Below, in pieces: positions 1 to 64,000 of a stretch of 64,000 bases of DNA. Both the position numbers and the translations under genes were made by a program. Position 1 is the first letter of the stretch. The number at the start of each line of letters is the position of its first letter. The stretch is from an uncultured Candidatus Rokubacteria bacterium. Its GTDB lineage: Bacteria > Methylomirabilota > Methylomirabilia > Rokubacteriales > CSP1-6. Where the stretch lies: contig CAVXJS010000011.1 of NCBI GenBank assembly GCA_963762145.1, forward strand, positions 64,001 to 128,000. The letters are read 5' to 3'. The notes under the pieces were generated by a model that did no database searches, had not been told where the DNA came from, and saw only the letters and a program-made list of their open reading frames with translations.

Positions 1-2
1 GC

Positions 3-362
3 GTCACCGCGGTCTATGCGGTGAACACACTCCACGTGGCAGAGGATCTTGATTTCACGCTGGGCCAGATCCTGCGCACGCTCCGTCCAGGCGGCTGGTT
101 GATCGTATCCGAGTGCGTACGGCCGTACCCGCGCCAGACCATCTATGCCGAGTTCATTTTCAATCTGATCCGGACATTTCGATCTCCGCGCCTGCACCCG
201 GTCTACCGCCCGAATGGTGGATTTCTCACCCCCGACCAGTGGAAGGGGGCGATCGAGTCCGCTGGGTTCGCGGACACGCGGTTCGTCCCGGATCTCATGC
301 AGATCCGCCAGAAGGTTCCCGATTTCTTGGCCGGCGCGATCGGAGCGATCCGCCCGAACTGA
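3..362 (+). CDS. Class I SAM-dependent methyltransferase, C-terminal part (5' truncated by window edge)
   Basis: Frame open from window start: VTAVYAVNTLHVAEDLDFTLGQILRTLRPGGWLIVSE resembles the motif II/III region (D-x-V-x-A-x-N-x-L-H ... L-x-P-G-G-x-L) of type 11/12 methyltransferases. Confidence 0.7.
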   Translation, partial: VTAVYAVNTLHVAEDLDFTLGQILRTLRPGGWLIVSECVRPYPRQTIYAEFIFNLIRTFRSPRLHPVYRPNGGFLTPDQWKGAIESAGFADTRFVPDLMQIRQKVPDFLAGAIGAIRPN

Positions 363-430
363 GCTCGGAAATCGGGGATGCTCTGCGGTCGGCTCGTGGG
401 GCGGCCGGCCGGCGCCGCCGCGCCGCGGCT

Positions 431-2727
<2,297 letters not shown>

Positions 2728-2731
<4 letters not shown>

Positions 2732-4770
2732 GGCTGCCCCGCGGCCGGCAGCGAGGCGGTGAAGCTGACCTCGCCGCGGCCCTGTTTGGCTTCGAGCCGG
2801 CCTCCCTGGCTCTCGAAGATCCGCTGGCTCACGCTTGGTCCCACGTCGATGAGATTCTCCTGCACGACCTGGATCGGATCGAAGATCGCCTGCAGCTCCT
2901 CGGCCCGCACCTCCGTGGTACGGGAGGCCACCGTGAGGCGCACGCGTTCGTCGCTCGGCAGATGGGAGATCGATACCGAGATCTTGGCCTCGGGCGCAGG
3001 CGTCTTGCGCAGGAGGTACCAGACCAGGTAGGACAGGGCCTTCTTGAACATCGCGTGATCACCGCGGACCAGCAAGGGCGAGCCCTCGTGGGACAGGGTC
3101 GCGGTGACGTGCTTCTGGGTGGACTCGTCGGTGAAGGTGAGGAGGCGCGCCTGCCCCTCGCCGTCGGGAAGGGCCTGCGCGCCCAGCTCGGCCAGGCACT
3201 CTTCCGCCACTTGCCGCAAGTCGAGCGTCTCGCGCTTGTAGTCGCCGTCGTTCACGAGGGCGGCGAGCTTGTCGAAGATCTGCACGAGCCGGCGCACGTC
3301 CCGGCCGACCACCGACGAGAACTGGTTGCGGAACGTCGCGTCGTCGTAGCGCTCGCCGATCAGCTCCATGAAGGCGTTGATGGAGACGAGCGGGTTCTTG
3401 ATCTCGTCCGCGATACGGGCCACCACCTGGGTGAGGAGCTGGAGCTGCTCGGCGCCGCGCCGCTCCTGGGCGAGCAGGCGCTGGGCGGTCAGATCCTCGA
3501 ACATCAGCACCGCCCCCATCGGCTCGGGGCTATCGCCCATCACCGGGTAGGTCGAGACCTCCAGCGGCAGATTGCGGAGAGCGAGCTGCACCTCGACCCG
3601 CGTCACCGAGCGTCCTCGGGACAGGGCCTCGAAGAGCATGTCGCCGAGCGGGGAGGGCAGCACGCGCAGGTCGCGATTCAGCGCTTCGCGCGCCGGCAGC
3701 GCGAGGATCTCCGACGCGCGGCTATTGATCCCGACGACCTTCTGGTCGGTGTCGATGGTGATGACGCCACTCGACATGCGCGCGAGGATCCGCTCGGTGA
3801 AATCCTTCTCGTACTGGAGCAGGTGATGCACCCGGATGTCGCGGATGGCGGTGGCCAGGTGAGCGCCGATGTTGAACAAGGTCTCGGTCTCGTCGCGCCG
3901 GTACCCGCCGCCGGTGATCCGCTGGCCCAAGGAGAGAATGCCCACCAGCTCCCCGTGCGAGCTGAGCGGAATCGCCACTACCGATTGCAGGACGGCCAGC
4001 TCGCGGGCGATCTCGCGAGTTTCAGGATCCGTGGCGCGGCTCTGAGCCTCTTCGATCTGGATGAGTCGACCCTCGGTGGCCAGCCACCGAGGCAGGCCGC
4101 CGTCCGCGCTCAGGGCGAGCGACTCCACGACGTGAGGCGCGAGGGCGCGATACGCGGCGACGCGGTAGAGGCGAGTGACGGGATCCGCGAGCAGGATCGC
4201 GCAGCGGCTCGGACGCGCCAGCTCCGCGACCCCGTCGAGGAACTGGTCCAGCACGCGCGGCAGATCGAAGCCGGCCGCGAGGGCCTTCGCGAACTCCTTC
4301 GCCATCTGGGTGAGCGCGTGCGAGGACGCGGGCGGGGCCGGCACCGCGGCGTCGTGCGCGCTCTCCGCGACCGGGCGCCGCGTCGACCGCAGGGCGGCCA
4401 CTTCCTGCAGCAGGCGGAGCTTGTCCTCGGCCTGCTTGAGCAGGGCCTGCAAGTGCCGGGTCGTGAACGGCTGGAGTAGCACGAAGTCGGCCGCCTCCGC
4501 CGCGCTCTCGTCCTCGGAGCTCGTGGAGCTCGGATTGAGTACGCACACGATGACCCCGGTGGGGCATAGGTGCCGCGCCCGCGTGATGAACGGGGCGAGA
4601 TGTTTGAGAGGTGGCGTGGCCTCCTTGATGATCAGCTCCATCTCGGTGAGGCGCAGGGTTCGCAGCGCCTCGTCATCCGAGGTGGCGGTGAAGACGGAGC
4701 TGTCCTCCAAGGCCCGAAGCAGCTTGGGGCGGAGCGACTCGCTCGCCGAGACCAGGAGGACGGTCTTCAC
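2728..4770 (-). CDS. Pseudo-histidine kinase (degenerate REC-GAF-PAS-HisKA-degenerate HATPase)
   Basis: H-box reads ARIADEIKNPL (His->Asp). N and G boxes are lost (KALSYLVWYL, SRTTEV, ENLIDVGPSVS). N-terminal REC-like domain lacks acidic pocket. GTGA overlap with upstream gene. Confidence 0.85.
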
Positions 4771-7271
4771 GGCGTGGCGTGCGCGGGCCGGCCCGAGGGG
4801 ACGGGGAACTCGACGGTGAACGTGCAGCCGGGCCGCCCGACGTTGTTCCGGGCGTGGATTCGCGCGCGGTGGGCGTCGGCGATGCTCCGGCAGATGGCGA
4901 GGCCCAGCCCCGTGCCCTGGGGCTTAGTGGTCACGAAGGGGTCGAAGATGGTCCCGAGGAGGTGGTCGGGGATGCCGGGACCGGTGTCCGCGACCTCGAC
5001 GAGCAGCGTGCTACCGCCTCCCTCGGAGAGGTCGGCTACACGTACGGTCAACTCGCCGCCGGGTTCCATTGCTTGGATGGCATTTAAGCACAGGTTCAGA
5101 AAAAGCTGCTGCAACTGTGAGGCATTGCCGAGCACCGGCCGTCGCGTCTGCTCGCCGACCCGCCGGAGCTGAATCTTGCGGTCGACGAGCTCGGCGTGGA
5201 GGGTCTCCAGGGTGTCGCGCAGCGGGTCCGAGACGTCGACCATCTCCATGGGATGCTGGGAGGCCCGCGACATCGTGCGGAACCGGCTCAGCAGATCGTC
5301 GATGCGCCCGATCTCCCGGCCGGCCGACCGGGAGAACATCTCGCGGAACTCCTCGTTCGCGCCGCGTGTGGGCAGGAGCTGCGCGTAGGTCTTGATCCCG
5401 ACGAGGGGATTGCGGATCTCGTGGATCAGGCCCGACGCGATCGCCTCGATCGAGGCCAGGCGCTCCGCCCGCCGCTTCTCCTGCTCCAGCTCCTTGAGCC
5501 GCGACATGTCGGCGAGCACCGCGACCGCACCCAGCGGCGCCCCGTCCGGCCCGCGCAGCGGCGACGTGGAGCACATGAGCGGCACCATCTGGCCCGCCGC
5601 GTCGGGTAGCGAGAACTCGATCTGGGACCGCGGCTCGCCATCGAGTGCGGTGGCGTGGAGCGCGCCGCCGAGCGGATTGGGCAGGCATTCGGGTGACTGG
5701 CCGCGCGCCACCTGGGCCGCCGTCCCGGTGAGCTGCTCGGCCGCCCGATTGAACAGGGTGATACGCCCGCGCGGCCCCACGGCCACGACCCCACTCTCGA
5801 TGGTCTCGAGGACCTTCCGCATCTCCTCGTTGACCTGGACCACGCGCGCGTGAGTCTGCGCGTTCCGCACCGCGACCGCTGCCTGGTTGGCGAGCGTTGT
5901 GAGCAAGTCGGCATCATTACTGAAATATGGATCGCCCGACCGCTTGGGGCCGAGGACGAGGAAGCCTATTAGTTCGTTCTCCTCGACGATCGGTCCGACT
6001 ACCTCTGCCCGGAGCTCATCCAACTCTCGAAGTAAGTGGTCGGTGTCGGTTGCTCGTGTAGAAACGATCTCGTCCCGAAAGACAAGCAGACGATTCTTGT
6101 CTAAAGTCAGTATCAAGGCTGAAGTTATCGGCAAAGCTGCTCCGAGACTTCCTGAGTAGAGGTTCCACTCCAACCTAAACTCATGATCTTCATGGTCGAG
6201 CAAGTATATGGACATCCCGTCTGGACGCAGCGTCGATGCTAGAGCGCGCCCTACGTGACCAAGAATTGCCTGCAGGTCTATCGTCGCGGTAAGCGCGCGA
6301 CTTGCTTCCCGGACTGTACGTGGATAGTCATACGGTTCCCGGTACAGGTAGAGGTCCAGTAAATGCTGGACCCGAGACTTTACGGATTGAAACGCCAAGG
6401 CAACGATCAGAGACAGTGCGATGTCGCGGAGCGAGAATCCGTGCTCGAGAGGCAGCAGGAAATTTGAGCTGAACAGGAGAGCGACGAAGAGTGCGGCGCT
6501 GCTAAGGAACGTGACGAGATAGACCACGCCTCGTCTGATGACCACGCGAATGTCCATGAATCGGTGCCGAATTATCGCGTGAGCAACCATCGCGATCATG
6601 ATCAGCGAAAATACTGGACCGAGCCCATTATAGGCTGATGTTCCAGCTACCAGAGGCACGAAGACATTCGTGGTTGTTGCCAATACTCCCGGAACGATGA
6701 ACGCGACAAACAAGTAGCCGGCTTGGGTCTTCTGAAACCCAGTGAGACGCTTGTACTGTCGAGCTAGCGTCGAGGCGGCAAGGGCAAAGCAAACGATCGT
6801 GTAACTCGCAAAGAGCGGATGCAAGAAACCATAGATAGGTCGCATCCCATACGCTTCGCGCGTGACTCCGCTGACCATCCAAGGTGAGAACGAGAGCGCC
6901 GACAGGCCGATCGCAACAGCGGCCAGTAGACGAAGCCGCCGCCTTTGGACAGTCTCTGGTGCTCCGAAGTGCACTACGAAGAGAAGGACGCCGAAAGGAC
7001 AGAGACTTCCTGCCCCGAAGGCGGCCCGGATGGCGAGTTCGAAGGAATCTGGCTGGAACCGTCCCCAGGACAATGCCATCGTCCACAAACCAATCGTCAG
7101 GGCAGTGAACGCGAATGCGCGGTTTAGTGACACGGATGGATTTCGACGATAAACATACAGACCAATGCCAACATTTAGGATGGCAATCCAGGCGAGCAAC
7201 AACGCGGCAATCGGCACCTGGCTCAGTTCAGTCGTCTCCTTGCATTGCTCGGGGCGCCGTTGGGCCGACAA
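4767..7271 (-). CDS. Membrane sensor histidine kinase, N-terminal 7TM (HisKA_7TM-like)-GAF-PAS-HisKA-HATPase
   Basis: About 300 aa of multiple hydrophobic helices (YRRNP..NRAF, RPIYGFLHP, AHAIIRHRFMDI), GAF end KRSGDPYF, H-box GLIHEIRNPL, G boxes DTGPGI/GTGLGL. Start uncertain (TTG 7271 or GTG 7217). Confidence 0.9.
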   Translation of the reverse strand: MSAQRRPEQCKETTELSQVPIAALLLAWIAILNVGIGLYVYRRNPSVSLNRAFAFTALTIGLWTMALSWGRFQPDSFELAIRAAFGAGSLCPFGVLLFVVHFGAPETVQRRRLRLLAAVAIGLSALSFSPWMVSGVTREAYGMRPIYGFLHPLFASYTIVCFALAASTLARQYKRLTGFQKTQAGYLFVAFIVPGVLATTTNVFVPLVAGTSAYNGLGPVFSLIMIAMVAHAIIRHRFMDIRVVIRRGVVYLVTFLSSAALFVALLFSSNFLLPLEHGFSLRDIALSLIVALAFQSVKSRVQHLLDLYLYREPYDYPRTVREASRALTATIDLQAILGHVGRALASTLRPDGMSIYLLDHEDHEFRLEWNLYSGSLGAALPITSALILTLDKNRLLVFRDEIVSTRATDTDHLLRELDELRAEVVGPIVEENELIGFLVLGPKRSGDPYFSNDADLLTTLANQAAVAVRNAQTHARVVQVNEEMRKVLETIESGVVAVGPRGRITLFNRAAEQLTGTAAQVARGQSPECLPNPLGGALHATALDGEPRSQIEFSLPDAAGQMVPLMCSTSPLRGPDGAPLGAVAVLADMSRLKELEQEKRRAERLASIEAIASGLIHEIRNPLVGIKTYAQLLPTRGANEEFREMFSRSAGREIGRIDDLLSRFRTMSRASQHPMEMVDVSDPLRDTLETLHAELVDRKIQLRRVGEQTRRPVLGNASQLQQLFLNLCLNAIQAMEPGGELTVRVADLSEGGGSTLLVEVADTGPGIPDHLLGTIFDPFVTTKPQGTGLGLAICRSIADAHRARIHARNNVGRPGCTFTVEFPVPSGRPAHATP

Positions 7272-7286
7272 TCCACGCGAGTGAGC

Positions 7287-9782
7287 CTAGCTGCGAAGTG
7301 CTGTCTTCTGTAGTAACTCAGCAGCCGCAGTAGGTACGGGTAGTTCTACGATCATCGTAGTACCCCGGCCAGTCAGGTTGCGCTCGACACGAATGGTTCC
7401 GCGATGCGCGTCTGTAATGCCACGGCAGATGGTCAACCCGAGGCCCGAGCCACGAGACTTAGTGGTAAAGAACGGATCGAAGATGTTGGCGGCAACTGCA
7501 TCGGATATCCCCGGTCCGGTGTCAGAGACATCGACAACAATCAGTGGCATGCCTTGCGAGTGCCGTCGTGTGATCCTAACGGTCAGTGCACCATCGGTGC
7601 CCATAGCTTCAATTGCATTGAGAAACAAGTTGAGGAAGAGTTGCTTGAGCTGACTTTCCTCGATGCTCACAAACGGTGCTGGGTCCTCGAACTCGCGCAC
7701 AACTGCCGTGCGGGTTTGCTCCAATTGACCTCTCAACAATGTCAGAGTGTCGTTGATCGGATCCCGGAGATCGACGGCGCCAACCTGCTGAGGTGCCGTT
7801 GTGGCAAGGCCTCGCAATCGAGCGACGAGATCGTCGATGCGGGAGATCTCTTTAATTACAACCTTGGAAAAGTCTTCCCGAAATTCGACGTCACCGAATC
7901 GCTCCGGAAGCAGCTCAGCAAAGGTGCGTATGGCGACGAGAGGATTCTTGATCTCGTGTGCAATGCCCGCCGCAAGGGCTCCGAAAGAAGCTAGGCGCTC
8001 GGCACGCTGCTTCTCCCGTTCGAGGTCCTTGAGCCGGGTCAGGTCAGTGAAGACTATGAGCGCCCCGTGTGTTGTTCCGTCCTTGTCTTGGAGCTTAGTT
8101 GTTGAGTACACGAGGGGCAGACCCGATCCATCACGTTGATGTAGAACCGTCTCGAGTTGGGAATGGGCGGACCCTTCGAGGAGAGTGCTCCGAAGCGGCC
8201 CAGCCAGCGGTGTGGGTAGGTCGTTGTAGGAGAGACCGGCGGACGATGAAAACCGCATATTGGTTAGCCGGTCCGCCGCGGGATTAAACAGGGAGATGTG
8301 TCCGGTGGCGTCTACCGCGATTACGCCGCTTTCCATAGTCGAGAGGATGTTATCGACGTATTCATTGGCTACGACAACTTGACTGTAGAGGTGGGCGTTC
8401 TTCACTGCGACGGCAGCCTGACTGGCCAATGTTGAGAGGAGGTCGATGTCGCGGGAGTAAAACGGGTCGCCGGAGCGTTTTTCGCCAATGATGATGAAGC
8501 CGGCCAGCACTTCATCCTGAAATAGAGGGAATAGAATCTCGCCGCCAACACGCTCCAACATGTTGGCGGCGTCAGATAGCAGGGCGTGATCAGTGTCGAG
8601 TACATCATCTCGGGTGAGGGTGCGCTTGTGGATGCTCAGATAGGAAGGCAGTGCCGAAGCGTAGGGGATGGGGGCAATGGAATAACCGGCTGGTCGTTGA
8701 TCAGATGTAGCAATCTCCGGCGCGGAGAAGGCGCGGAGAGCGTCGTTTCGAAGGTAGATTTGAACAAGTTCGACTTTAAACGTCCTGCGGACGGTGTCAG
8801 CGAGGTAGCCGAGAAGCGACTGTAGATCGAGCATGGTGCTCAAGCGAAGCGTAGTCTCGCGAAGTGTTCGCTGGTAGTCGTACGTATGCCGATACACGTA
8901 TCTGTTTAGCGTCGCCTGCAGCCAGTCCTTTAGGGGCCCGAAGAATACGGAGACCGCTATAGCGAGCAGCAGTGCTTCAAGGATCGGAATCGTTGTTCTT
9001 TGGAATCCGGTTACGTGATGTAGCGCTTCAACGAGAGCGAAGAACGTCGATGCGGTTACTACGATGGCCCCCACATAGACGACACCATTGCGAATCACCA
9101 ACTGGATGTCCAGGAGACGGTGTCGAATGATTGCGTGTGCAATGATCGCAATCATTAACATCCCGAAGAGCGGCCCATAGGGACTGAATCGCGACGTCTC
9201 GAAGACGAGCGGAATGAGGAGATTGGTGACGGTCGCTCCGAGAGCGGCAATCAAGACGGCAGCGAACAGGTAGCGAACCTGAAGTTTCTCCAGGCCGGTC
9301 AGAGATCGGAGTTTCCGGACGAGAATAAAGAGACTTGTTCCGAAGCAACAAATGAGATACACCGCGAACGGCAAATGGAGTGGTCCGTGGAGTACCTGAA
9401 GAGTGCCGTCCTTCGATGCAGTATTGCGGACCATCAAAGACGTGAACGAGACGATGAACGAGATGGCCGCTACTATCGAGAACAAGTTCAGAAGGCGCCG
9501 AGAGGCATGCGGCTGGAAGGTTGGAAAGACATCAGCGAACCGTAGGAAGGTTATCGGAATAAGCGAGGCGGAGGCGAACGCGAGTCGGGCCCAGACGGTC
9601 CCTGAGTCGTATCCAGCGTACGATGACACGAGGCCGTTACTGAGCGTCCAAGCAGCGACAGCAAGAGAGAAGAAGGCGAAATGCCGATTGATTGCCTTAA
9701 GTGGATTCTTCAGATAGACGAAGAGGCCAAGCCCGAAGTTGGCGATGGCAGCTATGACAATAAATGTGAGGCGGCCCGTCAT
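7287..9782 (-). CDS. Second 7TM-GAF-PAS sensor histidine kinase (paralog of 4767-7271)
   Basis: True start is probably ATG 9782 (MTGRLTFIVIAAIANFGLG), overlapping the ketosynthase stop as ATGA. YLKNP..NRHF, AHAIIRHRLLDI, KRSGDPFY, H-box GIAHEIKNPL, DTGPGI, GSGLGL. Confidence 0.92.
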   Translation of the reverse strand: MTGRLTFIVIAAIANFGLGLFVYLKNPLKAINRHFAFFSLAVAAWTLSNGLVSSYAGYDSGTVWARLAFASASLIPITFLRFADVFPTFQPHASRRLLNLFSIVAAISFIVSFTSLMVRNTASKDGTLQVLHGPLHLPFAVYLICCFGTSLFILVRKLRSLTGLEKLQVRYLFAAVLIAALGATVTNLLIPLVFETSRFSPYGPLFGMLMIAIIAHAIIRHRLLDIQLVIRNGVVYVGAIVVTASTFFALVEALHHVTGFQRTTIPILEALLLAIAVSVFFGPLKDWLQATLNRYVYRHTYDYQRTLRETTLRLSTMLDLQSLLGYLADTVRRTFKVELVQIYLRNDALRAFSAPEIATSDQRPAGYSIAPIPYASALPSYLSIHKRTLTRDDVLDTDHALLSDAANMLERVGGEILFPLFQDEVLAGFIIIGEKRSGDPFYSRDIDLLSTLASQAAVAVKNAHLYSQVVVANEYVDNILSTMESGVIAVDATGHISLFNPAADRLTNMRFSSSAGLSYNDLPTPLAGPLRSTLLEGSAHSQLETVLHQRDGSGLPLVYSTTKLQDKDGTTHGALIVFTDLTRLKDLEREKQRAERLASFGALAAGIAHEIKNPLVAIRTFAELLPERFGDVEFREDFSKVVIKEISRIDDLVARLRGLATTAPQQVGAVDLRDPINDTLTLLRGQLEQTRTAVVREFEDPAPFVSIEESQLKQLFLNLFLNAIEAMGTDGALTVRITRRHSQGMPLIVVDVSDTGPGISDAVAANIFDPFFTTKSRGSGLGLTICRGITDAHRGTIRVERNLTGRGTTMIVELPVPTAAAELLQKTALRS

Positions 9783-11032
9783 CGGAGGTTCGACTTCCCC
9801 AGGATGAGAACTGAATGAGTGCCGCCCATCGCGTGTGCATTGATCAACACAGTCCGGACTCGAGAGATACGGGCTTCGTTCGGGACGTAGTCGAGATCGC
9901 ACTCAGGGTCGGGGACTTCGTAGTTGATCGTCGGGGGAAGTATGGAGTGTTCGAGAGTAAGGCAGCTGGCGACCGTCTGGAACGCGCTCGCAGCTCCCAT
10001 TGCATGGCCGATCATGGACTTGATCGAGCTCACCGGGATGGAGTAGGCTCTCTTGCCAAAAACCTGATGGAATGCGCGCGTTTCGATTAGGTCGTAGTCG
10101 GGCAAGGAATTGCCGTGGGCATTTATGTAGTCAATGTCCTCGGGTCTGAGGCTCGCAGCCTCGAGGGCAGAGTTAATTGCCTCGGCGAGCGCAAGCTCCG
10201 CTGCGTTCATCCTATTGCCAAACCCGCCCTCATTTCCGCTTCCGAACCCCAGTACCTCAGCGTAGATATTTGCACCTCGGTCGAGAGCGTGGCCGAGTTC
10301 CTCGAGAATGCAGATCGCTGCTCCTTCTCCGAGTACGAGCCCGTCTCTGCGCCTGTCGTAGGGGCGCGAAGCCTTGAGCGGCGGGTCATCGAACTTGGAT
10401 AGTGCCCCCAGCGCACAAAGAGTCGCAAAGCAGAACTCGGAAATTGGGGCCTCGGTGCTGCCTGCGAAAACTACGTCTGCCTCGTTCTCTCGGATCCGAT
10501 CGGCCGCCCACTGGATTGCGTCGACGCCGGTAGCGCAGGCAGATGCGATGGTCATTCCTTGCCCGCGGATGCCAAGTTCCGACGACACGTGACTAACGGG
10601 AGCATGAGCAGCGAACTCGATCCCGCTCATCGTCGGAATACCCTTCATGCCCTCGCGATCGAAGCCAAGGCGAGCGGTCTCGTACACGTCGCCCGAGCCA
10701 TTCATGGAATTGCCTAGGCAAGCGAAAACCCGCCTGGCCGGCTCAATCCCGAGATCAATACCTGCATCGGCCTGCGCGAGCTTTGCGGCGCCGACAGCAA
10801 ACTGGGAAAATCTGCCGCGATGCTTCGTCCTTCGCACGTGCATGAACGCCTTCGGGTCGAAGTCTCGTATCTCGCCGGCAACCTGGCAGGGGTAGGGCGA
10901 AGCATCGAACGCGGTGATGTAATCGATGGCGGACTTGCCCGCGATCAGGTTCTGCCAGAAGGTTTCCTTGCCGATGCCGTTGGGGGCAACGACACCCAAC
11001 CCCGTAATAACTACTCGCCGGGAGTTCTTCAT
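9779..11032 (-). CDS. Stand-alone beta-ketoacyl-ACP synthase (FabF/KAS II-like), divergent active-site motifs
   Basis: RRVVITGLG N-terminus, catalytic Cys in TIASACATG, His in INAHG and KSMIGH, SRPYDRRRDGLVLGEG. C-terminal NAHAMGG instead of NSFGFGG. AGGGGG SD-like sequence upstream. Confidence 0.9.
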   Translation of the reverse strand: MKNSRRVVITGLGVVAPNGIGKETFWQNLIAGKSAIDYITAFDASPYPCQVAGEIRDFDPKAFMHVRRTKHRGRFSQFAVGAAKLAQADAGIDLGIEPARRVFACLGNSMNGSGDVYETARLGFDREGMKGIPTMSGIEFAAHAPVSHVSSELGIRGQGMTIASACATGVDAIQWAADRIRENEADVVFAGSTEAPISEFCFATLCALGALSKFDDPPLKASRPYDRRRDGLVLGEGAAICILEELGHALDRGANIYAEVLGFGSGNEGGFGNRMNAAELALAEAINSALEAASLRPEDIDYINAHGNSLPDYDLIETRAFHQVFGKRAYSIPVSSIKSMIGHAMGAASAFQTVASCLTLEHSILPPTINYEVPDPECDLDYVPNEARISRVRTVLINAHAMGGTHSVLILGKSNLR

Positions 11033-11149
11033 CAGGCCCGTGCCCCCTAAGGGTGCGTGATAAAAGGTGGGATAGAGCCTATAAAGTAGCAGGAAATAAA
11101 TCTAAAACCAAATCCCGTCGTCCGGGTGCGTCGAGTAGAATGCCACCAT

Positions 11150-11953
11150 ATGGAGCACTTGCTGAGCCGACGGCAGCTGCTGGTCGCCCTGCCGCTCGGG
11201 CTGTTGTTCGGCCTCCGCCGGGCCCAGGCCTTGGAAGACGGCCGATCCGCCTTCAACTACAAGCTTGATCTATCTGTTCTCTTTAGCTTTTTGACTCTTT
11301 CCGTGACCGGCACCGCGGTTCAGGAGATTGACCGCCGGGCCGGGAAGTATCGGATGACGATGGAGGGGCAGGGCACGGGGATCAGCACCCGCACGGAGGC
11401 CAATGGCATCATCCGGGACGGCCGCTTCAAGCCGGTCGAGACGAAGGCGGTCCACCACTTCAGGAACCGCCAGAACACCTCTATCACCACCTACGACTAC
11501 ACTCGGCAGCGAGCCGAGATCCACGCGGTCAGCCACACACTGCTGCTGGGCCGCCGCCGGCAGATAGACGACGTCTTGGCCATTCCCCCGGAGCGCCACG
11601 TGGACGATCTCATCTCGGCCGCGCTGAACTTTGCCGAGGACTTGCTCGACCGCGAACCGGATGGCACGTACCACACCTGGGTGGTCCGTCGGGCCCGCGC
11701 CGCCAACGAAGGGCCGGACGACGTCTCGCCGGACGGTTACCGTGCCGAGCTGGTCCCGCTGCGCTTCCGCCCGACCCCCGACCCGGCCACCGGGGGTCTC
11801 ACCACGCAGATCGACATCACCCGCTTCTCGTCCTGGGCCCGCCCCGACCAGCCCGCCCGGGTCACGTTCGCGCCGGACCGGCAGCTCTCGTCCGTCCAAT
11901 CGGTCCTGCAGTACGGGACGACCCTCAACGTGCGTGTGACAGGCACCGCGTGA
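11150..11953 (+). CDS. Tat-exported beta-rich protein, DUF3108-like
   Basis: Start ATG 11150: MEHLLSRRQLLVALPLGLLFGLRRAQA is a twin-arginine signal (SRRQLL, AQA cleavage site). Family assignment by resemblance only. Confidence 0.6.
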   Translation: MEHLLSRRQLLVALPLGLLFGLRRAQALEDGRSAFNYKLDLSVLFSFLTLSVTGTAVQEIDRRAGKYRMTMEGQGTGISTRTEANGIIRDGRFKPVETKAVHHFRNRQNTSITTYDYTRQRAEIHAVSHTLLLGRRRQIDDVLAIPPERHVDDLISAALNFAEDLLDREPDGTYHTWVVRRARAANEGPDDVSPDGYRAELVPLRFRPTPDPATGGLTTQIDITRFSSWARPDQPARVTFAPDRQLSSVQSVLQYGTTLNVRVTGTA

Positions 11954-12930
11954 GCCGGCCCGAGCCGCAGCACGATCTGGTCGGCCTCGGCGAGGTGATG
12001 CTACGGCTCGCCGCCCGCCCGCCCCAGCGTCTCGAGCAGGCCCAGGACCTGGACGTGCAGATCGGCGGCACCGAGGCCAATGTGGCCGCGGCCTGCGCCC
12101 GGCTCGGCCTGCGCACCGCCTTCATCTCGGTGCTGCCGTCCGAGCACGCGTGGGGCGACCGCACGATCCGCGAGCTGTCGGGACACGGGGTGGACTGCCG
12201 TGGCGTGCTCCGCCGCGCGGGCCAGCGCATGGGTCTCTACTTCATCGAGTACGGCATGACGCCGCGGCCGGTCCGCATCCTCTACGATCGGCGCGACTCT
12301 GCGTTCAGTCGCCTCGTGGCGGACGACGTGGACTGGTCGCTGATCCGGAGCGCCCGGCTCGTCCATCTCACCGGGGTGACCGCCGCGCTCGGGGACAACG
12401 TCCGCGACGTCGTGCGGCGCGCGATCGCGGAGGCGGCGGCGGCGGGCGTGCCGGTATCCTTTGACGTGAACTATCGCTCCCGTCTGTGGAGCCCGAAGGA
12501 GGCGCGGGATTTCCTCGGGGAGATCCTGCCGCGTCTCGGGTATCTCTTCATCGGCGGAGACGACGCGGCCACCGTGCTTGAGCTGGAGGGTACGCCCGAG
12601 CAGGTGCTCGCCGGGCTGCGCCGCCTCGCGCCCACGGCCACCATCGCGCTCACGCTGGGGGAGGCCGGGTCCGCGGTGCTCACCGAGCGCGGCGTCCACC
12701 GGCCGTCCAAGCTCTACACGGTCTCGGTGGTGGACCGGGTGGGGGCGGGGGACGCCTTCGCGGCGGGGTTTCTCTGGGCCACGTTGACCGGCCGCGATGC
12801 GCAGCAGGCGGTGGACGCCGGGACTGCCTTGGCCGCGCTCAAGTGCACGATCTGGGGCGACGTGCCCGTGGTGAGCCGGGCCGAGCTCGACGAGCTGCTG
12901 GCCACGGATAGCACCGAGATCCGCCGCTAG
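11950..12930 (+). CDS. PfkB-family sugar kinase (2-keto-3-deoxygluconate kinase-like)
   Basis: GEVMLRL, GGTEANVA, YDRRDSA, FDVNYRSRLW, DRVGAGDAFAAG PfkB signature. Confidence 0.9.
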   Translation: MSRPEPQHDLVGLGEVMLRLAARPPQRLEQAQDLDVQIGGTEANVAAACARLGLRTAFISVLPSEHAWGDRTIRELSGHGVDCRGVLRRAGQRMGLYFIEYGMTPRPVRILYDRRDSAFSRLVADDVDWSLIRSARLVHLTGVTAALGDNVRDVVRRAIAEAAAAGVPVSFDVNYRSRLWSPKEARDFLGEILPRLGYLFIGGDDAATVLELEGTPEQVLAGLRRLAPTATIALTLGEAGSAVLTERGVHRPSKLYTVSVVDRVGAGDAFAAGFLWATLTGRDAQQAVDAGTALAALKCTIWGDVPVVSRAELDELLATDSTEIRR

Positions 12931-12939
12931 CGAGGGGCC

Positions 12940-13815
12940 GTGGCGCGCTCCGCCGTCCTCGTCCACAATCCCGGCTCCGGTCAGCGCCGCGATCGCTTCC
13001 ACTCGATCACGCGGATGGTGGATGCCCTCCGCGCGCGCGGCGTCACGGTCACCCCGCAGGTCACCACCGGCCCCGCCGACGCCACCCGGCTCACCGCGGC
13101 CGCATTGCTGGCGCGCACGGACCTGATCATCGTGCACGGCGGCGACGGCACCGTGAACGAGGCGATGCAGGTTGTGGTCGGCACGGCCACCCCGCTCGCG
13201 GTGTGGCCGGGCGGCACGTCCAACGTGCTGGCCCGCGAGCTCGGGCTGCCGGGCGGCATCGAGCTCCTCGCCGACGTGTTCGCGGCAGAGCGGATCCGGC
13301 GGGTGTCGGTGGGCCGGGCGGGGGAGCGCTACTTCCTCCTCATGGCCGGGGTCGGCCTCGATGCCGACGTCGTGCGGGCAATCCACCCGGGGCTCAAGCG
13401 CCTGACGGGCGAAGGGGCTTACTGGATGGCCGGGCTCCGCCAGCTCGCGGACTGGCACCCCGTGCACTTCGTGCTGGAGACCGACGCCGGCCAGCACCGC
13501 GCCACCTTCGCCGTGGTGGCCAACGCGGCGTCCTACGGCGGGGGCCTGCGCTTCGCCCCGGACGCGCGCATGGACGACGACCTGCTCGACATCTGCCTGT
13601 TCGACTCCACCCAGCGCCACCGCTTCGCCCGCTACCTGGCCGCGGCCTTCACGGGCTCGCATCTGGGCATGCCCGGCGTGACGTACCTGAAGGCCCGTCG
13701 CGTGGTGGTGCACGGCGACCCCGGCCGCTTCGTGCAGGTCGACGGCGAGCTGCTCGGCCCGCTGCCCGTCACCTTCGAATGCGTGCCCGACGCCCTATCC
13801 CTGGTGGTGCCGTAG
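12940..13815 (+). CDS. Diacylglycerol kinase-family (YegS/DAGK) lipid kinase
   Basis: HNPGSG, GGDGTVNE, PGGTSNVLAR, GVGLDA, YGGG, QVDGE motifs. Confidence 0.92.
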   Translation: MARSAVLVHNPGSGQRRDRFHSITRMVDALRARGVTVTPQVTTGPADATRLTAAALLARTDLIIVHGGDGTVNEAMQVVVGTATPLAVWPGGTSNVLARELGLPGGIELLADVFAAERIRRVSVGRAGERYFLLMAGVGLDADVVRAIHPGLKRLTGEGAYWMAGLRQLADWHPVHFVLETDAGQHRATFAVVANAASYGGGLRFAPDARMDDDLLDICLFDSTQRHRFARYLAAAFTGSHLGMPGVTYLKARRVVVHGDPGRFVQVDGELLGPLPVTFECVPDALSLVVP

Positions 13816-13833
13816 AAGCGGAGGCTCCAGCGG

Positions 13834-13842
13834 TGGTATAGT
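13834..13842 (+). promoter_or_regulatory. Extended -10 element (TGG-TATAGT) 7 nt before the helicase ATG; probable leaderless promoter
   Basis: cggTGgTATAGTtcgcctgATG, with no SD between element and start. Confidence 0.55.
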
Positions 13843-13849
13843 TCGCCTG

Positions 13850-16759
13850 ATGGCGGAGGGAGGGCGGGGCGCCGAGCGGATCCTCGAAGGGCTGAACGCG
13901 CCCCAGGCGGCGGCCGTCACCCACGAGGCCGGGCCGTTGCTCATCATCGCGGGCGCGGGCACCGGCAAGACCACCGTCATCACCCGCCGGATCGCCTACC
14001 TCATCGCGACCCGCGCCGCGCGCCCCTCCGAGATCCTCGCGCTGACCTTCACCGACAAGGCGGCGGCCGAGATGGAAGAGCGCGTCGACACCCTGGTGCC
14101 CTACGGCTACGCCGACGTGCAGATCGCCACCTTCCACGCCTTCGGCGACCGCCTCATCAAGGAGAACGCGCTCGAGCTGGGGCTCACCCCGGAGTTCCGC
14201 GTGCTGACCCGCGCCGAGCAGATCATCTTCCTGCGCGACCACCTCTTCGAGTTCCCGCTCAAGCACTACCGGCCCCTCGGCGACCCCACGCGGCACCTCC
14301 ACGCGATCCTCACCCAGTTCAGCCGCCTGAAGGACGAGGACGTGGGCCCGGACGAGTACCTCGGCGCACGCCGAGGAGCTGCTCGCCGCCGCCGCCGATG
14401 ACGAGGCCCGCCTCGCCGCCGAACAGCACCTCGAGCTCGCGCGCACTTACGCGCAGTACCAGACGCTGATGGCCCGGCTCGGGCAGATCGACTTCGGCGA
14501 CCAGATCGTGGAGGCCCTGCGCCTCTTCCGTACCCGCCCGCACGTCCTGCGGCGCTACCAGAGCCGCTACCGGTACATCCTGGTGGACGAGTTCCAGGAC
14601 ACCAACTACGCGCAGTTCGAGCTGGTCAAGCTGCTGGCGGCCCGGCATCGCAACGTGGCGGTGGTGGGCGACGACGACCAGGCCATCTTCCGCTTCCGCG
14701 GGGCGTCGATGAGCAACATCCTCGACTTCGACCGCACGTATCCGGACGCGCGGCAGGTCGTGCTGCAGGAGAATCGCCGCTCGCCGCAGGCGGTGCTCGA
14801 CGCGGCCTACCGGCTCATCCAGCACAACAACCCCGACCGCCTCGAGGTGGCCCAGAAGATCGACAAGCGGCTCATCTCCACTGTGGGGCACGGCGGAGGC
14901 GCCGCGGCACCTGCCGTTCGACACCGTCTCCACCGAGTCCGACCAGGTGGCCGAGCTGATCCGGGAGGAGCACGCGCGCGGCCGGCCCTATCGCGACATC
15001 GCGGTGCTGGTGCGGGCCAACAACGACGCCGACCACTACCTGCGCGCGCTCAACATGCGGGGGATCCCGTGGACCTTCTCGGGCAACGCGGGGCTCTACG
15101 GCCGGCCCGAGGTGCGCCTGCTCATCGCGTTCCTGCGCAGCGTGGTGTACACCGACGACTCGGTCAGCCTCCACTACCTGGCGTCCTCCGACGTCTACCA
15201 GGTCCCGATCGTGGACCTCACGAACTGCGCGACGTACGCGACCCGGAAGAACCGCCACCTCTTCGACGTGCTGCACGACGCTGCCCGCCGACCTGGCGGT
15301 GAGCGACGAGGGGCGCCTGGCGATCGCCCGGCTGGTGGCCGATCTGAGCCGATACATGGAGCTCGGCCGCGAGCATCCGACCGGCGAGGTGCTCTACCAG
15401 TTCCTCGTCGACTCCGGGCTCATGACCCGCTACGCGAAGGCGCCCGCGGAGCTCGAGCAGGAGGTGCAGAACGTCAGCAAGTTCTTCACCCGGGTCAAGG
15501 ACGCGGCGCGGGTGCTCAAGTACGACAACGTGCGCGAGTTCGTGAGCCACCTGGACGCGCTCATGGACGCGGGCGACGATCCGGCGGTGGCCGAGGCCGA
15601 TACCGAGACGCCCGCGGTGCACGTGCTCACCGTGCACAAGTCCAAGGGCCTCGAGTGGCCGATCGTGTTCATGGTGGACTGCGTGCAGAACAAGTTCCCG
15701 TCCACCCGGCGCTCCGATCCGCTCGAGATGCCGCCCGGGCTGATCAAGGACCTGCTGCCCACCGGGGACTTCCACGAGCAGGAGGAGCGGCGCCTCTTCT
15801 ACGTGGGCATGACCCGCGCCAAGGAGCGCCTCTACCTCACCAGCGCGGAGGACATGGGGGGCAAGCGCAAGTGGAAGGTGAGCCAGTTCGTGGTGGAGGC
15901 GCTCGACCTGCCGAAGGACGCGGCGCGCCCGTTCCGGGCGAAGGCCATCGAGGGGCTGCGGCGCCAGGCGCCCGCCCCGGATCTGGCGGGCCTCGGGCTC
16001 GCCCCGATCCCGGACGACGAGCCGCTCGCGGTGAGCCACCGGCAGGTGGACGACTACGAGACGTGCCCGCTCAAGTACCAGTTCATCCACATCCTGCGCA
16101 TCCCGCTGCGGCAGCACCACGCGGTGGTCTACGGCAACGCGCTCCACCAGGCGGTCGAGTTCTACCTGCGCCGGCGCGCGGCGGGCAACTACACCTCGCT
16201 CGAGGACTTCCTCACCGCCTTCGACAAGGCGTGGCGCAACGAGGGCTTCCTCACGCGCGACCACGAGGAGCAGCGCAAGCGCGCGGGGATCGCGGCGCTG
16301 ACGCGCTTCTATCACGAGGAGGAGGCCTCGGGGCAGAAGCCCACCGACGTGGAGCGGGAATTCGGCTTCACCCTGGGTCTCGACCGGGTGCGCGGGCGCT
16401 TCGACCGGGTGGACGAGACGCCCGACGGTCTCGTGATCGTGGACTACAAGTCGAGCGACGTCACCGACCAGAAGAAGGCCGATCAGCGCGCCCGGGAGAG
16501 CCTCCAGCTCAAGATCTACGCCCTGGCGCAGCACGCGATGACGGGCCGACTGCCCGCCCGCGTGGAGCTGCGCTTCCTCGAATCGGGGCTGATCGGGCGG
16601 CACACGCCGACCGAGCTGGACCTGGCGAAGGCCCGCGAGGCCATCGCGGAGGCGGCGCGCGGCATCCGCCAGCGCGAGTTCGAGGCGACGCCCGAGTACC
16701 AGGCCTGCCGCTATTGCCCCTACAATCAGATCTGCCCGAGCACCGCCACCCAGGAGTGA
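13850..16759 (+). CDS. UvrD/PcrA-family ATP-dependent helicase with C-terminal PD-(D/E)xK nuclease (AdnB/AddA-like), split by three +1 frameshifts
   Basis: Walker [80 protein letters not shown]. Frames rejoin after removing one base near 14363, 14887 and 15280. Confidence 0.88.
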
Positions 16760-16770
16760 ATTCGATATAT

Positions 16771-16873
16771 CCTCCCTCACCCTCCCCTCTCCCCGGCGGG
16801 GAGAGGGTGCTCGGAACCCTCGCCCCCGAAGGGGGAGAGGGGAGGGTGAGGGGGAGATGGGTGAGGGGGAGAT
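16771..16873. repeat. REP-like palindromic repeat doublet (inverted pair)
   Basis: CCCTCACCCTCCCCTCTCCCC-GGC-GGGGAGAGGG followed by an inverted copy ending GGGGAGAGGGGAGGGTGAGGG, plus a tandem GGGTGAGGGGGAGAT duplication. Confidence 0.8.
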
Positions 16874-16888
16874 CTCACGGGGGGGACC

Positions 16889-17689
16889 ATGAAACTCAAC
16901 GCGAACGGCATCGAGATCAACTACGAGATCGAGGGCGAGGGCCCGGTGGTGACGTTCAGCCACTCGCTCGCCTGCAACCTCTCCATGTGGGACGAACAGG
17001 TGCGCGCCCTCAAGAGCCGCTATCGCGTCCTGCGCTACGACACGCGCGGCCACGGGCAGACCGCCGCGCCGACGGGCGCCTACTCGCTCGACCAGCTCGC
17101 GGACGATCTGAAGGGGCTCCTCGACGGCCTCGGCATTCGCGAGACCCACGTCGTGGGGCTCTCGATGGGCGGCATGATCGGCCAGGTCTTCGCGCTGAAG
17201 CGCCCCGCGATGGTCCAGAGCCTCGCGCTCTGCGACACCACGAGCCGGTACGCCCAAGGGGCCGCCGCGATCTGGGAGGAGCGCATCAAGACGGTGGGCG
17301 CCAAGGGCATGGAGCCGATGGTGGCCCCCACGCTCGACCGCTGGTTCACCGCGCCGTTCCGCGCGCGTCGCAAGGATCTGATGGAGCGCGTGGGCGCCAT
17401 GATCCGCGCCACGCCCGCCGCGGGCTACATCGGCTGCTGCCACGCGCTCCCGAAGATCAACGTCACCGAGAAGCTGCGGAACGTGCGCTGCCCGGCGCTG
17501 GTGATCGTCGGCGAGGAGGATCCCGGCACGCCGGTGGAGATGGCGCGCGACATCCACGCGGCGCTGCCCACCGCGGAGCTGGCGGTGCTGTGCCGCGCCT
17601 CGCACCTGTCGAATCTCGAGCAGCCCGAGGAGTTCAATCGGGTGCTCGGAGGCTTCCTCGACAAGCTGAGCGGCCGGACGAAGCTCTAG
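16889..17689 (+). CDS. Alpha/beta hydrolase, 3-oxoadipate enol-lactonase (PcaD/CatD)-like
   Basis: SHSLACNLSMW, RYDTRGHG, nucleophile GLSMGG, GEEDPGTP, SHLSNLEQPE. Confidence 0.85.
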   Translation: MKLNANGIEINYEIEGEGPVVTFSHSLACNLSMWDEQVRALKSRYRVLRYDTRGHGQTAAPTGAYSLDQLADDLKGLLDGLGIRETHVVGLSMGGMIGQVFALKRPAMVQSLALCDTTSRYAQGAAAIWEERIKTVGAKGMEPMVAPTLDRWFTAPFRARRKDLMERVGAMIRATPAAGYIGCCHALPKINVTEKLRNVRCPALVIVGEEDPGTPVEMARDIHAALPTAELAVLCRASHLSNLEQPEEFNRVLGGFLDKLSGRTKL

Positions 17690-17704
17690 GGCGCGACCCG
17701 CGTC

Positions 17705-19406
17705 ATGCCCCCGGCCCGTTCCGCGGCGGCGGTCGTCCGGCAGATCCGCCTCTGGACGGGCCTCGTGCTCTTCGCCTATCTGACGACCCACTTCCTCAAC
17801 CACGCCCTCGGGCTCGTGTCGCTCGAGGCCATGGCGGCCGGGCAGGAGTGGTTCGTCCTGGTCTGGCGCAGCCTCCCGGGCACCGTGGCGCTCTACGGCT
17901 CGTTCGCCATCCACAACCTGCTCGCCCTCTGGGCGCTCTACCGCCGGCGCACGCTCCGCATGCCCGCCTGGGAGGCGAGCCAGCTCACGCTGGGCCTGCT
18001 CGTGCCGCCCCTCCTCGTGTGGCACGTGGTGGGCACGAGGCTGGCGCACGAGGTGGCCGGAACGCTGACGAGCTACACGCTCGTGGTGCTCGTGCTCTCG
18101 CAGCTCGATCCGATCGCGGGCCTCCGCCAGGTCGTCGTCCTCATCGTCGCCTGGATCCACGGCTGCATCGGGCTGCACTTCTGGCTGAGGCTCCGGCCCT
18201 GGTATCCGCGCCTCGCGCGAATGCTCTACAGCGGGTTTCTGCTCGTGCCGGTCCTGGCCCTGCTCGGGTTCGCCGCCGCGGGCCAGGAGGTGGCCCGGCG
18301 GGCGCGCGAGCCCGGCTTCGTGCAGACCGTGATCCGCGAGGCCCGACTGCCGAGCCCGGCGCAGCGGGAGGCGCTGGGACGGGTGGCCCGCGCGATCTTC
18401 TGGGGGGATCTCGGCGCGATCGCGCTGGTGCTGGCGGCGCGCGCGGTCCGGGAGCATGTCCGCCGGCGGCAGGGCGTGCGCATCGAGTATCCGGCCGGCC
18501 GCGAGGTGCTCGTCCCCGCCGGGTTCACGCATCCTCGAGGCCAGCCGGTTCGCGGGGATCCCGCACGCCTCGGTCTGCGGCGGACGCGGCCGCTGCTCGA
18601 CGTGCCGGGTGCGCGTGATCCGGGGCGAGGCGCTGCTGCCCGCGGCCACCACGGACGAGCTGCGCGTGCTCGGACGCGTGGGAGCGCCGGCTCACGTGCG
18701 CCTGGCCTGCCAGGTGCGGCCCCGGCGCGATCTCGCGGTGGTGCCGCTCGTGCCCGCGGGGGCGGGGCCGGCCGAGGCCCTCCCGAGCGAGCATCGCGAC
18801 GGCGAGGAGCTGACCATCGCGGTGCTCTTCGCCGACCTGCGCGGGTTCACCCGGCTGGCCGAGCGCAAGCTCCCGTACGACGTCGTCTTCATCCTCAACC
18901 GCTACTTCGAGGCGGTCGGGGGAGCCATCACGGACGCCGGCGGCATCGTCAATCAGTTCACGGGCGACGGCGTCATGGCGCTCTTCGGCGTGGACGGGGC
19001 AGGCCCGGAGGAGGGCTCCCGGCAGGCGGTGCGCGCGGCGGCGGCGATGGTGGCCCGCGTGCAGGAGCTGAGTCGCACCCTCGCCGACGACCTGGACACC
19101 GCGCTGCGCCTCGGGATCGGCATTCACACCGGCCCCACCGTGGTCGGCCAGATGGGCTACGCGTCCACCACCTACCTGACCGCGGTGGGCGACACGGTGC
19201 ACGTCGCGGCCCGTCTGGAGGCCCTGACGAAGGACTACGCGTGCGAGCTGGTGCTCTCCGAGGAGGTCGCGGTGCAGGCGGGGCTCGACGTCTCGGATCA
19301 CGCGCGCCACGAGCTGACGGTGCGCAATCGCGAGGCGCCGCTGGCCATCTTCGTGGCGCCGAGCGCGGGGCGCCTCGCCGAGCGGCTCGCCCGCGTGCCC
19401 GCATGA
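17705..19406 (+). CDS. Membrane class III nucleotide cyclase with heme-b-type TM domain and 2Fe-2S ferredoxin (CyaC-like); one +1 frameshift near 18530
   Basis: TM His residues (THFLNH, IHNL, WHVV, WIHGCIGLH), then after the shift CGGRGRCSTC...LAC ferredoxin and FADLRGFT/GDGVMALF/GIGIHTG cyclase core. Confidence 0.85.
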
Positions 19407-20194
19407 GCCGCCACGGCCAGGGCGGCGGGCCCGCGGGGCCGGGCGCCCCCGAGCCTGCGTTCGCGGAGCAGGCACGCACGCTGGTGCACCTGGGGCGCGC
19501 CGGCACCCTCGGCACCCTCTCCCGGCGTCACCCGGGCCACCCGTTCGTCTCGGTCATGCCCTACGCGCCGGACGAGCGGGGCCGGCCGCTGCTGCTCATC
19601 AGCACGCTCGCGATGCACACCCAGAACCTGGCCGCCGATCCGCGCGCGAGCCTGCTCGTGGCCCAGCCCGGCGACGACCCGCTCGCGCTCGCCCGCCTCA
19701 CCCTCATGGGCACTGCGAGCCGCGTGGCGCCTGGCGAGCGGCCCGTGGCGCGTGACGCATACCTCGTCCGCCACCCGAACGCGATCCACTGGGTGGACTT
19801 CGACGACTTCGCCTTCTGGCGCCTCGACCTGACCGACGTCTACTTCGTGGGCGGCTTTGGCGCGATGGACTGGCTCACCGTCCCCGGCTACGAGGCGGCC
19901 CGCCCCGATCCGCTGGCCGACGCGGCCCCCGGGATCATCGAGCACATGAACCGTGACCACGCCGACGCCCTCGTTCTGTACGCTCGCGTTCTCGGCAACC
20001 TCGCCCTGGAGGCGGCCGGGATAGTCGCGGCCGAGATGGTCGCGGTGGACCGCCTCGGCTTCAAGCTGCGCGTCCGCGCGGCGGGCGGCCTGCACGGGTG
20101 CCGGATCGGCTTTCCGCGCGAGGTCACCAGCGCCGAGCAGTGCCGGGCGGCGCTGATCGAGATGCTCGCCGACTTGCGCAGCCGCCCGCGGTGA
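19403..20194 (+). CDS. HugZ/pyridoxamine-oxidase-like split-barrel protein with DUF2470-type C-terminus
   Basis: ATGA overlap. GHPFVS, ISTLAMHTQNL..DPRASLL, YFVGGFG, IIEHMNRDH. Confidence 0.85.
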   Translation: MSRHGQGGGPAGPGAPEPAFAEQARTLVHLGRAGTLGTLSRRHPGHPFVSVMPYAPDERGRPLLLISTLAMHTQNLAADPRASLLVAQPGDDPLALARLTLMGTASRVAPGERPVARDAYLVRHPNAIHWVDFDDFAFWRLDLTDVYFVGGFGAMDWLTVPGYEAARPDPLADAAPGIIEHMNRDHADALVLYARVLGNLALEAAGIVAAEMVAVDRLGFKLRVRAAGGLHGCRIGFPREVTSAEQCRAALIEMLADLRSRPR

Positions 20195-20222
20195 CGTATG
20201 TAACTCCCCAAAGGAGAGATCC

Positions 20223-21095
20223 ATGGCACGCCACATCAAGGTCGCCGCCGCGCAGATGGGCCCCAACAACGAAGGCACGAGCCGGGAGGAGATCGTCGAG
20301 CGCATGCTGGCGCTCCTCGATCAGGCCGTCCGGGAGGGCGTCGAGATCATCGCCTATCCGGAGATGGCGCTCACGACCTACTTCCCCAAGCGCGTGCGCG
20401 ACGACTTCGACCAGTTCTTCGAGACCGAGATGCCGCCCAAGGCGCTGGCCCCGTTGCTCCAGCGGGCGCGCGAGGCGCGCATCGCGTGCCACGTGGGCTT
20501 CTGCGAGAAGGACCAGGGCCGCTACTTCAACACCGCGCTCCTGACCGACGAGGCCGGTAAACTCGCAGGGACGTTCCGGAAGATTCACCTCCCGGGCGTC
20601 AAGGTCGCGGACGGCCACGCGCAGGTCTACGAGCCGCACTTCTTCGAGTCGGGCAATAGCGGCTACCGGGTCTTCGACGCCGCCCGCGCCAAGGTCGGCA
20701 TCGCGATCTGCCAGGACCGGCGCTTCCCGGAGTCGTACCGCAGCCTCGGCCTGCTCGGCGCCGAGATCGTGCTGATCGGCTACAACACGCCGCTGTCTCC
20801 GCTGGCGCTGGACCTGAACGAGCTCTGCCTGCGGGCGGGCGCCTACCAGAACAACCTCTTCGTGGTCGGCATCGCCAAGGCCGGCATCGAGGACGGCATG
20901 GAGCTGATCGGCGGCTCGTGCATCGTGAACCCGATGGGGCAGGTGGTCGCCAAGGCCGCCACCACCGGCGACGAGCTCATCGCGGCCCGGATCGACCTCG
21001 ACCAGATGATCCCGGCCCGCAAGCGCTGGGACTTCCTCGGCCGCCGCCACCCCGAGCACTACGGGCTGCTCACCCAGCCCACCCGGCGGAGCTAG
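20223..21095 (+). CDS. Nitrilase-superfamily N-carbamoyl-D-amino acid hydrolase-like
   Basis: E-K-C triad: [37 protein letters not shown]. Confidence 0.85.
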
Positions 21096-21097
21096 CG

Positions 21098-22519
21098 GTG
21101 GCGGCCGCGAAGCTCGACCTGCTGGTGCGCGGCGGACGCGTCGTGACCCCGACCGAGGTGCTCGAGACCGCGGTGGGCGTGAGCGACGGCCGGATCGTCG
21201 CGCTCGGCGCCGAGGACGTGCTGCCTCCCGCCGGGCGCACGATCGACGCGACGGGCAAGTACGTGCTGCCCGGCCTCATCGACTGCCACGTGCACCTCGG
21301 CGCGGTCTACGACGACTGGCACACCGGGCCGGTGGCGGCCGCGCACGCCGGCCTCACGACGCTGCTCTCGTTCGTGGAGTACGACGACCAGGCGCGGGAG
21401 ACGCTGCCCCAGGCGCTCAAGCGCCTGCGCGACGAGGCGGGCTCGCAGTCGGTGATCGACTTCGGCTTCCACTTCATCCTGAACAACCAGCCGTACATCC
21501 TGGACGGGCTGGCCGAGGCCTTCGAGCAGGGCGTGACGTCCTACAAGATCTTCATGACCTACAAGCGCCGCCCGAACCGCATGTGCTCGGACGAGTACAT
21601 CGCCCAGGTCATGGAGAAGATCGCGGCGCTGGGCGGCATCTGCCAGCTCCACTGCGAGAACGGCGACATCCTGTACCACCTCGAGAACAAGTCCATCGCG
21701 GCCGGGCTGGTGAAGCCCACCGACTTCCCGGCTACCTGCCCACCGTGGACCGAGGAGGAGGCGATCAACCGCGCCATCCTCATCGGCGAGATGACCAAGT
21801 GCCCGGTCTACGTCGTGCACCTCTCGACCAAGGGAGGGCTCGAGCGAATCAAGGAAGCGCAGGCGCGCGGCCAGCGCGTGTGGACCGAGACCTGCCCGCA
21901 GTACCTGTTGCTCACCGAGAAGGAGATGGAGGCGTGGGGCCCGCTCGCCAAGATCGGGCCGCCGTTGCGGCCGGTCGGCGGCGGGGACGGCGACGCGCTC
22001 TGGGACGGCAGCCGCGAAGGCTACATCGCGACCGTCGCCAGCGACCACTCGCCCCGGCGCAAGGAGCTGAAGGAGCCGGGCTGGAAGAACATCTTCGTGG
22101 ACGGCAAGGGCAATCCGGTTCCGTTCGGCAGCCCGTCCATCGAGACGCTGGTGCCGCTCATGTGGAGCGAGGGCGTGGTGAAGCGCGGCCTTCCGGTGAC
22201 GTGGCTGGCGCGCGTGATGGCCGAGAATCCGGCGCGGATCTTCGGCCTCTACCCGAGGAAGGGCGCGATCCGCGTGGGCGCCGACGCCGATCTCACCATC
22301 ATCGACCCCGAGCCCGACGGGACCATCAAGGTGGCCGATCATCACGGGATCGCGGGCTGGACGCTCTACGAGGGCTGGAAGTCCCACGGACGGCCCTGGA
22401 TGACGGTGCTGCGCGGCCAGGTGCTGCTGAATCAGGGCCGGCTCGAGCAGAAGCCGGGCTACGGCCGGTATCTCGCGCGCACGGGGCCGGTGGCGCCCAT
22501 CGCGGGCGGCGCGGGGTAG
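21098..22519 (+). CDS. Dihydropyrimidinase/D-hydantoinase (cyclic amidohydrolase)
   Basis: GTG 21098. [52 protein letters not shown]. Confidence 0.88.
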
Positions 22520-22528
22520 GCGCCCGCG

Positions 22529-23872
22529 ATGACGGATTACCTCGACCGGCTCGCCGCGTTCGTCGAGGCGGTGGACGTCGAGCGGCTGACCGATGCCGCG
22601 ATGGGGGGCGCCCGGCTCGTGCTCCTCGACACGATCGGGGCGATGGTGGCGGGCAGCGCGCTGCCCGAGAACCGCCGCCTCGCGGAGGCCATGCACGAGC
22701 GGCGCTCGCGCGCGACCGCCACCCTGCTGGGCCACGGCGGCAAGGCCGACCCGCTGCTCGCGACCTTCGTGAACGCGACCGCCGGAGTGGCGCTCGAGGT
22801 GGACGAGGGGAGCCGCCTGGGCGGCGGGCACCCGGCCATCCACGTGGTCCCGGGCGCGCTCGCGATGGCGGAGGACGTCGGCGCCGACGGCGGCCGGCTG
22901 CTCGCGAGCATCATCGCCGGCTACGAGGTCTGCTCGCGCCTCGGCAGCGCCACGACGCCCCGGCCCAATGTCCACTCCCACGGCACCTGGGGCACCATCG
23001 GCACCGCGGTGGCCGCGGCCAAGCTGGCCGGCCTCGACGCGGCGGGTGTCCGATCGGTGATCAACCTGGCCGCGAGCATGAGCCCGGCCAACACCTGGAC
23101 CACCGCGCTCGAGGGCGTGACGATTCGCAACGCCTATCCGGGACGCTCCGGGCTCGAAGGTCTCCTGGCGGTGGATCTCCATCGCGCGGGGTTCACCGGC
23201 CTGACCGACGCGCCGAGCGACGTGTACGGCACGATCCTGGCCGATCGCTTCGAGCCCGCGCGGGCCCTGGATGGCCTCGGCGGTCCACTGCGGATCGAGC
23301 AGAACTACTTCAAGCTGTACGCCTGCTGCCGCTACAACCACTTCGCGCTCGACGCGCTGCTCGCGATGGCCCGGGCCGAGCGGCTCGAGCCCGCTCAGGT
23401 CGAGCGCGTGATCGTGACCACGATCCCGTTCGGGCCGCGCATGGCCGACCCCGCGCCCGCGTCCATGCTCGGCGCGAAGTTCTCGATCCCCTACGCGGTC
23501 GCGGCCGCGCTCGTGCTCGGCCGGGCCGACGTGGGCGCGTTCGAGGAGCCGGCGCTCGGCGATCCGCGCATCCGCGCCCTCGCCGCCCGGGTGGAGGTGC
23601 GGGTGGACCCGGAGATGTCGCCGCGTCGCTCGGACTATCCGACCGCGCTCGTCGAGCTCGTGCTCACGGATGGTCGCACCCTGTCCGGCTCCACGACCCT
23701 GGTGCGCGGCGACTTCGAGCGGCCCGTCCCGGCCGCCGAGGTGGTCGAGAAGTTCATCGCGCTCACCGCGGGCCCCCTGGGCGCGGATCGGTCGCGCGAG
23801 GTGGCCGCGCTCGTGGAGCGGACCGAGACGCTCAAGGACGTGCGAGACCTCACCGGGCTGCTCGCCCCGTAA
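22529..23872 (+). CDS. MmgE/PrpD family protein
   Basis: LLDTIGA, GGHP, AGYEV, HSHGTWG, YFKLYACCRYNH, AKFSIPY. Confidence 0.9.
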   Translation: MTDYLDRLAAFVEAVDVERLTDAAMGGARLVLLDTIGAMVAGSALPENRRLAEAMHERRSRATATLLGHGGKADPLLATFVNATAGVALEVDEGSRLGGGHPAIHVVPGALAMAEDVGADGGRLLASIIAGYEVCSRLGSATTPRPNVHSHGTWGTIGTAVAAAKLAGLDAAGVRSVINLAASMSPANTWTTALEGVTIRNAYPGRSGLEGLLAVDLHRAGFTGLTDAPSDVYGTILADRFEPARALDGLGGPLRIEQNYFKLYACCRYNHFALDALLAMARAERLEPAQVERVIVTTIPFGPRMADPAPASMLGAKFSIPYAVAAALVLGRADVGAFEEPALGDPRIRALAARVEVRVDPEMSPRRSDYPTALVELVLTDGRTLSGSTTLVRGDFERPVPAAEVVEKFIALTAGPLGADRSREVAALVERTETLKDVRDLTGLLAP

Positions 23873-23893
23873 CCGCGGCAATCGCGCCGGCGT

Positions 23894-24778
23894 ATGGCCA
23901 GGCCGAGCACGGATCCCGCCGCCTCCCTTCGCCACGTGCCGCCGCGGGAGTTCATCGCGGCCCGCAAGGCGCTCGCGGAGCGGCTCAGCCAAAGCGGGCG
24001 GAGTGGCGAGGCGCGCCAGGTCAGCCGCCTCCCGCGACCGAGTCCGGTGGTCTGGGCGCTCAACCAGGCGGCGCTGGGCAAGGCTCGGATGTTGACCGAC
24101 CTGGTCAATGCCGTCGACCGGCTCCGTCGGGCCCAGCTCGGACAGGGAGATCCGCGAGCCGCCACGGCCGCCTACCGGACCGTCTTCGACGCGGTGATGG
24201 AGGCGGCTCGGGGGGTGCTGCGAGAGCAGGGGATGAAGGCGTCGCCGGCGGTGGAGCGCCGGCTGCGCAGCTCATTGCTGACGGCGGTCACCGATCGCCG
24301 ACTCCGGGGAGAGCTGGCCGCGGGACGGCTGGCCGTCGAATCCGTCGAGCCGGGATTCTCGGTTCTCTCCGGGGGGCCGATCCCGGCCGAGTTTCTGAAA
24401 CCGTCGGCCACCGGCCGGCCGGCTTCTCGTCCCGCGCCGCTCGACCGGGGCGTGGCCAATCGCGGGCGCGCGCGACGGCCGGCGGCCGAGCGGCGGGCCC
24501 GGAAGCAGGCGGCGGCGGCGGCGCGCCGGGCGGCGAGGGACGCCGCGCGGGCCGCGCAGCGGGCCGCGCGGGAGGCGACCCGCGCCGTGACCGCGCTGGA
24601 CCGCGCCGCCCGCGGAAAGGAGCGCGCCGCGCAGGCCGCCGCGGCGCGCGTCGAAGCCCTGCGCACGACGCTCCGGGAGCGGGAAGCGCGGAGCGCGGCG
24701 CTGCGCACCGCCGCCGCGGCGGCGCGGGCCGACCACGCGCGGGCGGTGGCCGCGGCGCGCCGATCGGAGACTCAGTAG
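23894..24778 (+). CDS. Hypothetical protein with Ala/Arg-rich coiled-coil C-terminus
   Basis: 294-aa ORF filling the gap. N-terminal PPREFIAARKALA...RPSPVVWALNQ looks like a conserved uncharacterised family. Confidence 0.65.
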   Translation: MARPSTDPAASLRHVPPREFIAARKALAERLSQSGRSGEARQVSRLPRPSPVVWALNQAALGKARMLTDLVNAVDRLRRAQLGQGDPRAATAAYRTVFDAVMEAARGVLREQGMKASPAVERRLRSSLLTAVTDRRLRGELAAGRLAVESVEPGFSVLSGGPIPAEFLKPSATGRPASRPAPLDRGVANRGRARRPAAERRARKQAAAAARRAARDAARAAQRAAREATRAVTALDRAARGKERAAQAAAARVEALRTTLREREARSAALRTAAAAARADHARAVAAARRSETQ

Positions 24779-25614
24779 TCCTTCGGGTCCAGCAGATCGC
24801 GCAGGCCGTCGCCCGCGAGGTTGAACGAGAGCGTGAGCGAGAAGATGGCCAGGCCCGGCCACCACGCCATCCACGGGGCCGTCTCCAGGAACTGCTGGGC
24901 GGTGGCGAGCATCGTGCCCCAGCTCGGCGTCGGCGGCTGCACGCCCAGTCCCAGGAAGGACAGGATGGCCTCGGCGATGATGGCGGCGGGGATCGACACG
25001 GTGGCCTGCACGAGCAGCGCGCTCGTGATGTTGGGCAGGACGTGGCGGAGGATCGTGCGCAGGCCGCCCGCGCCGAGGGCCCGGGCGGCCTGCACGTAGT
25101 CCTCCTCCTGGGTGGACAGCACGAGCCCGCGCGTCAGCCGGATGTAGGTCGGCGTGGCCGCCAGCCCGATCGCCACGGTGGCGTTGGTGAGCGAGGCGCC
25201 CATGATGGTCACGAGGCCGATGGCCAGGATGAGGAAGGGGAAGGCCAGCCACGCGTCGGTCAGCCGCATGATGAGCTGGTCGATCGTGCCGCGCTGGGAG
25301 CCGGCCACGAGGCCGGCGGGGACGCCGATCGAGATCGCGAGCAGGATCGAGAAGACGCCGGCCTGCATGGAGACGCGGGTGCCCCACACCACCCGCGAGA
25401 AGGTGTCGCGCCCGAGGTCGTCGGTGCCGAACGGGTTCGCCCCGGTGGGCGCCTTGCGGACCTTGCCGTAGTCGGAGCGCTGCGGGTCGGCGGTCGCGAT
25501 CCAGGGGGCGCCCACCGCGAGGACCACGAAGAAGAGCACGACCATCGCCCCCACCACCGCGGGGGGTCGCCGCCACAGCCGCCGCCAGAGGCGCCCGCGC
25601 GCGCTAGCCGCCAC
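24772..25614 (-). CDS. Peptide/nickel ABC transporter permease (DppC/OppC-like)
   Basis: FGTDDLGRD, EEDYVQAARALGA (EAA motif), RHVLPN, SFLGLGVQPPTPSWG. Confidence 0.95.
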   Translation of the reverse strand: MAASARGRLWRRLWRRPPAVVGAMVVLFFVVLAVGAPWIATADPQRSDYGKVRKAPTGANPFGTDDLGRDTFSRVVWGTRVSMQAGVFSILLAISIGVPAGLVAGSQRGTIDQLIMRLTDAWLAFPFLILAIGLVTIMGASLTNATVAIGLAATPTYIRLTRGLVLSTQEEDYVQAARALGAGGLRTILRHVLPNITSALLVQATVSIPAAIIAEAILSFLGLGVQPPTPSWGTMLATAQQFLETAPWMAWWPGLAIFSLTLSFNLAGDGLRDLLDPKDY

Positions 25615-26566
25615 CGGCCGCCCCTCCGATGCGGATCCGGGGGTTCAGCAGCGAGTAGGAGAGATCCACCAGCAGGTTGATGAAGACGTAGACCGAGGCG
25701 GTGATCAGCACCACGCCCTGCACGAGCGGGTAGTCGCGGGTGAACACCGCCTCCACGATCAGCCGGCCGAAGCCGGGCACCACGAAGATCTGCTCGGTGA
25801 CGACCGCGCCTCCCATGAGGGCGCCCGTCTGCAGGCCCAGGATGGTCACGACCGGGATCAGCCCGTTGCGGAAGGCGTGGCGGAAGATGACCGCGCGGCC
25901 GGCCAGGCCCTTGCTCCACGCGGTGCGGATGTAGTCCGCGCTCAGGATCTCGATCATGCTGTTGCGCGTCTGGCGCATCAGCACCGCGGCGAGCCCGGCG
26001 CCCAGCACGAAGGCGGGCATGATCATGCGCTGGAGGTTGCCCAGGGGGCTCTCCCACAGCGACACGAAGCCGGAGGCGGGCAGCCAGTGCAGGCGCACCG
26101 AGAGGAACAGGATCAGCATGATCCCGAGCCAGAAGCTCGGCACCGAGAGACCGCAGAGCGAGACCGCGTTGGCCAGGAGGTCCCACACCGTGTTGCGGCG
26201 CGCCGCCGAGAAGACCCCGGCCGGGATGGCGATGGTCAGCGCGATCAGGAGGGACAGGCCGGCGAGCTCGATCGTGATCGGGAGCTTGCGCGCGACGGTC
26301 CACACCACGGACTCGCGTGTGCGGATGGACTCCCCGAGATCACCCCGCAGGGCCAGGCCGATCCAGCGCAGGTACTGGAGCGGGATCGGGTCGTCGAGCC
26401 CGTACTTCTGGCGGATCTCGGCGAGCCCGGCCGCGTCGGCGTCGGTGCCGCCCATGACCCGGGCCGGGTCGCCCGGAATCATCCGCACCCCGGTGAAGAC
26501 GATCAGGCTGATCACGAACAGGGTCACGATCGAGATCGCGACCCGCCGGACCAGGAATTCAGCCAC
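25604..26566 (-). CDS. Peptide/nickel ABC transporter permease (DppB/OppB-like)
   Basis: PGDPA, GDLGES, PSFWLG, DYIRTAWSKGL, TEQIFVVPGFG, RDYPLVQG. Confidence 0.95.
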   Translation of the reverse strand: MAEFLVRRVAISIVTLFVISLIVFTGVRMIPGDPARVMGGTDADAAGLAEIRQKYGLDDPIPLQYLRWIGLALRGDLGESIRTRESVVWTVARKLPITIELAGLSLLIALTIAIPAGVFSAARRNTVWDLLANAVSLCGLSVPSFWLGIMLILFLSVRLHWLPASGFVSLWESPLGNLQRMIMPAFVLGAGLAAVLMRQTRNSMIEILSADYIRTAWSKGLAGRAVIFRHAFRNGLIPVVTILGLQTGALMGGAVVTEQIFVVPGFGRLIVEAVFTRDYPLVQGVVLITASVYVFINLLVDLSYSLLNPRIRIGGAAGGG

Positions 26567-26575
26567 CGAGCCGCG

Positions 26576-28129
26576 CTAGTTCCAGGACGCTCCCTTGATG
26601 CGGATCAGCCCGTCCGGCACCGCCTTGTAGCCCTTGAGGTTCTTCGGGTACGCGACGATGTAGTTCGCGTGATACAGGTAGATGATGTTGCGCCGCCCGG
26701 TCGTGATCTTCTCGATCGCGTCGCGGTAGAGCTGGACGCGCTGGCCCTGGTCGCTGACCTCGCGCGCCTTGTTCAGCAGGGAGTCGATCGTCTCGTCGCA
26801 GACGTGTGTCGTGTTCAGGCTGCCGCCGCAGGTGTGGAACTGGTGCATGTTGCCGTCCGGATCCACGCGGCCGCTCCAGCCGATGGAGAAGGCCTGGAGC
26901 TTGCCGTTGTCGTCGTCGGTGAGGGCGGAGGCGAACTCCGACGGGCGCAATGAGATGTTGAAGCCCGCCTCCCGGGCCATGCCCTGGATCACCTCGCCGA
27001 CGCGGCGCGCCTGCGGGTCGTTCACGATCGTGAGCTCGAAGCTGTAGCCGCCCGCGAGGCCCGCCGCGGCGAGGAGCTGCTTGGCCTTCGCCACGTCGCG
27101 CCCGGGACACTTGCGACCCTTGTCGTGGAAGGGGCTCACCGGGGAGATCGGCGTGCAGCCCGGCGTGTACTGGCCGTCCCACGCCACCTGGTTGAGGGCG
27201 TCGCGGTCGATGCTCAGGTCGAAGGCCTCGCGCACCCGGGGGTCGTTGGCCAGCGGCGTGCCCAGATCGCCGGCGGGCTGGGTCTTGCCGGTCTTGTTGC
27301 GCTGGTTGATGGTGATGCCGCTGTAGGCGATACCGGTGACGCTCGAGACGTCGAAGCGCCCCTCCTTCTTCAAGTTCACCGAGTCGGTGGGCGCCACCTG
27401 GTGCATGAAGTCGATGTCCCCCGACCGCAGGTTGGCCACCCGAACGTTGTCGTCGGGGATGATCCGGAACACGAGCCGGTCGAAGCGCGCCTGGCCGGGA
27501 TCGAAGTAATGGGTGGACTTCTCCAGCACGATGCGATCCTGCGGCACGCGCTCCACGAAGGACCACGGGCCCACGCACACCGGCCCGGTCGCGAACTTGT
27601 CGCCGAGCTTGTTCACCGCGGCGGGCGACACGGGCATGCCGGACCGGTCGGCGAGGGTGGCCACCAGCGGGGCGAAGGCGCTCTTGAGCCGGAGCCGCAC
27701 CGTCAGCGGGTCCACCACCTCGACCGCGGTGACCGGGTCGAGCTCGCTGCGCCGGTTGGAGCCCTTCATCTCACGGTGCCGGTCGAGGGAGAACTTGACC
27801 GCCTCCGCGTTCATCGCGGTGCCGTCGTTGAATTTCACCCCGGGGCGCAGCTTGATGGTGACCGTCTTGCCCGCGTCCGAGACGGTGGGCAGCGCGGCGG
27901 CGAGCTGAGGCGAGATGCGGAGGTTCTCGTCGATCTCGAAGAGCTTCTCGCACATGTGCGCGAAGATGATGCGGCCGACGTAGGTGCGTGACAGGGTCGG
28001 GTCCAGGAGATCGGGATCCTGGTTCAGGGCCACGACCAGCGTCTTCTTCTGGGCCGCGGCCGGGGCCGCCGAGACGAGCAGGCCGACCAGCGCGAGCATC
28101 AGCCACGAGACGATTCGCATCCTCCGCAT
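26576..28129 (-). CDS. ABC transporter substrate-binding protein, family 5 (DppA-like)
   Basis: Signal peptide ending AAA-Q, LDP, LRPGVKFNDG, GPW, DPRVREA. SD AGAGGAG. Confidence 0.95.
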   Translation of the reverse strand: MRRMRIVSWLMLALVGLLVSAAPAAAQKKTLVVALNQDPDLLDPTLSRTYVGRIIFAHMCEKLFEIDENLRISPQLAAALPTVSDAGKTVTIKLRPGVKFNDGTAMNAEAVKFSLDRHREMKGSNRRSELDPVTAVEVVDPLTVRLRLKSAFAPLVATLADRSGMPVSPAAVNKLGDKFATGPVCVGPWSFVERVPQDRIVLEKSTHYFDPGQARFDRLVFRIIPDDNVRVANLRSGDIDFMHQVAPTDSVNLKKEGRFDVSSVTGIAYSGITINQRNKTGKTQPAGDLGTPLANDPRVREAFDLSIDRDALNQVAWDGQYTPGCTPISPVSPFHDKGRKCPGRDVAKAKQLLAAAGLAGGYSFELTIVNDPQARRVGEVIQGMAREAGFNISLRPSEFASALTDDDNGKLQAFSIGWSGRVDPDGNMHQFHTCGGSLNTTHVCDETIDSLLNKAREVSDQGQRVQLYRDAIEKITTGRRNIIYLYHANYIVAYPKNLKGYKAVPDGLIRIKGASWN

Positions 28130-28186
28130 AGGTTCTCCTCTCTGGGGGCTGGTACCCTGGGACGCGGAACATAGTATCCTCCCGGC

Positions 28187-28339
28187 ATGAGCGAGACCAC
28201 GAACAAGTTCCAGCAGGCCGAGCTGGCCGACCTCCTCGGCCTGATCGAGCGCCTCGCCGGCGAGCTGTCCCTGGCCGAGGAGCCCGCGCGCTTCATCGCC
28301 GCCCTCGAGCAGACGGAGCCGCCCGGAGCCGCGACCTGA
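28187..28339 (+). CDS. 50-aa small acidic helical protein upstream of amidase (possible GatC/AtzG-like partner)
   Basis: Read directly: MSETTNKFQQAELADLLGLIERLAGELSLAEEPARFIAALEQTEPPGAAT*. GC3-rich codons, TATCCT 6 nt upstream. Too short for the ORF track. Confidence 0.65.
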   Translation: MSETTNKFQQAELADLLGLIERLAGELSLAEEPARFIAALEQTEPPGAAT

Positions 28340-29739
28340 CCGAGTTCCCGACCATCGCCGCGCTCGCCGCCGCGATCGGCGCCGGCAAGATCTCCCCGGT
28401 CGAGGCGACCCGCGAGTGCCTGGCGCGCGTCGAGCGGCTCGACGGCCGGCTGCGGGCGTTCGTCACGGTGGACGCGGAGGGGGCGCTCACGGCCGCCCGG
28501 CGCCGCGAGGCGGCGGGGCGGAGCGAGACCCGCGGCCCGCTCCACGGCGTGCCGCTGGCGTTCAAGGATCTGTGCTTCATCCGCGGGCTCCCTACCTGCT
28601 GCGGCACCCGGACCGCCGAGTATTTCACCGCCGACCAGGATTGCACCGCGGTGGCCCGGCTCGCCGGCGCGGGCGCGGTCACCCTGGGCAAGCTCAACAT
28701 GACCGAGCTGGCCATGGGGGCGCTCGGCGACAACCCGCATCACGGCCACGCCCGCAATCCGTGGAATCTCGAGCGCTGCACGGGCGGCTCGTCGAGCGGG
28801 TCGGGGGTGGCGGTGGCCGCCGGGCTCGCCCTGGGTGCGATCGGCACGGACACCGGCGGATCCATCCGGCTGCCCGCGGCCGCCTGCGGCATCACCGGGC
28901 TCAAGCCGACCTATGGCCGGGTGAGCCGCGCGGGCGGCATGACGCTGTCGTGGTCGAACGATCACCTGGGGCCGATGGCGCGCACCGCGCGGGACTGCGC
29001 GCTCATGCTGCAGGTGATGGCGGGAGCGGATCCGCTGGACGCGACCGCGAGCGCGCAGCCGGTGCCCGACTATCTCGCGGAGCTCGACGCGCCGGTCGCC
29101 GGGCTGCGGGTCGGCGTCCCCGAGAACTTCTTCTTCCAGGGGATCGACGCGGAGATGGAGGCGGGCGTGCGCGCGGCGCTCGCCACCCTCTCGTCCCTCG
29201 GGGCGCGGGTCATCCCGCTGCGCCTGCCCGATCCGCAGGTGACGAACGACGTGACGGGGATCATCTCGCGCAGCGAGTCCTCCGCGCTGCACGCGGGCCT
29301 GCTGCGGGAGAATCCGGACGCGCTGGGCGCCTTCACGCGGGCCCGCCTCGAGCTTGGCCTGCGCGTGCCCGCCTACGACTACCTGCAGGCGCTGCGCCTG
29401 CGCGCGCGCCTGGCCCGCGCGTTCGCGCGCGAGATCTGGCCCGAGGCGGACGTGCTGGCCGCGCCGGTGATCCCGGAGCCCGCGCCCCCGCTGAGCGCGG
29501 CCCTGGACGGGCCGCTCGAGGACATCATCGTGCGCCACGGGCGCTTCTCGCGGTTCACGCGCCCGTTCAACGGTCTCGGCCTGCCCGCGCTGAGTCTGCC
29601 GTGCGGCTTCTCCCGGGCCGGCCTCCCGCTCGCCTTCCAGCTCGTGGGTCGCCCGTTCGACGAGGCTACCGTCCTGCGGGTCGGCCACGCCTACCAGCAG
29701 GCGACCGCCTGGCACACGCACCGGCCGGCCCTGAGCTGA
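28336..29739 (+). CDS. Amidase signature family enzyme (GatA/AtzE-like)
   Basis: AFKDL, GGSSSGSG, GTDTGGSIRLPA. Amidase-like N-terminus (TIAALAAAIGAGKISPVEAT) extends upstream of the track's GTG 28468 to CTG 28336. Confidence 0.88.
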   Translation: MTEFPTIAALAAAIGAGKISPVEATRECLARVERLDGRLRAFVTVDAEGALTAARRREAAGRSETRGPLHGVPLAFKDLCFIRGLPTCCGTRTAEYFTADQDCTAVARLAGAGAVTLGKLNMTELAMGALGDNPHHGHARNPWNLERCTGGSSSGSGVAVAAGLALGAIGTDTGGSIRLPAAACGITGLKPTYGRVSRAGGMTLSWSNDHLGPMARTARDCALMLQVMAGADPLDATASAQPVPDYLAELDAPVAGLRVGVPENFFFQGIDAEMEAGVRAALATLSSLGARVIPLRLPDPQVTNDVTGIISRSESSALHAGLLRENPDALGAFTRARLELGLRVPAYDYLQALRLRARLARAFAREIWPEADVLAAPVIPEPAPPLSAALDGPLEDIIVRHGRFSRFTRPFNGLGLPALSLPCGFSRAGLPLAFQLVGRPFDEATVLRVGHAYQQATAWHTHRPALS

Positions 29740-29752
29740 CCGGACGCTGCGG

Positions 29753-30487
29753 CTAGAGTCCGTGGTAGTCGTAGAAGGCCTCGACCGGAGCCTCGACCTC
29801 GAGGGGCTGGAGCGGGAAGCACCGCTCGAGGCCCTCGGGGCTCGACTGGCGCTCGAGACGCGCCAGGAACTGCCGCGTCGCCGGCGCCTTCATCGCCCCA
29901 TGCCGATCCACGAACTGTCCCCAGAGCGGCATGTGCCGGAATCTCGGGGCCGCCGCGCGCGCGGTGTCCAGGTACGAGATCGGGAACAGCCGACGATACG
30001 CGTCGAGGTTGTAGAGCCACGACACGCCGCGAACCTGGAGCGGCGCGCGCTGGGCTCGCTTCACGTGCGCGAAGAGGGCGGCCAGCTCGGACCGCCGCTC
30101 CCGCACGCGGTCGACGCCCAGCGGGGAGCGGCCGTCCGTCTCGGAGTTCTGGAAGTGCAGGCGGATCTGCGAAGGGGTCGGTCGCGCATAGGAGAAGCAG
30201 CCGAAGGTCGCCACGACCGATAGCGCCGCCATCGCGTCCGGGCGCCTCCGGTAGAAAGCATACGTCCATTCGCGCAGGTCCCCCGCCGCCTCCAGCCCGT
30301 CCAGGTATGTCCGCCAGGTCGGATGCGCGGGATCGAAGCCGTGGCCCAGGCCGAACCGGATGTAGAAGTTGGTGTAGTCGAGCAGTGCTCGGGTGAGGGG
30401 AAGGCTCGAGAGGAGCGCGACCTTCTCGGCGAATCGAAGCTGGAGGTCGAAGAACGCCTTCGGGTAGATCACGCCGCGACCGGACAA
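29753..30487 (-). CDS. Hypothetical protein
   Basis: 244-aa ORF with protein-like aromatic-rich composition (IRLHFQN, SWLYNLDAYRRLFP, LWGQF). No recognised family. Confidence 0.65.
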   Translation of the reverse strand: MSGRGVIYPKAFFDLQLRFAEKVALLSSLPLTRALLDYTNFYIRFGLGHGFDPAHPTWRTYLDGLEAAGDLREWTYAFYRRRPDAMAALSVVATFGCFSYARPTPSQIRLHFQNSETDGRSPLGVDRVRERRSELAALFAHVKRAQRAPLQVRGVSWLYNLDAYRRLFPISYLDTARAAAPRFRHMPLWGQFVDRHGAMKAPATRQFLARLERQSSPEGLERCFPLQPLEVEAPVEAFYDYHGL

Positions 30488-30500
30488 CCCGAGCGCGCGC

Positions 30501-31181
30501 CTACTTCCCGAACACCAGCTGCAGGCGGTAGAACCCGAGGGTGACGTCGTCGGTCGCGCCGCGGCGGGCGATGGCCTCGGCGCCGAGCAGGTCCCGGCAG
30601 GTCCCCTCGACCGCAGCGTGGTCGATGCCCTCGACGAGCACGACCCAGCGCACGAGTGCGTCCGGCGTCGCGAGCAGCTTCTTCTCGTCGCTCTTCGCGG
30701 CGGTGCTCACGCCGGCGTCGCCTTCGAGCAGGTGGCCGGCCACGACGCCGGGATGCTGGGCGGCGGTGGGGAGCGCGGTGCCGGTGAGCCACGCCCGCAG
30801 CTCCTCCTCGTGCCCGGCCCGCGGCCCGAGCTCGAGCGTCGCGATCACGCCGCCCAGGCCGCCGCCCGCGCTCGCCACGAGACGACAGGCGGTGCGCTTG
30901 TTGTTCCGCACCAGCGGCAGGGTCTTCTTCGTCCACGGCGTCGGGTCGCCCAGGCGGGCCAGGTAGGCCGGGCTCTGCAGGGTGTCGAGCGACTCGGTCT
31001 CGTAGAAGTAGAAGTACCGGGGCGGCGCGCCGAGGGTCGCGTAGCGGCGACAGCGGAGAAACCCCGGCACCGCCACCCGCTCCGGGATGTGCTCGCGCAG
31101 GTGCCACTGGTCGAATTCCGCTTCGCCGCCCGGCGCCACGTCGTGCCAGAAGGCCAGGACGCCCTTGCCCGCGATGGTCAT
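30501..31181 (-). CDS. DUF4286/EthD-like dimeric alpha-beta barrel protein
   Basis: ATG 31181: FDQWHLREHIPERVAVPGF...YFYFYE..L.SPAY pattern. Confidence 0.7.
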   Translation of the reverse strand: MTIAGKGVLAFWHDVAPGGEAEFDQWHLREHIPERVAVPGFLRCRRYATLGAPPRYFYFYETESLDTLQSPAYLARLGDPTPWTKKTLPLVRNNKRTACRLVASAGGGLGGVIATLELGPRAGHEEELRAWLTGTALPTAAQHPGVVAGHLLEGDAGVSTAAKSDEKKLLATPDALVRWVVLVEGIDHAAVEGTCRDLLGAEAIARRGATDDVTLGFYRLQLVFGK

Positions 31182-31188
31182 GGCGCCG

Positions 31189-31217
31189 ACGGTAGCGGCC
31201 CGAAGGCCCCCCGTCAA
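31189..31217 (-). promoter_or_regulatory. Sigma70-type promoter TTGACG-17-TACCGT, 7 nt before ATG 31181 (leaderless)
   Basis: -35 at 31217-31212, -10 at 31194-31189, 17-nt spacer. Confidence 0.55.
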
Positions 31218-31254
31218 GGGTCCGGCGCGCTCACAGTGCGCTAAACTGGGCGGC

Positions 31255-32718
31255 ATGCCCGAACCCATGATGCCGGAGCCGGTCGAGACCGCGACCGCGA
31301 CCGCGGCCGCGCCCGCGCGCGGCGCGGTCCTGCGCGGCCTCTTCGGAAGCGTGCGCCTGGCCTACCTCCCGGTGCTCGTCACGTACTTCTGCTACGGGGC
31401 GAGCGGGATCACGAGCATCGCGCTGCTCTACTTCCAGAAGGACACGCTCGGTGTCACGCCCGCCGAGGCCGCCGCCATCGCCTTCTGGGTCGCCCTGCCG
31501 TGGAGCACGAAGATGGTGGCCGGCGTGGCCTCCGACGTGCATCCCATCTTCGGTCGCCGCCGGGTCTCCTACCTGCTGCTCGGCGCCCTGCTGGCCTTCG
31601 CGGGCTACGGGTGGCTGGCCACCACCGCCTCGACCAAGGCCACCTACCTGGCCGCGATGGTGATCATCGCGGTGGGGTTCATGGTCCAGGATGTGGTCGC
31701 GGACGCGCTCACCGTGGAGCTCGCCCGCACCGAGGAGGAGATCAAGCAGATCCAGACGCTTGGCCGCATGGCCCTGCTCGCGGGCACGATCAGCGTGGGC
31801 TACCTGAGCGGGTGGCTCGCGGGGGCTCTCGGCCCGCGCCCGGTCTTCGCGATCGCGCTGCTGCTCCCCGCGCTGGTGATGGCGGCGGCCTGGCTGATCC
31901 CGCGCGAGACGCCGCGCGCGGTGGCGCCCGGAGAGGATGCCAATCCCCTCGGTGCGGGTAAGTCCCGCCTGGTGGTCCTGGTGGGGCTCGGCTACGCCGC
32001 GCTCGGCGTCGCCCTGGAGGCGCTGTCGGTGCCGTTCGGCCAGGAGATCATCCTGATCGTCTCGGGCGTCCTCATCGTGATGCTGCTCCAGCGCGTCGGG
32101 ATCTCCCGCGCGGTCGGGATCGCCGCCTTCGCCATCTTCTGCTTCCGGGCCGTGCCGTCCACCGGGCAGGGGTTCAGCTACTGGGCGATCGACCGGCTCG
32201 GCTTCGATCAGGAATTCCTGGGCGTGCTCGCCCAGGTCGGCGCGGTGCTGAGCCTGGTCGGCCTCATCGTGTTCCGGAAGCCGATCACGCATCGCCCGGT
32301 GAGCTACACGCTCTTCTGGGTGACGATCGCGGGGGCGGTGCTCTACCTGCCGACGATCGGGCTCTTCTACGGAGTCAACGAGTGGTTCGGGGTGAGCCCG
32401 CGCACGTTCGCGTTCATCGACACCACGATCTCGGCGCCCCTGGGCCAGCTCAGCATGGTGCCCATGCTCGCGCTCATCGCGCGCACCGCGCCGCGCGGGG
32501 CGGAGGCCACCATGTTCGCGATCATGGCCTCCCTCATGAACCTCGCGCTGTCCGCCAGCGAGCTCGGCACGCGCTACCTCAACACGTTCTTCGGCGTCAC
32601 CCAGCAGGACTACTCGGGCCTGGGCCGGCTCCTGATCTGCGTGGGGGTGATCGGTCTGCTCCCGCTGCTCGCCCTGCCGCTCCTGCGGCGCGTCGAGGCG
32701 GAGTCTGCGACGCCGTGA
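31255..32718 (+). CDS. MFS transporter, BT1 folate/biopterin family-like
   Basis: LPWSTK..G..SD..PIFG.RR.SY, QDVVADALTVE, APRGAEATMFAIMASLMN; about 12 TM helices. Confidence 0.8.
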   Translation: MPEPMMPEPVETATATAAAPARGAVLRGLFGSVRLAYLPVLVTYFCYGASGITSIALLYFQKDTLGVTPAEAAAIAFWVALPWSTKMVAGVASDVHPIFGRRRVSYLLLGALLAFAGYGWLATTASTKATYLAAMVIIAVGFMVQDVVADALTVELARTEEEIKQIQTLGRMALLAGTISVGYLSGWLAGALGPRPVFAIALLLPALVMAAAWLIPRETPRAVAPGEDANPLGAGKSRLVVLVGLGYAALGVALEALSVPFGQEIILIVSGVLIVMLLQRVGISRAVGIAAFAIFCFRAVPSTGQGFSYWAIDRLGFDQEFLGVLAQVGAVLSLVGLIVFRKPITHRPVSYTLFWVTIAGAVLYLPTIGLFYGVNEWFGVSPRTFAFIDTTISAPLGQLSMVPMLALIARTAPRGAEATMFAIMASLMNLALSASELGTRYLNTFFGVTQQDYSGLGRLLICVGVIGLLPLLALPLLRRVEAESATP

Positions 32719-32722
32719 TAGT

Positions 32723-34034
32723 GTGTCCCCCGTCATGGCGGTGACCGCCCCCTCGCGCTCCCCCTGGGCCGGGCTGTTCCAGCCCGTCGAGCGGGACGAG
32801 CGGCTATTCGCGGTGCTCCTGGCCTTCGTGATGGTGGGCGGTCTGGCCACCCTCGGCCTCGTCCCGCTGCGCCCGCGGTACCAGGTGGACGTCTACTCCC
32901 TCGTCATCTGGTTCGGCCTCTACAAGGCGGGGATCCTCGCGCTGGTCAGCGCCAATCCGCGCGGAACGCGGCGGATCTTCATCGCCGCCCTCTGCATCGA
33001 TCTCCTCCTCGTCTTCCTCCTGCTGTTCCTCACCGGGGGCGGCGACAGCCCGTTCGTCAACCTCTTCTTCCCGCTCGTCGCGGTCAACGCCTACTACTTC
33101 GGCCGCTGGGTCGGCCTGTTCCTCACGATCGTGGCCGGGCTGCTCTACTGGGCCGCCGCCAGCCTGTCGCTGCCCGCTGCGACGTGGACCGCGGTGCTGA
33201 TCCTGATGGCCCTGGTCGGGCTCCCGGCCTTCGCGCTCGGTCACGTGGCCGACCGCGAGCGCCGCGCGCGCTCGGAGGTGGAGCGCCTGAACACGGAGCT
33301 GACCGGGACGCTCACCCGCCTGCGGGCCGCCCACGAGAGCCTGGTCGAGGCCGAGCGCATGGCCACGGTGGGACGGCTGTCGCTCAAGGTCGCGCACGAG
33401 GTGCGCAACCCCATCGCGGCCATCGGGCTCAACGCGGAGCTGCTGGGCGACATGGTGCAGGGGCGGGTGAGCGAGGACGGTACCGAGGCGACCGCGCTCG
33501 TCACCGCCATCCGCGACCAGGTGGGCGCCCTCGACGCGCTCACCGAGGAGTACCTGGCCTTCGCGCGGTTCCCGCGTCCGCAGTTCGAGGAGGATTCCGT
33601 CAACGACATGGTCAGCGCGGTCGCGGAGTTCGTCCGCCCGCTCGCCGCGCGCCAGGGGATCGCGGTCAAGGTGGCGACCGACCCGACCGTGCCGCCGATG
33701 GAGATCGACCGCACACTCCTTCGCCAGGCGGTGCTGAACCTGGTGAAGAACGGTATGGAGGCGGTCCCCCAGGGAGGGAACCTGACGCTCACCACCGCCT
33801 GCACCGGCGACACGGTGGAGATCGCGGTCTCGGACAGCGGCGCGGGTATCTCGCCCGAGGTCGGCCGGCGGCTGTTCGAGCAGTTCTTCACCACCAAGCC
33901 GCAGGGCACGGGCCTCGGCCTGGCGATCTCGCGCCAGATCGTCGAGGAGCACGGCGGCAAGATCCGCTGGCACAGCGAGCCCGGCGCGGGCGCGACCTTC
34001 ACCATGACCGTGCCGGTGCAGAAGGCGGCCGCCC

Positions 34035-34042
<8 letters not shown>
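32723..34042 (+). CDS. Membrane sensor histidine kinase
   Basis: About 5 TM helices, H-box VAHEVRNP, NLVKNGMEA, DSGAGI, FFTTKPQGTGLGL. Start may be ATG 32735. Confidence 0.92.
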
Positions 34043-35455
<1,413 letters not shown>

Positions 35456-35459
<4 letters not shown>

Positions 35460-36328
35460 GCCTCCGGACCTTCGAGGCGCTCCGCTACGACGTGGCGGAT
35501 GGCATCGCCACCGTCACCCTGAACCGGCCGGACAAGCTCAACGCCCTGAACACGGTGATGCTCGACGAGCTGCTCGCGGTGCTCGACGTGGCCGACGCGG
35601 ACGACGACGTCCGGGTCCTGATCGTCACCGGCGCGGGCCGCGCGTTCTGTGCGGGAGCGGATCTGTCCGGGGGCGCCCGGACCTTCGATCGGAGCGTCCG
35701 CGCGCGGGGCGAGGCGCCCGGGGAGCACCGTGATGGGGGCGGCCGCGTCACCCTGCGTATCTTCGACATGAAGAAGCCGCTGATCGCCGCGATCAACGGG
35801 CCCGCGGTGGGTTTCGGCGTCACCATGACGCTCCCGATGGACATCCGGATCGCGTCGACCGCGGCGCGGATCGGCTTCGTGTTCGCCCGCCGCGGCGTGG
35901 TCCCGGAGGCGGCCAGCACCTGGTTCCTGCCCCGGCTGGTCGGCCCGAGCCAGGCCGCGGAGTGGGTCTTCACCGGTCGCGTGTTTCCGGCCGAGGAAGC
36001 GCTCGCGGGGCGGCTCGTGAGCCGGGTGGTCGAGCCCGCGCTCCTGCTGCCGGTGGCCCGCGAGCTGGCGCTCGAGATCGCGCAGAACACCTCCGCGATC
36101 TCGGTGGCGCTCGCGCGGCAGATGATGTGGCGGCTGCTGGGCGCCGATCATCCGATGGAGGCGCATCGTCTGGACTCGCGCGGCATGGACTGGACGGGCC
36201 GCTCGGCCGACGCCCACGAGGGCGTGACGTCGTTCCTGGAGAAGCGCGCGCCGCGCTTCACGCAGCGGCCCAGCACGGACATGCCGCCCTTCTACCCCTG
36301 GTGGTCCGAGCGCCGCTTCGAGCCCTGA
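35456..36328 (+). CDS. Enoyl-CoA hydratase/isomerase (crotonase) family protein
   Basis: GTG 35456 (GTGA overlap). LNRPDKLNA, AFCAGADL, AAINGPAVG, EGVTSFLEKR. Confidence 0.92.
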
Positions 36329-36341
36329 GCCGCCCTCGGCG

Positions 36342-37499
36342 GTGAGCGCGTCCTCGCTCTCGGGCACGGGGCTCCTGTGCCTGGTCGTCTTCGCCAGCAC
36401 GGTGTGCGTCGGCGCGTTCGGTCCGCTCTTGCCCGAGATCGCGCGGGCGCAGGGCCTCCCGGACTGGCAGCTCGGGATCCTGGCCGGCTCCTTCGGCTTC
36501 GCGCGGATGGCGGCGGATCTGCCGGCCGGCGCGCTCGCCACGCGCCACCTCGCGACCTCGCTCACGCTGGCTCCGATCACGCTGCTCGCGGGGATGCTGC
36601 TGCTCTCCACCGCGGGGCCATTCCCGGTCCTCGTGCTGGGTCGTCTCCTCACCGGGCTCGCGCATACGCTGGTGATGGTCGGCAGCTTGACCGCCGTGCT
36701 GCAGGATCGAGAGGGCCCGCGCGCTTCCATGCGCCTGAACACCCTCGAGTTCGCGGGCATGCTCGGCGTGCTCGGCGGGCTGACCATGGTCGGCCTGCTC
36801 CCCGAGCGCTGGCCCTGGAACCTGACCCTGCTGGCCGCCGCCGGACCGGTGGTGCTGTCGCTGGCCGGCACGCTCGCGCTGACCCGCACGTTCCGGCGTC
36901 ACCTCCCGCCCGCGCCGCCCGCCGCCCGGGCCGGAGCCAGGGCGGAGACGCCGGTGGCCGCCGGCGTGCCGCCGATCGTGCGGCTCATGTTCGCGCTCGG
37001 CGTGGTCATGGCGCTCGCCTGGTCCGCGGTGAGCCAGTTCGTGATCCCGCTCCGCGGGACGCGGGAGTTCGGGCTCGACCGCGCGGGGATCTCGGGTCTG
37101 CTCTCGCTGGCCCAGCTCGTGGATCTGATCGTGCTCCTGCCGGTGGGGTGGCTCGCCGACCGCATCGGCCGGCTGCCCGTGCTGACGGTGGTCGCGGTCA
37201 CCCTGGGCGTCGGGCTGTTCGCGGTGGGCCTCGGCTCGCTGCCGCTGCTGGTCGTCGGCTGCGCGCTCTTCGGGCTCGGGATGGCGGGCTGGATGCTGCC
37301 CCTCGGGGTCATCCGCGAGCACACGGACGTGGCCCGGCTCGGCTGGCGGACGGGCGTCTATCGCGTGGGCGTGGACGGAGCGATCTTCCTCGGCCCGCTG
37401 ATCTGCGGGGTGCTCGGAGAGACGCACACCCCGATCTTCATCGCGCTGCTGGGCTTGGCCGCATTCGCGATCGCGGTGAGGCTCGGGCGGGGGAGATAG
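36342..37499 (+). CDS. MFS transporter
   Basis: About 12 hydrophobic helices, GWLADRIGR motif A. Confidence 0.85.
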   Translation: MSASSLSGTGLLCLVVFASTVCVGAFGPLLPEIARAQGLPDWQLGILAGSFGFARMAADLPAGALATRHLATSLTLAPITLLAGMLLLSTAGPFPVLVLGRLLTGLAHTLVMVGSLTAVLQDREGPRASMRLNTLEFAGMLGVLGGLTMVGLLPERWPWNLTLLAAAGPVVLSLAGTLALTRTFRRHLPPAPPAARAGARAETPVAAGVPPIVRLMFALGVVMALAWSAVSQFVIPLRGTREFGLDRAGISGLLSLAQLVDLIVLLPVGWLADRIGRLPVLTVVAVTLGVGLFAVGLGSLPLLVVGCALFGLGMAGWMLPLGVIREHTDVARLGWRTGVYRVGVDGAIFLGPLICGVLGETHTPIFIALLGLAAFAIAVRLGRGR

Positions 37500-37515
37500 G
37501 GCACCTGACCAGCCG

Positions 37516-37551
37516 CCCCTCACCCTGCCCTCTCCCCTCTGGGGAGAGGGG
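37516..37551 (+). repeat. REP-like palindrome (single copy) between convergent genes
   Basis: CCCCTCACCCTGCCCTCTCCCC-TCT-GGGGAGAGGGG, same family as 16771 and 53824. Confidence 0.8.
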
Positions 37552-37574
37552 AAAGGGAGAGGAAAGTGACTGCG

Positions 37575-37763
37575 TCAGGCTTTGAACGCGATCTTCTTGT
37601 GGTTGCCGTCGCAGTACGGCTTGTTGGCCGAGCCGCCGCAGCGGCAGAGGAAGATGGTGTCGCCGCCCTTGCCGGCGATGGCGTTGCCTTGGCCGTCCTG
37701 CATCTCGCATTCGCCCTTCACCATCAGGGGGCCGTCGGTAATAACCTTCACGGTCACGGGCAT
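37575..37763 (-). CDS. CDGSH iron-sulfur domain protein
   Basis: LCRCGGSANKPYCDGNH motif. SD GAGGTG. Confidence 0.92.
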   Translation of the reverse strand: MPVTVKVITDGPLMVKGECEMQDGQGNAIAGKGGDTIFLCRCGGSANKPYCDGNHKKIAFKA

Positions 37764-37818
37764 CGTTTCACCTCATCGTCATGATCGAGCTACCGCGGGG
37801 CGAGTATACTCCAACGAC

Positions 37819-38394
37819 ATGGCCGCTCCGCTTCCCGGCATGACCGATCGGCTCCTCGACGCGATGGCCGGTTCCGCCGCGCGACGGTACGGGACCGAGC
37901 GCGTCTCCGAGCTGACGCATGCGCTCCAGTGCGCCGAGCTGGCGCGGGAGGCGGGAGCGGACGAGGAGCTGACGCTGGCGTGCCTGCTCCACGACGTGGG
38001 CCGCTTCGCGGTCGACCAGGCGCTCATCTTCGACCGGGTGGGCGGCGGGCGGGCGGGAGGCAACGCCCGCGGCCATCATGAAGTCGGGGCCGACCTCATC
38101 GCGCCCTACGTGCCGGAGCGGGTGACCTGGCTCGTACGCATGCACGCCGACGCCAAGCGCTACCTCTGCTCCACCGAGCCCGGCTATCACGCCACCCTGT
38201 CGCCGGCTTCCCAGCACACGATGACGCTGCAGGGCGGCCTGATGAGCCCGGACGAGGTGGCGCGCCACGCGGCCCATCCCTGGCTCGGTGACGCGCTCCG
38301 CCTGCGGCGCTGGGACGATCTGGCCAAGGTGGTGGGCAAGGTCACCGCGCCGCTCGCGGCCTGGGAGCCGCTGCTCCGGTCCTACTTCCGGTGA
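37819..38394 (+). CDS. HD-domain protein, PhnZ/TmpB-like diiron oxygenase
   Basis: ATG 37819. ELTHALQCA, LLHDVG, HHEVG, HADAKRYL, LQGGLM, LRRWDDLAK. Confidence 0.8.
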   Translation: MAAPLPGMTDRLLDAMAGSAARRYGTERVSELTHALQCAELAREAGADEELTLACLLHDVGRFAVDQALIFDRVGGGRAGGNARGHHEVGADLIAPYVPERVTWLVRMHADAKRYLCSTEPGYHATLSPASQHTMTLQGGLMSPDEVARHAAHPWLGDALRLRRWDDLAKVVGKVTAPLAAWEPLLRSYFR

Positions 38395-38870
38395 TCCACG
38401 ACCCGGCCCTGCCGCCGCCCTTCGCGGAGCGGTTCGCTCCGCTGGACGAGATCAAGTTCAGCGGCCCGCGCTCGAGCTTTCACAACTGCTTCGGCTGCGG
38501 GCCCCGTCACGACATCGGCCTCCGCGTCCGGACCTTCAGCGGAGACGGCGAGGTGCTCTCGCCCATCCTGATCCCGCGCCGCTTCGAGGGGCCGCCCGGC
38601 TCCGCCCACGGTGGCATCGTGGCCGCTTATCTCGACGAGGTGCTGGCCGGCGCGGCGGTGAACCACACCGGGCGCCTCTACGTGACGGGAGAGCTGGCGG
38701 TGCGCTACGTGAAGGGCACGCCGATCGAGCGCCCGCTGCTCGGCCGGGGCCGCGCGGTGCTCGACTCCGGCAAGTACCTCGACCTCGAGGCCACCATCGA
38801 GGACTGGGAGACCAGCGAGGTGGTCGCGAAGGCCACCGGCCGTTTCTTCCCGGTCAAGGACGGGTCCTAG
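38391..38870 (+). CDS. PaaI-family thioesterase
   Basis: CFGCGP..IGL, GPPGSAHGGIVAAYLDE hot-dog motif. Confidence 0.88.
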   Translation: MIHDPALPPPFAERFAPLDEIKFSGPRSSFHNCFGCGPRHDIGLRVRTFSGDGEVLSPILIPRRFEGPPGSAHGGIVAAYLDEVLAGAAVNHTGRLYVTGELAVRYVKGTPIERPLLGRGRAVLDSGKYLDLEATIEDWETSEVVAKATGRFFPVKDGS

Positions 38871-39790
38871 TCGGCGCGCTTGAACTTCTGGAACGAGCGC
38901 ATCTCCCGCGGCGGCTTGAGGAACTGCCCGTAGCCGGTGTAGGAGACCTCGCCCACGTAGACGTCTCCGCGCGAGTCCACCACGAGCCCGTGGGGCGCGA
39001 TGAACTCACCCGGCTTCTCGCTCGCGAACTGGCCGCCGAAGCGCGCCACCCGCTGGCCCTTGGCGTCGAGCACGCTGACCCGCGGGCCCAGGTTCGGCGT
39101 CTTCTCGGTGACCGGCATGCCGGAGCCGAGCTCGCCCACGAAGAAGTGCCCGCTGGCGCGTTCCACGAAGAGCCCGCAGGGGCGGTGGAGGTTGTTCCAC
39201 GTGCCCTGGTGCTGGCCCTTGCCGTCGAAGATCTGTACCCGGTGGTTCTCGCGGTCGGCCACGTAGACGAGGCCGTCGCGATCGGTGACGAGGTTGTGGG
39301 GCAGGTTGAACTGGCCGGGATCGGTGCCCGGCTCGCCCCACGACATGACGTGCGCGCCGTCGGGCGCGTACTTGTGCACCCGCGAGTTGCCGTAGCCGTC
39401 GGAGACGAAGAGGTAGCCGCTCTTCGGGCAAATCGCCACGTGGGTGGGCCGGTTGAACGGCTTGCCGCCCTGCAGCTCCGCGGCCTTGTCGGGATCGCCG
39501 ATGGTGAGCAGCAGCTTGCCCTCCGGCGTGAACTTGCGCACGGTGTGGTGGAGATCGTCGGTGAGCCACACCATGTCGTCGGCGTCGATGGTGATGCCGT
39601 GGGCGCGGCGGACCACGCCCTCGCCCCACGAGCGGAGGAACTTGCCGTCGCGGTCGAACACGATGACGGGGTGCTCGCTGCGAGTGAAGCAGAACACCCG
39701 GTCCTGCTTGTCCACCGCGGCGCCCGCCACTTCCTGGTAGCGCCAGCCGTCCGGCAGCCTGCCCCAGCCCTCGATGACCGAGAATTTCAT
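38867..39790 (-). CDS. NHL-repeat beta-propeller, peptidyl-alpha-hydroxyglycine amidating lyase-like
   Basis: ATG 39790 (MKFSVIEGWG). FNRPTHVA, SDGYGNSRV, FNLPHNL, ADRENHRVQIF, FIAPHG. Confidence 0.85.
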   Translation of the reverse strand: MKFSVIEGWGRLPDGWRYQEVAGAAVDKQDRVFCFTRSEHPVIVFDRDGKFLRSWGEGVVRRAHGITIDADDMVWLTDDLHHTVRKFTPEGKLLLTIGDPDKAAELQGGKPFNRPTHVAICPKSGYLFVSDGYGNSRVHKYAPDGAHVMSWGEPGTDPGQFNLPHNLVTDRDGLVYVADRENHRVQIFDGKGQHQGTWNNLHRPCGLFVERASGHFFVGELGSGMPVTEKTPNLGPRVSVLDAKGQRVARFGGQFASEKPGEFIAPHGLVVDSRGDVYVGEVSYTGYGQFLKPPREMRSFQKFKRAD

Positions 39791-40599
39791 TTCGACTCCT
39801 CGATGGCCTGGGCCATGCGCTCGAAGCGGCGCTTGAGCGGAGTCAGCCCTTCCTCGTGGGTGATGACGTAGAGACGGTTGGCGTAGATGGCGCGCAGCAC
39901 CCGCTCCGCCACGTGCTCGGGGGGGAGGTAGCGGCCGATCAGCTCGACCGCGCCGCCCTCGCGCGCGGTCGTCGCGTTGCGGAGCGCGGTGGGGCGGTTC
40001 CGGTCGCTCTGCCGGATCTGGGTGTGCACGCCCATGGGACAGAGGACGGAGACGCCGATGCCGTAGCCGCGCAGGTCCTTCTGGAGCGTCTCGGAGAGGC
40101 CGACCACCGCGTACTTGGTGGTGTTGTAGATGCCGAGCCCCTGCGAGGCGATGAGGCCGGCCATGGACGCGGTGTTCACCACGTGTCCGGGCTGCTTCTG
40201 GGCCACCATGCGCGGGACGAAGGCCTCCACCCCGTGAATGACGCCCCAGAGATTGACGCCCATCGCCCACTCCCAGTCCTTGTGAGTGACCGCCTCGAGG
40301 CCGCCCCAGAGGGCGACGCCCGCGTTGTTGCAGACCACGTGAACCGCGCCGAACTCGCTGAAGGCGCGCTCGGCGAGGGCGTGCACGTCGGTGAGGCGGC
40401 TGACGTCCGTCTTCACGGCCAGGGCCCGCCGTCCCGCCTGCGTCACGCCGGCCACCGTCTCGGCCATGCCGGTCTCGTCGAGGTCGGCCACCACCACGTT
40501 GGCGCCCTCGCGGGCGAAGAGCAGCGAGAGCGCGCGTCCGATTCCGCTGGCGCCGCCGGTGACCACCGCGGTGCGGCCTTGCAGGCTGGTGAGAGGCAC
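39787..40599 (-). CDS. Short-chain dehydrogenase/reductase
   Basis: TGGASGIG, NNAG, NTASMAG, YNTTK. Confidence 0.95.
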   Translation of the reverse strand: MPLTSLQGRTAVVTGGASGIGRALSLLFAREGANVVVADLDETGMAETVAGVTQAGRRALAVKTDVSRLTDVHALAERAFSEFGAVHVVCNNAGVALWGGLEAVTHKDWEWAMGVNLWGVIHGVEAFVPRMVAQKQPGHVVNTASMAGLIASQGLGIYNTTKYAVVGLSETLQKDLRGYGIGVSVLCPMGVHTQIRQSDRNRPTALRNATTAREGGAVELIGRYLPPEHVAERVLRAIYANRLYVITHEEGLTPLKRRFERMAQAIEESK

Positions 40600-40682
40600 G
40601 TCGCCGAGTGTCGCGCTCCCCTCCGCTCGCTGTCAACCCTCGTTTGCCGCCGGCGCCGGGGGGTCGGGTAGGATGAGCATCC

Positions 40683-41441
40683 ATGGACGAGCGGACGATC
40701 GTGATCGAGCGGCGGTTCCGGGGGCCGGACGTGGGCGGAGGGACGGGCAACGGCGGTTACGTGTGCGGGCTCGTGGCGCTGGCCGCGGGGCCGGGGGCTC
40801 GCGGCGTCGAGATCAGGCGGGCGACCGGCGTGCCGCTCGACCGGCCGCTCGTGGTGCGCGTCGGCGGGCGGGACGCGGTGCTGTCCGATGACGAGGGGGT
40901 GATCGCCCACACGACCGCGGCGGATCTGGCGGTCACGGTGCCCGCGCCGCCGCCCCTCGACCTCGCCCGCCAGGCGTCGGGCCGCTTCCTCGAGCGGCTG
41001 GAGAGCGGGAAGGTCGTGCATACGTTTCCGGAGTGTTTCGTGTGCGGCCACCGGCGGGCGCCGGGGGATGGGCTGAGGCTCTTCGCGGGGCCGCTCGACG
41101 GCGGGGCGGGCGACAAGGCCGGCGAGCGGGTGGCGGCCTGGCGCCCGGCCGCCGCGTTTCTCGACGACGCCGGTCACCTGCGCCCGGAGTTCGTGTGGGC
41201 GGCGCTGGATTGCCCGGGAGGCTGGGCGATCGCGGGGCCGGCCAATACCGGGACGCTGCAGGTGGAGATCCTCGGGCCGGTGAATGGGCGCCAGGAGCTG
41301 ATCGTGACCGGCTGGCCCATCGCCGCCGACTCCGCTCGGCCCGGGAGCCGGCGGCGGTACGCGGGAACCGCGCTGTTCGACGCGCGGGGCCGGCTGCGGG
41401 CGCGGGGCGCCGCGATCTGGGTGGCCCCGCGCACCGCCTAG
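40683..41441 (+). CDS. Double hot-dog-fold (thioesterase-like) hypothetical protein
   Basis: RFRGP...GNGGYVCG, FPECFVCG, VWAALDCPG. Confidence 0.7.
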   Translation: MDERTIVIERRFRGPDVGGGTGNGGYVCGLVALAAGPGARGVEIRRATGVPLDRPLVVRVGGRDAVLSDDEGVIAHTTAADLAVTVPAPPPLDLARQASGRFLERLESGKVVHTFPECFVCGHRRAPGDGLRLFAGPLDGGAGDKAGERVAAWRPAAAFLDDAGHLRPEFVWAALDCPGGWAIAGPANTGTLQVEILGPVNGRQELIVTGWPIAADSARPGSRRRYAGTALFDARGRLRARGAAIWVAPRTA

Positions 41442-41459
41442 CGGTGGTATTCTTCGCGA

Positions 41460-44021
41460 ATGGATTATCGTCTCCCGACCACCGTGGTGCCCTCGCGGTA
41501 CGACATCCGGCTCGAGCCCGACCTCGAGGCGGCCACGTTCGCGGGCGAGGAGACGGTTGCGATCACGGTGACGGAGCCGGTGACCGAGATCGCGCTCAAC
41601 GCGGCCGAGCTCTCCATCCAGTCGGTGAGCGTGGTCACCGCCGACGGAATGACGGTCGAGGGAAGCGCGACGCTCGACGAGGCGGCGGAGCGCGCACGCC
41701 TGCTCTTCCCGTCGGCGATCCCGCCCGGCGAGCACCGGCTGACCCTGCGTTTCACCGGCATCCTGAACGACCGCCTGCACGGCTTCTACCGCAGCACCTA
41801 CAAGGACGCCGCGGGCGCCTCCCACGTGATCGCGGCCACCCAGTTCGAGGCCACCGACGCGCGGCGCGGGTTCCCGTGCTGGGACGAGCCCGCGCTCAAG
41901 GCGGTGTTCGGCGCGACCCTGGTGGTTCCGGAGCGGCTCGCCGCGATCTCGAACACGCGGGTGGTCAGCGAGACGCCCACCGGCACCGGGAAGAAGACGG
42001 TGGTCTTCGCCGACAGCATCCGGATGTCCACCTACCTCGTCGCCTTCGTGGTGGGCGAGCTCGAGGCGACGCCGCCGGTGATGGTCGGCCCGACGCCGCT
42101 GCGGGTGTGGTGCGTGCCGGGCAAGCTCCATCTGACCCGCTTCGCGCTCGAGATCGGCGCGTTCTCGCTCGAGTACTTCGAGCGCTACTACGGGATGCCC
42201 TATCCGGGTGACAAGCTCGACATGCTCGCGATCCCCGACTTCGCGGCGGGAGCCATGGAGAACCTGGGTGCGATCACCTACCGCGAGACCGCGCTCCTGG
42301 TGGACGAGACCGCCGCGTCGCACACCGAGCGCGAGCGCGTGGCGGACGTGGTGGCCCACGAGGTCGCCCACATGTGGTTCGGCGATCTCGTCACCATGCT
42401 CTGGTGGAACGGGATCTGGCTGAACGAGGCCTTCGCCACCTTCATGGAGCTCCTGGCGGTGGACGCCTGGAAGCCCGAGTGGAATCGGTGGACGACGTTC
42501 GGGGTGTCCCGGGCCGCCGCGATGGGCGTGGACGGCCTGCACAACACCCGGCCCATCGAGTTCGAGGTGCGGGCGCCGCGCGACTGCGAGGCGATGTTCG
42601 ACCTCCTGACCTACGAGAAGGGCGGCTCGGTCCTGCGCATGCTCGAGCAGTATCTGAGCGGTGAGGTCTTCCGGGACGGCGTACGCCTCTACCTCGAGCG
42701 GCATCGCTTCGGCAACGCGGAGACCACCGATCTGTGGAAGGCCCTCGGCGACGCCTCGCACCTGCCGATCCCGGAGGTCATGAACGCGTGGATCTTCCGG
42801 CCCGGCTACCCGCTGGTGAGCGTCGAGCCCGAGGGCGTCGGGGTCAAGCTGAGCCAGCGCCGGTTCACGTACCTGCCCGGCGAGGGCGCGGCCGCCGAGC
42901 GCTGGCAGATCCCGCTGCGGCTGCGCGCCTCGGTGAAGCGCGGCTTCGTGGACAAGCCGATCCTGCTCGGCAACGAGGATCTGTCGGTGCCGCTGCCCGC
43001 GTCCCCGGACTGGGTGGTGGCCAACGCGGGCGGGCACGGCTTCTATCGCGTGCAGTACGCGCCGCCGCTGCTCAAGAAGCTCACCGGGGCGCTCAAAAAG
43101 CTCGCGCCCATCGAGCGCTTCAACCTGGTGAGCGACGCCTTCGCCCTGACCCAGGCCGCGATGATGCCGTCGGCGGACTACCTCGACCTCACCGCGCGCT
43201 TCGTCGAGGAGACCGACCGCAACGTGTGGACCGCGCTGATCGGCTCGCTCGGCTACGTGAACCGGCTCATCGCGGACGAGTCGCGCCCGCATCTCGAGGG
43301 ACTGGTGCGACAGCGGGTCGAGGCGCCGGTGGAGCGGCTCGGCTGGGAGGCCCAGCCCGAGGAGGACGAGCTGGAGCGCCAGCTACGGGGCGACATGCTC
43401 CGCGCCCTCGGCACCCTCGGCAACGACCCGGCCACCCAGGATCGCGCCCGCTCGCTCTACGCGCGCTATCGCGAGGACGAGTCGGCGGTGGACGCCAACG
43501 TGCTGCCCGCCCTCATCGCGATCGTGGCCGCCGCGGGCGGGGAGACCGAGTACGACGACTTCCTCCAGCGCTTCAAGGCCGCGCGCACGCCGCAGGAGGA
43601 GCAGCGCTACCTCTACGCGCTCGCCGGGTTCCGGCCGCCCGACCTGGTGCGGCGCACGCTCGAGAAGACCACCAACGGCGAGGTGCGTAGCCAGGACGCG
43701 CCGTTCCTGATGCGGGCGTTGCTGGGGGGCGTGCACAGCCGCGGGCTCGCGTGGGACTACCTCAAGGCGAACTGGCAGACGATGGCCCGACAGTATCCCG
43801 GCAGCGCCTATCGCCGGATGTACGAGGGCGTGACCGCGCTCGTCAACCCGGAGTGGGAGCAGGACGTGAAGGCCTTCTTCGAGACGAACCAGATCGTGCT
43901 CGGCGGCAAGACGCTCGAGCAGTACCTCGAGCAGCTCCGCATCGCGGTGCGGCTGCAGGAGCGCGAGACGGCCGCCCTGGCCGCCTACCTGGCGAAGCCG
44001 CCTCGTCCCCCGCGCCGCTAG
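41460..44021 (+). CDS. M1-family (puromycin-sensitive-type) aminopeptidase with ERAP1-like C-terminal domain
   Basis: TQFE, GAMEN, HEVAH-x18-E (WLNEAFA), YEKG. Confidence 0.96.
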   Translation: MDYRLPTTVVPSRYDIRLEPDLEAATFAGEETVAITVTEPVTEIALNAAELSIQSVSVVTADGMTVEGSATLDEAAERARLLFPSAIPPGEHRLTLRFTGILNDRLHGFYRSTYKDAAGASHVIAATQFEATDARRGFPCWDEPALKAVFGATLVVPERLAAISNTRVVSETPTGTGKKTVVFADSIRMSTYLVAFVVGELEATPPVMVGPTPLRVWCVPGKLHLTRFALEIGAFSLEYFERYYGMPYPGDKLDMLAIPDFAAGAMENLGAITYRETALLVDETAASHTERERVADVVAHEVAHMWFGDLVTMLWWNGIWLNEAFATFMELLAVDAWKPEWNRWTTFGVSRAAAMGVDGLHNTRPIEFEVRAPRDCEAMFDLLTYEKGGSVLRMLEQYLSGEVFRDGVRLYLERHRFGNAETTDLWKALGDASHLPIPEVMNAWIFRPGYPLVSVEPEGVGVKLSQRRFTYLPGEGAAAERWQIPLRLRASVKRGFVDKPILLGNEDLSVPLPASPDWVVANAGGHGFYRVQYAPPLLKKLTGALKKLAPIERFNLVSDAFALTQAAMMPSADYLDLTARFVEETDRNVWTALIGSLGYVNRLIADESRPHLEGLVRQRVEAPVERLGWEAQPEEDELERQLRGDMLRALGTLGNDPATQDRARSLYARYREDESAVDANVLPALIAIVAAAGGETEYDDFLQRFKAARTPQEEQRYLYALAGFRPPDLVRRTLEKTTNGEVRSQDAPFLMRALLGGVHSRGLAWDYLKANWQTMARQYPGSAYRRMYEGVTALVNPEWEQDVKAFFETNQIVLGGKTLEQYLEQLRIAVRLQERETAALAAYLAKPPRPPRR

Positions 44022-44030
44022 CGGGTCGGG

Positions 44031-44330
44031 CTAGCCCCCGAAGAGGTCCACGAAGAAGTCCCGGGTGCCCGAGCCGACCACGGTGACGCCTTCCCACACA
44101 GCCTGGCCGGTGAACGTGACACCCTCCATAACGGTCTTGCCGACACCCTTGGCGAGCTCTCCGGTGCCGCTGAGCACCTCACCCTGCCCGATCTGCTGCG
44201 CGCCGATCCCCACCTGCTTGGTGGCCGCGGCCACGGGCTGGCTGTCGGCCGCCTGCCCGGGGCCGGGAGCGGTCGCGATGAGCGCCGAGAACGCGAGGGT
44301 GACAATCAGCCAACGAAGCCTCAGTGTCAT
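44031..44330 (-). CDS. Small secreted Gly/Val-rich hypothetical protein (99 aa)
   Basis: ATG 44330 with strong SD GGAGGTGGAG. Signal peptide MTLRLRWLIVTLAFSALIATA. Confidence 0.7.
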   Translation of the reverse strand: MTLRLRWLIVTLAFSALIATAPGPGQAADSQPVAAATKQVGIGAQQIGQGEVLSGTGELAKGVGKTVMEGVTFTGQAVWEGVTVVGSGTRDFFVDLFGG

Positions 44331-44438
44331 CTCCACCTCCTTCGGTTGGATAAATTCTCGAATCATGCTAACACCGTGCCGGAGCGGTTCCGGCATGTTC
44401 TCGGCCGCTCCGCCAACTTTTCCAGCGAGGTGAGGGAC

Positions 44439-45290
44439 ATGAAATACGGCGTGTTCCAGTTCTCCACCGACTACACGATCCGCATCGACGATCTCGCGCG
44501 CGAGGCCGAGGCCCGCGGCTTCGAGTCGCTGTTCGTCCCCGAGCACACCCACATCCCGGCGAGCCGCAAGAGTCCCTGGCCGGGCGGCGCCGACCTGCCG
44601 CGCGAGTACTGGCACACCGTGGATCCGTTCGTCGGGCTCGCCGCCGCGGCGGCGGTGACCACGCGGATCAAGCTCGGCACCGGGATCTGCCTGGTGATCG
44701 AGCGCGACCCCATCGTGCTCGCCAAGGAGGTCGCGAGCCTCGACTATCTCTCGCGCGGCCGCGTGCTCTTCGGGATCGGCGGCGGGTGGAATGCCGAGGA
44801 GATGGCGCATCACGGAACGGACTTCGACACGCGCTGGAAGGTGCTGCGCGAGCGCATCGCCGCGATGCGGGAGATCTGGACGAAGGACGAGGCCGAGTAC
44901 CACGGCAAGTTCGTGAACTTCGACAAGCTCTGGTCGTACCCGAAGCCGGTGCAGAAGCCGCATCCCCCGATCCTCATGGGCGGCGCCGGCCCTCACGCGC
45001 GGCAGCGCGCGGTGGACTTCGGGGGCCACTGGCTGCCGATCGGCGGGCGCTCCTACAGCGAGCCGATCGCCGAGACCATCGCGGATCTTCGCGCGCGGGC
45101 CGAGAAGGCGGGCCAGGATCCGGGCGCGGTCACCGTCTCCATCTTCGGCGCGCCCACCGACGAGGCGCGCCTGGCCGGATTGCGTGACGCGGGCGTGCTG
45201 CGCGCGATCTTCGGCCTGCCCCCCGCGGGCCGCGATCAGGTCTTGCCGCTCCTGGACAAGTACGCGGCGCTCATGACCAAGATCGGCTGA
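44439..45290 (+). CDS. LLM-class, probably F420-dependent oxidoreductase
   Basis: ATG 44439 after GAGGTGAGGG. PEHTHIP, DPFVGL, LAKEVASLD.LS.GR, GWNAEE, PKPVQKPHPPI. Confidence 0.88.
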   Translation: MKYGVFQFSTDYTIRIDDLAREAEARGFESLFVPEHTHIPASRKSPWPGGADLPREYWHTVDPFVGLAAAAAVTTRIKLGTGICLVIERDPIVLAKEVASLDYLSRGRVLFGIGGGWNAEEMAHHGTDFDTRWKVLRERIAAMREIWTKDEAEYHGKFVNFDKLWSYPKPVQKPHPPILMGGAGPHARQRAVDFGGHWLPIGGRSYSEPIAETIADLRARAEKAGQDPGAVTVSIFGAPTDEARLAGLRDAGVLRAIFGLPPAGRDQVLPLLDKYAALMTKIG

Positions 45291-45341
45291 TGCCGTCTGA
45301 TCTCCCCCGCGGCGGGTGCTTGCCCCCGACCGCGGGACGGA

Positions 45342-46592
45342 TCAGGCGCGCGCGGCCGCGCCCGGTCTCGTTGTGAGCGTGAAGACGGTCAGCGCCCCCA
45401 GGCCGATGAGCGCGACGGCCAGGGCCCAGAGGTAGATCGCCAGGTACCCGCCCGTGCGGTCGAAGAGCACGCCGGACAGCCAGGGGCCGAGCGCCGCGCC
45501 CAGATTGTTGCCGATGCCGAGCAGGCCGAAGATGAAGCCATAGTGCGCGGGCGGCGCGATGCGGCCGAGCAGCACGGTGACGATGCTCGCCCGCGAGCCG
45601 AGCGGCAGGAAGAGAAAGAGCACGTAGCCCGCCGCGAGGATCCAGAGCGGCCGGACCTCCATCGCGATCAGGCAGAGCATGCCCAGCAGCGAGCAGGAGA
45701 ACGAGAGGAAGCCCGCGGTGGGTCCGCCGAAGCGATCGGCCACCAGGCCCGCCAGGGCCCGGCCGCCGCCCGCCAGCACGCCCCCGATGGCGAGGAGCAA
45801 GGACGCCTCGCCCGCCGTGAAGCCGCGATCGGTGAAATACAGCGTGTGCTGGGTGGTGGCGAGATATCCGAAGAGGGGCGGCGTGGTGAACATCACCAGG
45901 AGGCTCCAGAATCCGGCGGAGCGGATGATGCTCGAAGCGGTCACCGGCGTGCTTCCTGGTCTCGCGAACCCGCGGTCCATCGCCGAGGCCAGGCGCGTCG
46001 GGTGCGCGTGCCACGCCCACGGGATCAGGGCCGCGATCGCTGCCGCGTAGCACCAGAAGGCGGGGCGCCAGCCCCAGTGGGTGATGATCCACTGGGCCGG
46101 CGCGGCCAAGGCGTAGGCCGCCATCGACCCGCCGAAGGCGATCCCGGTGGCAAGGCCGCGGCGCCGGACGTAGGCATCCGCGATGAGCGCGGCGTGGGTC
46201 GTCATGCCCGTCAGGCCGAGGCCGGCGCCCCCACCGAACCCCATGGCCGTCAGGAACAGCGGCAGGGTCGGCGCCAGGCTGCCCAGCAGCATCCCGAGGG
46301 CCACCAAGCCCAGGCCGAGGCTGACGAGCAGGCGCGGGTTCCAGCGGGCGACCAGGTAGCCGGCGACGGGACTGAGCAGGGCGCCGCCCACCCAGAGCAG
46401 GGAGGCGGTGGACGCGGTGGCGGCCCGGGAGCCGCCGAACTCGGCCAGCAGCGCGGGCAGGAACACCGGGAAGGTATTGGTGATTCCGGCCACGAGCAGC
46501 ATGGTGACGAAGGCAAGCCAGAGCCGCTGGCTGGCGAGGGACTCGGACTGCGGGGAGGGGGCCGGGCCCGGGGGGCCCGGAGCGAGGCTCAG
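45342..46592 (-). CDS. MFS transporter
   Basis: About 12 TM helices, RRGLATGIA, GLVADRFG. First helix (RLWLAFVTMLL) begins upstream of ATG 46502, and the frame is open to CTG 46592 overlapping the rpsU stop. Confidence 0.8.
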   Translation of the reverse strand: MSLAPGPPGPAPSPQSESLASQRLWLAFVTMLLVAGITNTFPVFLPALLAEFGGSRAATASTASLLWVGGALLSPVAGYLVARWNPRLLVSLGLGLVALGMLLGSLAPTLPLFLTAMGFGGGAGLGLTGMTTHAALIADAYVRRRGLATGIAFGGSMAAYALAAPAQWIITHWGWRPAFWCYAAAIAALIPWAWHAHPTRLASAMDRGFARPGSTPVTASSIIRSAGFWSLLVMFTTPPLFGYLATTQHTLYFTDRGFTAGEASLLLAIGGVLAGGGRALAGLVADRFGGPTAGFLSFSCSLLGMLCLIAMEVRPLWILAAGYVLFLFLPLGSRASIVTVLLGRIAPPAHYGFIFGLLGIGNNLGAALGPWLSGVLFDRTGGYLAIYLWALAVALIGLGALTVFTLTTRPGAAARA

Positions 46593-46786
46593 TCGTCCGC
46601 CTCGGCGCGCTTCATGGCCTTCCGGCGCTTCTTCCGCGCCTCAGCCTGCTTGCGCTTCCGCTTGACCGACGGCTTCTCGTAGTACGCGCGCTTCTTCATC
46701 TCCTTGAAGAGCCCATCCTTGAGCATGAGCTTCTTCATGGTCTTCAGCGCGGACTCGACCTGATTATCGTGTACCTCGATACGCAT
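46589..46786 (-). CDS. rpsU: 30S ribosomal protein bS21
   Basis: MRIEVHDNQVESALKTMKK...EMKKRAYYEKPSVKRKRKQAEA. Confidence 0.95.
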   Translation of the reverse strand: MRIEVHDNQVESALKTMKKLMLKDGLFKEMKKRAYYEKPSVKRKRKQAEARKKRRKAMKRAEADD

Positions 46787-46793
46787 GACAGGC

Positions 46794-46822
46794 AAAGTAC
46801 CCGGAGGGCGCGCCGCTGTCAA
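46794..46822 (-). promoter_or_regulatory. Sigma70 promoter of rpsU: TTGACA-17-TACTTT, 7 nt before ATG
   Basis: -35 at 46822-46817, -10 at 46799-46794, then gcctgtc-ATG. No SD. Confidence 0.7.
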
Positions 46823-46861
46823 TGCCCACGTGGGTGCCCACCCCTGATACGATTGCTTCCC

Positions 46862-47914
46862 ATGATCGCCCCGCCCGCCCGGCTGGAGCTCGCCCTGGCG
46901 CCCACGCCGATCCTCAAGCTCGATCGCCTCTCTCGCCGGCTGGGCGTCGAGCTCTACGTCAAGCGCGACGATCTGACCGGCCTGCTCGAATCGGGCAACA
47001 AGGTGCGCAAGCTGGAGTTCCTGGTGGGCGAGGCGCTGCAGCAGGGGGCCGATACCCTGATCACGTGCGGGCCGCCTGACTCCAACGGCTGCCGTGCCGT
47101 CGCTGCGGTGGCGGCCCGGCTCGGGCTCCGCGCGGTGCTCGCGATCCGGGGCGAACGTCCCGCCGCGGCTGACGGCAACCTGCTGCTGGGGCGGCTGCTC
47201 GGCGCGGACACGCGCTACTATCCCGATCTTCGGTCGGCTCGGGGGTCCGACCTGGCGCCCGAAGGAGGCGACGCGGTCATGGCCGCGCTCGCCGCCGAGG
47301 TCCGCGAAGGCGGCGGACGCCCCTACATAATTCCGGAGAGCGGGGCGGGGGAGCTGGGCGCGCTCGGGTACATCGAGTGCGCGGTCGAGCTGTCGGAGCA
47401 GATCCACCACGGGGCGCCGCGCTTCGACACGATCGTCATCACGGCGGGGAGCGGTGGCAGTCACGCGGGCCTGCTCATGGGCAAGCAGCTCGCGGGGCTT
47501 CCCGGGGAGATCGTGAGCGTGCCGGCCACCGGGCCGGCGGAGCGGGTGCGCCGGGCCATCGTCGGGACGATCGGCGCCGCCATCGAGCGCTTCGGGTTCG
47601 CCATCGAGGTGCCCAAGGCCATCCACCTCCTGGACGGCTACCAGGGCGCCGGGCCCGCGGAGGCGAGCGATGAGGAGCTGGGCGTCGTCCTGCACCTGGC
47701 CCGGGAGGAGGGGCTGCTGCTGGATCCGGTCTACACCGCGCGGGGTTTTCGAGGGCTGGTGGAGACGCTGGCGCGCGATCCGAAGGCGCTGGGGCAGCGC
47801 GTCTGCTTCATCCACACCGGGGGACTGTTCAGCGTGTTTGCCTACAAGGACCGCCTGAGCCTTCTCCTGTCGGGCGAGGCGCAGCCGAAGGCGAGCCGAG
47901 CGGATACCCAGTAA
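46862..47914 (+). CDS. D-cysteine desulfhydrase/ACC deaminase-family PLP enzyme
   Basis: ATG 46862. PTP, YVKRDD, GNKVRKLE, GSGGSHAG, LDPVYT, IHTGG. Confidence 0.88.
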   Translation: MIAPPARLELALAPTPILKLDRLSRRLGVELYVKRDDLTGLLESGNKVRKLEFLVGEALQQGADTLITCGPPDSNGCRAVAAVAARLGLRAVLAIRGERPAAADGNLLLGRLLGADTRYYPDLRSARGSDLAPEGGDAVMAALAAEVREGGGRPYIIPESGAGELGALGYIECAVELSEQIHHGAPRFDTIVITAGSGGSHAGLLMGKQLAGLPGEIVSVPATGPAERVRRAIVGTIGAAIERFGFAIEVPKAIHLLDGYQGAGPAEASDEELGVVLHLAREEGLLLDPVYTARGFRGLVETLARDPKALGQRVCFIHTGGLFSVFAYKDRLSLLLSGEAQPKASRADTQ

Positions 47915-47917
47915 GGA

Positions 47918-48682
47918 CTAGATGGTGTAGGTCTTGCCCTGCTCCAGGATGTGGATGCGGCTCGGGTCGATCTTGGCCAGCTCCTCCGCCGTCTCCTGAT
48001 AGAGCTGCGGCTTGATGTGGTAGATCCAGATCGGGAGATCGGCGGGCATCTTGTCGATCTCCTGCCGCAGCATCTCAGGGGTGAGATGTCCGGAGGCCTT
48101 CGCGAGCGCCGACAGCCGGTTGGGGAAGGCGGTCTCCACGATCAGCGCCTTCAGCCCGCGCATCTCGCGGGCGATCTGCCAGATTCGCTTGGTCGGGCCG
48201 GTGTCGCCGCTGAACACGAACCCGGTCTCCCCGTCGTGGATGACGAAGCCGGTGGTGGGGACGGTGTGCTCCACGAGCACCGGCGTCACCCAGAGCTCGC
48301 CGACTCGCGATTCGCCCTCCTCGGGCAGCTCGCGGAACCCCAGGACCGACTGCGCGGCCGACGGGATATTGGTGAAGTTCGGCCAGAGCTCGTCGTTGAA
48401 GGCGTGGGTGCGCAGCGACTCCACGACGTGGGCGATGCTGCAGGCGGTGACCCGGCGGTCGGGCGCGACCATCGCGAGGGTGTCGGTGAGGAACGCGAGC
48501 CCCGCGGTGTGGTCCAGGTGCGCGTGACTGATCAACGCGTGCTGGATCTGGATCTGCTCGGGAACCGAGAGCGCGCCGCCCACCGTGCCCGCGTCCACCA
48601 GCACGCGGTCGTCGACGAGGAAGGCCGTGGGCCTCTGCCCCGGTCCCTCGCTGCCGTAAGTACCGAGGACTTTAATCTTCAA
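47918..48682 (-). CDS. Metallo-beta-lactamase fold, class II cyclic-nucleotide phosphodiesterase-like
   Basis: KVLGTYGSE, DAGT, SHAHLDH, AFNDELWPNF, HTVPT, SGDTGP, GHLTP, HIKP. Confidence 0.8.
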   Translation of the reverse strand: MKIKVLGTYGSEGPGQRPTAFLVDDRVLVDAGTVGGALSVPEQIQIQHALISHAHLDHTAGLAFLTDTLAMVAPDRRVTACSIAHVVESLRTHAFNDELWPNFTNIPSAAQSVLGFRELPEEGESRVGELWVTPVLVEHTVPTTGFVIHDGETGFVFSGDTGPTKRIWQIAREMRGLKALIVETAFPNRLSALAKASGHLTPEMLRQEIDKMPADLPIWIYHIKPQLYQETAEELAKIDPSRIHILEQGKTYTI

Positions 48683-48832
48683 TGAAGCCCTTCATGAGGC
48701 CGTGAGTCCCCCCGGTTCGGGCGGTTGGCACTTCTGCGAATACTAGTCTAGCAGCGAGAGGGCGGGCAATCCGAGGGAATTGGGCGGGTTCGGGCGCCCG
48801 CAACCGAGCGTGTCGAAAGGGCATCGGCGCGC

Positions 48833-49432
48833 TCACTCGCACGCGGAGGCGGTCTTGAAGCGGGCCGCGAACTCCTCGAGCTCCCGACAAGGGTCGCCGG
48901 CCGCGCGCGACGGGCTCGGCTCCTCGCGCCGGACCGCCAGGACCACGCTCTTGAGATAGGCGTACTGGAGCCGGACGGCGTCCGCATAGTCGAGATCCCA
49001 GCCGGTCATCAGGAGCTCCACGCTCGCGACGTGCGCCTCGACCTCGCATTGGTGGCGATGGCTCTGGCACCGGCCGTCGCCATGGCCCAGGACGAAGTGG
49101 GCGAGCTCGTGGCTGAGCACAGCCTGAGCGATCAGGTCATCGGCGACCACCGCCCGGTTGATCATGATGCGCCCCGGGCGGCCGAGATCGGCGAAGCCGG
49201 TGCGCGGCGTGAAGTAGGCGGCCGGGCGTCCCATCGCCGAGAGCGCCGCGTCGTCGCCGATTCGCACCGCCGGCGGGTCACCCTTGATCCCGCGCGACTC
49301 CAGGATCTGCCGGGCGGCCCGCTCGTACTCGTCGATCCGGGTCTGCTCGAGATCGGTGAAGGACCGGAGCGGCGCCGCGCAGGCCGTCAGGCCGAGCGCC
49401 GCCACCAGCGCGATGTGTCGAAGCGCCATCAT
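48833..49432 (-). CDS. Lipoprotein with HExxH zinc-metallopeptidase motif
   Basis: MMALRHIALVAALGLTAC lipobox. AVLSHELAHFVLGH ... EVEA. Confidence 0.7.
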   Translation of the reverse strand: MMALRHIALVAALGLTACAAPLRSFTDLEQTRIDEYERAARQILESRGIKGDPPAVRIGDDAALSAMGRPAAYFTPRTGFADLGRPGRIMINRAVVADDLIAQAVLSHELAHFVLGHGDGRCQSHRHQCEVEAHVASVELLMTGWDLDYADAVRLQYAYLKSVVLAVRREEPSPSRAAGDPCRELEEFAARFKTASACE

Positions 49433-49519
49433 CCATCGAGCATGACACGCTCGGGAATTTCTCCGCTTCGCGCGCTGCCGGCGTGGCGTTCCCTCGCCCC
49501 CATGTGGCATACTTTGCGC

Positions 49520-50893
49520 GTGATCTTTCAGCAGATCCTGAACGAGGAATCCGGCTGCCTGTCCTACCTGATCGGCTGCGCCCAGGCCGGCCAGGCGGTG
49601 ATCGTGGACCCGGGCCGCGATCGGGTGGACGACTACGTGGCGATGGCCCGCCGCAAGGGCCTCACGGTGAGCGACATCCTCGAGACCCACGTGCACGCCG
49701 ACCACGTGTCCGGCAACCAGGCCCTGGCCGCCAGGACCGGGGCGCGGATCCACATCCACCCCGCGGCCCAGGCCGCCTTCGCGCACGATCCGGTGGAGCA
49801 CGGGCGGGAGATCCGGATCGGCAACGTGGCGCTCGGGGTCCTGCACGTGCCCGGGCACACCCCCGACAGCATCGCCCTGCTGGTGACCGATCTGAGCCGA
49901 GGCACCGAGCCCTGGTTCGTGCTGACCGGCGACACGCTTTTCGTGGGCGACGTGGGCCGGCCGGATTTCGGCGGCGAGCAGGCCGCGGCCAGCCTCTACG
50001 CGAGCCTCACCGAGCGCCTGCTGCGGCTGCCCGACAGCGTCGAGGTGTACCCGGCGCACGGTGCCGGATCGAGCTGCGGCCGGGCCATGTCGAGCAAGAC
50101 CGCGACGACCATCGGCTTCGAGCGCCGCTTCAACGCCGCGCTGCAGGTGCCCGACGCCGAGGAGTTCGTCCGGCGCCTCATGACCGGGCTGCCGCCCAAG
50201 CCGCCCAACTTCGACCGCATCATCGCGCGCAATCGCGCCCAGGCGTTGCCCCAGAACACCGAGCCCCGGCCGCTCTCGGCGGCGCAGGTGCGGGAGCTGC
50301 TCGACAAGGGCGCCTGCGTGCTCGACGTGCGCAGCCCGGAGGAGTACGGCCTGGCCCACGTCCCCGGGGCGCTCAACGTCTGGATCGAGAGCCCGCAGTT
50401 CGCCAACCGGTCCGGGCTCTTCATCCCCGCGGAGGCGCCGGTGGTGCTGGTGGTGGCGAGCCCGACCGACCTCACCCGCGCGATGGACGGCCTCGGCCGC
50501 ATCGGGCTCGACTCGATCGCGGGTCATCTGCAGTGGGGGATGACCGAGTGGAAGAGCCAGGGGCTGCCGGTCGGCCAGGTCCCGCAGATCAGCGTGCACG
50601 ACCTGGCCACCATGAAGGACGAGCGGCCCGACCTCGTGGTGCTGGACGTCCGCGAGCTGTTCGAGTGGGACGAGGGCCATATCGACGGGGCCCTGCACCT
50701 GCCCATGGCCGAGGCGCTGGCCCGCAAGGACCTGGTGCCGACGGGGCGGCCGAAGGCGGTCCTCTGCGCGGGCGGGCTGCGCTCGAGCCTCGTGATCAGC
50801 GCGCTGAGCCGCGCGGGCCTGACCGACTTCTACAACGTCATCGGCGGCATGACCGCCTGGCAGAAGGGCGGCTACAGCACGGTGAAGCGTTGA
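49520..50893 (+). CDS. MBL-fold persulfide dioxygenase-rhodanese fusion (Blh/CstB-like)
   Basis: GTG 49520. SYLIG, ETHVHADHVSG, PGHTP, GDVGRPD, PAHGAGSSCG, two rhodanese domains (LDVR, CAGGLRS). Confidence 0.88.
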   Translation: MIFQQILNEESGCLSYLIGCAQAGQAVIVDPGRDRVDDYVAMARRKGLTVSDILETHVHADHVSGNQALAARTGARIHIHPAAQAAFAHDPVEHGREIRIGNVALGVLHVPGHTPDSIALLVTDLSRGTEPWFVLTGDTLFVGDVGRPDFGGEQAAASLYASLTERLLRLPDSVEVYPAHGAGSSCGRAMSSKTATTIGFERRFNAALQVPDAEEFVRRLMTGLPPKPPNFDRIIARNRAQALPQNTEPRPLSAAQVRELLDKGACVLDVRSPEEYGLAHVPGALNVWIESPQFANRSGLFIPAEAPVVLVVASPTDLTRAMDGLGRIGLDSIAGHLQWGMTEWKSQGLPVGQVPQISVHDLATMKDERPDLVVLDVRELFEWDEGHIDGALHLPMAEALARKDLVPTGRPKAVLCAGGLRSSLVISALSRAGLTDFYNVIGGMTAWQKGGYSTVKR

Positions 50894-51555
50894 CCGACGA
50901 GAGCTTCGACTACCCGGTCATGGCGCGCGCGCTGATCCTGGGTGACAAGGACACGGTCGCCAAGAAGACGCAGGAAGGCCTGGCCCTGGCGATGGATCCG
51001 AAGGACCTGATCTTCCGCGGGCTCATCCCCGGCATGGACGTGGTCGGCGAGAAGTTCCGGCGCAACGAGTACTACGTTCCCCAGGTGCTGCTGTCCGCGC
51101 GGGCGATGTACGCGGGCCTCGATCTGCTCAAGCCCCTCATCACCAGCGCGGGCGGCGCGAACCAGAACCTGGGCGTGATCGTGATCGGCACCGCCCAAGG
51201 CGACCTGCACGACATCGGCAAGAATCTGGTGGCGATGATGCTCGAGGGGGCCGGCTTCAAGGTGATCAATCTGGGCCGGGACGTGGCCCCCGAGAAGTTC
51301 GTGGCCGCGGTGCAGGAGCACTCGGCTCACATCGTCGGCATCTCCGCGCTGATGACGACCACGATGCCCGCGATGAAGCGCACCATCGACGCGCTCGAGA
51401 AGGCGGGGCTGCGCGATCGCGTGAAGGTGATGATCGGAGGAGCCCCCGTGAACCAGGCCTACGCCGACGAGATCGGCGCGGACGGCTACGCGAAGGATTC
51501 GACCATCGCGGTGGTGCGGGCCAAGGAGCTGCTCGGCGTGCCGGTGAACGCGTGA
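50890..51555 (+). CDS. Corrinoid (B12-binding) protein: Cap + cobalamin domains
   Basis: TTG 50890 (TTGA overlap). GMDVVGEKF, GDLHDIGKNLV (DxHxxG), SALMTTTM, MIGGAP. Confidence 0.92.
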   Translation: MTDESFDYPVMARALILGDKDTVAKKTQEGLALAMDPKDLIFRGLIPGMDVVGEKFRRNEYYVPQVLLSARAMYAGLDLLKPLITSAGGANQNLGVIVIGTAQGDLHDIGKNLVAMMLEGAGFKVINLGRDVAPEKFVAAVQEHSAHIVGISALMTTTMPAMKRTIDALEKAGLRDRVKVMIGGAPVNQAYADEIGADGYAKDSTIAVVRAKELLGVPVNA

Positions 51556-52499
51556 TGGCGGCCCGCGCGCGCGGCTGGGAGATCGTGGAGCGGATCCGCG
51601 CCGGCGAGCGCCTCGTCTTCGACGGCGGCTACGGCACCGCCCTCTTCGACGCGGGCCTCGGGAACGGCGACTGCCCCGAGCTCTGGAACGACACGCACCC
51701 GGACGTGGTCCGCTCGATCCATCAGGGGTACTTCGACGCGGGCTCGCACCTCGTCGAGACCAACACCTTCGGCGCCTCCGCGCTCAAGCTGCACGAGTAC
51801 GACGAGCGCATGGGCCACGACATGGGCGCGCGCACGCGCGAGCTGAACGAGAAGGGCGTGCGGCTGGCCCGGGCGGCCTGCCCGCCCGGCGGGTTCGTGG
51901 CCGGCTCCATCGGGCCCACCAGCTACCTGCCGGTCGACTACGGGGTCGGCAAGAACGTGGCCACCGACGAGGAATACGAGGCGGCCTTCCGCGAGCAGGC
52001 CGAGGCCCTCGCGGCGGGCGGGGTGGACTGCTTCGCGGTGGAGACCATGATGTTTCCGCAGGAGGCGGAGGCCGCCATCCGGGCGTGCAAGGCGGTCGCG
52101 GACCTGCCGGTCATGGCCACCATGTTCTTCCAGTACGAGGAGCTGCACGACCGCGACCGGACCATGTGGGGCGAGAGTCCGGCCGACGTGGCCCGGCAGC
52201 TCCTCGCCGCGGGCGCGGACATCGTGGGCATGAACTGCGGGCGCGGGCCGGACCGGGCCATCGTGATCATCCGGGAGATGCGGCAGGTCACCGACGCGCC
52301 GCTCATCGCGTATCCCAACGCGGGGCTGCCGATCACCACCGGCGGGCGGACCACCTACGAGCTCGGTCCCGAGGAGATGGTCAAGGACTACCCGGCGCTC
52401 CTCGATGCCGGCTGCAACATCGTCGGGGGCTGCTGCGGCTCGAACCCCGAGCACATCCGCCTGATCGCCGACGTGGTGCGCTCGCGACGCGCGCGGTGA
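51552..52499 (+). CDS. Homocysteine S-methyltransferase domain protein (stand-alone)
   Basis: DGGYGT, ETNTFG, GSIGPT, GMNC, YPNAGLP, GGCCG zinc ligands. Confidence 0.92.
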   Translation: MMAARARGWEIVERIRAGERLVFDGGYGTALFDAGLGNGDCPELWNDTHPDVVRSIHQGYFDAGSHLVETNTFGASALKLHEYDERMGHDMGARTRELNEKGVRLARAACPPGGFVAGSIGPTSYLPVDYGVGKNVATDEEYEAAFREQAEALAAGGVDCFAVETMMFPQEAEAAIRACKAVADLPVMATMFFQYEELHDRDRTMWGESPADVARQLLAAGADIVGMNCGRGPDRAIVIIREMRQVTDAPLIAYPNAGLPITTGGRTTYELGPEEMVKDYPALLDAGCNIVGGCCGSNPEHIRLIADVVRSRRAR

Positions 52500-53266
52500 G
52501 CGCGGCACTCTCCGTCCTCTCTCCCACTCCCGCGGTTCTCGAGGATCTGCCGCTCGCGATCGACCGCGACGAGGTCCTGCGCTTCCAGGGCTACAAGAAG
52601 GGCGTGGACGTCCCCGGCGCCGAGGTCCTCGCGATCTTCGACGAAGCCCTGGCGCTGGGCCGGACCCTCCTGGCCCCCCGGGTGGTCTACCGCGCGATCG
52701 CGGTCACCGGCGGCGCGGCGGATCGCCTCGACGCGGGCGGCGAGCGTCTGCACATCCCGCAGATCGGGCGGCTCTGGGGCCCCATCGAAGCGGTCGGCGC
52801 GGGCATCTGCACGGTCGGCGAGGCCCTCGAGACCCGCGTCCGGGAGCTCTTCGAGGCACGCGAGCTGCCGCTCGCGGTGATGCTCGACAGCGTCGGATCC
52901 GCCGCGGCGGAGAGCCTGGCCGAGTTCGCCAACGACCTGCTCTGCCAGGCGGGGCTCCGGGCGGGGACGAGGGTCACCAACCGGATCAGCCCCGGGTACG
53001 CGGGATGGGACACCGCGGAGCAGGCGGCGCTGTTCCGCCTGTGCCCGGGGGAGCCCATCGGGGTGCGCCTGAACGAGGCGTGCTTCATGACGCCGGGCAA
53101 GAGCATCAGCTGGCTGGTGGGCGTCGGCCCGGAGGCGCGGGTGGACCACTACTTCACCCAGTGCCGCCGCTGCTGGATGCGCGACTGCGCCTATCGCCGG
53201 GCCCCGGCGACCACCACGGTACGGCAGCCGGGCACGGTGCAGGAGCCGGGCGACGGGGTGTGGTGA
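52496..53266 (+). CDS. B12-dependent methionine synthase reactivation (AdoMet-binding) domain protein
   Basis: GTG 52496. CTVG..LE, LDSVGSAAAE, RISPGY, MTPGKSIS, C-terminal CRRC...C.YRR. Confidence 0.85.
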   Translation: MSAALSVLSPTPAVLEDLPLAIDRDEVLRFQGYKKGVDVPGAEVLAIFDEALALGRTLLAPRVVYRAIAVTGGAADRLDAGGERLHIPQIGRLWGPIEAVGAGICTVGEALETRVRELFEARELPLAVMLDSVGSAAAESLAEFANDLLCQAGLRAGTRVTNRISPGYAGWDTAEQAALFRLCPGEPIGVRLNEACFMTPGKSISWLVGVGPEARVDHYFTQCRRCWMRDCAYRRAPATTTVRQPGTVQEPGDGVW

Positions 53267-53282
53267 TAGGCTGGGTGGACGT

Positions 53283-53861
53283 ATGGGCGACAACGTGATC
53301 CTGGTGGGCTTCATGGGGGCGGGCAAGTCGTCGGTGGGGCGGCTCCTCGCTCGCCGGCTCGGCCGGTGCTTCGTGGAGACCGACGACATGATCACGGCCC
53401 AGGAGGGCCGCTCGATCCCGGACATCTTCGCGGAGCGGGGCGAGGCCCACTTCCGCGCCCTGGAGGAGGAGACGGTGCGGCTGCTCGCGCTGAAGTCGGG
53501 CGACGTGATCGCCACCGGCGGGGGCCTGCCCTGCCGCGACGGGCGCCCCGAGACGCTCCGGGCCATGGGCACCGTGGTGTGGCTCCGCGGCGAGTTCGAC
53601 GCGGTGTACGAGCGGGCGCAGCGCGCGGGCGCGCGGCCGATGCTGGCCGGGCGCGGGCGCGACGAGATCGAGGCGCTCTATCGGGCGCGCGAGCCCTACT
53701 ATCGCCAGGCCGACCTCTCGGTGGACACCACCGGCATCAATCCCGACCAGGTCGTGGCCAAGCTCCTGCTCCTCCTGCGCTATCGCAACGCCGCCACCCT
53801 CTCTCCTCTGGACAAGCCCGGCTCCCTCTCCCCTCTGGGGAAGGGGCAGGGTGAGGGGTAG
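53283..53861 (+). CDS. aroK: Shikimate kinase
   Basis: GFMGAGKSSVG, IFAERGEAHFR, ATGGG, RPML, REPYY. C-terminus extended by repeat-derived residues. Confidence 0.93.
   Translation: MGDNVILVGFMGAGKSSVGRLLARRLGRCFVETDDMITAQEGRSIPDIFAERGEAHFRALEEETVRLLALKSGDVIATGGGLPCRDGRPETLRAMGTVVWLRGEFDAVYERAQRAGARPMLAGRGRDEIEALYRAREPYYRQADLSVDTTGINPDQVVAKLLLLLRYRNAATLSPLDKPGSLSPLGKGQGEG
53824..53858 (-). repeat. REP-like palindrome inside the 3' end of aroK
   Basis: Reverse complement CCCCTCACCCTGCCCCTTCCCC-AGA-GGGGAGAGGG is near-identical to 37516-37551. Confidence 0.8.
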
Positions 53862-53871
53862 TCGTACCGCG

Positions 53872-55722
53872 ATGCCCTCGCCCCTGCTCACCCGCCTCGC
53901 CGAGCGCCCGCTCCTCTGCGACGGGGCCATGGGCACGCTGCTGTACGCCCGCGGCGTCGCGCTCGACGCCTGCTTCGACGTGCTCAACCTCAACGAGCCC
54001 AAGCTCGTGCAGGCGGTCCACGCGGAGTACATCGCGGCGGGCTGCGACGCCATCGAGACGAATACCTTCGGAGCCAACCGCTTCAAGCTCGGCGTCCACG
54101 GCCTGCAGGCGCGCGTGCGGGAGATCAACCTGCGCGGCGCCAAGCTGGCGCGCGACGTGCGCGAGAGCATGGGGCGCGACGTGATGGTCCTGGGCTCGAT
54201 CGGCCCCCTCGGCAAGTACCTGGCCCCACTCGGCAGCGTCGAGCCGGCGGACGCGCGGGCCGCGTTCCACGAGCAGGCGGAGGGGCTCCTGGAAGGCGGC
54301 ATCGACGCGTTCGTGATCGAGACCTTCTCGGACCTCACCGAGATGCGCCTGGCCGTCGAGGCGGTGCGCGCTCTCACCGACCTGCCGATCCTCGCCGAGG
54401 TCGCGTTCACCGACGAGGGCGTGACCTTCACCGGGCGCGCCGCGGCCGAGGTCGTCCGCACCCTGCGGGAGCTGCCGATCCAGGCGGTGGGGGCCAACTG
54501 CTCGGTCGGCTCCAGCGTGCTCTTCGACATCCTGGAGCAGATGGTGCCGGAGGCGGGCGGCCTCCACGTGGCCATCCAGCCGAACGCGGGGCTGCCGAGC
54601 CGGGTGGGAGAGCGGCTGATGTACCTCTCCTCGCCGATCTACATGGCGGACTACGCGGCGCGGATGATCGCGAGCGGCGCGCGCCTTGTCGGCGGCTGCT
54701 GCGGGACGACACCCCAGCACATTCGCGCGATGCGGGAGGCGCTCGACCGGCTGGTGCCCCAGCGCAGCGCCGCCCGGGTCGAGCCGGTCCGTCGTGCCCG
54801 GGTGGAGATCGCCGAGCCCTCCGGCCTCGCCACCAGCGCGCCGCCCACCCTGCTGCAGCGCCGCCTCGACGCGGGGGAGTTCCTCGTCACGGTCGAGCTG
54901 GATCCGCCGCGCGGACACAACATCGAGAAGCTCGTGCAGGGGGCGAAGCTCCTCAAGGAGCGCGGCGTCGAGATCGTGGACATCAACGACGGCTCGCTGG
55001 GCCGCGTGCGGATGTCGGTCCTGCCCACCGCGATGCTGGTGCGGGACGCGACCGGGCTCGACATCAACATGCACTTCACCTGCCGCGATCGGAACCTGAT
55101 GGGCATCCAGGCGGATCTCCTCGGCGCCCACGCGATGGACATCCGCAACATCCTGGCCATGACCGGCGATCCCCCGCGGACCGGCGACTACGTCAACGCC
55201 ACCGCGGTGTTCGACGTGGACGCGATCGGCCTCATCCGGATCCTCGCCGAGATGAACCGCGGCCTCGACGCTACCGGCACCTCGATCGGCGAGCCCACCT
55301 CGTTCAGCGTGGGGGTGGCCCTCAACCCGGCGAGCGAGGAGCCGGCGCGCGAGATGGAGCGCTTCCTCGCCAAGGTCGAGGCGGGGGCCCGCTGGGTACA
55401 GACGCAGCCCATCTACGATCTGGACGTGCTCGATCGGTTCTTCGCGCGGACCCGCTCGCCGATTCCCCTCGTCGTCGGCATCATGCCGCTCCACTCGTCA
55501 CGCCACGCCGAGTTCCTGCACAACGAGGTGCCGGGCATCACGGTGCCCGACCCGGTGCGGGCGCGGATGCGGGAGGCGGGCGAGCGCGGGCTCCGCGCCG
55601 GCATCGAGATGGCCCAGGGCCTCCTGCGCGACCTGCGCAGCCGCCACCACGCCGGCGTCTACCTGATGCCGTCCTTCGGCCGCTTCGAGGTCGTGGCTGA
55701 GGTCCTGGACGCGCTGCACTGA
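53872..55722 (+). CDS. Bifunctional homocysteine S-methyltransferase / methylenetetrahydrofolate reductase (YitJ-like)
   Basis: ATG 53872. DGAMGT, GANC, PNAGLP, GGCCGTTP, then VELDPP, HFTCRDRN, TGDPP, QTQPIYD, HNEVPGI. Confidence 0.93.
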   Translation: MPSPLLTRLAERPLLCDGAMGTLLYARGVALDACFDVLNLNEPKLVQAVHAEYIAAGCDAIETNTFGANRFKLGVHGLQARVREINLRGAKLARDVRESMGRDVMVLGSIGPLGKYLAPLGSVEPADARAAFHEQAEGLLEGGIDAFVIETFSDLTEMRLAVEAVRALTDLPILAEVAFTDEGVTFTGRAAAEVVRTLRELPIQAVGANCSVGSSVLFDILEQMVPEAGGLHVAIQPNAGLPSRVGERLMYLSSPIYMADYAARMIASGARLVGGCCGTTPQHIRAMREALDRLVPQRSAARVEPVRRARVEIAEPSGLATSAPPTLLQRRLDAGEFLVTVELDPPRGHNIEKLVQGAKLLKERGVEIVDINDGSLGRVRMSVLPTAMLVRDATGLDINMHFTCRDRNLMGIQADLLGAHAMDIRNILAMTGDPPRTGDYVNATAVFDVDAIGLIRILAEMNRGLDATGTSIGEPTSFSVGVALNPASEEPAREMERFLAKVEAGARWVQTQPIYDLDVLDRFFARTRSPIPLVVGIMPLHSSRHAEFLHNEVPGITVPDPVRARMREAGERGLRAGIEMAQGLLRDLRSRHHAGVYLMPSFGRFEVVAEVLDALH

Positions 55723-55724
55723 GC

Positions 55725-57044
55725 ATGGCGGCCATGTACGAGCTGGGAGCCGCCGAGGCCGCCCGGCGCATCCGCGCCGGCACGCTGTCGCCTTCGAACC
55801 TGCTCGCGGCGTGCCTCAAGCGCATCGACGCGACCGAGCCCGCGGTCGGCGCGTGGGTGCGGCTCGACCGCGACGCGGCCGCGCGGGTGGCGGTGCAGCG
55901 CGACATCGAGGCCCGCGAGGGGCGCTTCATGGGCGCGCTGCACGGCGTCCCCATCGGGCTCAAGGACATCTTCGACGCGGCCGGCGTGCCCACCGCCTCG
56001 GGCGCGCCCGCCTGGGCCACGCGTACCCCGGCGGCGGATGCGCCGTCCGTCGCGGCGCTGCGGGGCGCGGGCGGGGTGCCGATGGGCAAGCTCGTGACCA
56101 CGGCCTTCGCGTACCTCGACCCGTCGGTCACGCGCAATCCGTGGAATCCGGAGCACACCCCCGGCGGCTCCTCCAGCGGCCCCGCCGCGGCGGTGGCCGC
56201 GCGCATGACGCCGCTGGCGCTCGGGTCGCAGACGGTGGGCTCGGTGCTGCGGCCGGCCGCGTACTGCGGCGTCGTCGGCTTCAAGCCCACCCACGGCCGG
56301 ATCAGCGCGGCGGGCGTGCTCGAGCTGGCCGGCAGCCTGGACCACGTCGGGGTGTTCGCACGGGCGGTGGAGGACTGCGCGCTCGCGCTCGCGGTGCTGG
56401 CCGGGGGGGATCCCGCGCCGGAGGACTACCGGGCCGCGGTGGTCGAGCCGCCGGCGCCCCGTCTGGGCGTGCTCGCCTCGTTCATGGCCCGGGCGACGCC
56501 CGAGATGGGCAAGCATCTCGAAGCGGTCGCGCGCGGCCTCGAAGCCGCGGGGGCGCGGCTGGAGGAGGTGGCGCTGCCCGACGCGTTCGCCGCGATCTAC
56601 GACGTGGGCGCCACCGTGCTGCGCGCGGAGGCGGCGGCCGCGCACGCCGCGCTCTTTCCCGCGCACGCGGCCGAGTACCCGCCGAAGATCAGGGAGCTGA
56701 TCGAGCTGGGCCACGCGATCTCGGCGCCCGCGTACCTGGCCGCGCAGGCCGCGCGGCGGCAGGTCCGCGCGGAGACGGGGGCGGTCGCCGCGCGCTACGA
56801 CGCGCTCCTCCTGCCCACCATCGGCGCGCCGGCGCCCCGGGGGCTGGGGTCGACGGGCGATCCCGCGTTCTGCTCGCCGTGGAGCTCCCTGGGGATGCCC
56901 GCCATCACGCTGCCGACCGGTGTGGAGGGCGGCCTGCCGCTCGCCCTCCAGCTCGTGGCCGCCCCGTGGGGCGAGGCGCGGCTGCTGGCGTCGGCCGCCT
57001 GGTGCGAGCGCGTGATCGGCTTCACCGCCGGTCCGCCGCTCTGA
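55725..57044 (+). CDS. Amidase signature family enzyme
   Basis: GLKDIFD, TRNPWN..HTPGGSSSG, GSQTVGSVLRPAAYCG. Confidence 0.92.
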   Translation: MAAMYELGAAEAARRIRAGTLSPSNLLAACLKRIDATEPAVGAWVRLDRDAAARVAVQRDIEAREGRFMGALHGVPIGLKDIFDAAGVPTASGAPAWATRTPAADAPSVAALRGAGGVPMGKLVTTAFAYLDPSVTRNPWNPEHTPGGSSSGPAAAVAARMTPLALGSQTVGSVLRPAAYCGVVGFKPTHGRISAAGVLELAGSLDHVGVFARAVEDCALALAVLAGGDPAPEDYRAAVVEPPAPRLGVLASFMARATPEMGKHLEAVARGLEAAGARLEEVALPDAFAAIYDVGATVLRAEAAAAHAALFPAHAAEYPPKIRELIELGHAISAPAYLAAQAARRQVRAETGAVAARYDALLLPTIGAPAPRGLGSTGDPAFCSPWSSLGMPAITLPTGVEGGLPLALQLVAAPWGEARLLASAAWCERVIGFTAGPPL

Positions 57045-57054
57045 GGCCGCGCGC

Positions 57055-60000
57055 GTGAAGATCGGGCGCCTGTTCCCCGACCTCCTGGCCACGCTGGAGC
57101 GCGCCGCGTCCTCCGAGGCGGGCTTCACCCGCACGCTCCGGCTGCTCGTGACCCTCGCCGGCGCCCGAGCAGGCGGCCTGCGCTTTCGCCCCGGGGACGG
57201 CACCCCGCTGGACGTGATCGTGGGCGCCCGGCGTGGCTCCGCCCTCGAGGGCTGGATTCAGGCGCGGCTCGAGCAGTCCGGCCGGGGCGTGAAGGTCGAG
57301 AAGCTGGCCGAGGCGCCGCCGGGGATCCGGTCGCGCGATATCACGGTGCTGACCGCGGGGCTGGGCGATGCCGTCCGTCCCGTCGGCGGGCTCGTGCTGC
57401 TCGGGCCGGGCGGCGCGCGCGGGCTCGCCCGCGAGACGATCCCGCCGAGCTTCCTGCGCGAGTTTGGCCACGCCCTCGAGCAGGTGTGGCGCCTGCGGCG
57501 GCGCACCATCCGGCTCGAAGTCATCAACGAGGTAATGGCCCTCACCGCGACGACGCTGCCGCTCGATCGCGTGTACGGCAAGACGGCGGAGGCGGTCGCC
57601 CGGCTGATCCGCTTCGACGCGCTCGGCGTGACGCTGCTCGATCGCGAGCGGGGGGACTTCCGGTTCCTCGACGTGACCGCGCCCGCCGTGCGGCCCGAGG
57701 TCCTCGACTTCCGGATGCCTACCGCCGGGACCCTGACCGCGTGGGTCGCGAGCCAGCGGGCGCCGCGACGCGTCGACGATGCGACCACCGATCCGTCCGT
57801 CCCGGCGGTGAGCCGCGACCTGCTGTCGCGGCGGGGCTTCCGGTCCGCGATCCTGGCTCCGCTGCTCTCGCAGGGCCAGGTCATCGGCACGCTGAACGTC
57901 GCCCACCGCGCGCCGCACGCCTTCACGGACGCCGACGTGGAGATCTTGATGGAGGTGGCGCGCCCGCTTGCCTCCGCGGTGGAGCATGCGCGCCTGCACG
58001 CGGAGAGCGCGCGCGGTGCCGAGGAGCTGGCCGCGCTGAACCGCACGAGCCAGCTCATCACCGCGCGGCTCGACCTGCCCTCGGTCCTGGAGACGATCAG
58101 CCGCTCGGTCACCTCGCTCATGGGGAGCACCGGCTGCGGCATCGGGCTCCTGAGCCCCGACGACCGGACCCTGATCGAGCAGGCGGCCGCGCACGGCTTC
58201 CGGACCCCGGAGTGGCAGAACCTCTCGGTGCGGGTGGGGGAGGGGCTCATCGGCCTCGCCGTCTCGTCGGGGCAGGCGGTGCGCTCCGACGATCTCCGCG
58301 AAGATCCGCGCTCCGCGCGGCGGGACCTGGACGAGAAGGAAGGCATCCGCTCCCTGCTGAGCGTGCCGCTGCGGGTCGGCGGCCAGATCATCGGCGTCAT
58401 CTCCGCCTTCTCCACCGAGCCACGCGCCTTCGGCGATCGCCAGCAGGCGATGCTGGAGAGCTTCGCGGATCAGGCCGGCATCGCGATCCAGAACGCGCGC
58501 CTGTTCGAGGAGACCCAGCGGCGCGCGCGGGAGACCCAGGCCCTGCTGCGCGCGGGCCACGCGGTCAACCAGAGTCTCGACGTGAGCGAGACGGTGGGAC
58601 TCATCCTGAACCAGGCCCGCGAGGTGCTGGAGGTGCAGTCGTGCGGCCTGTTCACGCTGGACGCCGCGACCGGCGAGCTGACCGCCACCGCCAGCCTCGA
58701 CCTGCCCGCGGAGGACCTGCACGCGATCCGCCTGCGGGTCGGCGAGGGCATCACCGGCGTCGCGGTCAAGGAGCGACGGCCGGTGCAGACCGCGGACCTC
58801 TACCGCGATCCCCGGGTGCGGTATCCGCAGGCGAGCCTGCGCTCGATGCTGGCCGCGCCCCTGATCGTGGGGGAGCAGACGATCGGCGCCCTCACCGTGC
58901 TCCGGACCGACGTGCACCACTTCAGCGCCGAGGAGGAATCGCTGGTCTCCGCGTTCGCAGACCAGGCCGCGATGGCGCTGGAGCACGCGCGCCTGTTCAG
59001 CTCGGTCCGCACGTACTCCGAGCGCCTGGAGGCCATGGTGGAGGCGCGCACCCACGAGCTCGACGAGCAGCGGCGCTTCGTGGAGGTGGTGCTGGAGACG
59101 CTGCCGCTCGGCCTCTTCGTGCTCGACGCGGAGCTGCGCGTGATCAGCACGAACCGGGAAGGCGGCGCGCTGTTGCCGGTGGAGGCCGGTGCCCGCCGTC
59201 CGTTCGCGGAGCTGATGCCGCCCGCCAAGGTCGCCGCGGTACACGCCTTCCTGGAGGGCGCGGTGACCGCGCGCGAGGTGCGCCATGCCGAGGAGGAGCT
59301 GCCCGCGGGCGGGGAGACCCTCACCGTGCGGTTGACCGCGACCCCGCTCCGCGCCCCGCAGGCCACCCACGTGCTGGTCCTGGTGGAGGACATCACGCTG
59401 CAGAAGCGGCTCGAGCGCCAGATGGTGCTGACCGAGCGGCTCACCACCGCGGGGCGGCTGGCCGCCGGGGTGGCCCACGAGCTGAATAATCCGCTGGCCA
59501 CCATCGCGGGCTGCGCGGAGGCCCTGAAGGAGCGGGCGCACGATCCGCACCTGCGCGGCCTGGATGCGTTCAAGGACTTCCCGAGCTATCTCGGGCTGAT
59601 CGAGGAGGAGGCGTACCGCTGCAAGGAGATCACCGGGAGCCTGCTCCACTTCGTGCGCGACCCCGGCAGCCGCCGCGCCCCGACCGATCTGAACATGCTG
59701 GCGGACAAGGTGCTGGAGCTGATCGGACACCAGTCCCGCTACGCCCAGAGCCGGTTCGAGCGGCGCTTCGACGCCGAGATGCCCGACGTGGTGGCCAACG
59801 AGGGCCAGCTCCGCCAGGTGTTCCTCGGGCTCGCCAGCAACGCGCTCGACGCGATGGACGGCCGTGGGACCCTGACCGTGACCACGCGCCGACGCAACGC
59901 CAAGGAGGTCGAGATTGCATTCACGGACGAGGGCCCGGGCATTCCCGAGCACATCCTGCCGCGCGTGTTCGACCCCTTCTTCACCACCAAGCCGCCGGGC

Positions 60001-60125
60001 CAAGGGACCGGGCTCGGCCTGGCGATCGCGCAGGGCTTCGTGGCCGACCACGACGGCCGCTTCGAGGTCGACTCCCGCGTCGGCGCCGGCACCACCTTCC
60101 GCGTCATCCTGCCGGTGACTCGCTC

Positions 60126-60129
<4 letters not shown>
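57055..60129 (+). CDS. Cytoplasmic sensor histidine kinase with three GAF domains and PAS
   Basis: Three GAF repeats ending A.A.E/QNARL, H-box GVAHELNNPL, DEGPGI, FFTTK..GTGLGL. Confidence 0.93.
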
Positions 60130-61472
<1,343 letters not shown>

Positions 61473-61499
61473 GCCCGGCCGTCCCCTTTCGGGCGCGGG

Positions 61500-63209
61500 T
61501 CACGCCGGGAGCGTGTACCGCTGCTCGATCGCGGCTCGAATTCGGGCGCGGCTCTCCCGGGCGGGAAGGTTGTCCTCGCGCTCGATGGCGGCCGCGTCGT
61601 CCGCCAGCTCGTCGTTCTTGATGGCCTCACGGAACCAGCGCGAGTAGTGACCGTTGCGCAGATGGTGCCGCCACGTGTCGTCGTCCACGCCGTCGGCGAG
61701 CTGGACGAAGACCGCCAGATTCTGGGCGCGGAGATTGAGCCGGTCATCCGGCCCGCGGAAGTAAAAGCTTCGGTCGGGGCCAAGCTCGCCTTCCGCGTAC
61801 TTGCGGACGTGCCGCTGCCGCTCGGCGCGCGCCGGCGCGATCCGGAACGTGATCGGCGCGCCGGTGCCGGCTGGCGACCAGTAGCGCGCCTCTCCTGGGG
61901 CGAGCGGTGTCGGCGACCCGCGCGGGATGGACCGGCCAGTGGCCGTGCAGAACCCCCGGATGGCATCTTCGCCCGATCCTCCCACTCCGAGCACGACACT
62001 GACACCCGTCAGCACGGCCGGGGCGACGTGCTCGGGATGCACCGTGATGAGGATCACGTCGGTCAGGGTCTTGGGCATGAAGGTCGCGTGATCCCGCTCG
62101 GGTGGAAAGAGGTGATGGGCTTCGTCCACCACGAGCCAGTGAGGCCGGCCGACCCGCGCCCGCAACTCCTGCAGCCGCGGCAGCAGCGCGGCGAAGAATG
62201 CCGGCCGATCCTTGAGCGGGACCCCGAGCAGGTTCACGACCACGTGGCGATCGGGCGCGTCGAGGACCTTGACGATCTCGTCGGCGCTCGGCACGCGCTT
62301 TTGGTCACCGAGCACGATTGCGCCGGGCAGGGCCACATAGTCGCCCTCTGGATCGACGACGCAGATCTGGTAGTGGCGCTCCACCAGACGCTCCATGATC
62401 GAGGTGGCCAAGGTCGACTTGCCGCTGCCTGACGGCCCCGCGATCAGCACGCTGGCGCCATACGGTGGGATCGATACCTCTTCGGCCATCGCAGTCGTGC
62501 CGAGGCTGATCATGTGCCGGGCCAGCCGTGGCTTCAGCTCAGCGAGATCCGATCGAAGAAGGCGCTCGACGAGCTCCTGCGTGCCCATTCCATTGGCCTC
62601 CGCCGTGACCAGATCGGCGGTCGCCTTGAGCATGGGCAGCGCGTTCGCGACCGCCACCGCGCACTCGCATTGCGTCAGAAACGCGTGGTCGTTCTCCGCG
62701 TCGCCGACCCCCACGCAGTTGTGAGCCGATATTTTCAGGTCGCCGAGCGCGGCGACGAGCCCGGTGGCTTTGTTGACGCCCGGGGGCAGCACCATCACCG
62801 CACCCTTGTTGAAGATGACCTGCAGCTCGAGCCCGAGCGTCTGGATCGCTCGGAGGACGGTGGTGTCCCATGGCTGCCACGTGGCTACGATCACATGCCC
62901 GCGGTCGAGCGGTACCACGCCGGCGGCTCGGAGGACGTCGACCAACGCCTCCGGCACCGGATCGTGCAAGACGCGGGTCTCCTTGGTATCCGGCCGATAG
63001 ACGACCGCGCCATTCTCGGCAACCACACGCGCGAACAAGCTCACGCCGGGAAATACCTCGACGAGATCTTCGAGCCGGCGCCCGGTGACGAGCACGAGCT
63101 TGCGGCCGGTCTCGCTCAGTCGGCGTATCGCATCGAGCGTCGGCTCGGCCACCCGGCCGTCGTGTGCCAAGGTCCCATCGTAGTCGCACGCGAGCACGTG
63201 ATAGCGCAT
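61500..63209 (-). CDS. HAD-IIB phosphatase fused to P-loop ATPase (HerA/DUF87-like)
   Basis: ATG 63209 after AGGAG. DYDGT, TGR, GVNKA, GDAEND, then GPSGSGKST, DPEGDY, VVDEAHH. Confidence 0.85.
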   Translation of the reverse strand: MRYHVLACDYDGTLAHDGRVAEPTLDAIRRLSETGRKLVLVTGRRLEDLVEVFPGVSLFARVVAENGAVVYRPDTKETRVLHDPVPEALVDVLRAAGVVPLDRGHVIVATWQPWDTTVLRAIQTLGLELQVIFNKGAVMVLPPGVNKATGLVAALGDLKISAHNCVGVGDAENDHAFLTQCECAVAVANALPMLKATADLVTAEANGMGTQELVERLLRSDLAELKPRLARHMISLGTTAMAEEVSIPPYGASVLIAGPSGSGKSTLATSIMERLVERHYQICVVDPEGDYVALPGAIVLGDQKRVPSADEIVKVLDAPDRHVVVNLLGVPLKDRPAFFAALLPRLQELRARVGRPHWLVVDEAHHLFPPERDHATFMPKTLTDVILITVHPEHVAPAVLTGVSVVLGVGGSGEDAIRGFCTATGRSIPRGSPTPLAPGEARYWSPAGTGAPITFRIAPARAERQRHVRKYAEGELGPDRSFYFRGPDDRLNLRAQNLAVFVQLADGVDDDTWRHHLRNGHYSRWFREAIKNDELADDAAAIEREDNLPARESRARIRAAIEQRYTLPA

Positions 63210-63473
63210 CTTCTCCTGAGGTAAGCAAGCCATGTGCCCTACCAGGCCACGACGGTGCGACCTAGAATTCCCAACAACTTCGGAGCCAGTTCGGTCATGC
63301 GGCCAAGGTTTACTGGGTAGTATTAACGCGACGACGCCAACGTAGTGGCGGTTGTCAGAGCGCCGCTTTGCGTCACTTGGATCGGGCACAACGCCCGCAC
63401 CTTGACGGACTCGACCCGCCGTCTCGGCTCGTAAGGCCTTGCTTTGGCAGGAAATCCTGATGAAATTCGCCGC

Positions 63474-63489
63474 TGGCACAAAGGTTGAA
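63474..63489 (+). promoter_or_regulatory. Putative sigma-54 promoter (-24/-12)
   Basis: TGGCAC-AAAGG-TTGAA with correct spacing. -12 is GA rather than consensus GC. About 50 nt before SD AAGGGGAG of the 63537 gene. Confidence 0.55.
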
Positions 63490-63536
63490 TCTCTCCTGAC
63501 GGTTCGACTCGTACTGAAAGGATTAAGGGGAGAAAC

Positions 63537-63944
63537 ATGACTCGGCTACTGACGATCGATGGGGACCGGAACCGGGCGCAGGCCCTGGCCATGGAATGCC
63601 TCGAGCAGGGCGTGGCGGTGCGCATCGCCGAGACGCTGTGCGAGGGCGTGCGATATCTGCTCGACGCGCCGGTCTCGCTGGTCCTGGCGGAAGCGGGGAT
63701 GTTGCGGATGGCCAGCAGTGATCAGGCGCGCCTGTTCGAGACGGTGGCGCCCGGCGTGCCGGTGATCCTCACCGTGGACGCGGGGGCGAAGGTGGAGGAC
63801 CTGGTGAATCTGGAGCTGCAGGGGTTTCGCGTGATGACCCGGCCCTTCGTGCTGGGTGATCTGCTCGCGAAGATCGAGCTGCCGGCCAAGGGCGCGCCCG
63901 CCCGCCGGGATGCCCGCGCGCGGGTCGAGACGGTCTGTTGGTAG
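63537..63944 (+). CDS. Stand-alone receiver-like (pseudo-REC) protein
   Basis: REC topology (LLTIDGD, SLVLAE, PVILT, MTRPF) without the canonical phosphoacceptor Asp and Lys. Confidence 0.6.
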   Translation: MTRLLTIDGDRNRAQALAMECLEQGVAVRIAETLCEGVRYLLDAPVSLVLAEAGMLRMASSDQARLFETVAPGVPVILTVDAGAKVEDLVNLELQGFRVMTRPFVLGDLLAKIELPAKGAPARRDARARVETVCW

Positions 63945-63955
63945 GGAGCGCATCG

Positions 63956-64000
63956 ATGGGAAAGCGATGGATCTTCGCCCTGACGGTGGCCGCGGTGCTG
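63956..64000 (+). CDS. Start of a secreted protein (truncated by window end)
   Basis: AGGGAG SD, then MGKRWIFALTVAAVL signal-peptide-like sequence. Confidence 0.5.
   Translation, partial: MGKRWIFALTVAAVL

Follow-up and report, generated by a model that had tools for sequence, protein, structure and literature searches.

A low-GC ketosynthase and sensor kinase block exchanged between Rokubacteria lineages, a candidate signalling cassette

In the 64,000 nucleotides of Candidatus Rokubacteria DNA analysed here (the window), an operon of a ketosynthase (KS), two tandem histidine kinases (HK2 and HK1), a pseudokinase (PSK) and a hybrid kinase (HYB) contains a low-GC block, which reaches from about KS codon 70 via HK2 into the N-terminal part of HK1, occurs as a few deeply divergent types and has been exchanged between lineages; the promoter, the KS 5' end, the HK1 core, PSK and HYB stay with the host. 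Judging from the sequence comparisons below, there is good support for allelic exchange of KS and HK2 as a matched pair, and we consider it fairly probable that the locus is a specificity cassette in the style of agr and comQXP, built from different parts.

The comparison set consisted of 80 related loci (numbered with an L below) from GTDB, which holds one genome per species. The host group, Candidatus Rokubacteria, comprises uncultured bacteria of soil and groundwater. Across the 80 loci the signature is that of a locus fixed in the chromosome throughout the lineage, and the window genome is not special. Twenty-eight of the loci reach far enough for the KS alignment, giving 29 sequences with the window, the compositional step in HK1 was surveyed in 34 full-length genes, and most trees came from quick searches under LG+G4; several long-read loci contain split genes. 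A literature search that covered mostly papers outside subscription found neither the locus nor any pairing of a KS with HisKA_7TM described.

The operon and the ends of the low-GC block

The putative signal-enzyme and receptor genes are adjacent and co-oriented on the minus strand, and the gene order is conserved among the loci. Upstream lies a divergent, AT-rich promoter region (11033-11149), which is common to relatives of differing KS type and is not exchanged. Judged by conservation, a minus-strand TTGG...TGCTAnnnT (11111-11083) may correspond to -35 and extended -10 boxes and a plus-strand TAGAAT (11136-11141) to a -10 box; a sigma-70 consensus scan of the region gave no site at threshold, and a sigma-54 promoter was rejected by eye, the GG-GC spacing being 17 and not 10. 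The conserved divergent neighbour (11150-11953, plus strand; likely ATG at 11150; 267 aa) has no Pfam match and no assigned function, carries a twin-arginine-like SRRQLL, has DUF3108-like look-alikes and follows the host in its tree.

KS itself is divided by the upstream junction at about 10823 into a host-lineage homology arm of codons 1-70 (10823-11032) and a type-specific part of codons ~71-417 (9779-10822), of type A in the window and belonging to a stand-alone ketosynthase of FabF fold. Its stop codon overlaps the HK2 start (ATGA, 9779-9782). The HisKA_7TM sensor of HK2 (aa 1-231, 9090-9782) co-varies with KS type, and the following linker, GAF, PAS, HisKA and HATPase regions (7287-9089) are low in GC throughout and mosaic in history, in part following the KS type and in part the host. 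HK1 likely starts at GTG 7217, the longest open reading frame extending to 7271, and its low-GC, fast-diverging N-terminal part (5913-7217; PF16927; GC3 0.61) holds a 7TM sensor at ~6549-7196, two further helices and most of the GAF domain. The C-terminal part (4767-5912; end of GAF, PAS, HisKA, HATPase) is host-like, with GC3 0.90, and is, from the agreement of its tree with that of PSK, vertically inherited. PSK (2728-4770, minus strand), a conserved host-lineage marker of GAF-PAS-HisKA architecture by Pfam, gave no HATPase_c match and has an aspartate at the phospho-His position (Asp455, motif RIADEIKNP; invariant in 26/26). HYB (431-2731, minus strand; REC-GAF-PAS-HisKA-HATPase-REC by Pfam; GC3 0.95) is the last gene; it is conserved, its distances track PSK and not KS, and it is likely a downstream relay. 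The 31 open reading frames beyond it are variable, encode ordinary metabolism and are not in the system. No ACP, exporter or DNA-binding regulator was found in the operon by Pfam. A single kinase is present in L034, and among loci that extend to the upstream flank L039 and L065 have no KS-HK2 at its usual place, while that of L075 is displaced; these exceptions count against the cassette reading.

The compositional change is sharp. The 1-kb bins over 6001-10000 have GC fractions of 0.547-0.563 and bin 10001-11000 has 0.597, the remaining 59 bins falling at 0.645-0.784, and the block resembles its flanks little in tetranucleotide signature, with a correlation of only 0.37. A reading made earlier from the sequence only had placed the switch near 5900, between host-like and low-GC halves of ORF 4767-7271; its four counts (43, 30, 26 and 28 G+C of 60) are exact, and the best GC3 changepoint indeed falls at codon 453 (window 5912; 2-LL interval 5870-5915), between KRSGDP (aa 443-448) and LANQAAVA (aa 460-467), the two motifs it had named. 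GC3 is 0.611 on the low side and 0.903 on the high side, with a log-likelihood ratio of 50.0 against a maximum of 8.7 over 200 codon shuffles. Amino-acid composition, which that reading had named as a possible sole cause, is excluded, because in the same kinase-core domain (31 loci) mean GC3 is 0.60 in HK2 and 0.86 in HK1 at nearly equal GC2 (0.43 vs 0.45). The downstream junction can thus be set at 5870-6014, from the GC3 step beside the two motifs to the point, at ~6014, where DNA identity to L008 returns. Low GC had also been said to continue to the promoter at 11130, and it does run through HK2 and most of KS, but the exchanged block stops at ~10820, since the promoter and the initial ~60-70 KS codons track the host and not the KS type. 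With this second junction ~70 codons inside KS, both ends of the block lie within genes and the promoter is not swapped.

Furthermore, the absence of integrase, IS, tRNA and flanking direct repeats noted from the sequence holds in tRNA, repeat and domain scans: the window contains no detected tRNA, no flanking direct repeat (the longest repeat family stems from the paralogy of HK1 and HK2, with copies 2535 nt apart) and no integrase or transposase domain among the 9 + 37 open reading frames scanned, so that the marks of a mobile genomic island are absent. An Rfam scan of 1-20000 likewise gave no match.

Exchange between lineages and co-variation of enzyme and sensor

The KS types cut across the host tree. 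The types A, B and C were named by KS clustering, so recovering them in the KS tree is a circular result; the minimum of three type changes needed on the KS tree is also found on the HK2-7TM tree, as against 5 on HK2 core, 6 on HK1-7TM, 8 on HK1 core and 9 on PSK. In AU tests the host clades L017+L019+L050 and window+L004+L011+L008 are rejected in both KS and HK2-7TM (p <=3e-5), whereas the HK1 core tree contains both, and a type-A clade is found in the HK2-7TM tree, whereas HK1-7TM, HK1 core and PSK all reject it.

The same conclusion can be read from the DNA. The closest pair of discordant type has flanking DNA ~86-89% identical. The window and L008, of another KS type, are 82-83% identical in both flanks; this identity breaks off 210 nt into KS and resumes only at ~6014. 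A like loss separates L017 from L019, starting 256 nt inside KS, and a tree built on the nucleotides of KS codons 5-60 brings close hosts together and rejects the type-A clade (p 1.3e-5). All 34 full-length HK1 genes show the GC3 step, at staggered positions mostly just ahead of conserved motifs, and there is a weak enrichment of steps at conserved positions (0.62 vs 0.58, p 0.025, the loci being non-independent). Contigs end 1-2 kb upstream of PSK in 29/67 at-risk cases, compared with 4/72 at the same distance downstream.

Which of the two sensors belongs to KS is suggested by partial Mantel correlations. Given PSK, KS correlates with HK2-7TM at r 0.87 (26 loci), but with HK1-7TM at 0.16 (24 loci) and HK1 core at 0.08 (28 loci); conversely the HK1 sensor has a partial r with PSK of 0.84 and the HK1 core one of 0.96. 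The HK2 7TM sensor is hence a probable cognate receptor for KS, although co-variation is partly expected through physical linkage alone, the HK2 core too correlating with KS (0.78). That the HK1 sensor is the KS-matched receptor is rejected by the AU tests, by its partial r and by its sensor class, which usually differs from the KS-matched one, and as it mostly tracks the host, HK1 probably acts as an additional receptor that is not cognate to KS. What the sequence-only reading proposed, the exchange of alleles of a matched synthase/receptor pair, therefore stands as regards the fixed locus, the junctions inside genes and the joint travel of KS with the HK2 sensor, but not as regards HK1. Purifying selection acts on every part tested, dN being 0.05-0.17 and dS >=1.0 in KS and sensors.

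Possible functions of the block and its low GC

The window KS (C166, H306, H343; E139, H143 in type A) matches B. subtilis FabF with a TM-score of 0.92 at 40% identity, and its Cys-His-His triad is present in 120/120 close homologues as well. It has AHAMGG in place of SLGFGG and HGNSL in place of HGTST, scores 403.7 bits against the FabF equivalog TIGR03150 (cut-off 493.75), forms a clade separate from FabF, and no acp or fab genes were found near it. The three deep types A, B and C have H, Q and Q at position 343, the second catalytic His, and L034 has Asn there, a fourth, single-locus variant. The two kinases score 42.1 and 59.3 bits against PF16927 (gathering score 28.6), the HK2 phospho-His H609 is invariant (25/25), and the HK2 sensor model (pLDDT 82), with GPCRs as its best structural matches (Z <=16.5), predicts a GPCR-like fold with an extracellular beta-hairpin.

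In the mechanism we propose, KS would condense or transfer acyl groups drawn from primary fatty-acid metabolism, giving a small lipid signal whose structure varies by type and which HK2 would sense within its GPCR-like pocket; HK1, a sensor of another class on a host-matched core, might respond to an ancestral or a neighbour's signal, and both would feed PSK/HYB. Exchange would proceed by homologous recombination with the KS 5' end and the conserved HK motifs as arms. From this arrangement we infer a diffusible quorum signal, and lineages probably differ in chemical 'dialects' thanks to the block.

KS could instead be an intracellular partner of HK2, as acyl-chain sensor or as acyltransferase acting on it, so that the two co-vary by contact and nothing diffuses, somewhat as RpfF binds RpfC in Xanthomonas. 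This notion agrees with the translational coupling through the ATGA overlap, with the missing second catalytic His in types B and C, with the fusion of more distant KS relatives to PocR, GGDEF, PilZ or REC domains (16/21 proteins scanned) and with sensor halves that diverge alike between types (identity 0.32 outer, 0.35 inner), differences thus not being concentrated outside. The catalytic Cys and first His are however invariant in 22/22 full-length KS, the membrane sensor tracks KS better than does the cytoplasmic GAF region (0.59), the fused relatives fall outside the KS clade, and private partnership would leave long-lived cross-species types and a second receptor of another class without obvious reason; we regard contact as unlikely. 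A little less likely again is that each type makes its own envelope lipid or antagonistic metabolite, which phage or competitors have driven to diversify, with HK2 merely monitoring feedback or self-resistance. Capsule and O-antigen loci typically combine low GC and balanced types with exchange inside flanks that are conserved, and the exchange evidence fits this equally well, but the block consists of one enzyme and two receptors that would feed a conserved multi-kinase relay, and tailoring, export and immunity genes are absent.

Hidden paralogy, in which an ancestor with several KS-HK2 pairs underwent differential loss and no allelic exchange took place, might draw on the displaced KS-HK2 of L075 and on an HK2-like gene ~8-10 kb upstream in L065. 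It is nevertheless very improbable, as differing types occupy the same position, fused in frame to a KS 5' end and a promoter that are specific to the host, and as the HK2 of L008 combines a type-B sensor with a core grouping with that of the window.

A single recent import from a low-GC donor, an ordinary genomic island now ameliorating, would explain the sharp step and the deviating tetranucleotides, yet is marginally more improbable still. GC3 is low in 29/29 aligned KS, the window included, and in 33/33 HK2; four-fold sites of same-type relatives differ by 50-73% and GC4 is still 0.52-0.64; the low-GC HK1 sensor follows a deep host split; and in L075 pfkB and the divergent neighbour, normally high in GC, are enclosed in the block and have GC3 of 0.54 and 0.57, even though they are not rejected from their own host clade. 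Plasmid tblastn with KS gave 173 records, all below 60% identity, the best 15 of the 173 being ordinary FabF/KS at <=43%. Low GC in every allele, lasting through silent-site turnover, thus contradicts a one-off import and by itself neither dates nor proves transfer; it seems to be a lasting condition of the block. Three-taxon maximum-likelihood ancestral GC gave block bootstrap intervals spanning zero, silent sites being near saturation. Imports recurring over time out of a low-GC reservoir that has escaped sampling may also contribute. More weakly, we suggest that unlike alleles are unable to recombine internally, so that the block would escape the force, GC-biased conversion or selection, that keeps GC3 near 0.9 elsewhere. 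An assembly chimera is highly improbable, for while every genome is a MAG and contig ends frequently fall at the junction, reading frames are intact through both junctions, the step recurs in every full HK1 from many independent assemblies, and both L004 and L011 stay collinear with the window across the whole block.

Returning to signalling, a joint reading can tentatively be offered, which we hold to be possible but somewhat doubtful as a whole. Rokubacteria would possess a new quorum-sensing chemistry, in which a dedicated FabF-fold KS subfamily supplies lipid signals to GPCR-fold histidine kinases, the variation among its types extending to the catalytic triad; the types would be a balanced polymorphism older than the carrier species, with 'one voice, two ears', HK2 being swapped with the enzyme and HK1 hearing the ancestral or neighbouring type; and long-term balancing would have shut off local GC-raising recombination, leaving a permanent low-GC scar that captures even ordinary genes inside it, as in L075. 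If true, an abundant soil lineage that is uncultured would gain its first candidate system for cell-cell signalling; with it would come a new signal synthase class, a route to the first ligand of the GPCR-like HisKA_7TM sensor domain and, through the scar, a way to test GC-biased gene conversion in bacteria under natural conditions. The locus also shows that low GC with sharp edges can belong permanently to a locus that has long been polymorphic, recent horizontal transfer not being required. The natural types furthermore constitute matched and mismatched enzyme-receptor pairs, so that the hypothesis is testable heterologously (3 x 3) without culturing the host.

Comparison with known signalling systems

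Junctions of agr fall inside agrB and agrC. In Staphylococcus aureus agrBDC co-vary as a unit, separately from agrA and the flanking DNA, and the agr groups are not monophyletic on the host tree, for which rare homologous recombination is offered as explanation in the parts of the source consulted (PMC8768832). The KS locus resembles agr in that its putative signal enzyme and receptor form a linked variable block, which varies independently of the flanks and of what lies downstream and whose junctions fall within KS and HK1, but it has no peptide, peptidase or AgrA-type regulator, its enzyme is a ketosynthase, its kinases are two tandem HisKA_7TM-GAF-PAS proteins, a pseudokinase and a hybrid kinase, and its types are known between species across a lineage, from sequence alone. 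In Bacillus comQXP' is variable and of lower GC and the ComP core is conserved. For B. subtilis ComQXPA the portion of the source seen describes adjacent polymorphic signal and receptor genes, one upstream promoter and communication groups (PMC4008528). Polymorphic adjacent enzyme and receptor genes are shared with the KS locus, for which, unlike the prenylated peptide of ComQXPA, an acyl-derived molecule is presumed, together with another sensor family and a second receptor of another class. No peptide precursor, AgrB peptidase, ComQ prenyltransferase or AgrA/ComA regulator was found among the operon genes with Pfam/NCBIfam.

Photorhabdus PpyS is a stand-alone ketosynthase that makes a signal from two acyl chains of fatty-acid metabolism, and the excerpts seen of that source describe no allelic cassette for PpyS/DarB systems (PMC7154725). 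PpyS/PluR (photopyrones) and DarABC/PauR (dialkylresorcinols) are like the KS locus in using a stand-alone ketosynthase and acyl precursors, but PpyS is FabH-like and read by a cytoplasmic LuxR protein, whereas the window KS is of FabF fold, with FabF as best matches, and paired with membrane kinases in an operon with no LuxR domain found. From FabF in turn KS keeps the fold, the Cys and the first His, and differs in its score below the TIGR03150 cut-off, its altered motifs, its variable second His and its separate clade. HisKA_7TM is listed as an archaeal and bacterial sensor, with no ligand given in the text seen (PMC5847659). Like known HisKA_7TM kinases HK1 and HK2 both pass the Pfam cut-off, and HK2 combines the N-terminal 7TM domain with HisKA/HATPase and a phospho-His. 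With agr and comQXP the locus thus shares discrete types with co-varying enzyme and sensor (HK2, not HK1), conflict with the host tree, junctions inside the flanking genes and conserved downstream output genes.

Composition of the block and its occurrence across the lineage

The operon is read from the minus strand in the order KS (a stand-alone FabF-fold ketosynthase), HK2, HK1, PSK (a pseudokinase) and HYB (a hybrid kinase). HK1 and HK2 share the architecture HisKA_7TM-GAF-PAS-HisKA-HATPase and are 41% identical to each other, and PSK (2728-4770), adjoined by three intact kinases, has a RIADEIKNP motif, no HATPase_c match and an Asp at the phospho-His site in 26 of 26 aligned sequences. The G+C content is 70% for the window and 55-56% at 6001-10000, and a recount returned the four G+C values of the sequence-only reading identically. 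By gene, GC3 is 0.95 in HYB (431-2731), 0.91 in PSK, 0.63 in HK2 (7287-9782) and 0.69 in KS (9779-11032), and within HK1 (4767-7271) changepoint analysis finds it rising at codon 453 (window 5912), with 0.61 before and 0.90 after that point and an LLR of 50, where 200 shuffles give no more than 8.7. The step falls between KRSGDP and LANQAAVA, the motifs at which that reading had put a switch near 5900, and its claim that marks of mobility are absent is likewise borne out, the search at the window locus having yielded neither a tRNA or flanking repeat nor any integrase or transposase.

A threshold of E <= 1e-30 leaves 977 homologues of PSK out of 8000 candidates, and PSK served as anchor for a GTDB scan from which the best 80 of 99 relatives were taken. 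Of these loci 70 are titled as Rokubacteria or Methylomirabilota and eight stand under other names, probably through mislabelling; the named homologues indicate Ca. Rokubacteria / Methylomirabilota as well. Gene order is kept. Many contigs are short, and an alignable KS came from 28 loci, HK2 from 32 and full-length HK1 from 33. With the window included, GC3 is 0.55-0.70 in 29/29 KS and 0.55-0.72 in 33/33 HK2 genes, in contrast to 0.80-0.98 in 77 PSK sequences, and an upward step (LLR 10.8-84) occurs in all 34 full-length HK1 genes, at codons 202-242 (n=17), 282-323 (n=7), 362-413 (n=4) or 436-457 (n=6), mostly shortly ahead of conserved blocks near 230-240, 310-320 and 450-460. The invariably low-GC portion is the 3' part of KS, HK2 and the HK1 7TM domain. 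Since low GC3 is found in every KS and HK2 compared and the step in every full-length HK1, we can conclude that the feature is real and lineage-wide.

In the surroundings, a methyltransferase-like ORF end (1-362) is convergent with HYB and slightly lower in GC (0.62 over 1-300), its place being occupied by different genes in other loci. A UvrD/PD-(D/E)XK helicase-nuclease (13850-16759) and an adenylate-cyclase-like gene (17705-20194) look frame-split, probably owing to sequencing indels.

Exchange of the ketosynthase with its probable receptor

The KS sequences form types A (n=10, with the window), B (n=8) and C (n=10) and one outlier, L034. Type changes number 3 on the KS tree, 3 on HK2-7TM, 5 on HK2 core, 6 on HK1-7TM, 8 on HK1 core and 9 on PSK; shuffled labels average 12-14, and the types are therefore also partly inherited with the host. 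In AU tests the type-A clade, upheld by HK2-7TM, is rejected by the HK2 core, HK1-7TM, HK1 core and PSK data, whereas both host clades are rejected in KS and HK2-7TM and present in HK1 core. Furthermore, loci L017 (A) and L019 (B) differ in KS type despite 95% PSK identity, their HK2 sensors being 54% and 39% identical to that of the window, respectively; L008 is 82% identical to the window in PSK, 55% in KS and 35% in the HK2 sensor, and L071 50% in PSK and 68% in KS.

Window and L008 DNA are 82-83% identical up to 210 nt inside KS (window 10823) and again from ~6014, identity in between being lost or reduced to patches of 65-70%. The L017/L019 pair shows the same pattern, with identity lost 256 nt into KS and the other edge at HK1 codon ~200, and against the same-type loci L011 and L004 window identity is almost unbroken, with dips. 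Mean GC3 is 0.78 over KS codons 1-60 and 0.59 over the remainder (23 loci), a DNA tree of the 5' codons joins close hosts irrespective of type, and the promoter is common to hosts of different KS type. Both junctions are therefore intragenic and the block spans ~5912/6014-10823. The expected high-divergent-high identity profile was thus seen, and of the proposed extent, 5900..11130, the downstream edge stands, but divergence begins inside KS and the promoter is not exchanged.

Given PSK distance, the partial correlation with KS distance is 0.87 for HK2-7TM, 0.78 for HK2 core and 0.59 for HK2 middle, and 0.16 for HK1-7TM and 0.08 for HK1 core. The proposed swap of a matched synthase and receptor hence holds for the HK2 sensor, but hardly for that of HK1, the kinase bearing the GC step. 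In a joint tree of 64 HK1 and HK2 sensors, one 100/100 clade unites 10 HK2 sensors (nine from type-C loci, one with KS unassigned) with 19 HK1 sensors, among them the ones from four hosts with A or B KS (L071, L075, L076, L036). In L032 the HK1 sensor is of class A, and of the 119 database homologues that carry A-like sensors, 4 have HK1-type cores. A single clade of HK1 sensors is rejected (p 6e-59, 33 rows), although HK1 cores do form one. With sensor classes so mixed between the kinases, sensors are exchangeable modules, and from the tree placement HK1 usually carries a class unlike the resident KS; the group that contains the window HK1 sensor numbers 12, all of them from HK1. At times the HK1 sensor is replaced together with the block (L017 versus L019). 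Taken together, exchange of a matched KS/HK2 pair is highly probable.

Variant loci were also seen. L034 (6263-10004) has a KS followed by one kinase with low GC3 confined to its 7TM part, and is a minimal form of the block. L064 and L065 have 92% identical flank DNA, but in L065 KS-HK2 is missing from its usual position, and a low-GC gene resembling HK2 is found past uvrD. In L039 two DDE transposase genes (4927-7445) separate HK1 from the divergent neighbour and KS-HK2 is absent, possibly a signal-negative variant. L019 (8882-9972) and L022 have an additional partial kinase segment upstream of PSK, between HK1 and PSK. Among 74 loci, six others with truncated or misplaced PSK being left out, 29 of the 67 contigs that extend so far break off 1-2 kb upstream of PSK, where the block has its edge, versus 4 of 72 downstream, an excess that fits, indirectly, co-occurring alleles breaking assemblies. 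The strain-level dialects of the sequence-only reading are here a hypothesis.

Cause of the low GC

Same-type relatives differ at 50-73% of four-fold sites in the block and 27-44% in the flanks, and despite this silent-site turnover GC4 is 0.52-0.64 in all block comparisons; within KS types the branching runs to a good extent along host lines. In L075, KS-HK2 lies between uvrD and pfkB (about 2000-8000), with pfkB and the divergent neighbour enclosed in the block; in this one MAG their GC3 is 0.54 and 0.57, the medians being 0.90 (23 loci) and 0.85 (24 loci), and host-clade membership is not rejected for either gene. The simplest reading is that low GC is a standing positional effect of the block. 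Unlike alleles would be unable to pair, GC-biased conversion would be lost within the block and GC would fall, a notion that fits the recombination-GC link reported in PMC4450053. Repeated import out of an unsampled low-GC pool may alternatively be the cause. Selection for AT-richness may likewise be responsible. Protein composition, which the sequence-only reading had named as the counter-explanation, is ruled out as the source.

Predicted function and relation to known systems

KS has the FabF fold (TM 0.92) yet scores below the FabF cut-off, and it forms a clade of its own (support 98, 81-sequence tree) together with four library representatives. C166, H306, K338, E139 and H143 are invariant in 22/22 sequences, position 343 is His in type A, Gln in B and C and Asn in L034. 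Types also differ in the gate motif at the C-terminus. As dN (0.06-0.07) is far below dS (1.1-2.0) in four same-type pairs, KS is maintained. The HK2 sensor is modelled (pLDDT 82) with seven helices and a beta-hairpin on the outer side, and its structural matches are nearly all GPCRs (Foldseek, VIA-align; Z 12.8-16.5, rmsd ~4 Å over ~210 residues), though helical bundles can attain Z ~13 through their common arrangement and a shared fold is no proof of function. From both folds and the precedent of PpyS, described in PMC7154725 as a stand-alone KS building a signal out of two acyl chains, we infer that KS would make a lipid signal and HK2 would be its cognate membrane receptor. A quorum-signal function is somewhat favoured.

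The gene upstream of KS is conserved, without assigned function and divergently transcribed, head-to-head with KS in most loci extending that far. In the window (11126-11953) its Rokubacteria-conserved product has a twin-arginine-like N-terminus and DUF3108/DUF6134 look-alikes, and one may speculate about a role as a lipid carrier outside the cytoplasm. Two more kinase and sigma-54 response-regulator pairs (32723-35459, 57055-61472) could conceivably serve as outputs.

FabF-like KS domains fused to signalling domains were seen in 16 of 21 scanned proteins (P0381, P0394, P0404, P0405, P0414, P0421, P0433, P0453, P0465, P0475, P0489, P0490, P0492, P0498, P0499, P0504), namely to PocR in 11 (seven also with GGDEF), PilZ in four and REC in one. 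They fall outside the Rokubacteria KS clade, most PocR and two PilZ fusions clustering together, and may represent a distinct, hitherto undescribed role of ketosynthases in signalling.

A prior description of the KS-HK2 locus was not found in the open-access literature searched. The system is a member of neither agr nor ComQXPA, but like agr, where according to PMC8768832 agrBDC co-vary separately from agrA and the flanks in groups that cut across the host tree, it has a linked variable set independent of the rest of the locus and groups across the host tree, and in its working it resembles ComQXPA pherotypes as described in PMC4008528.
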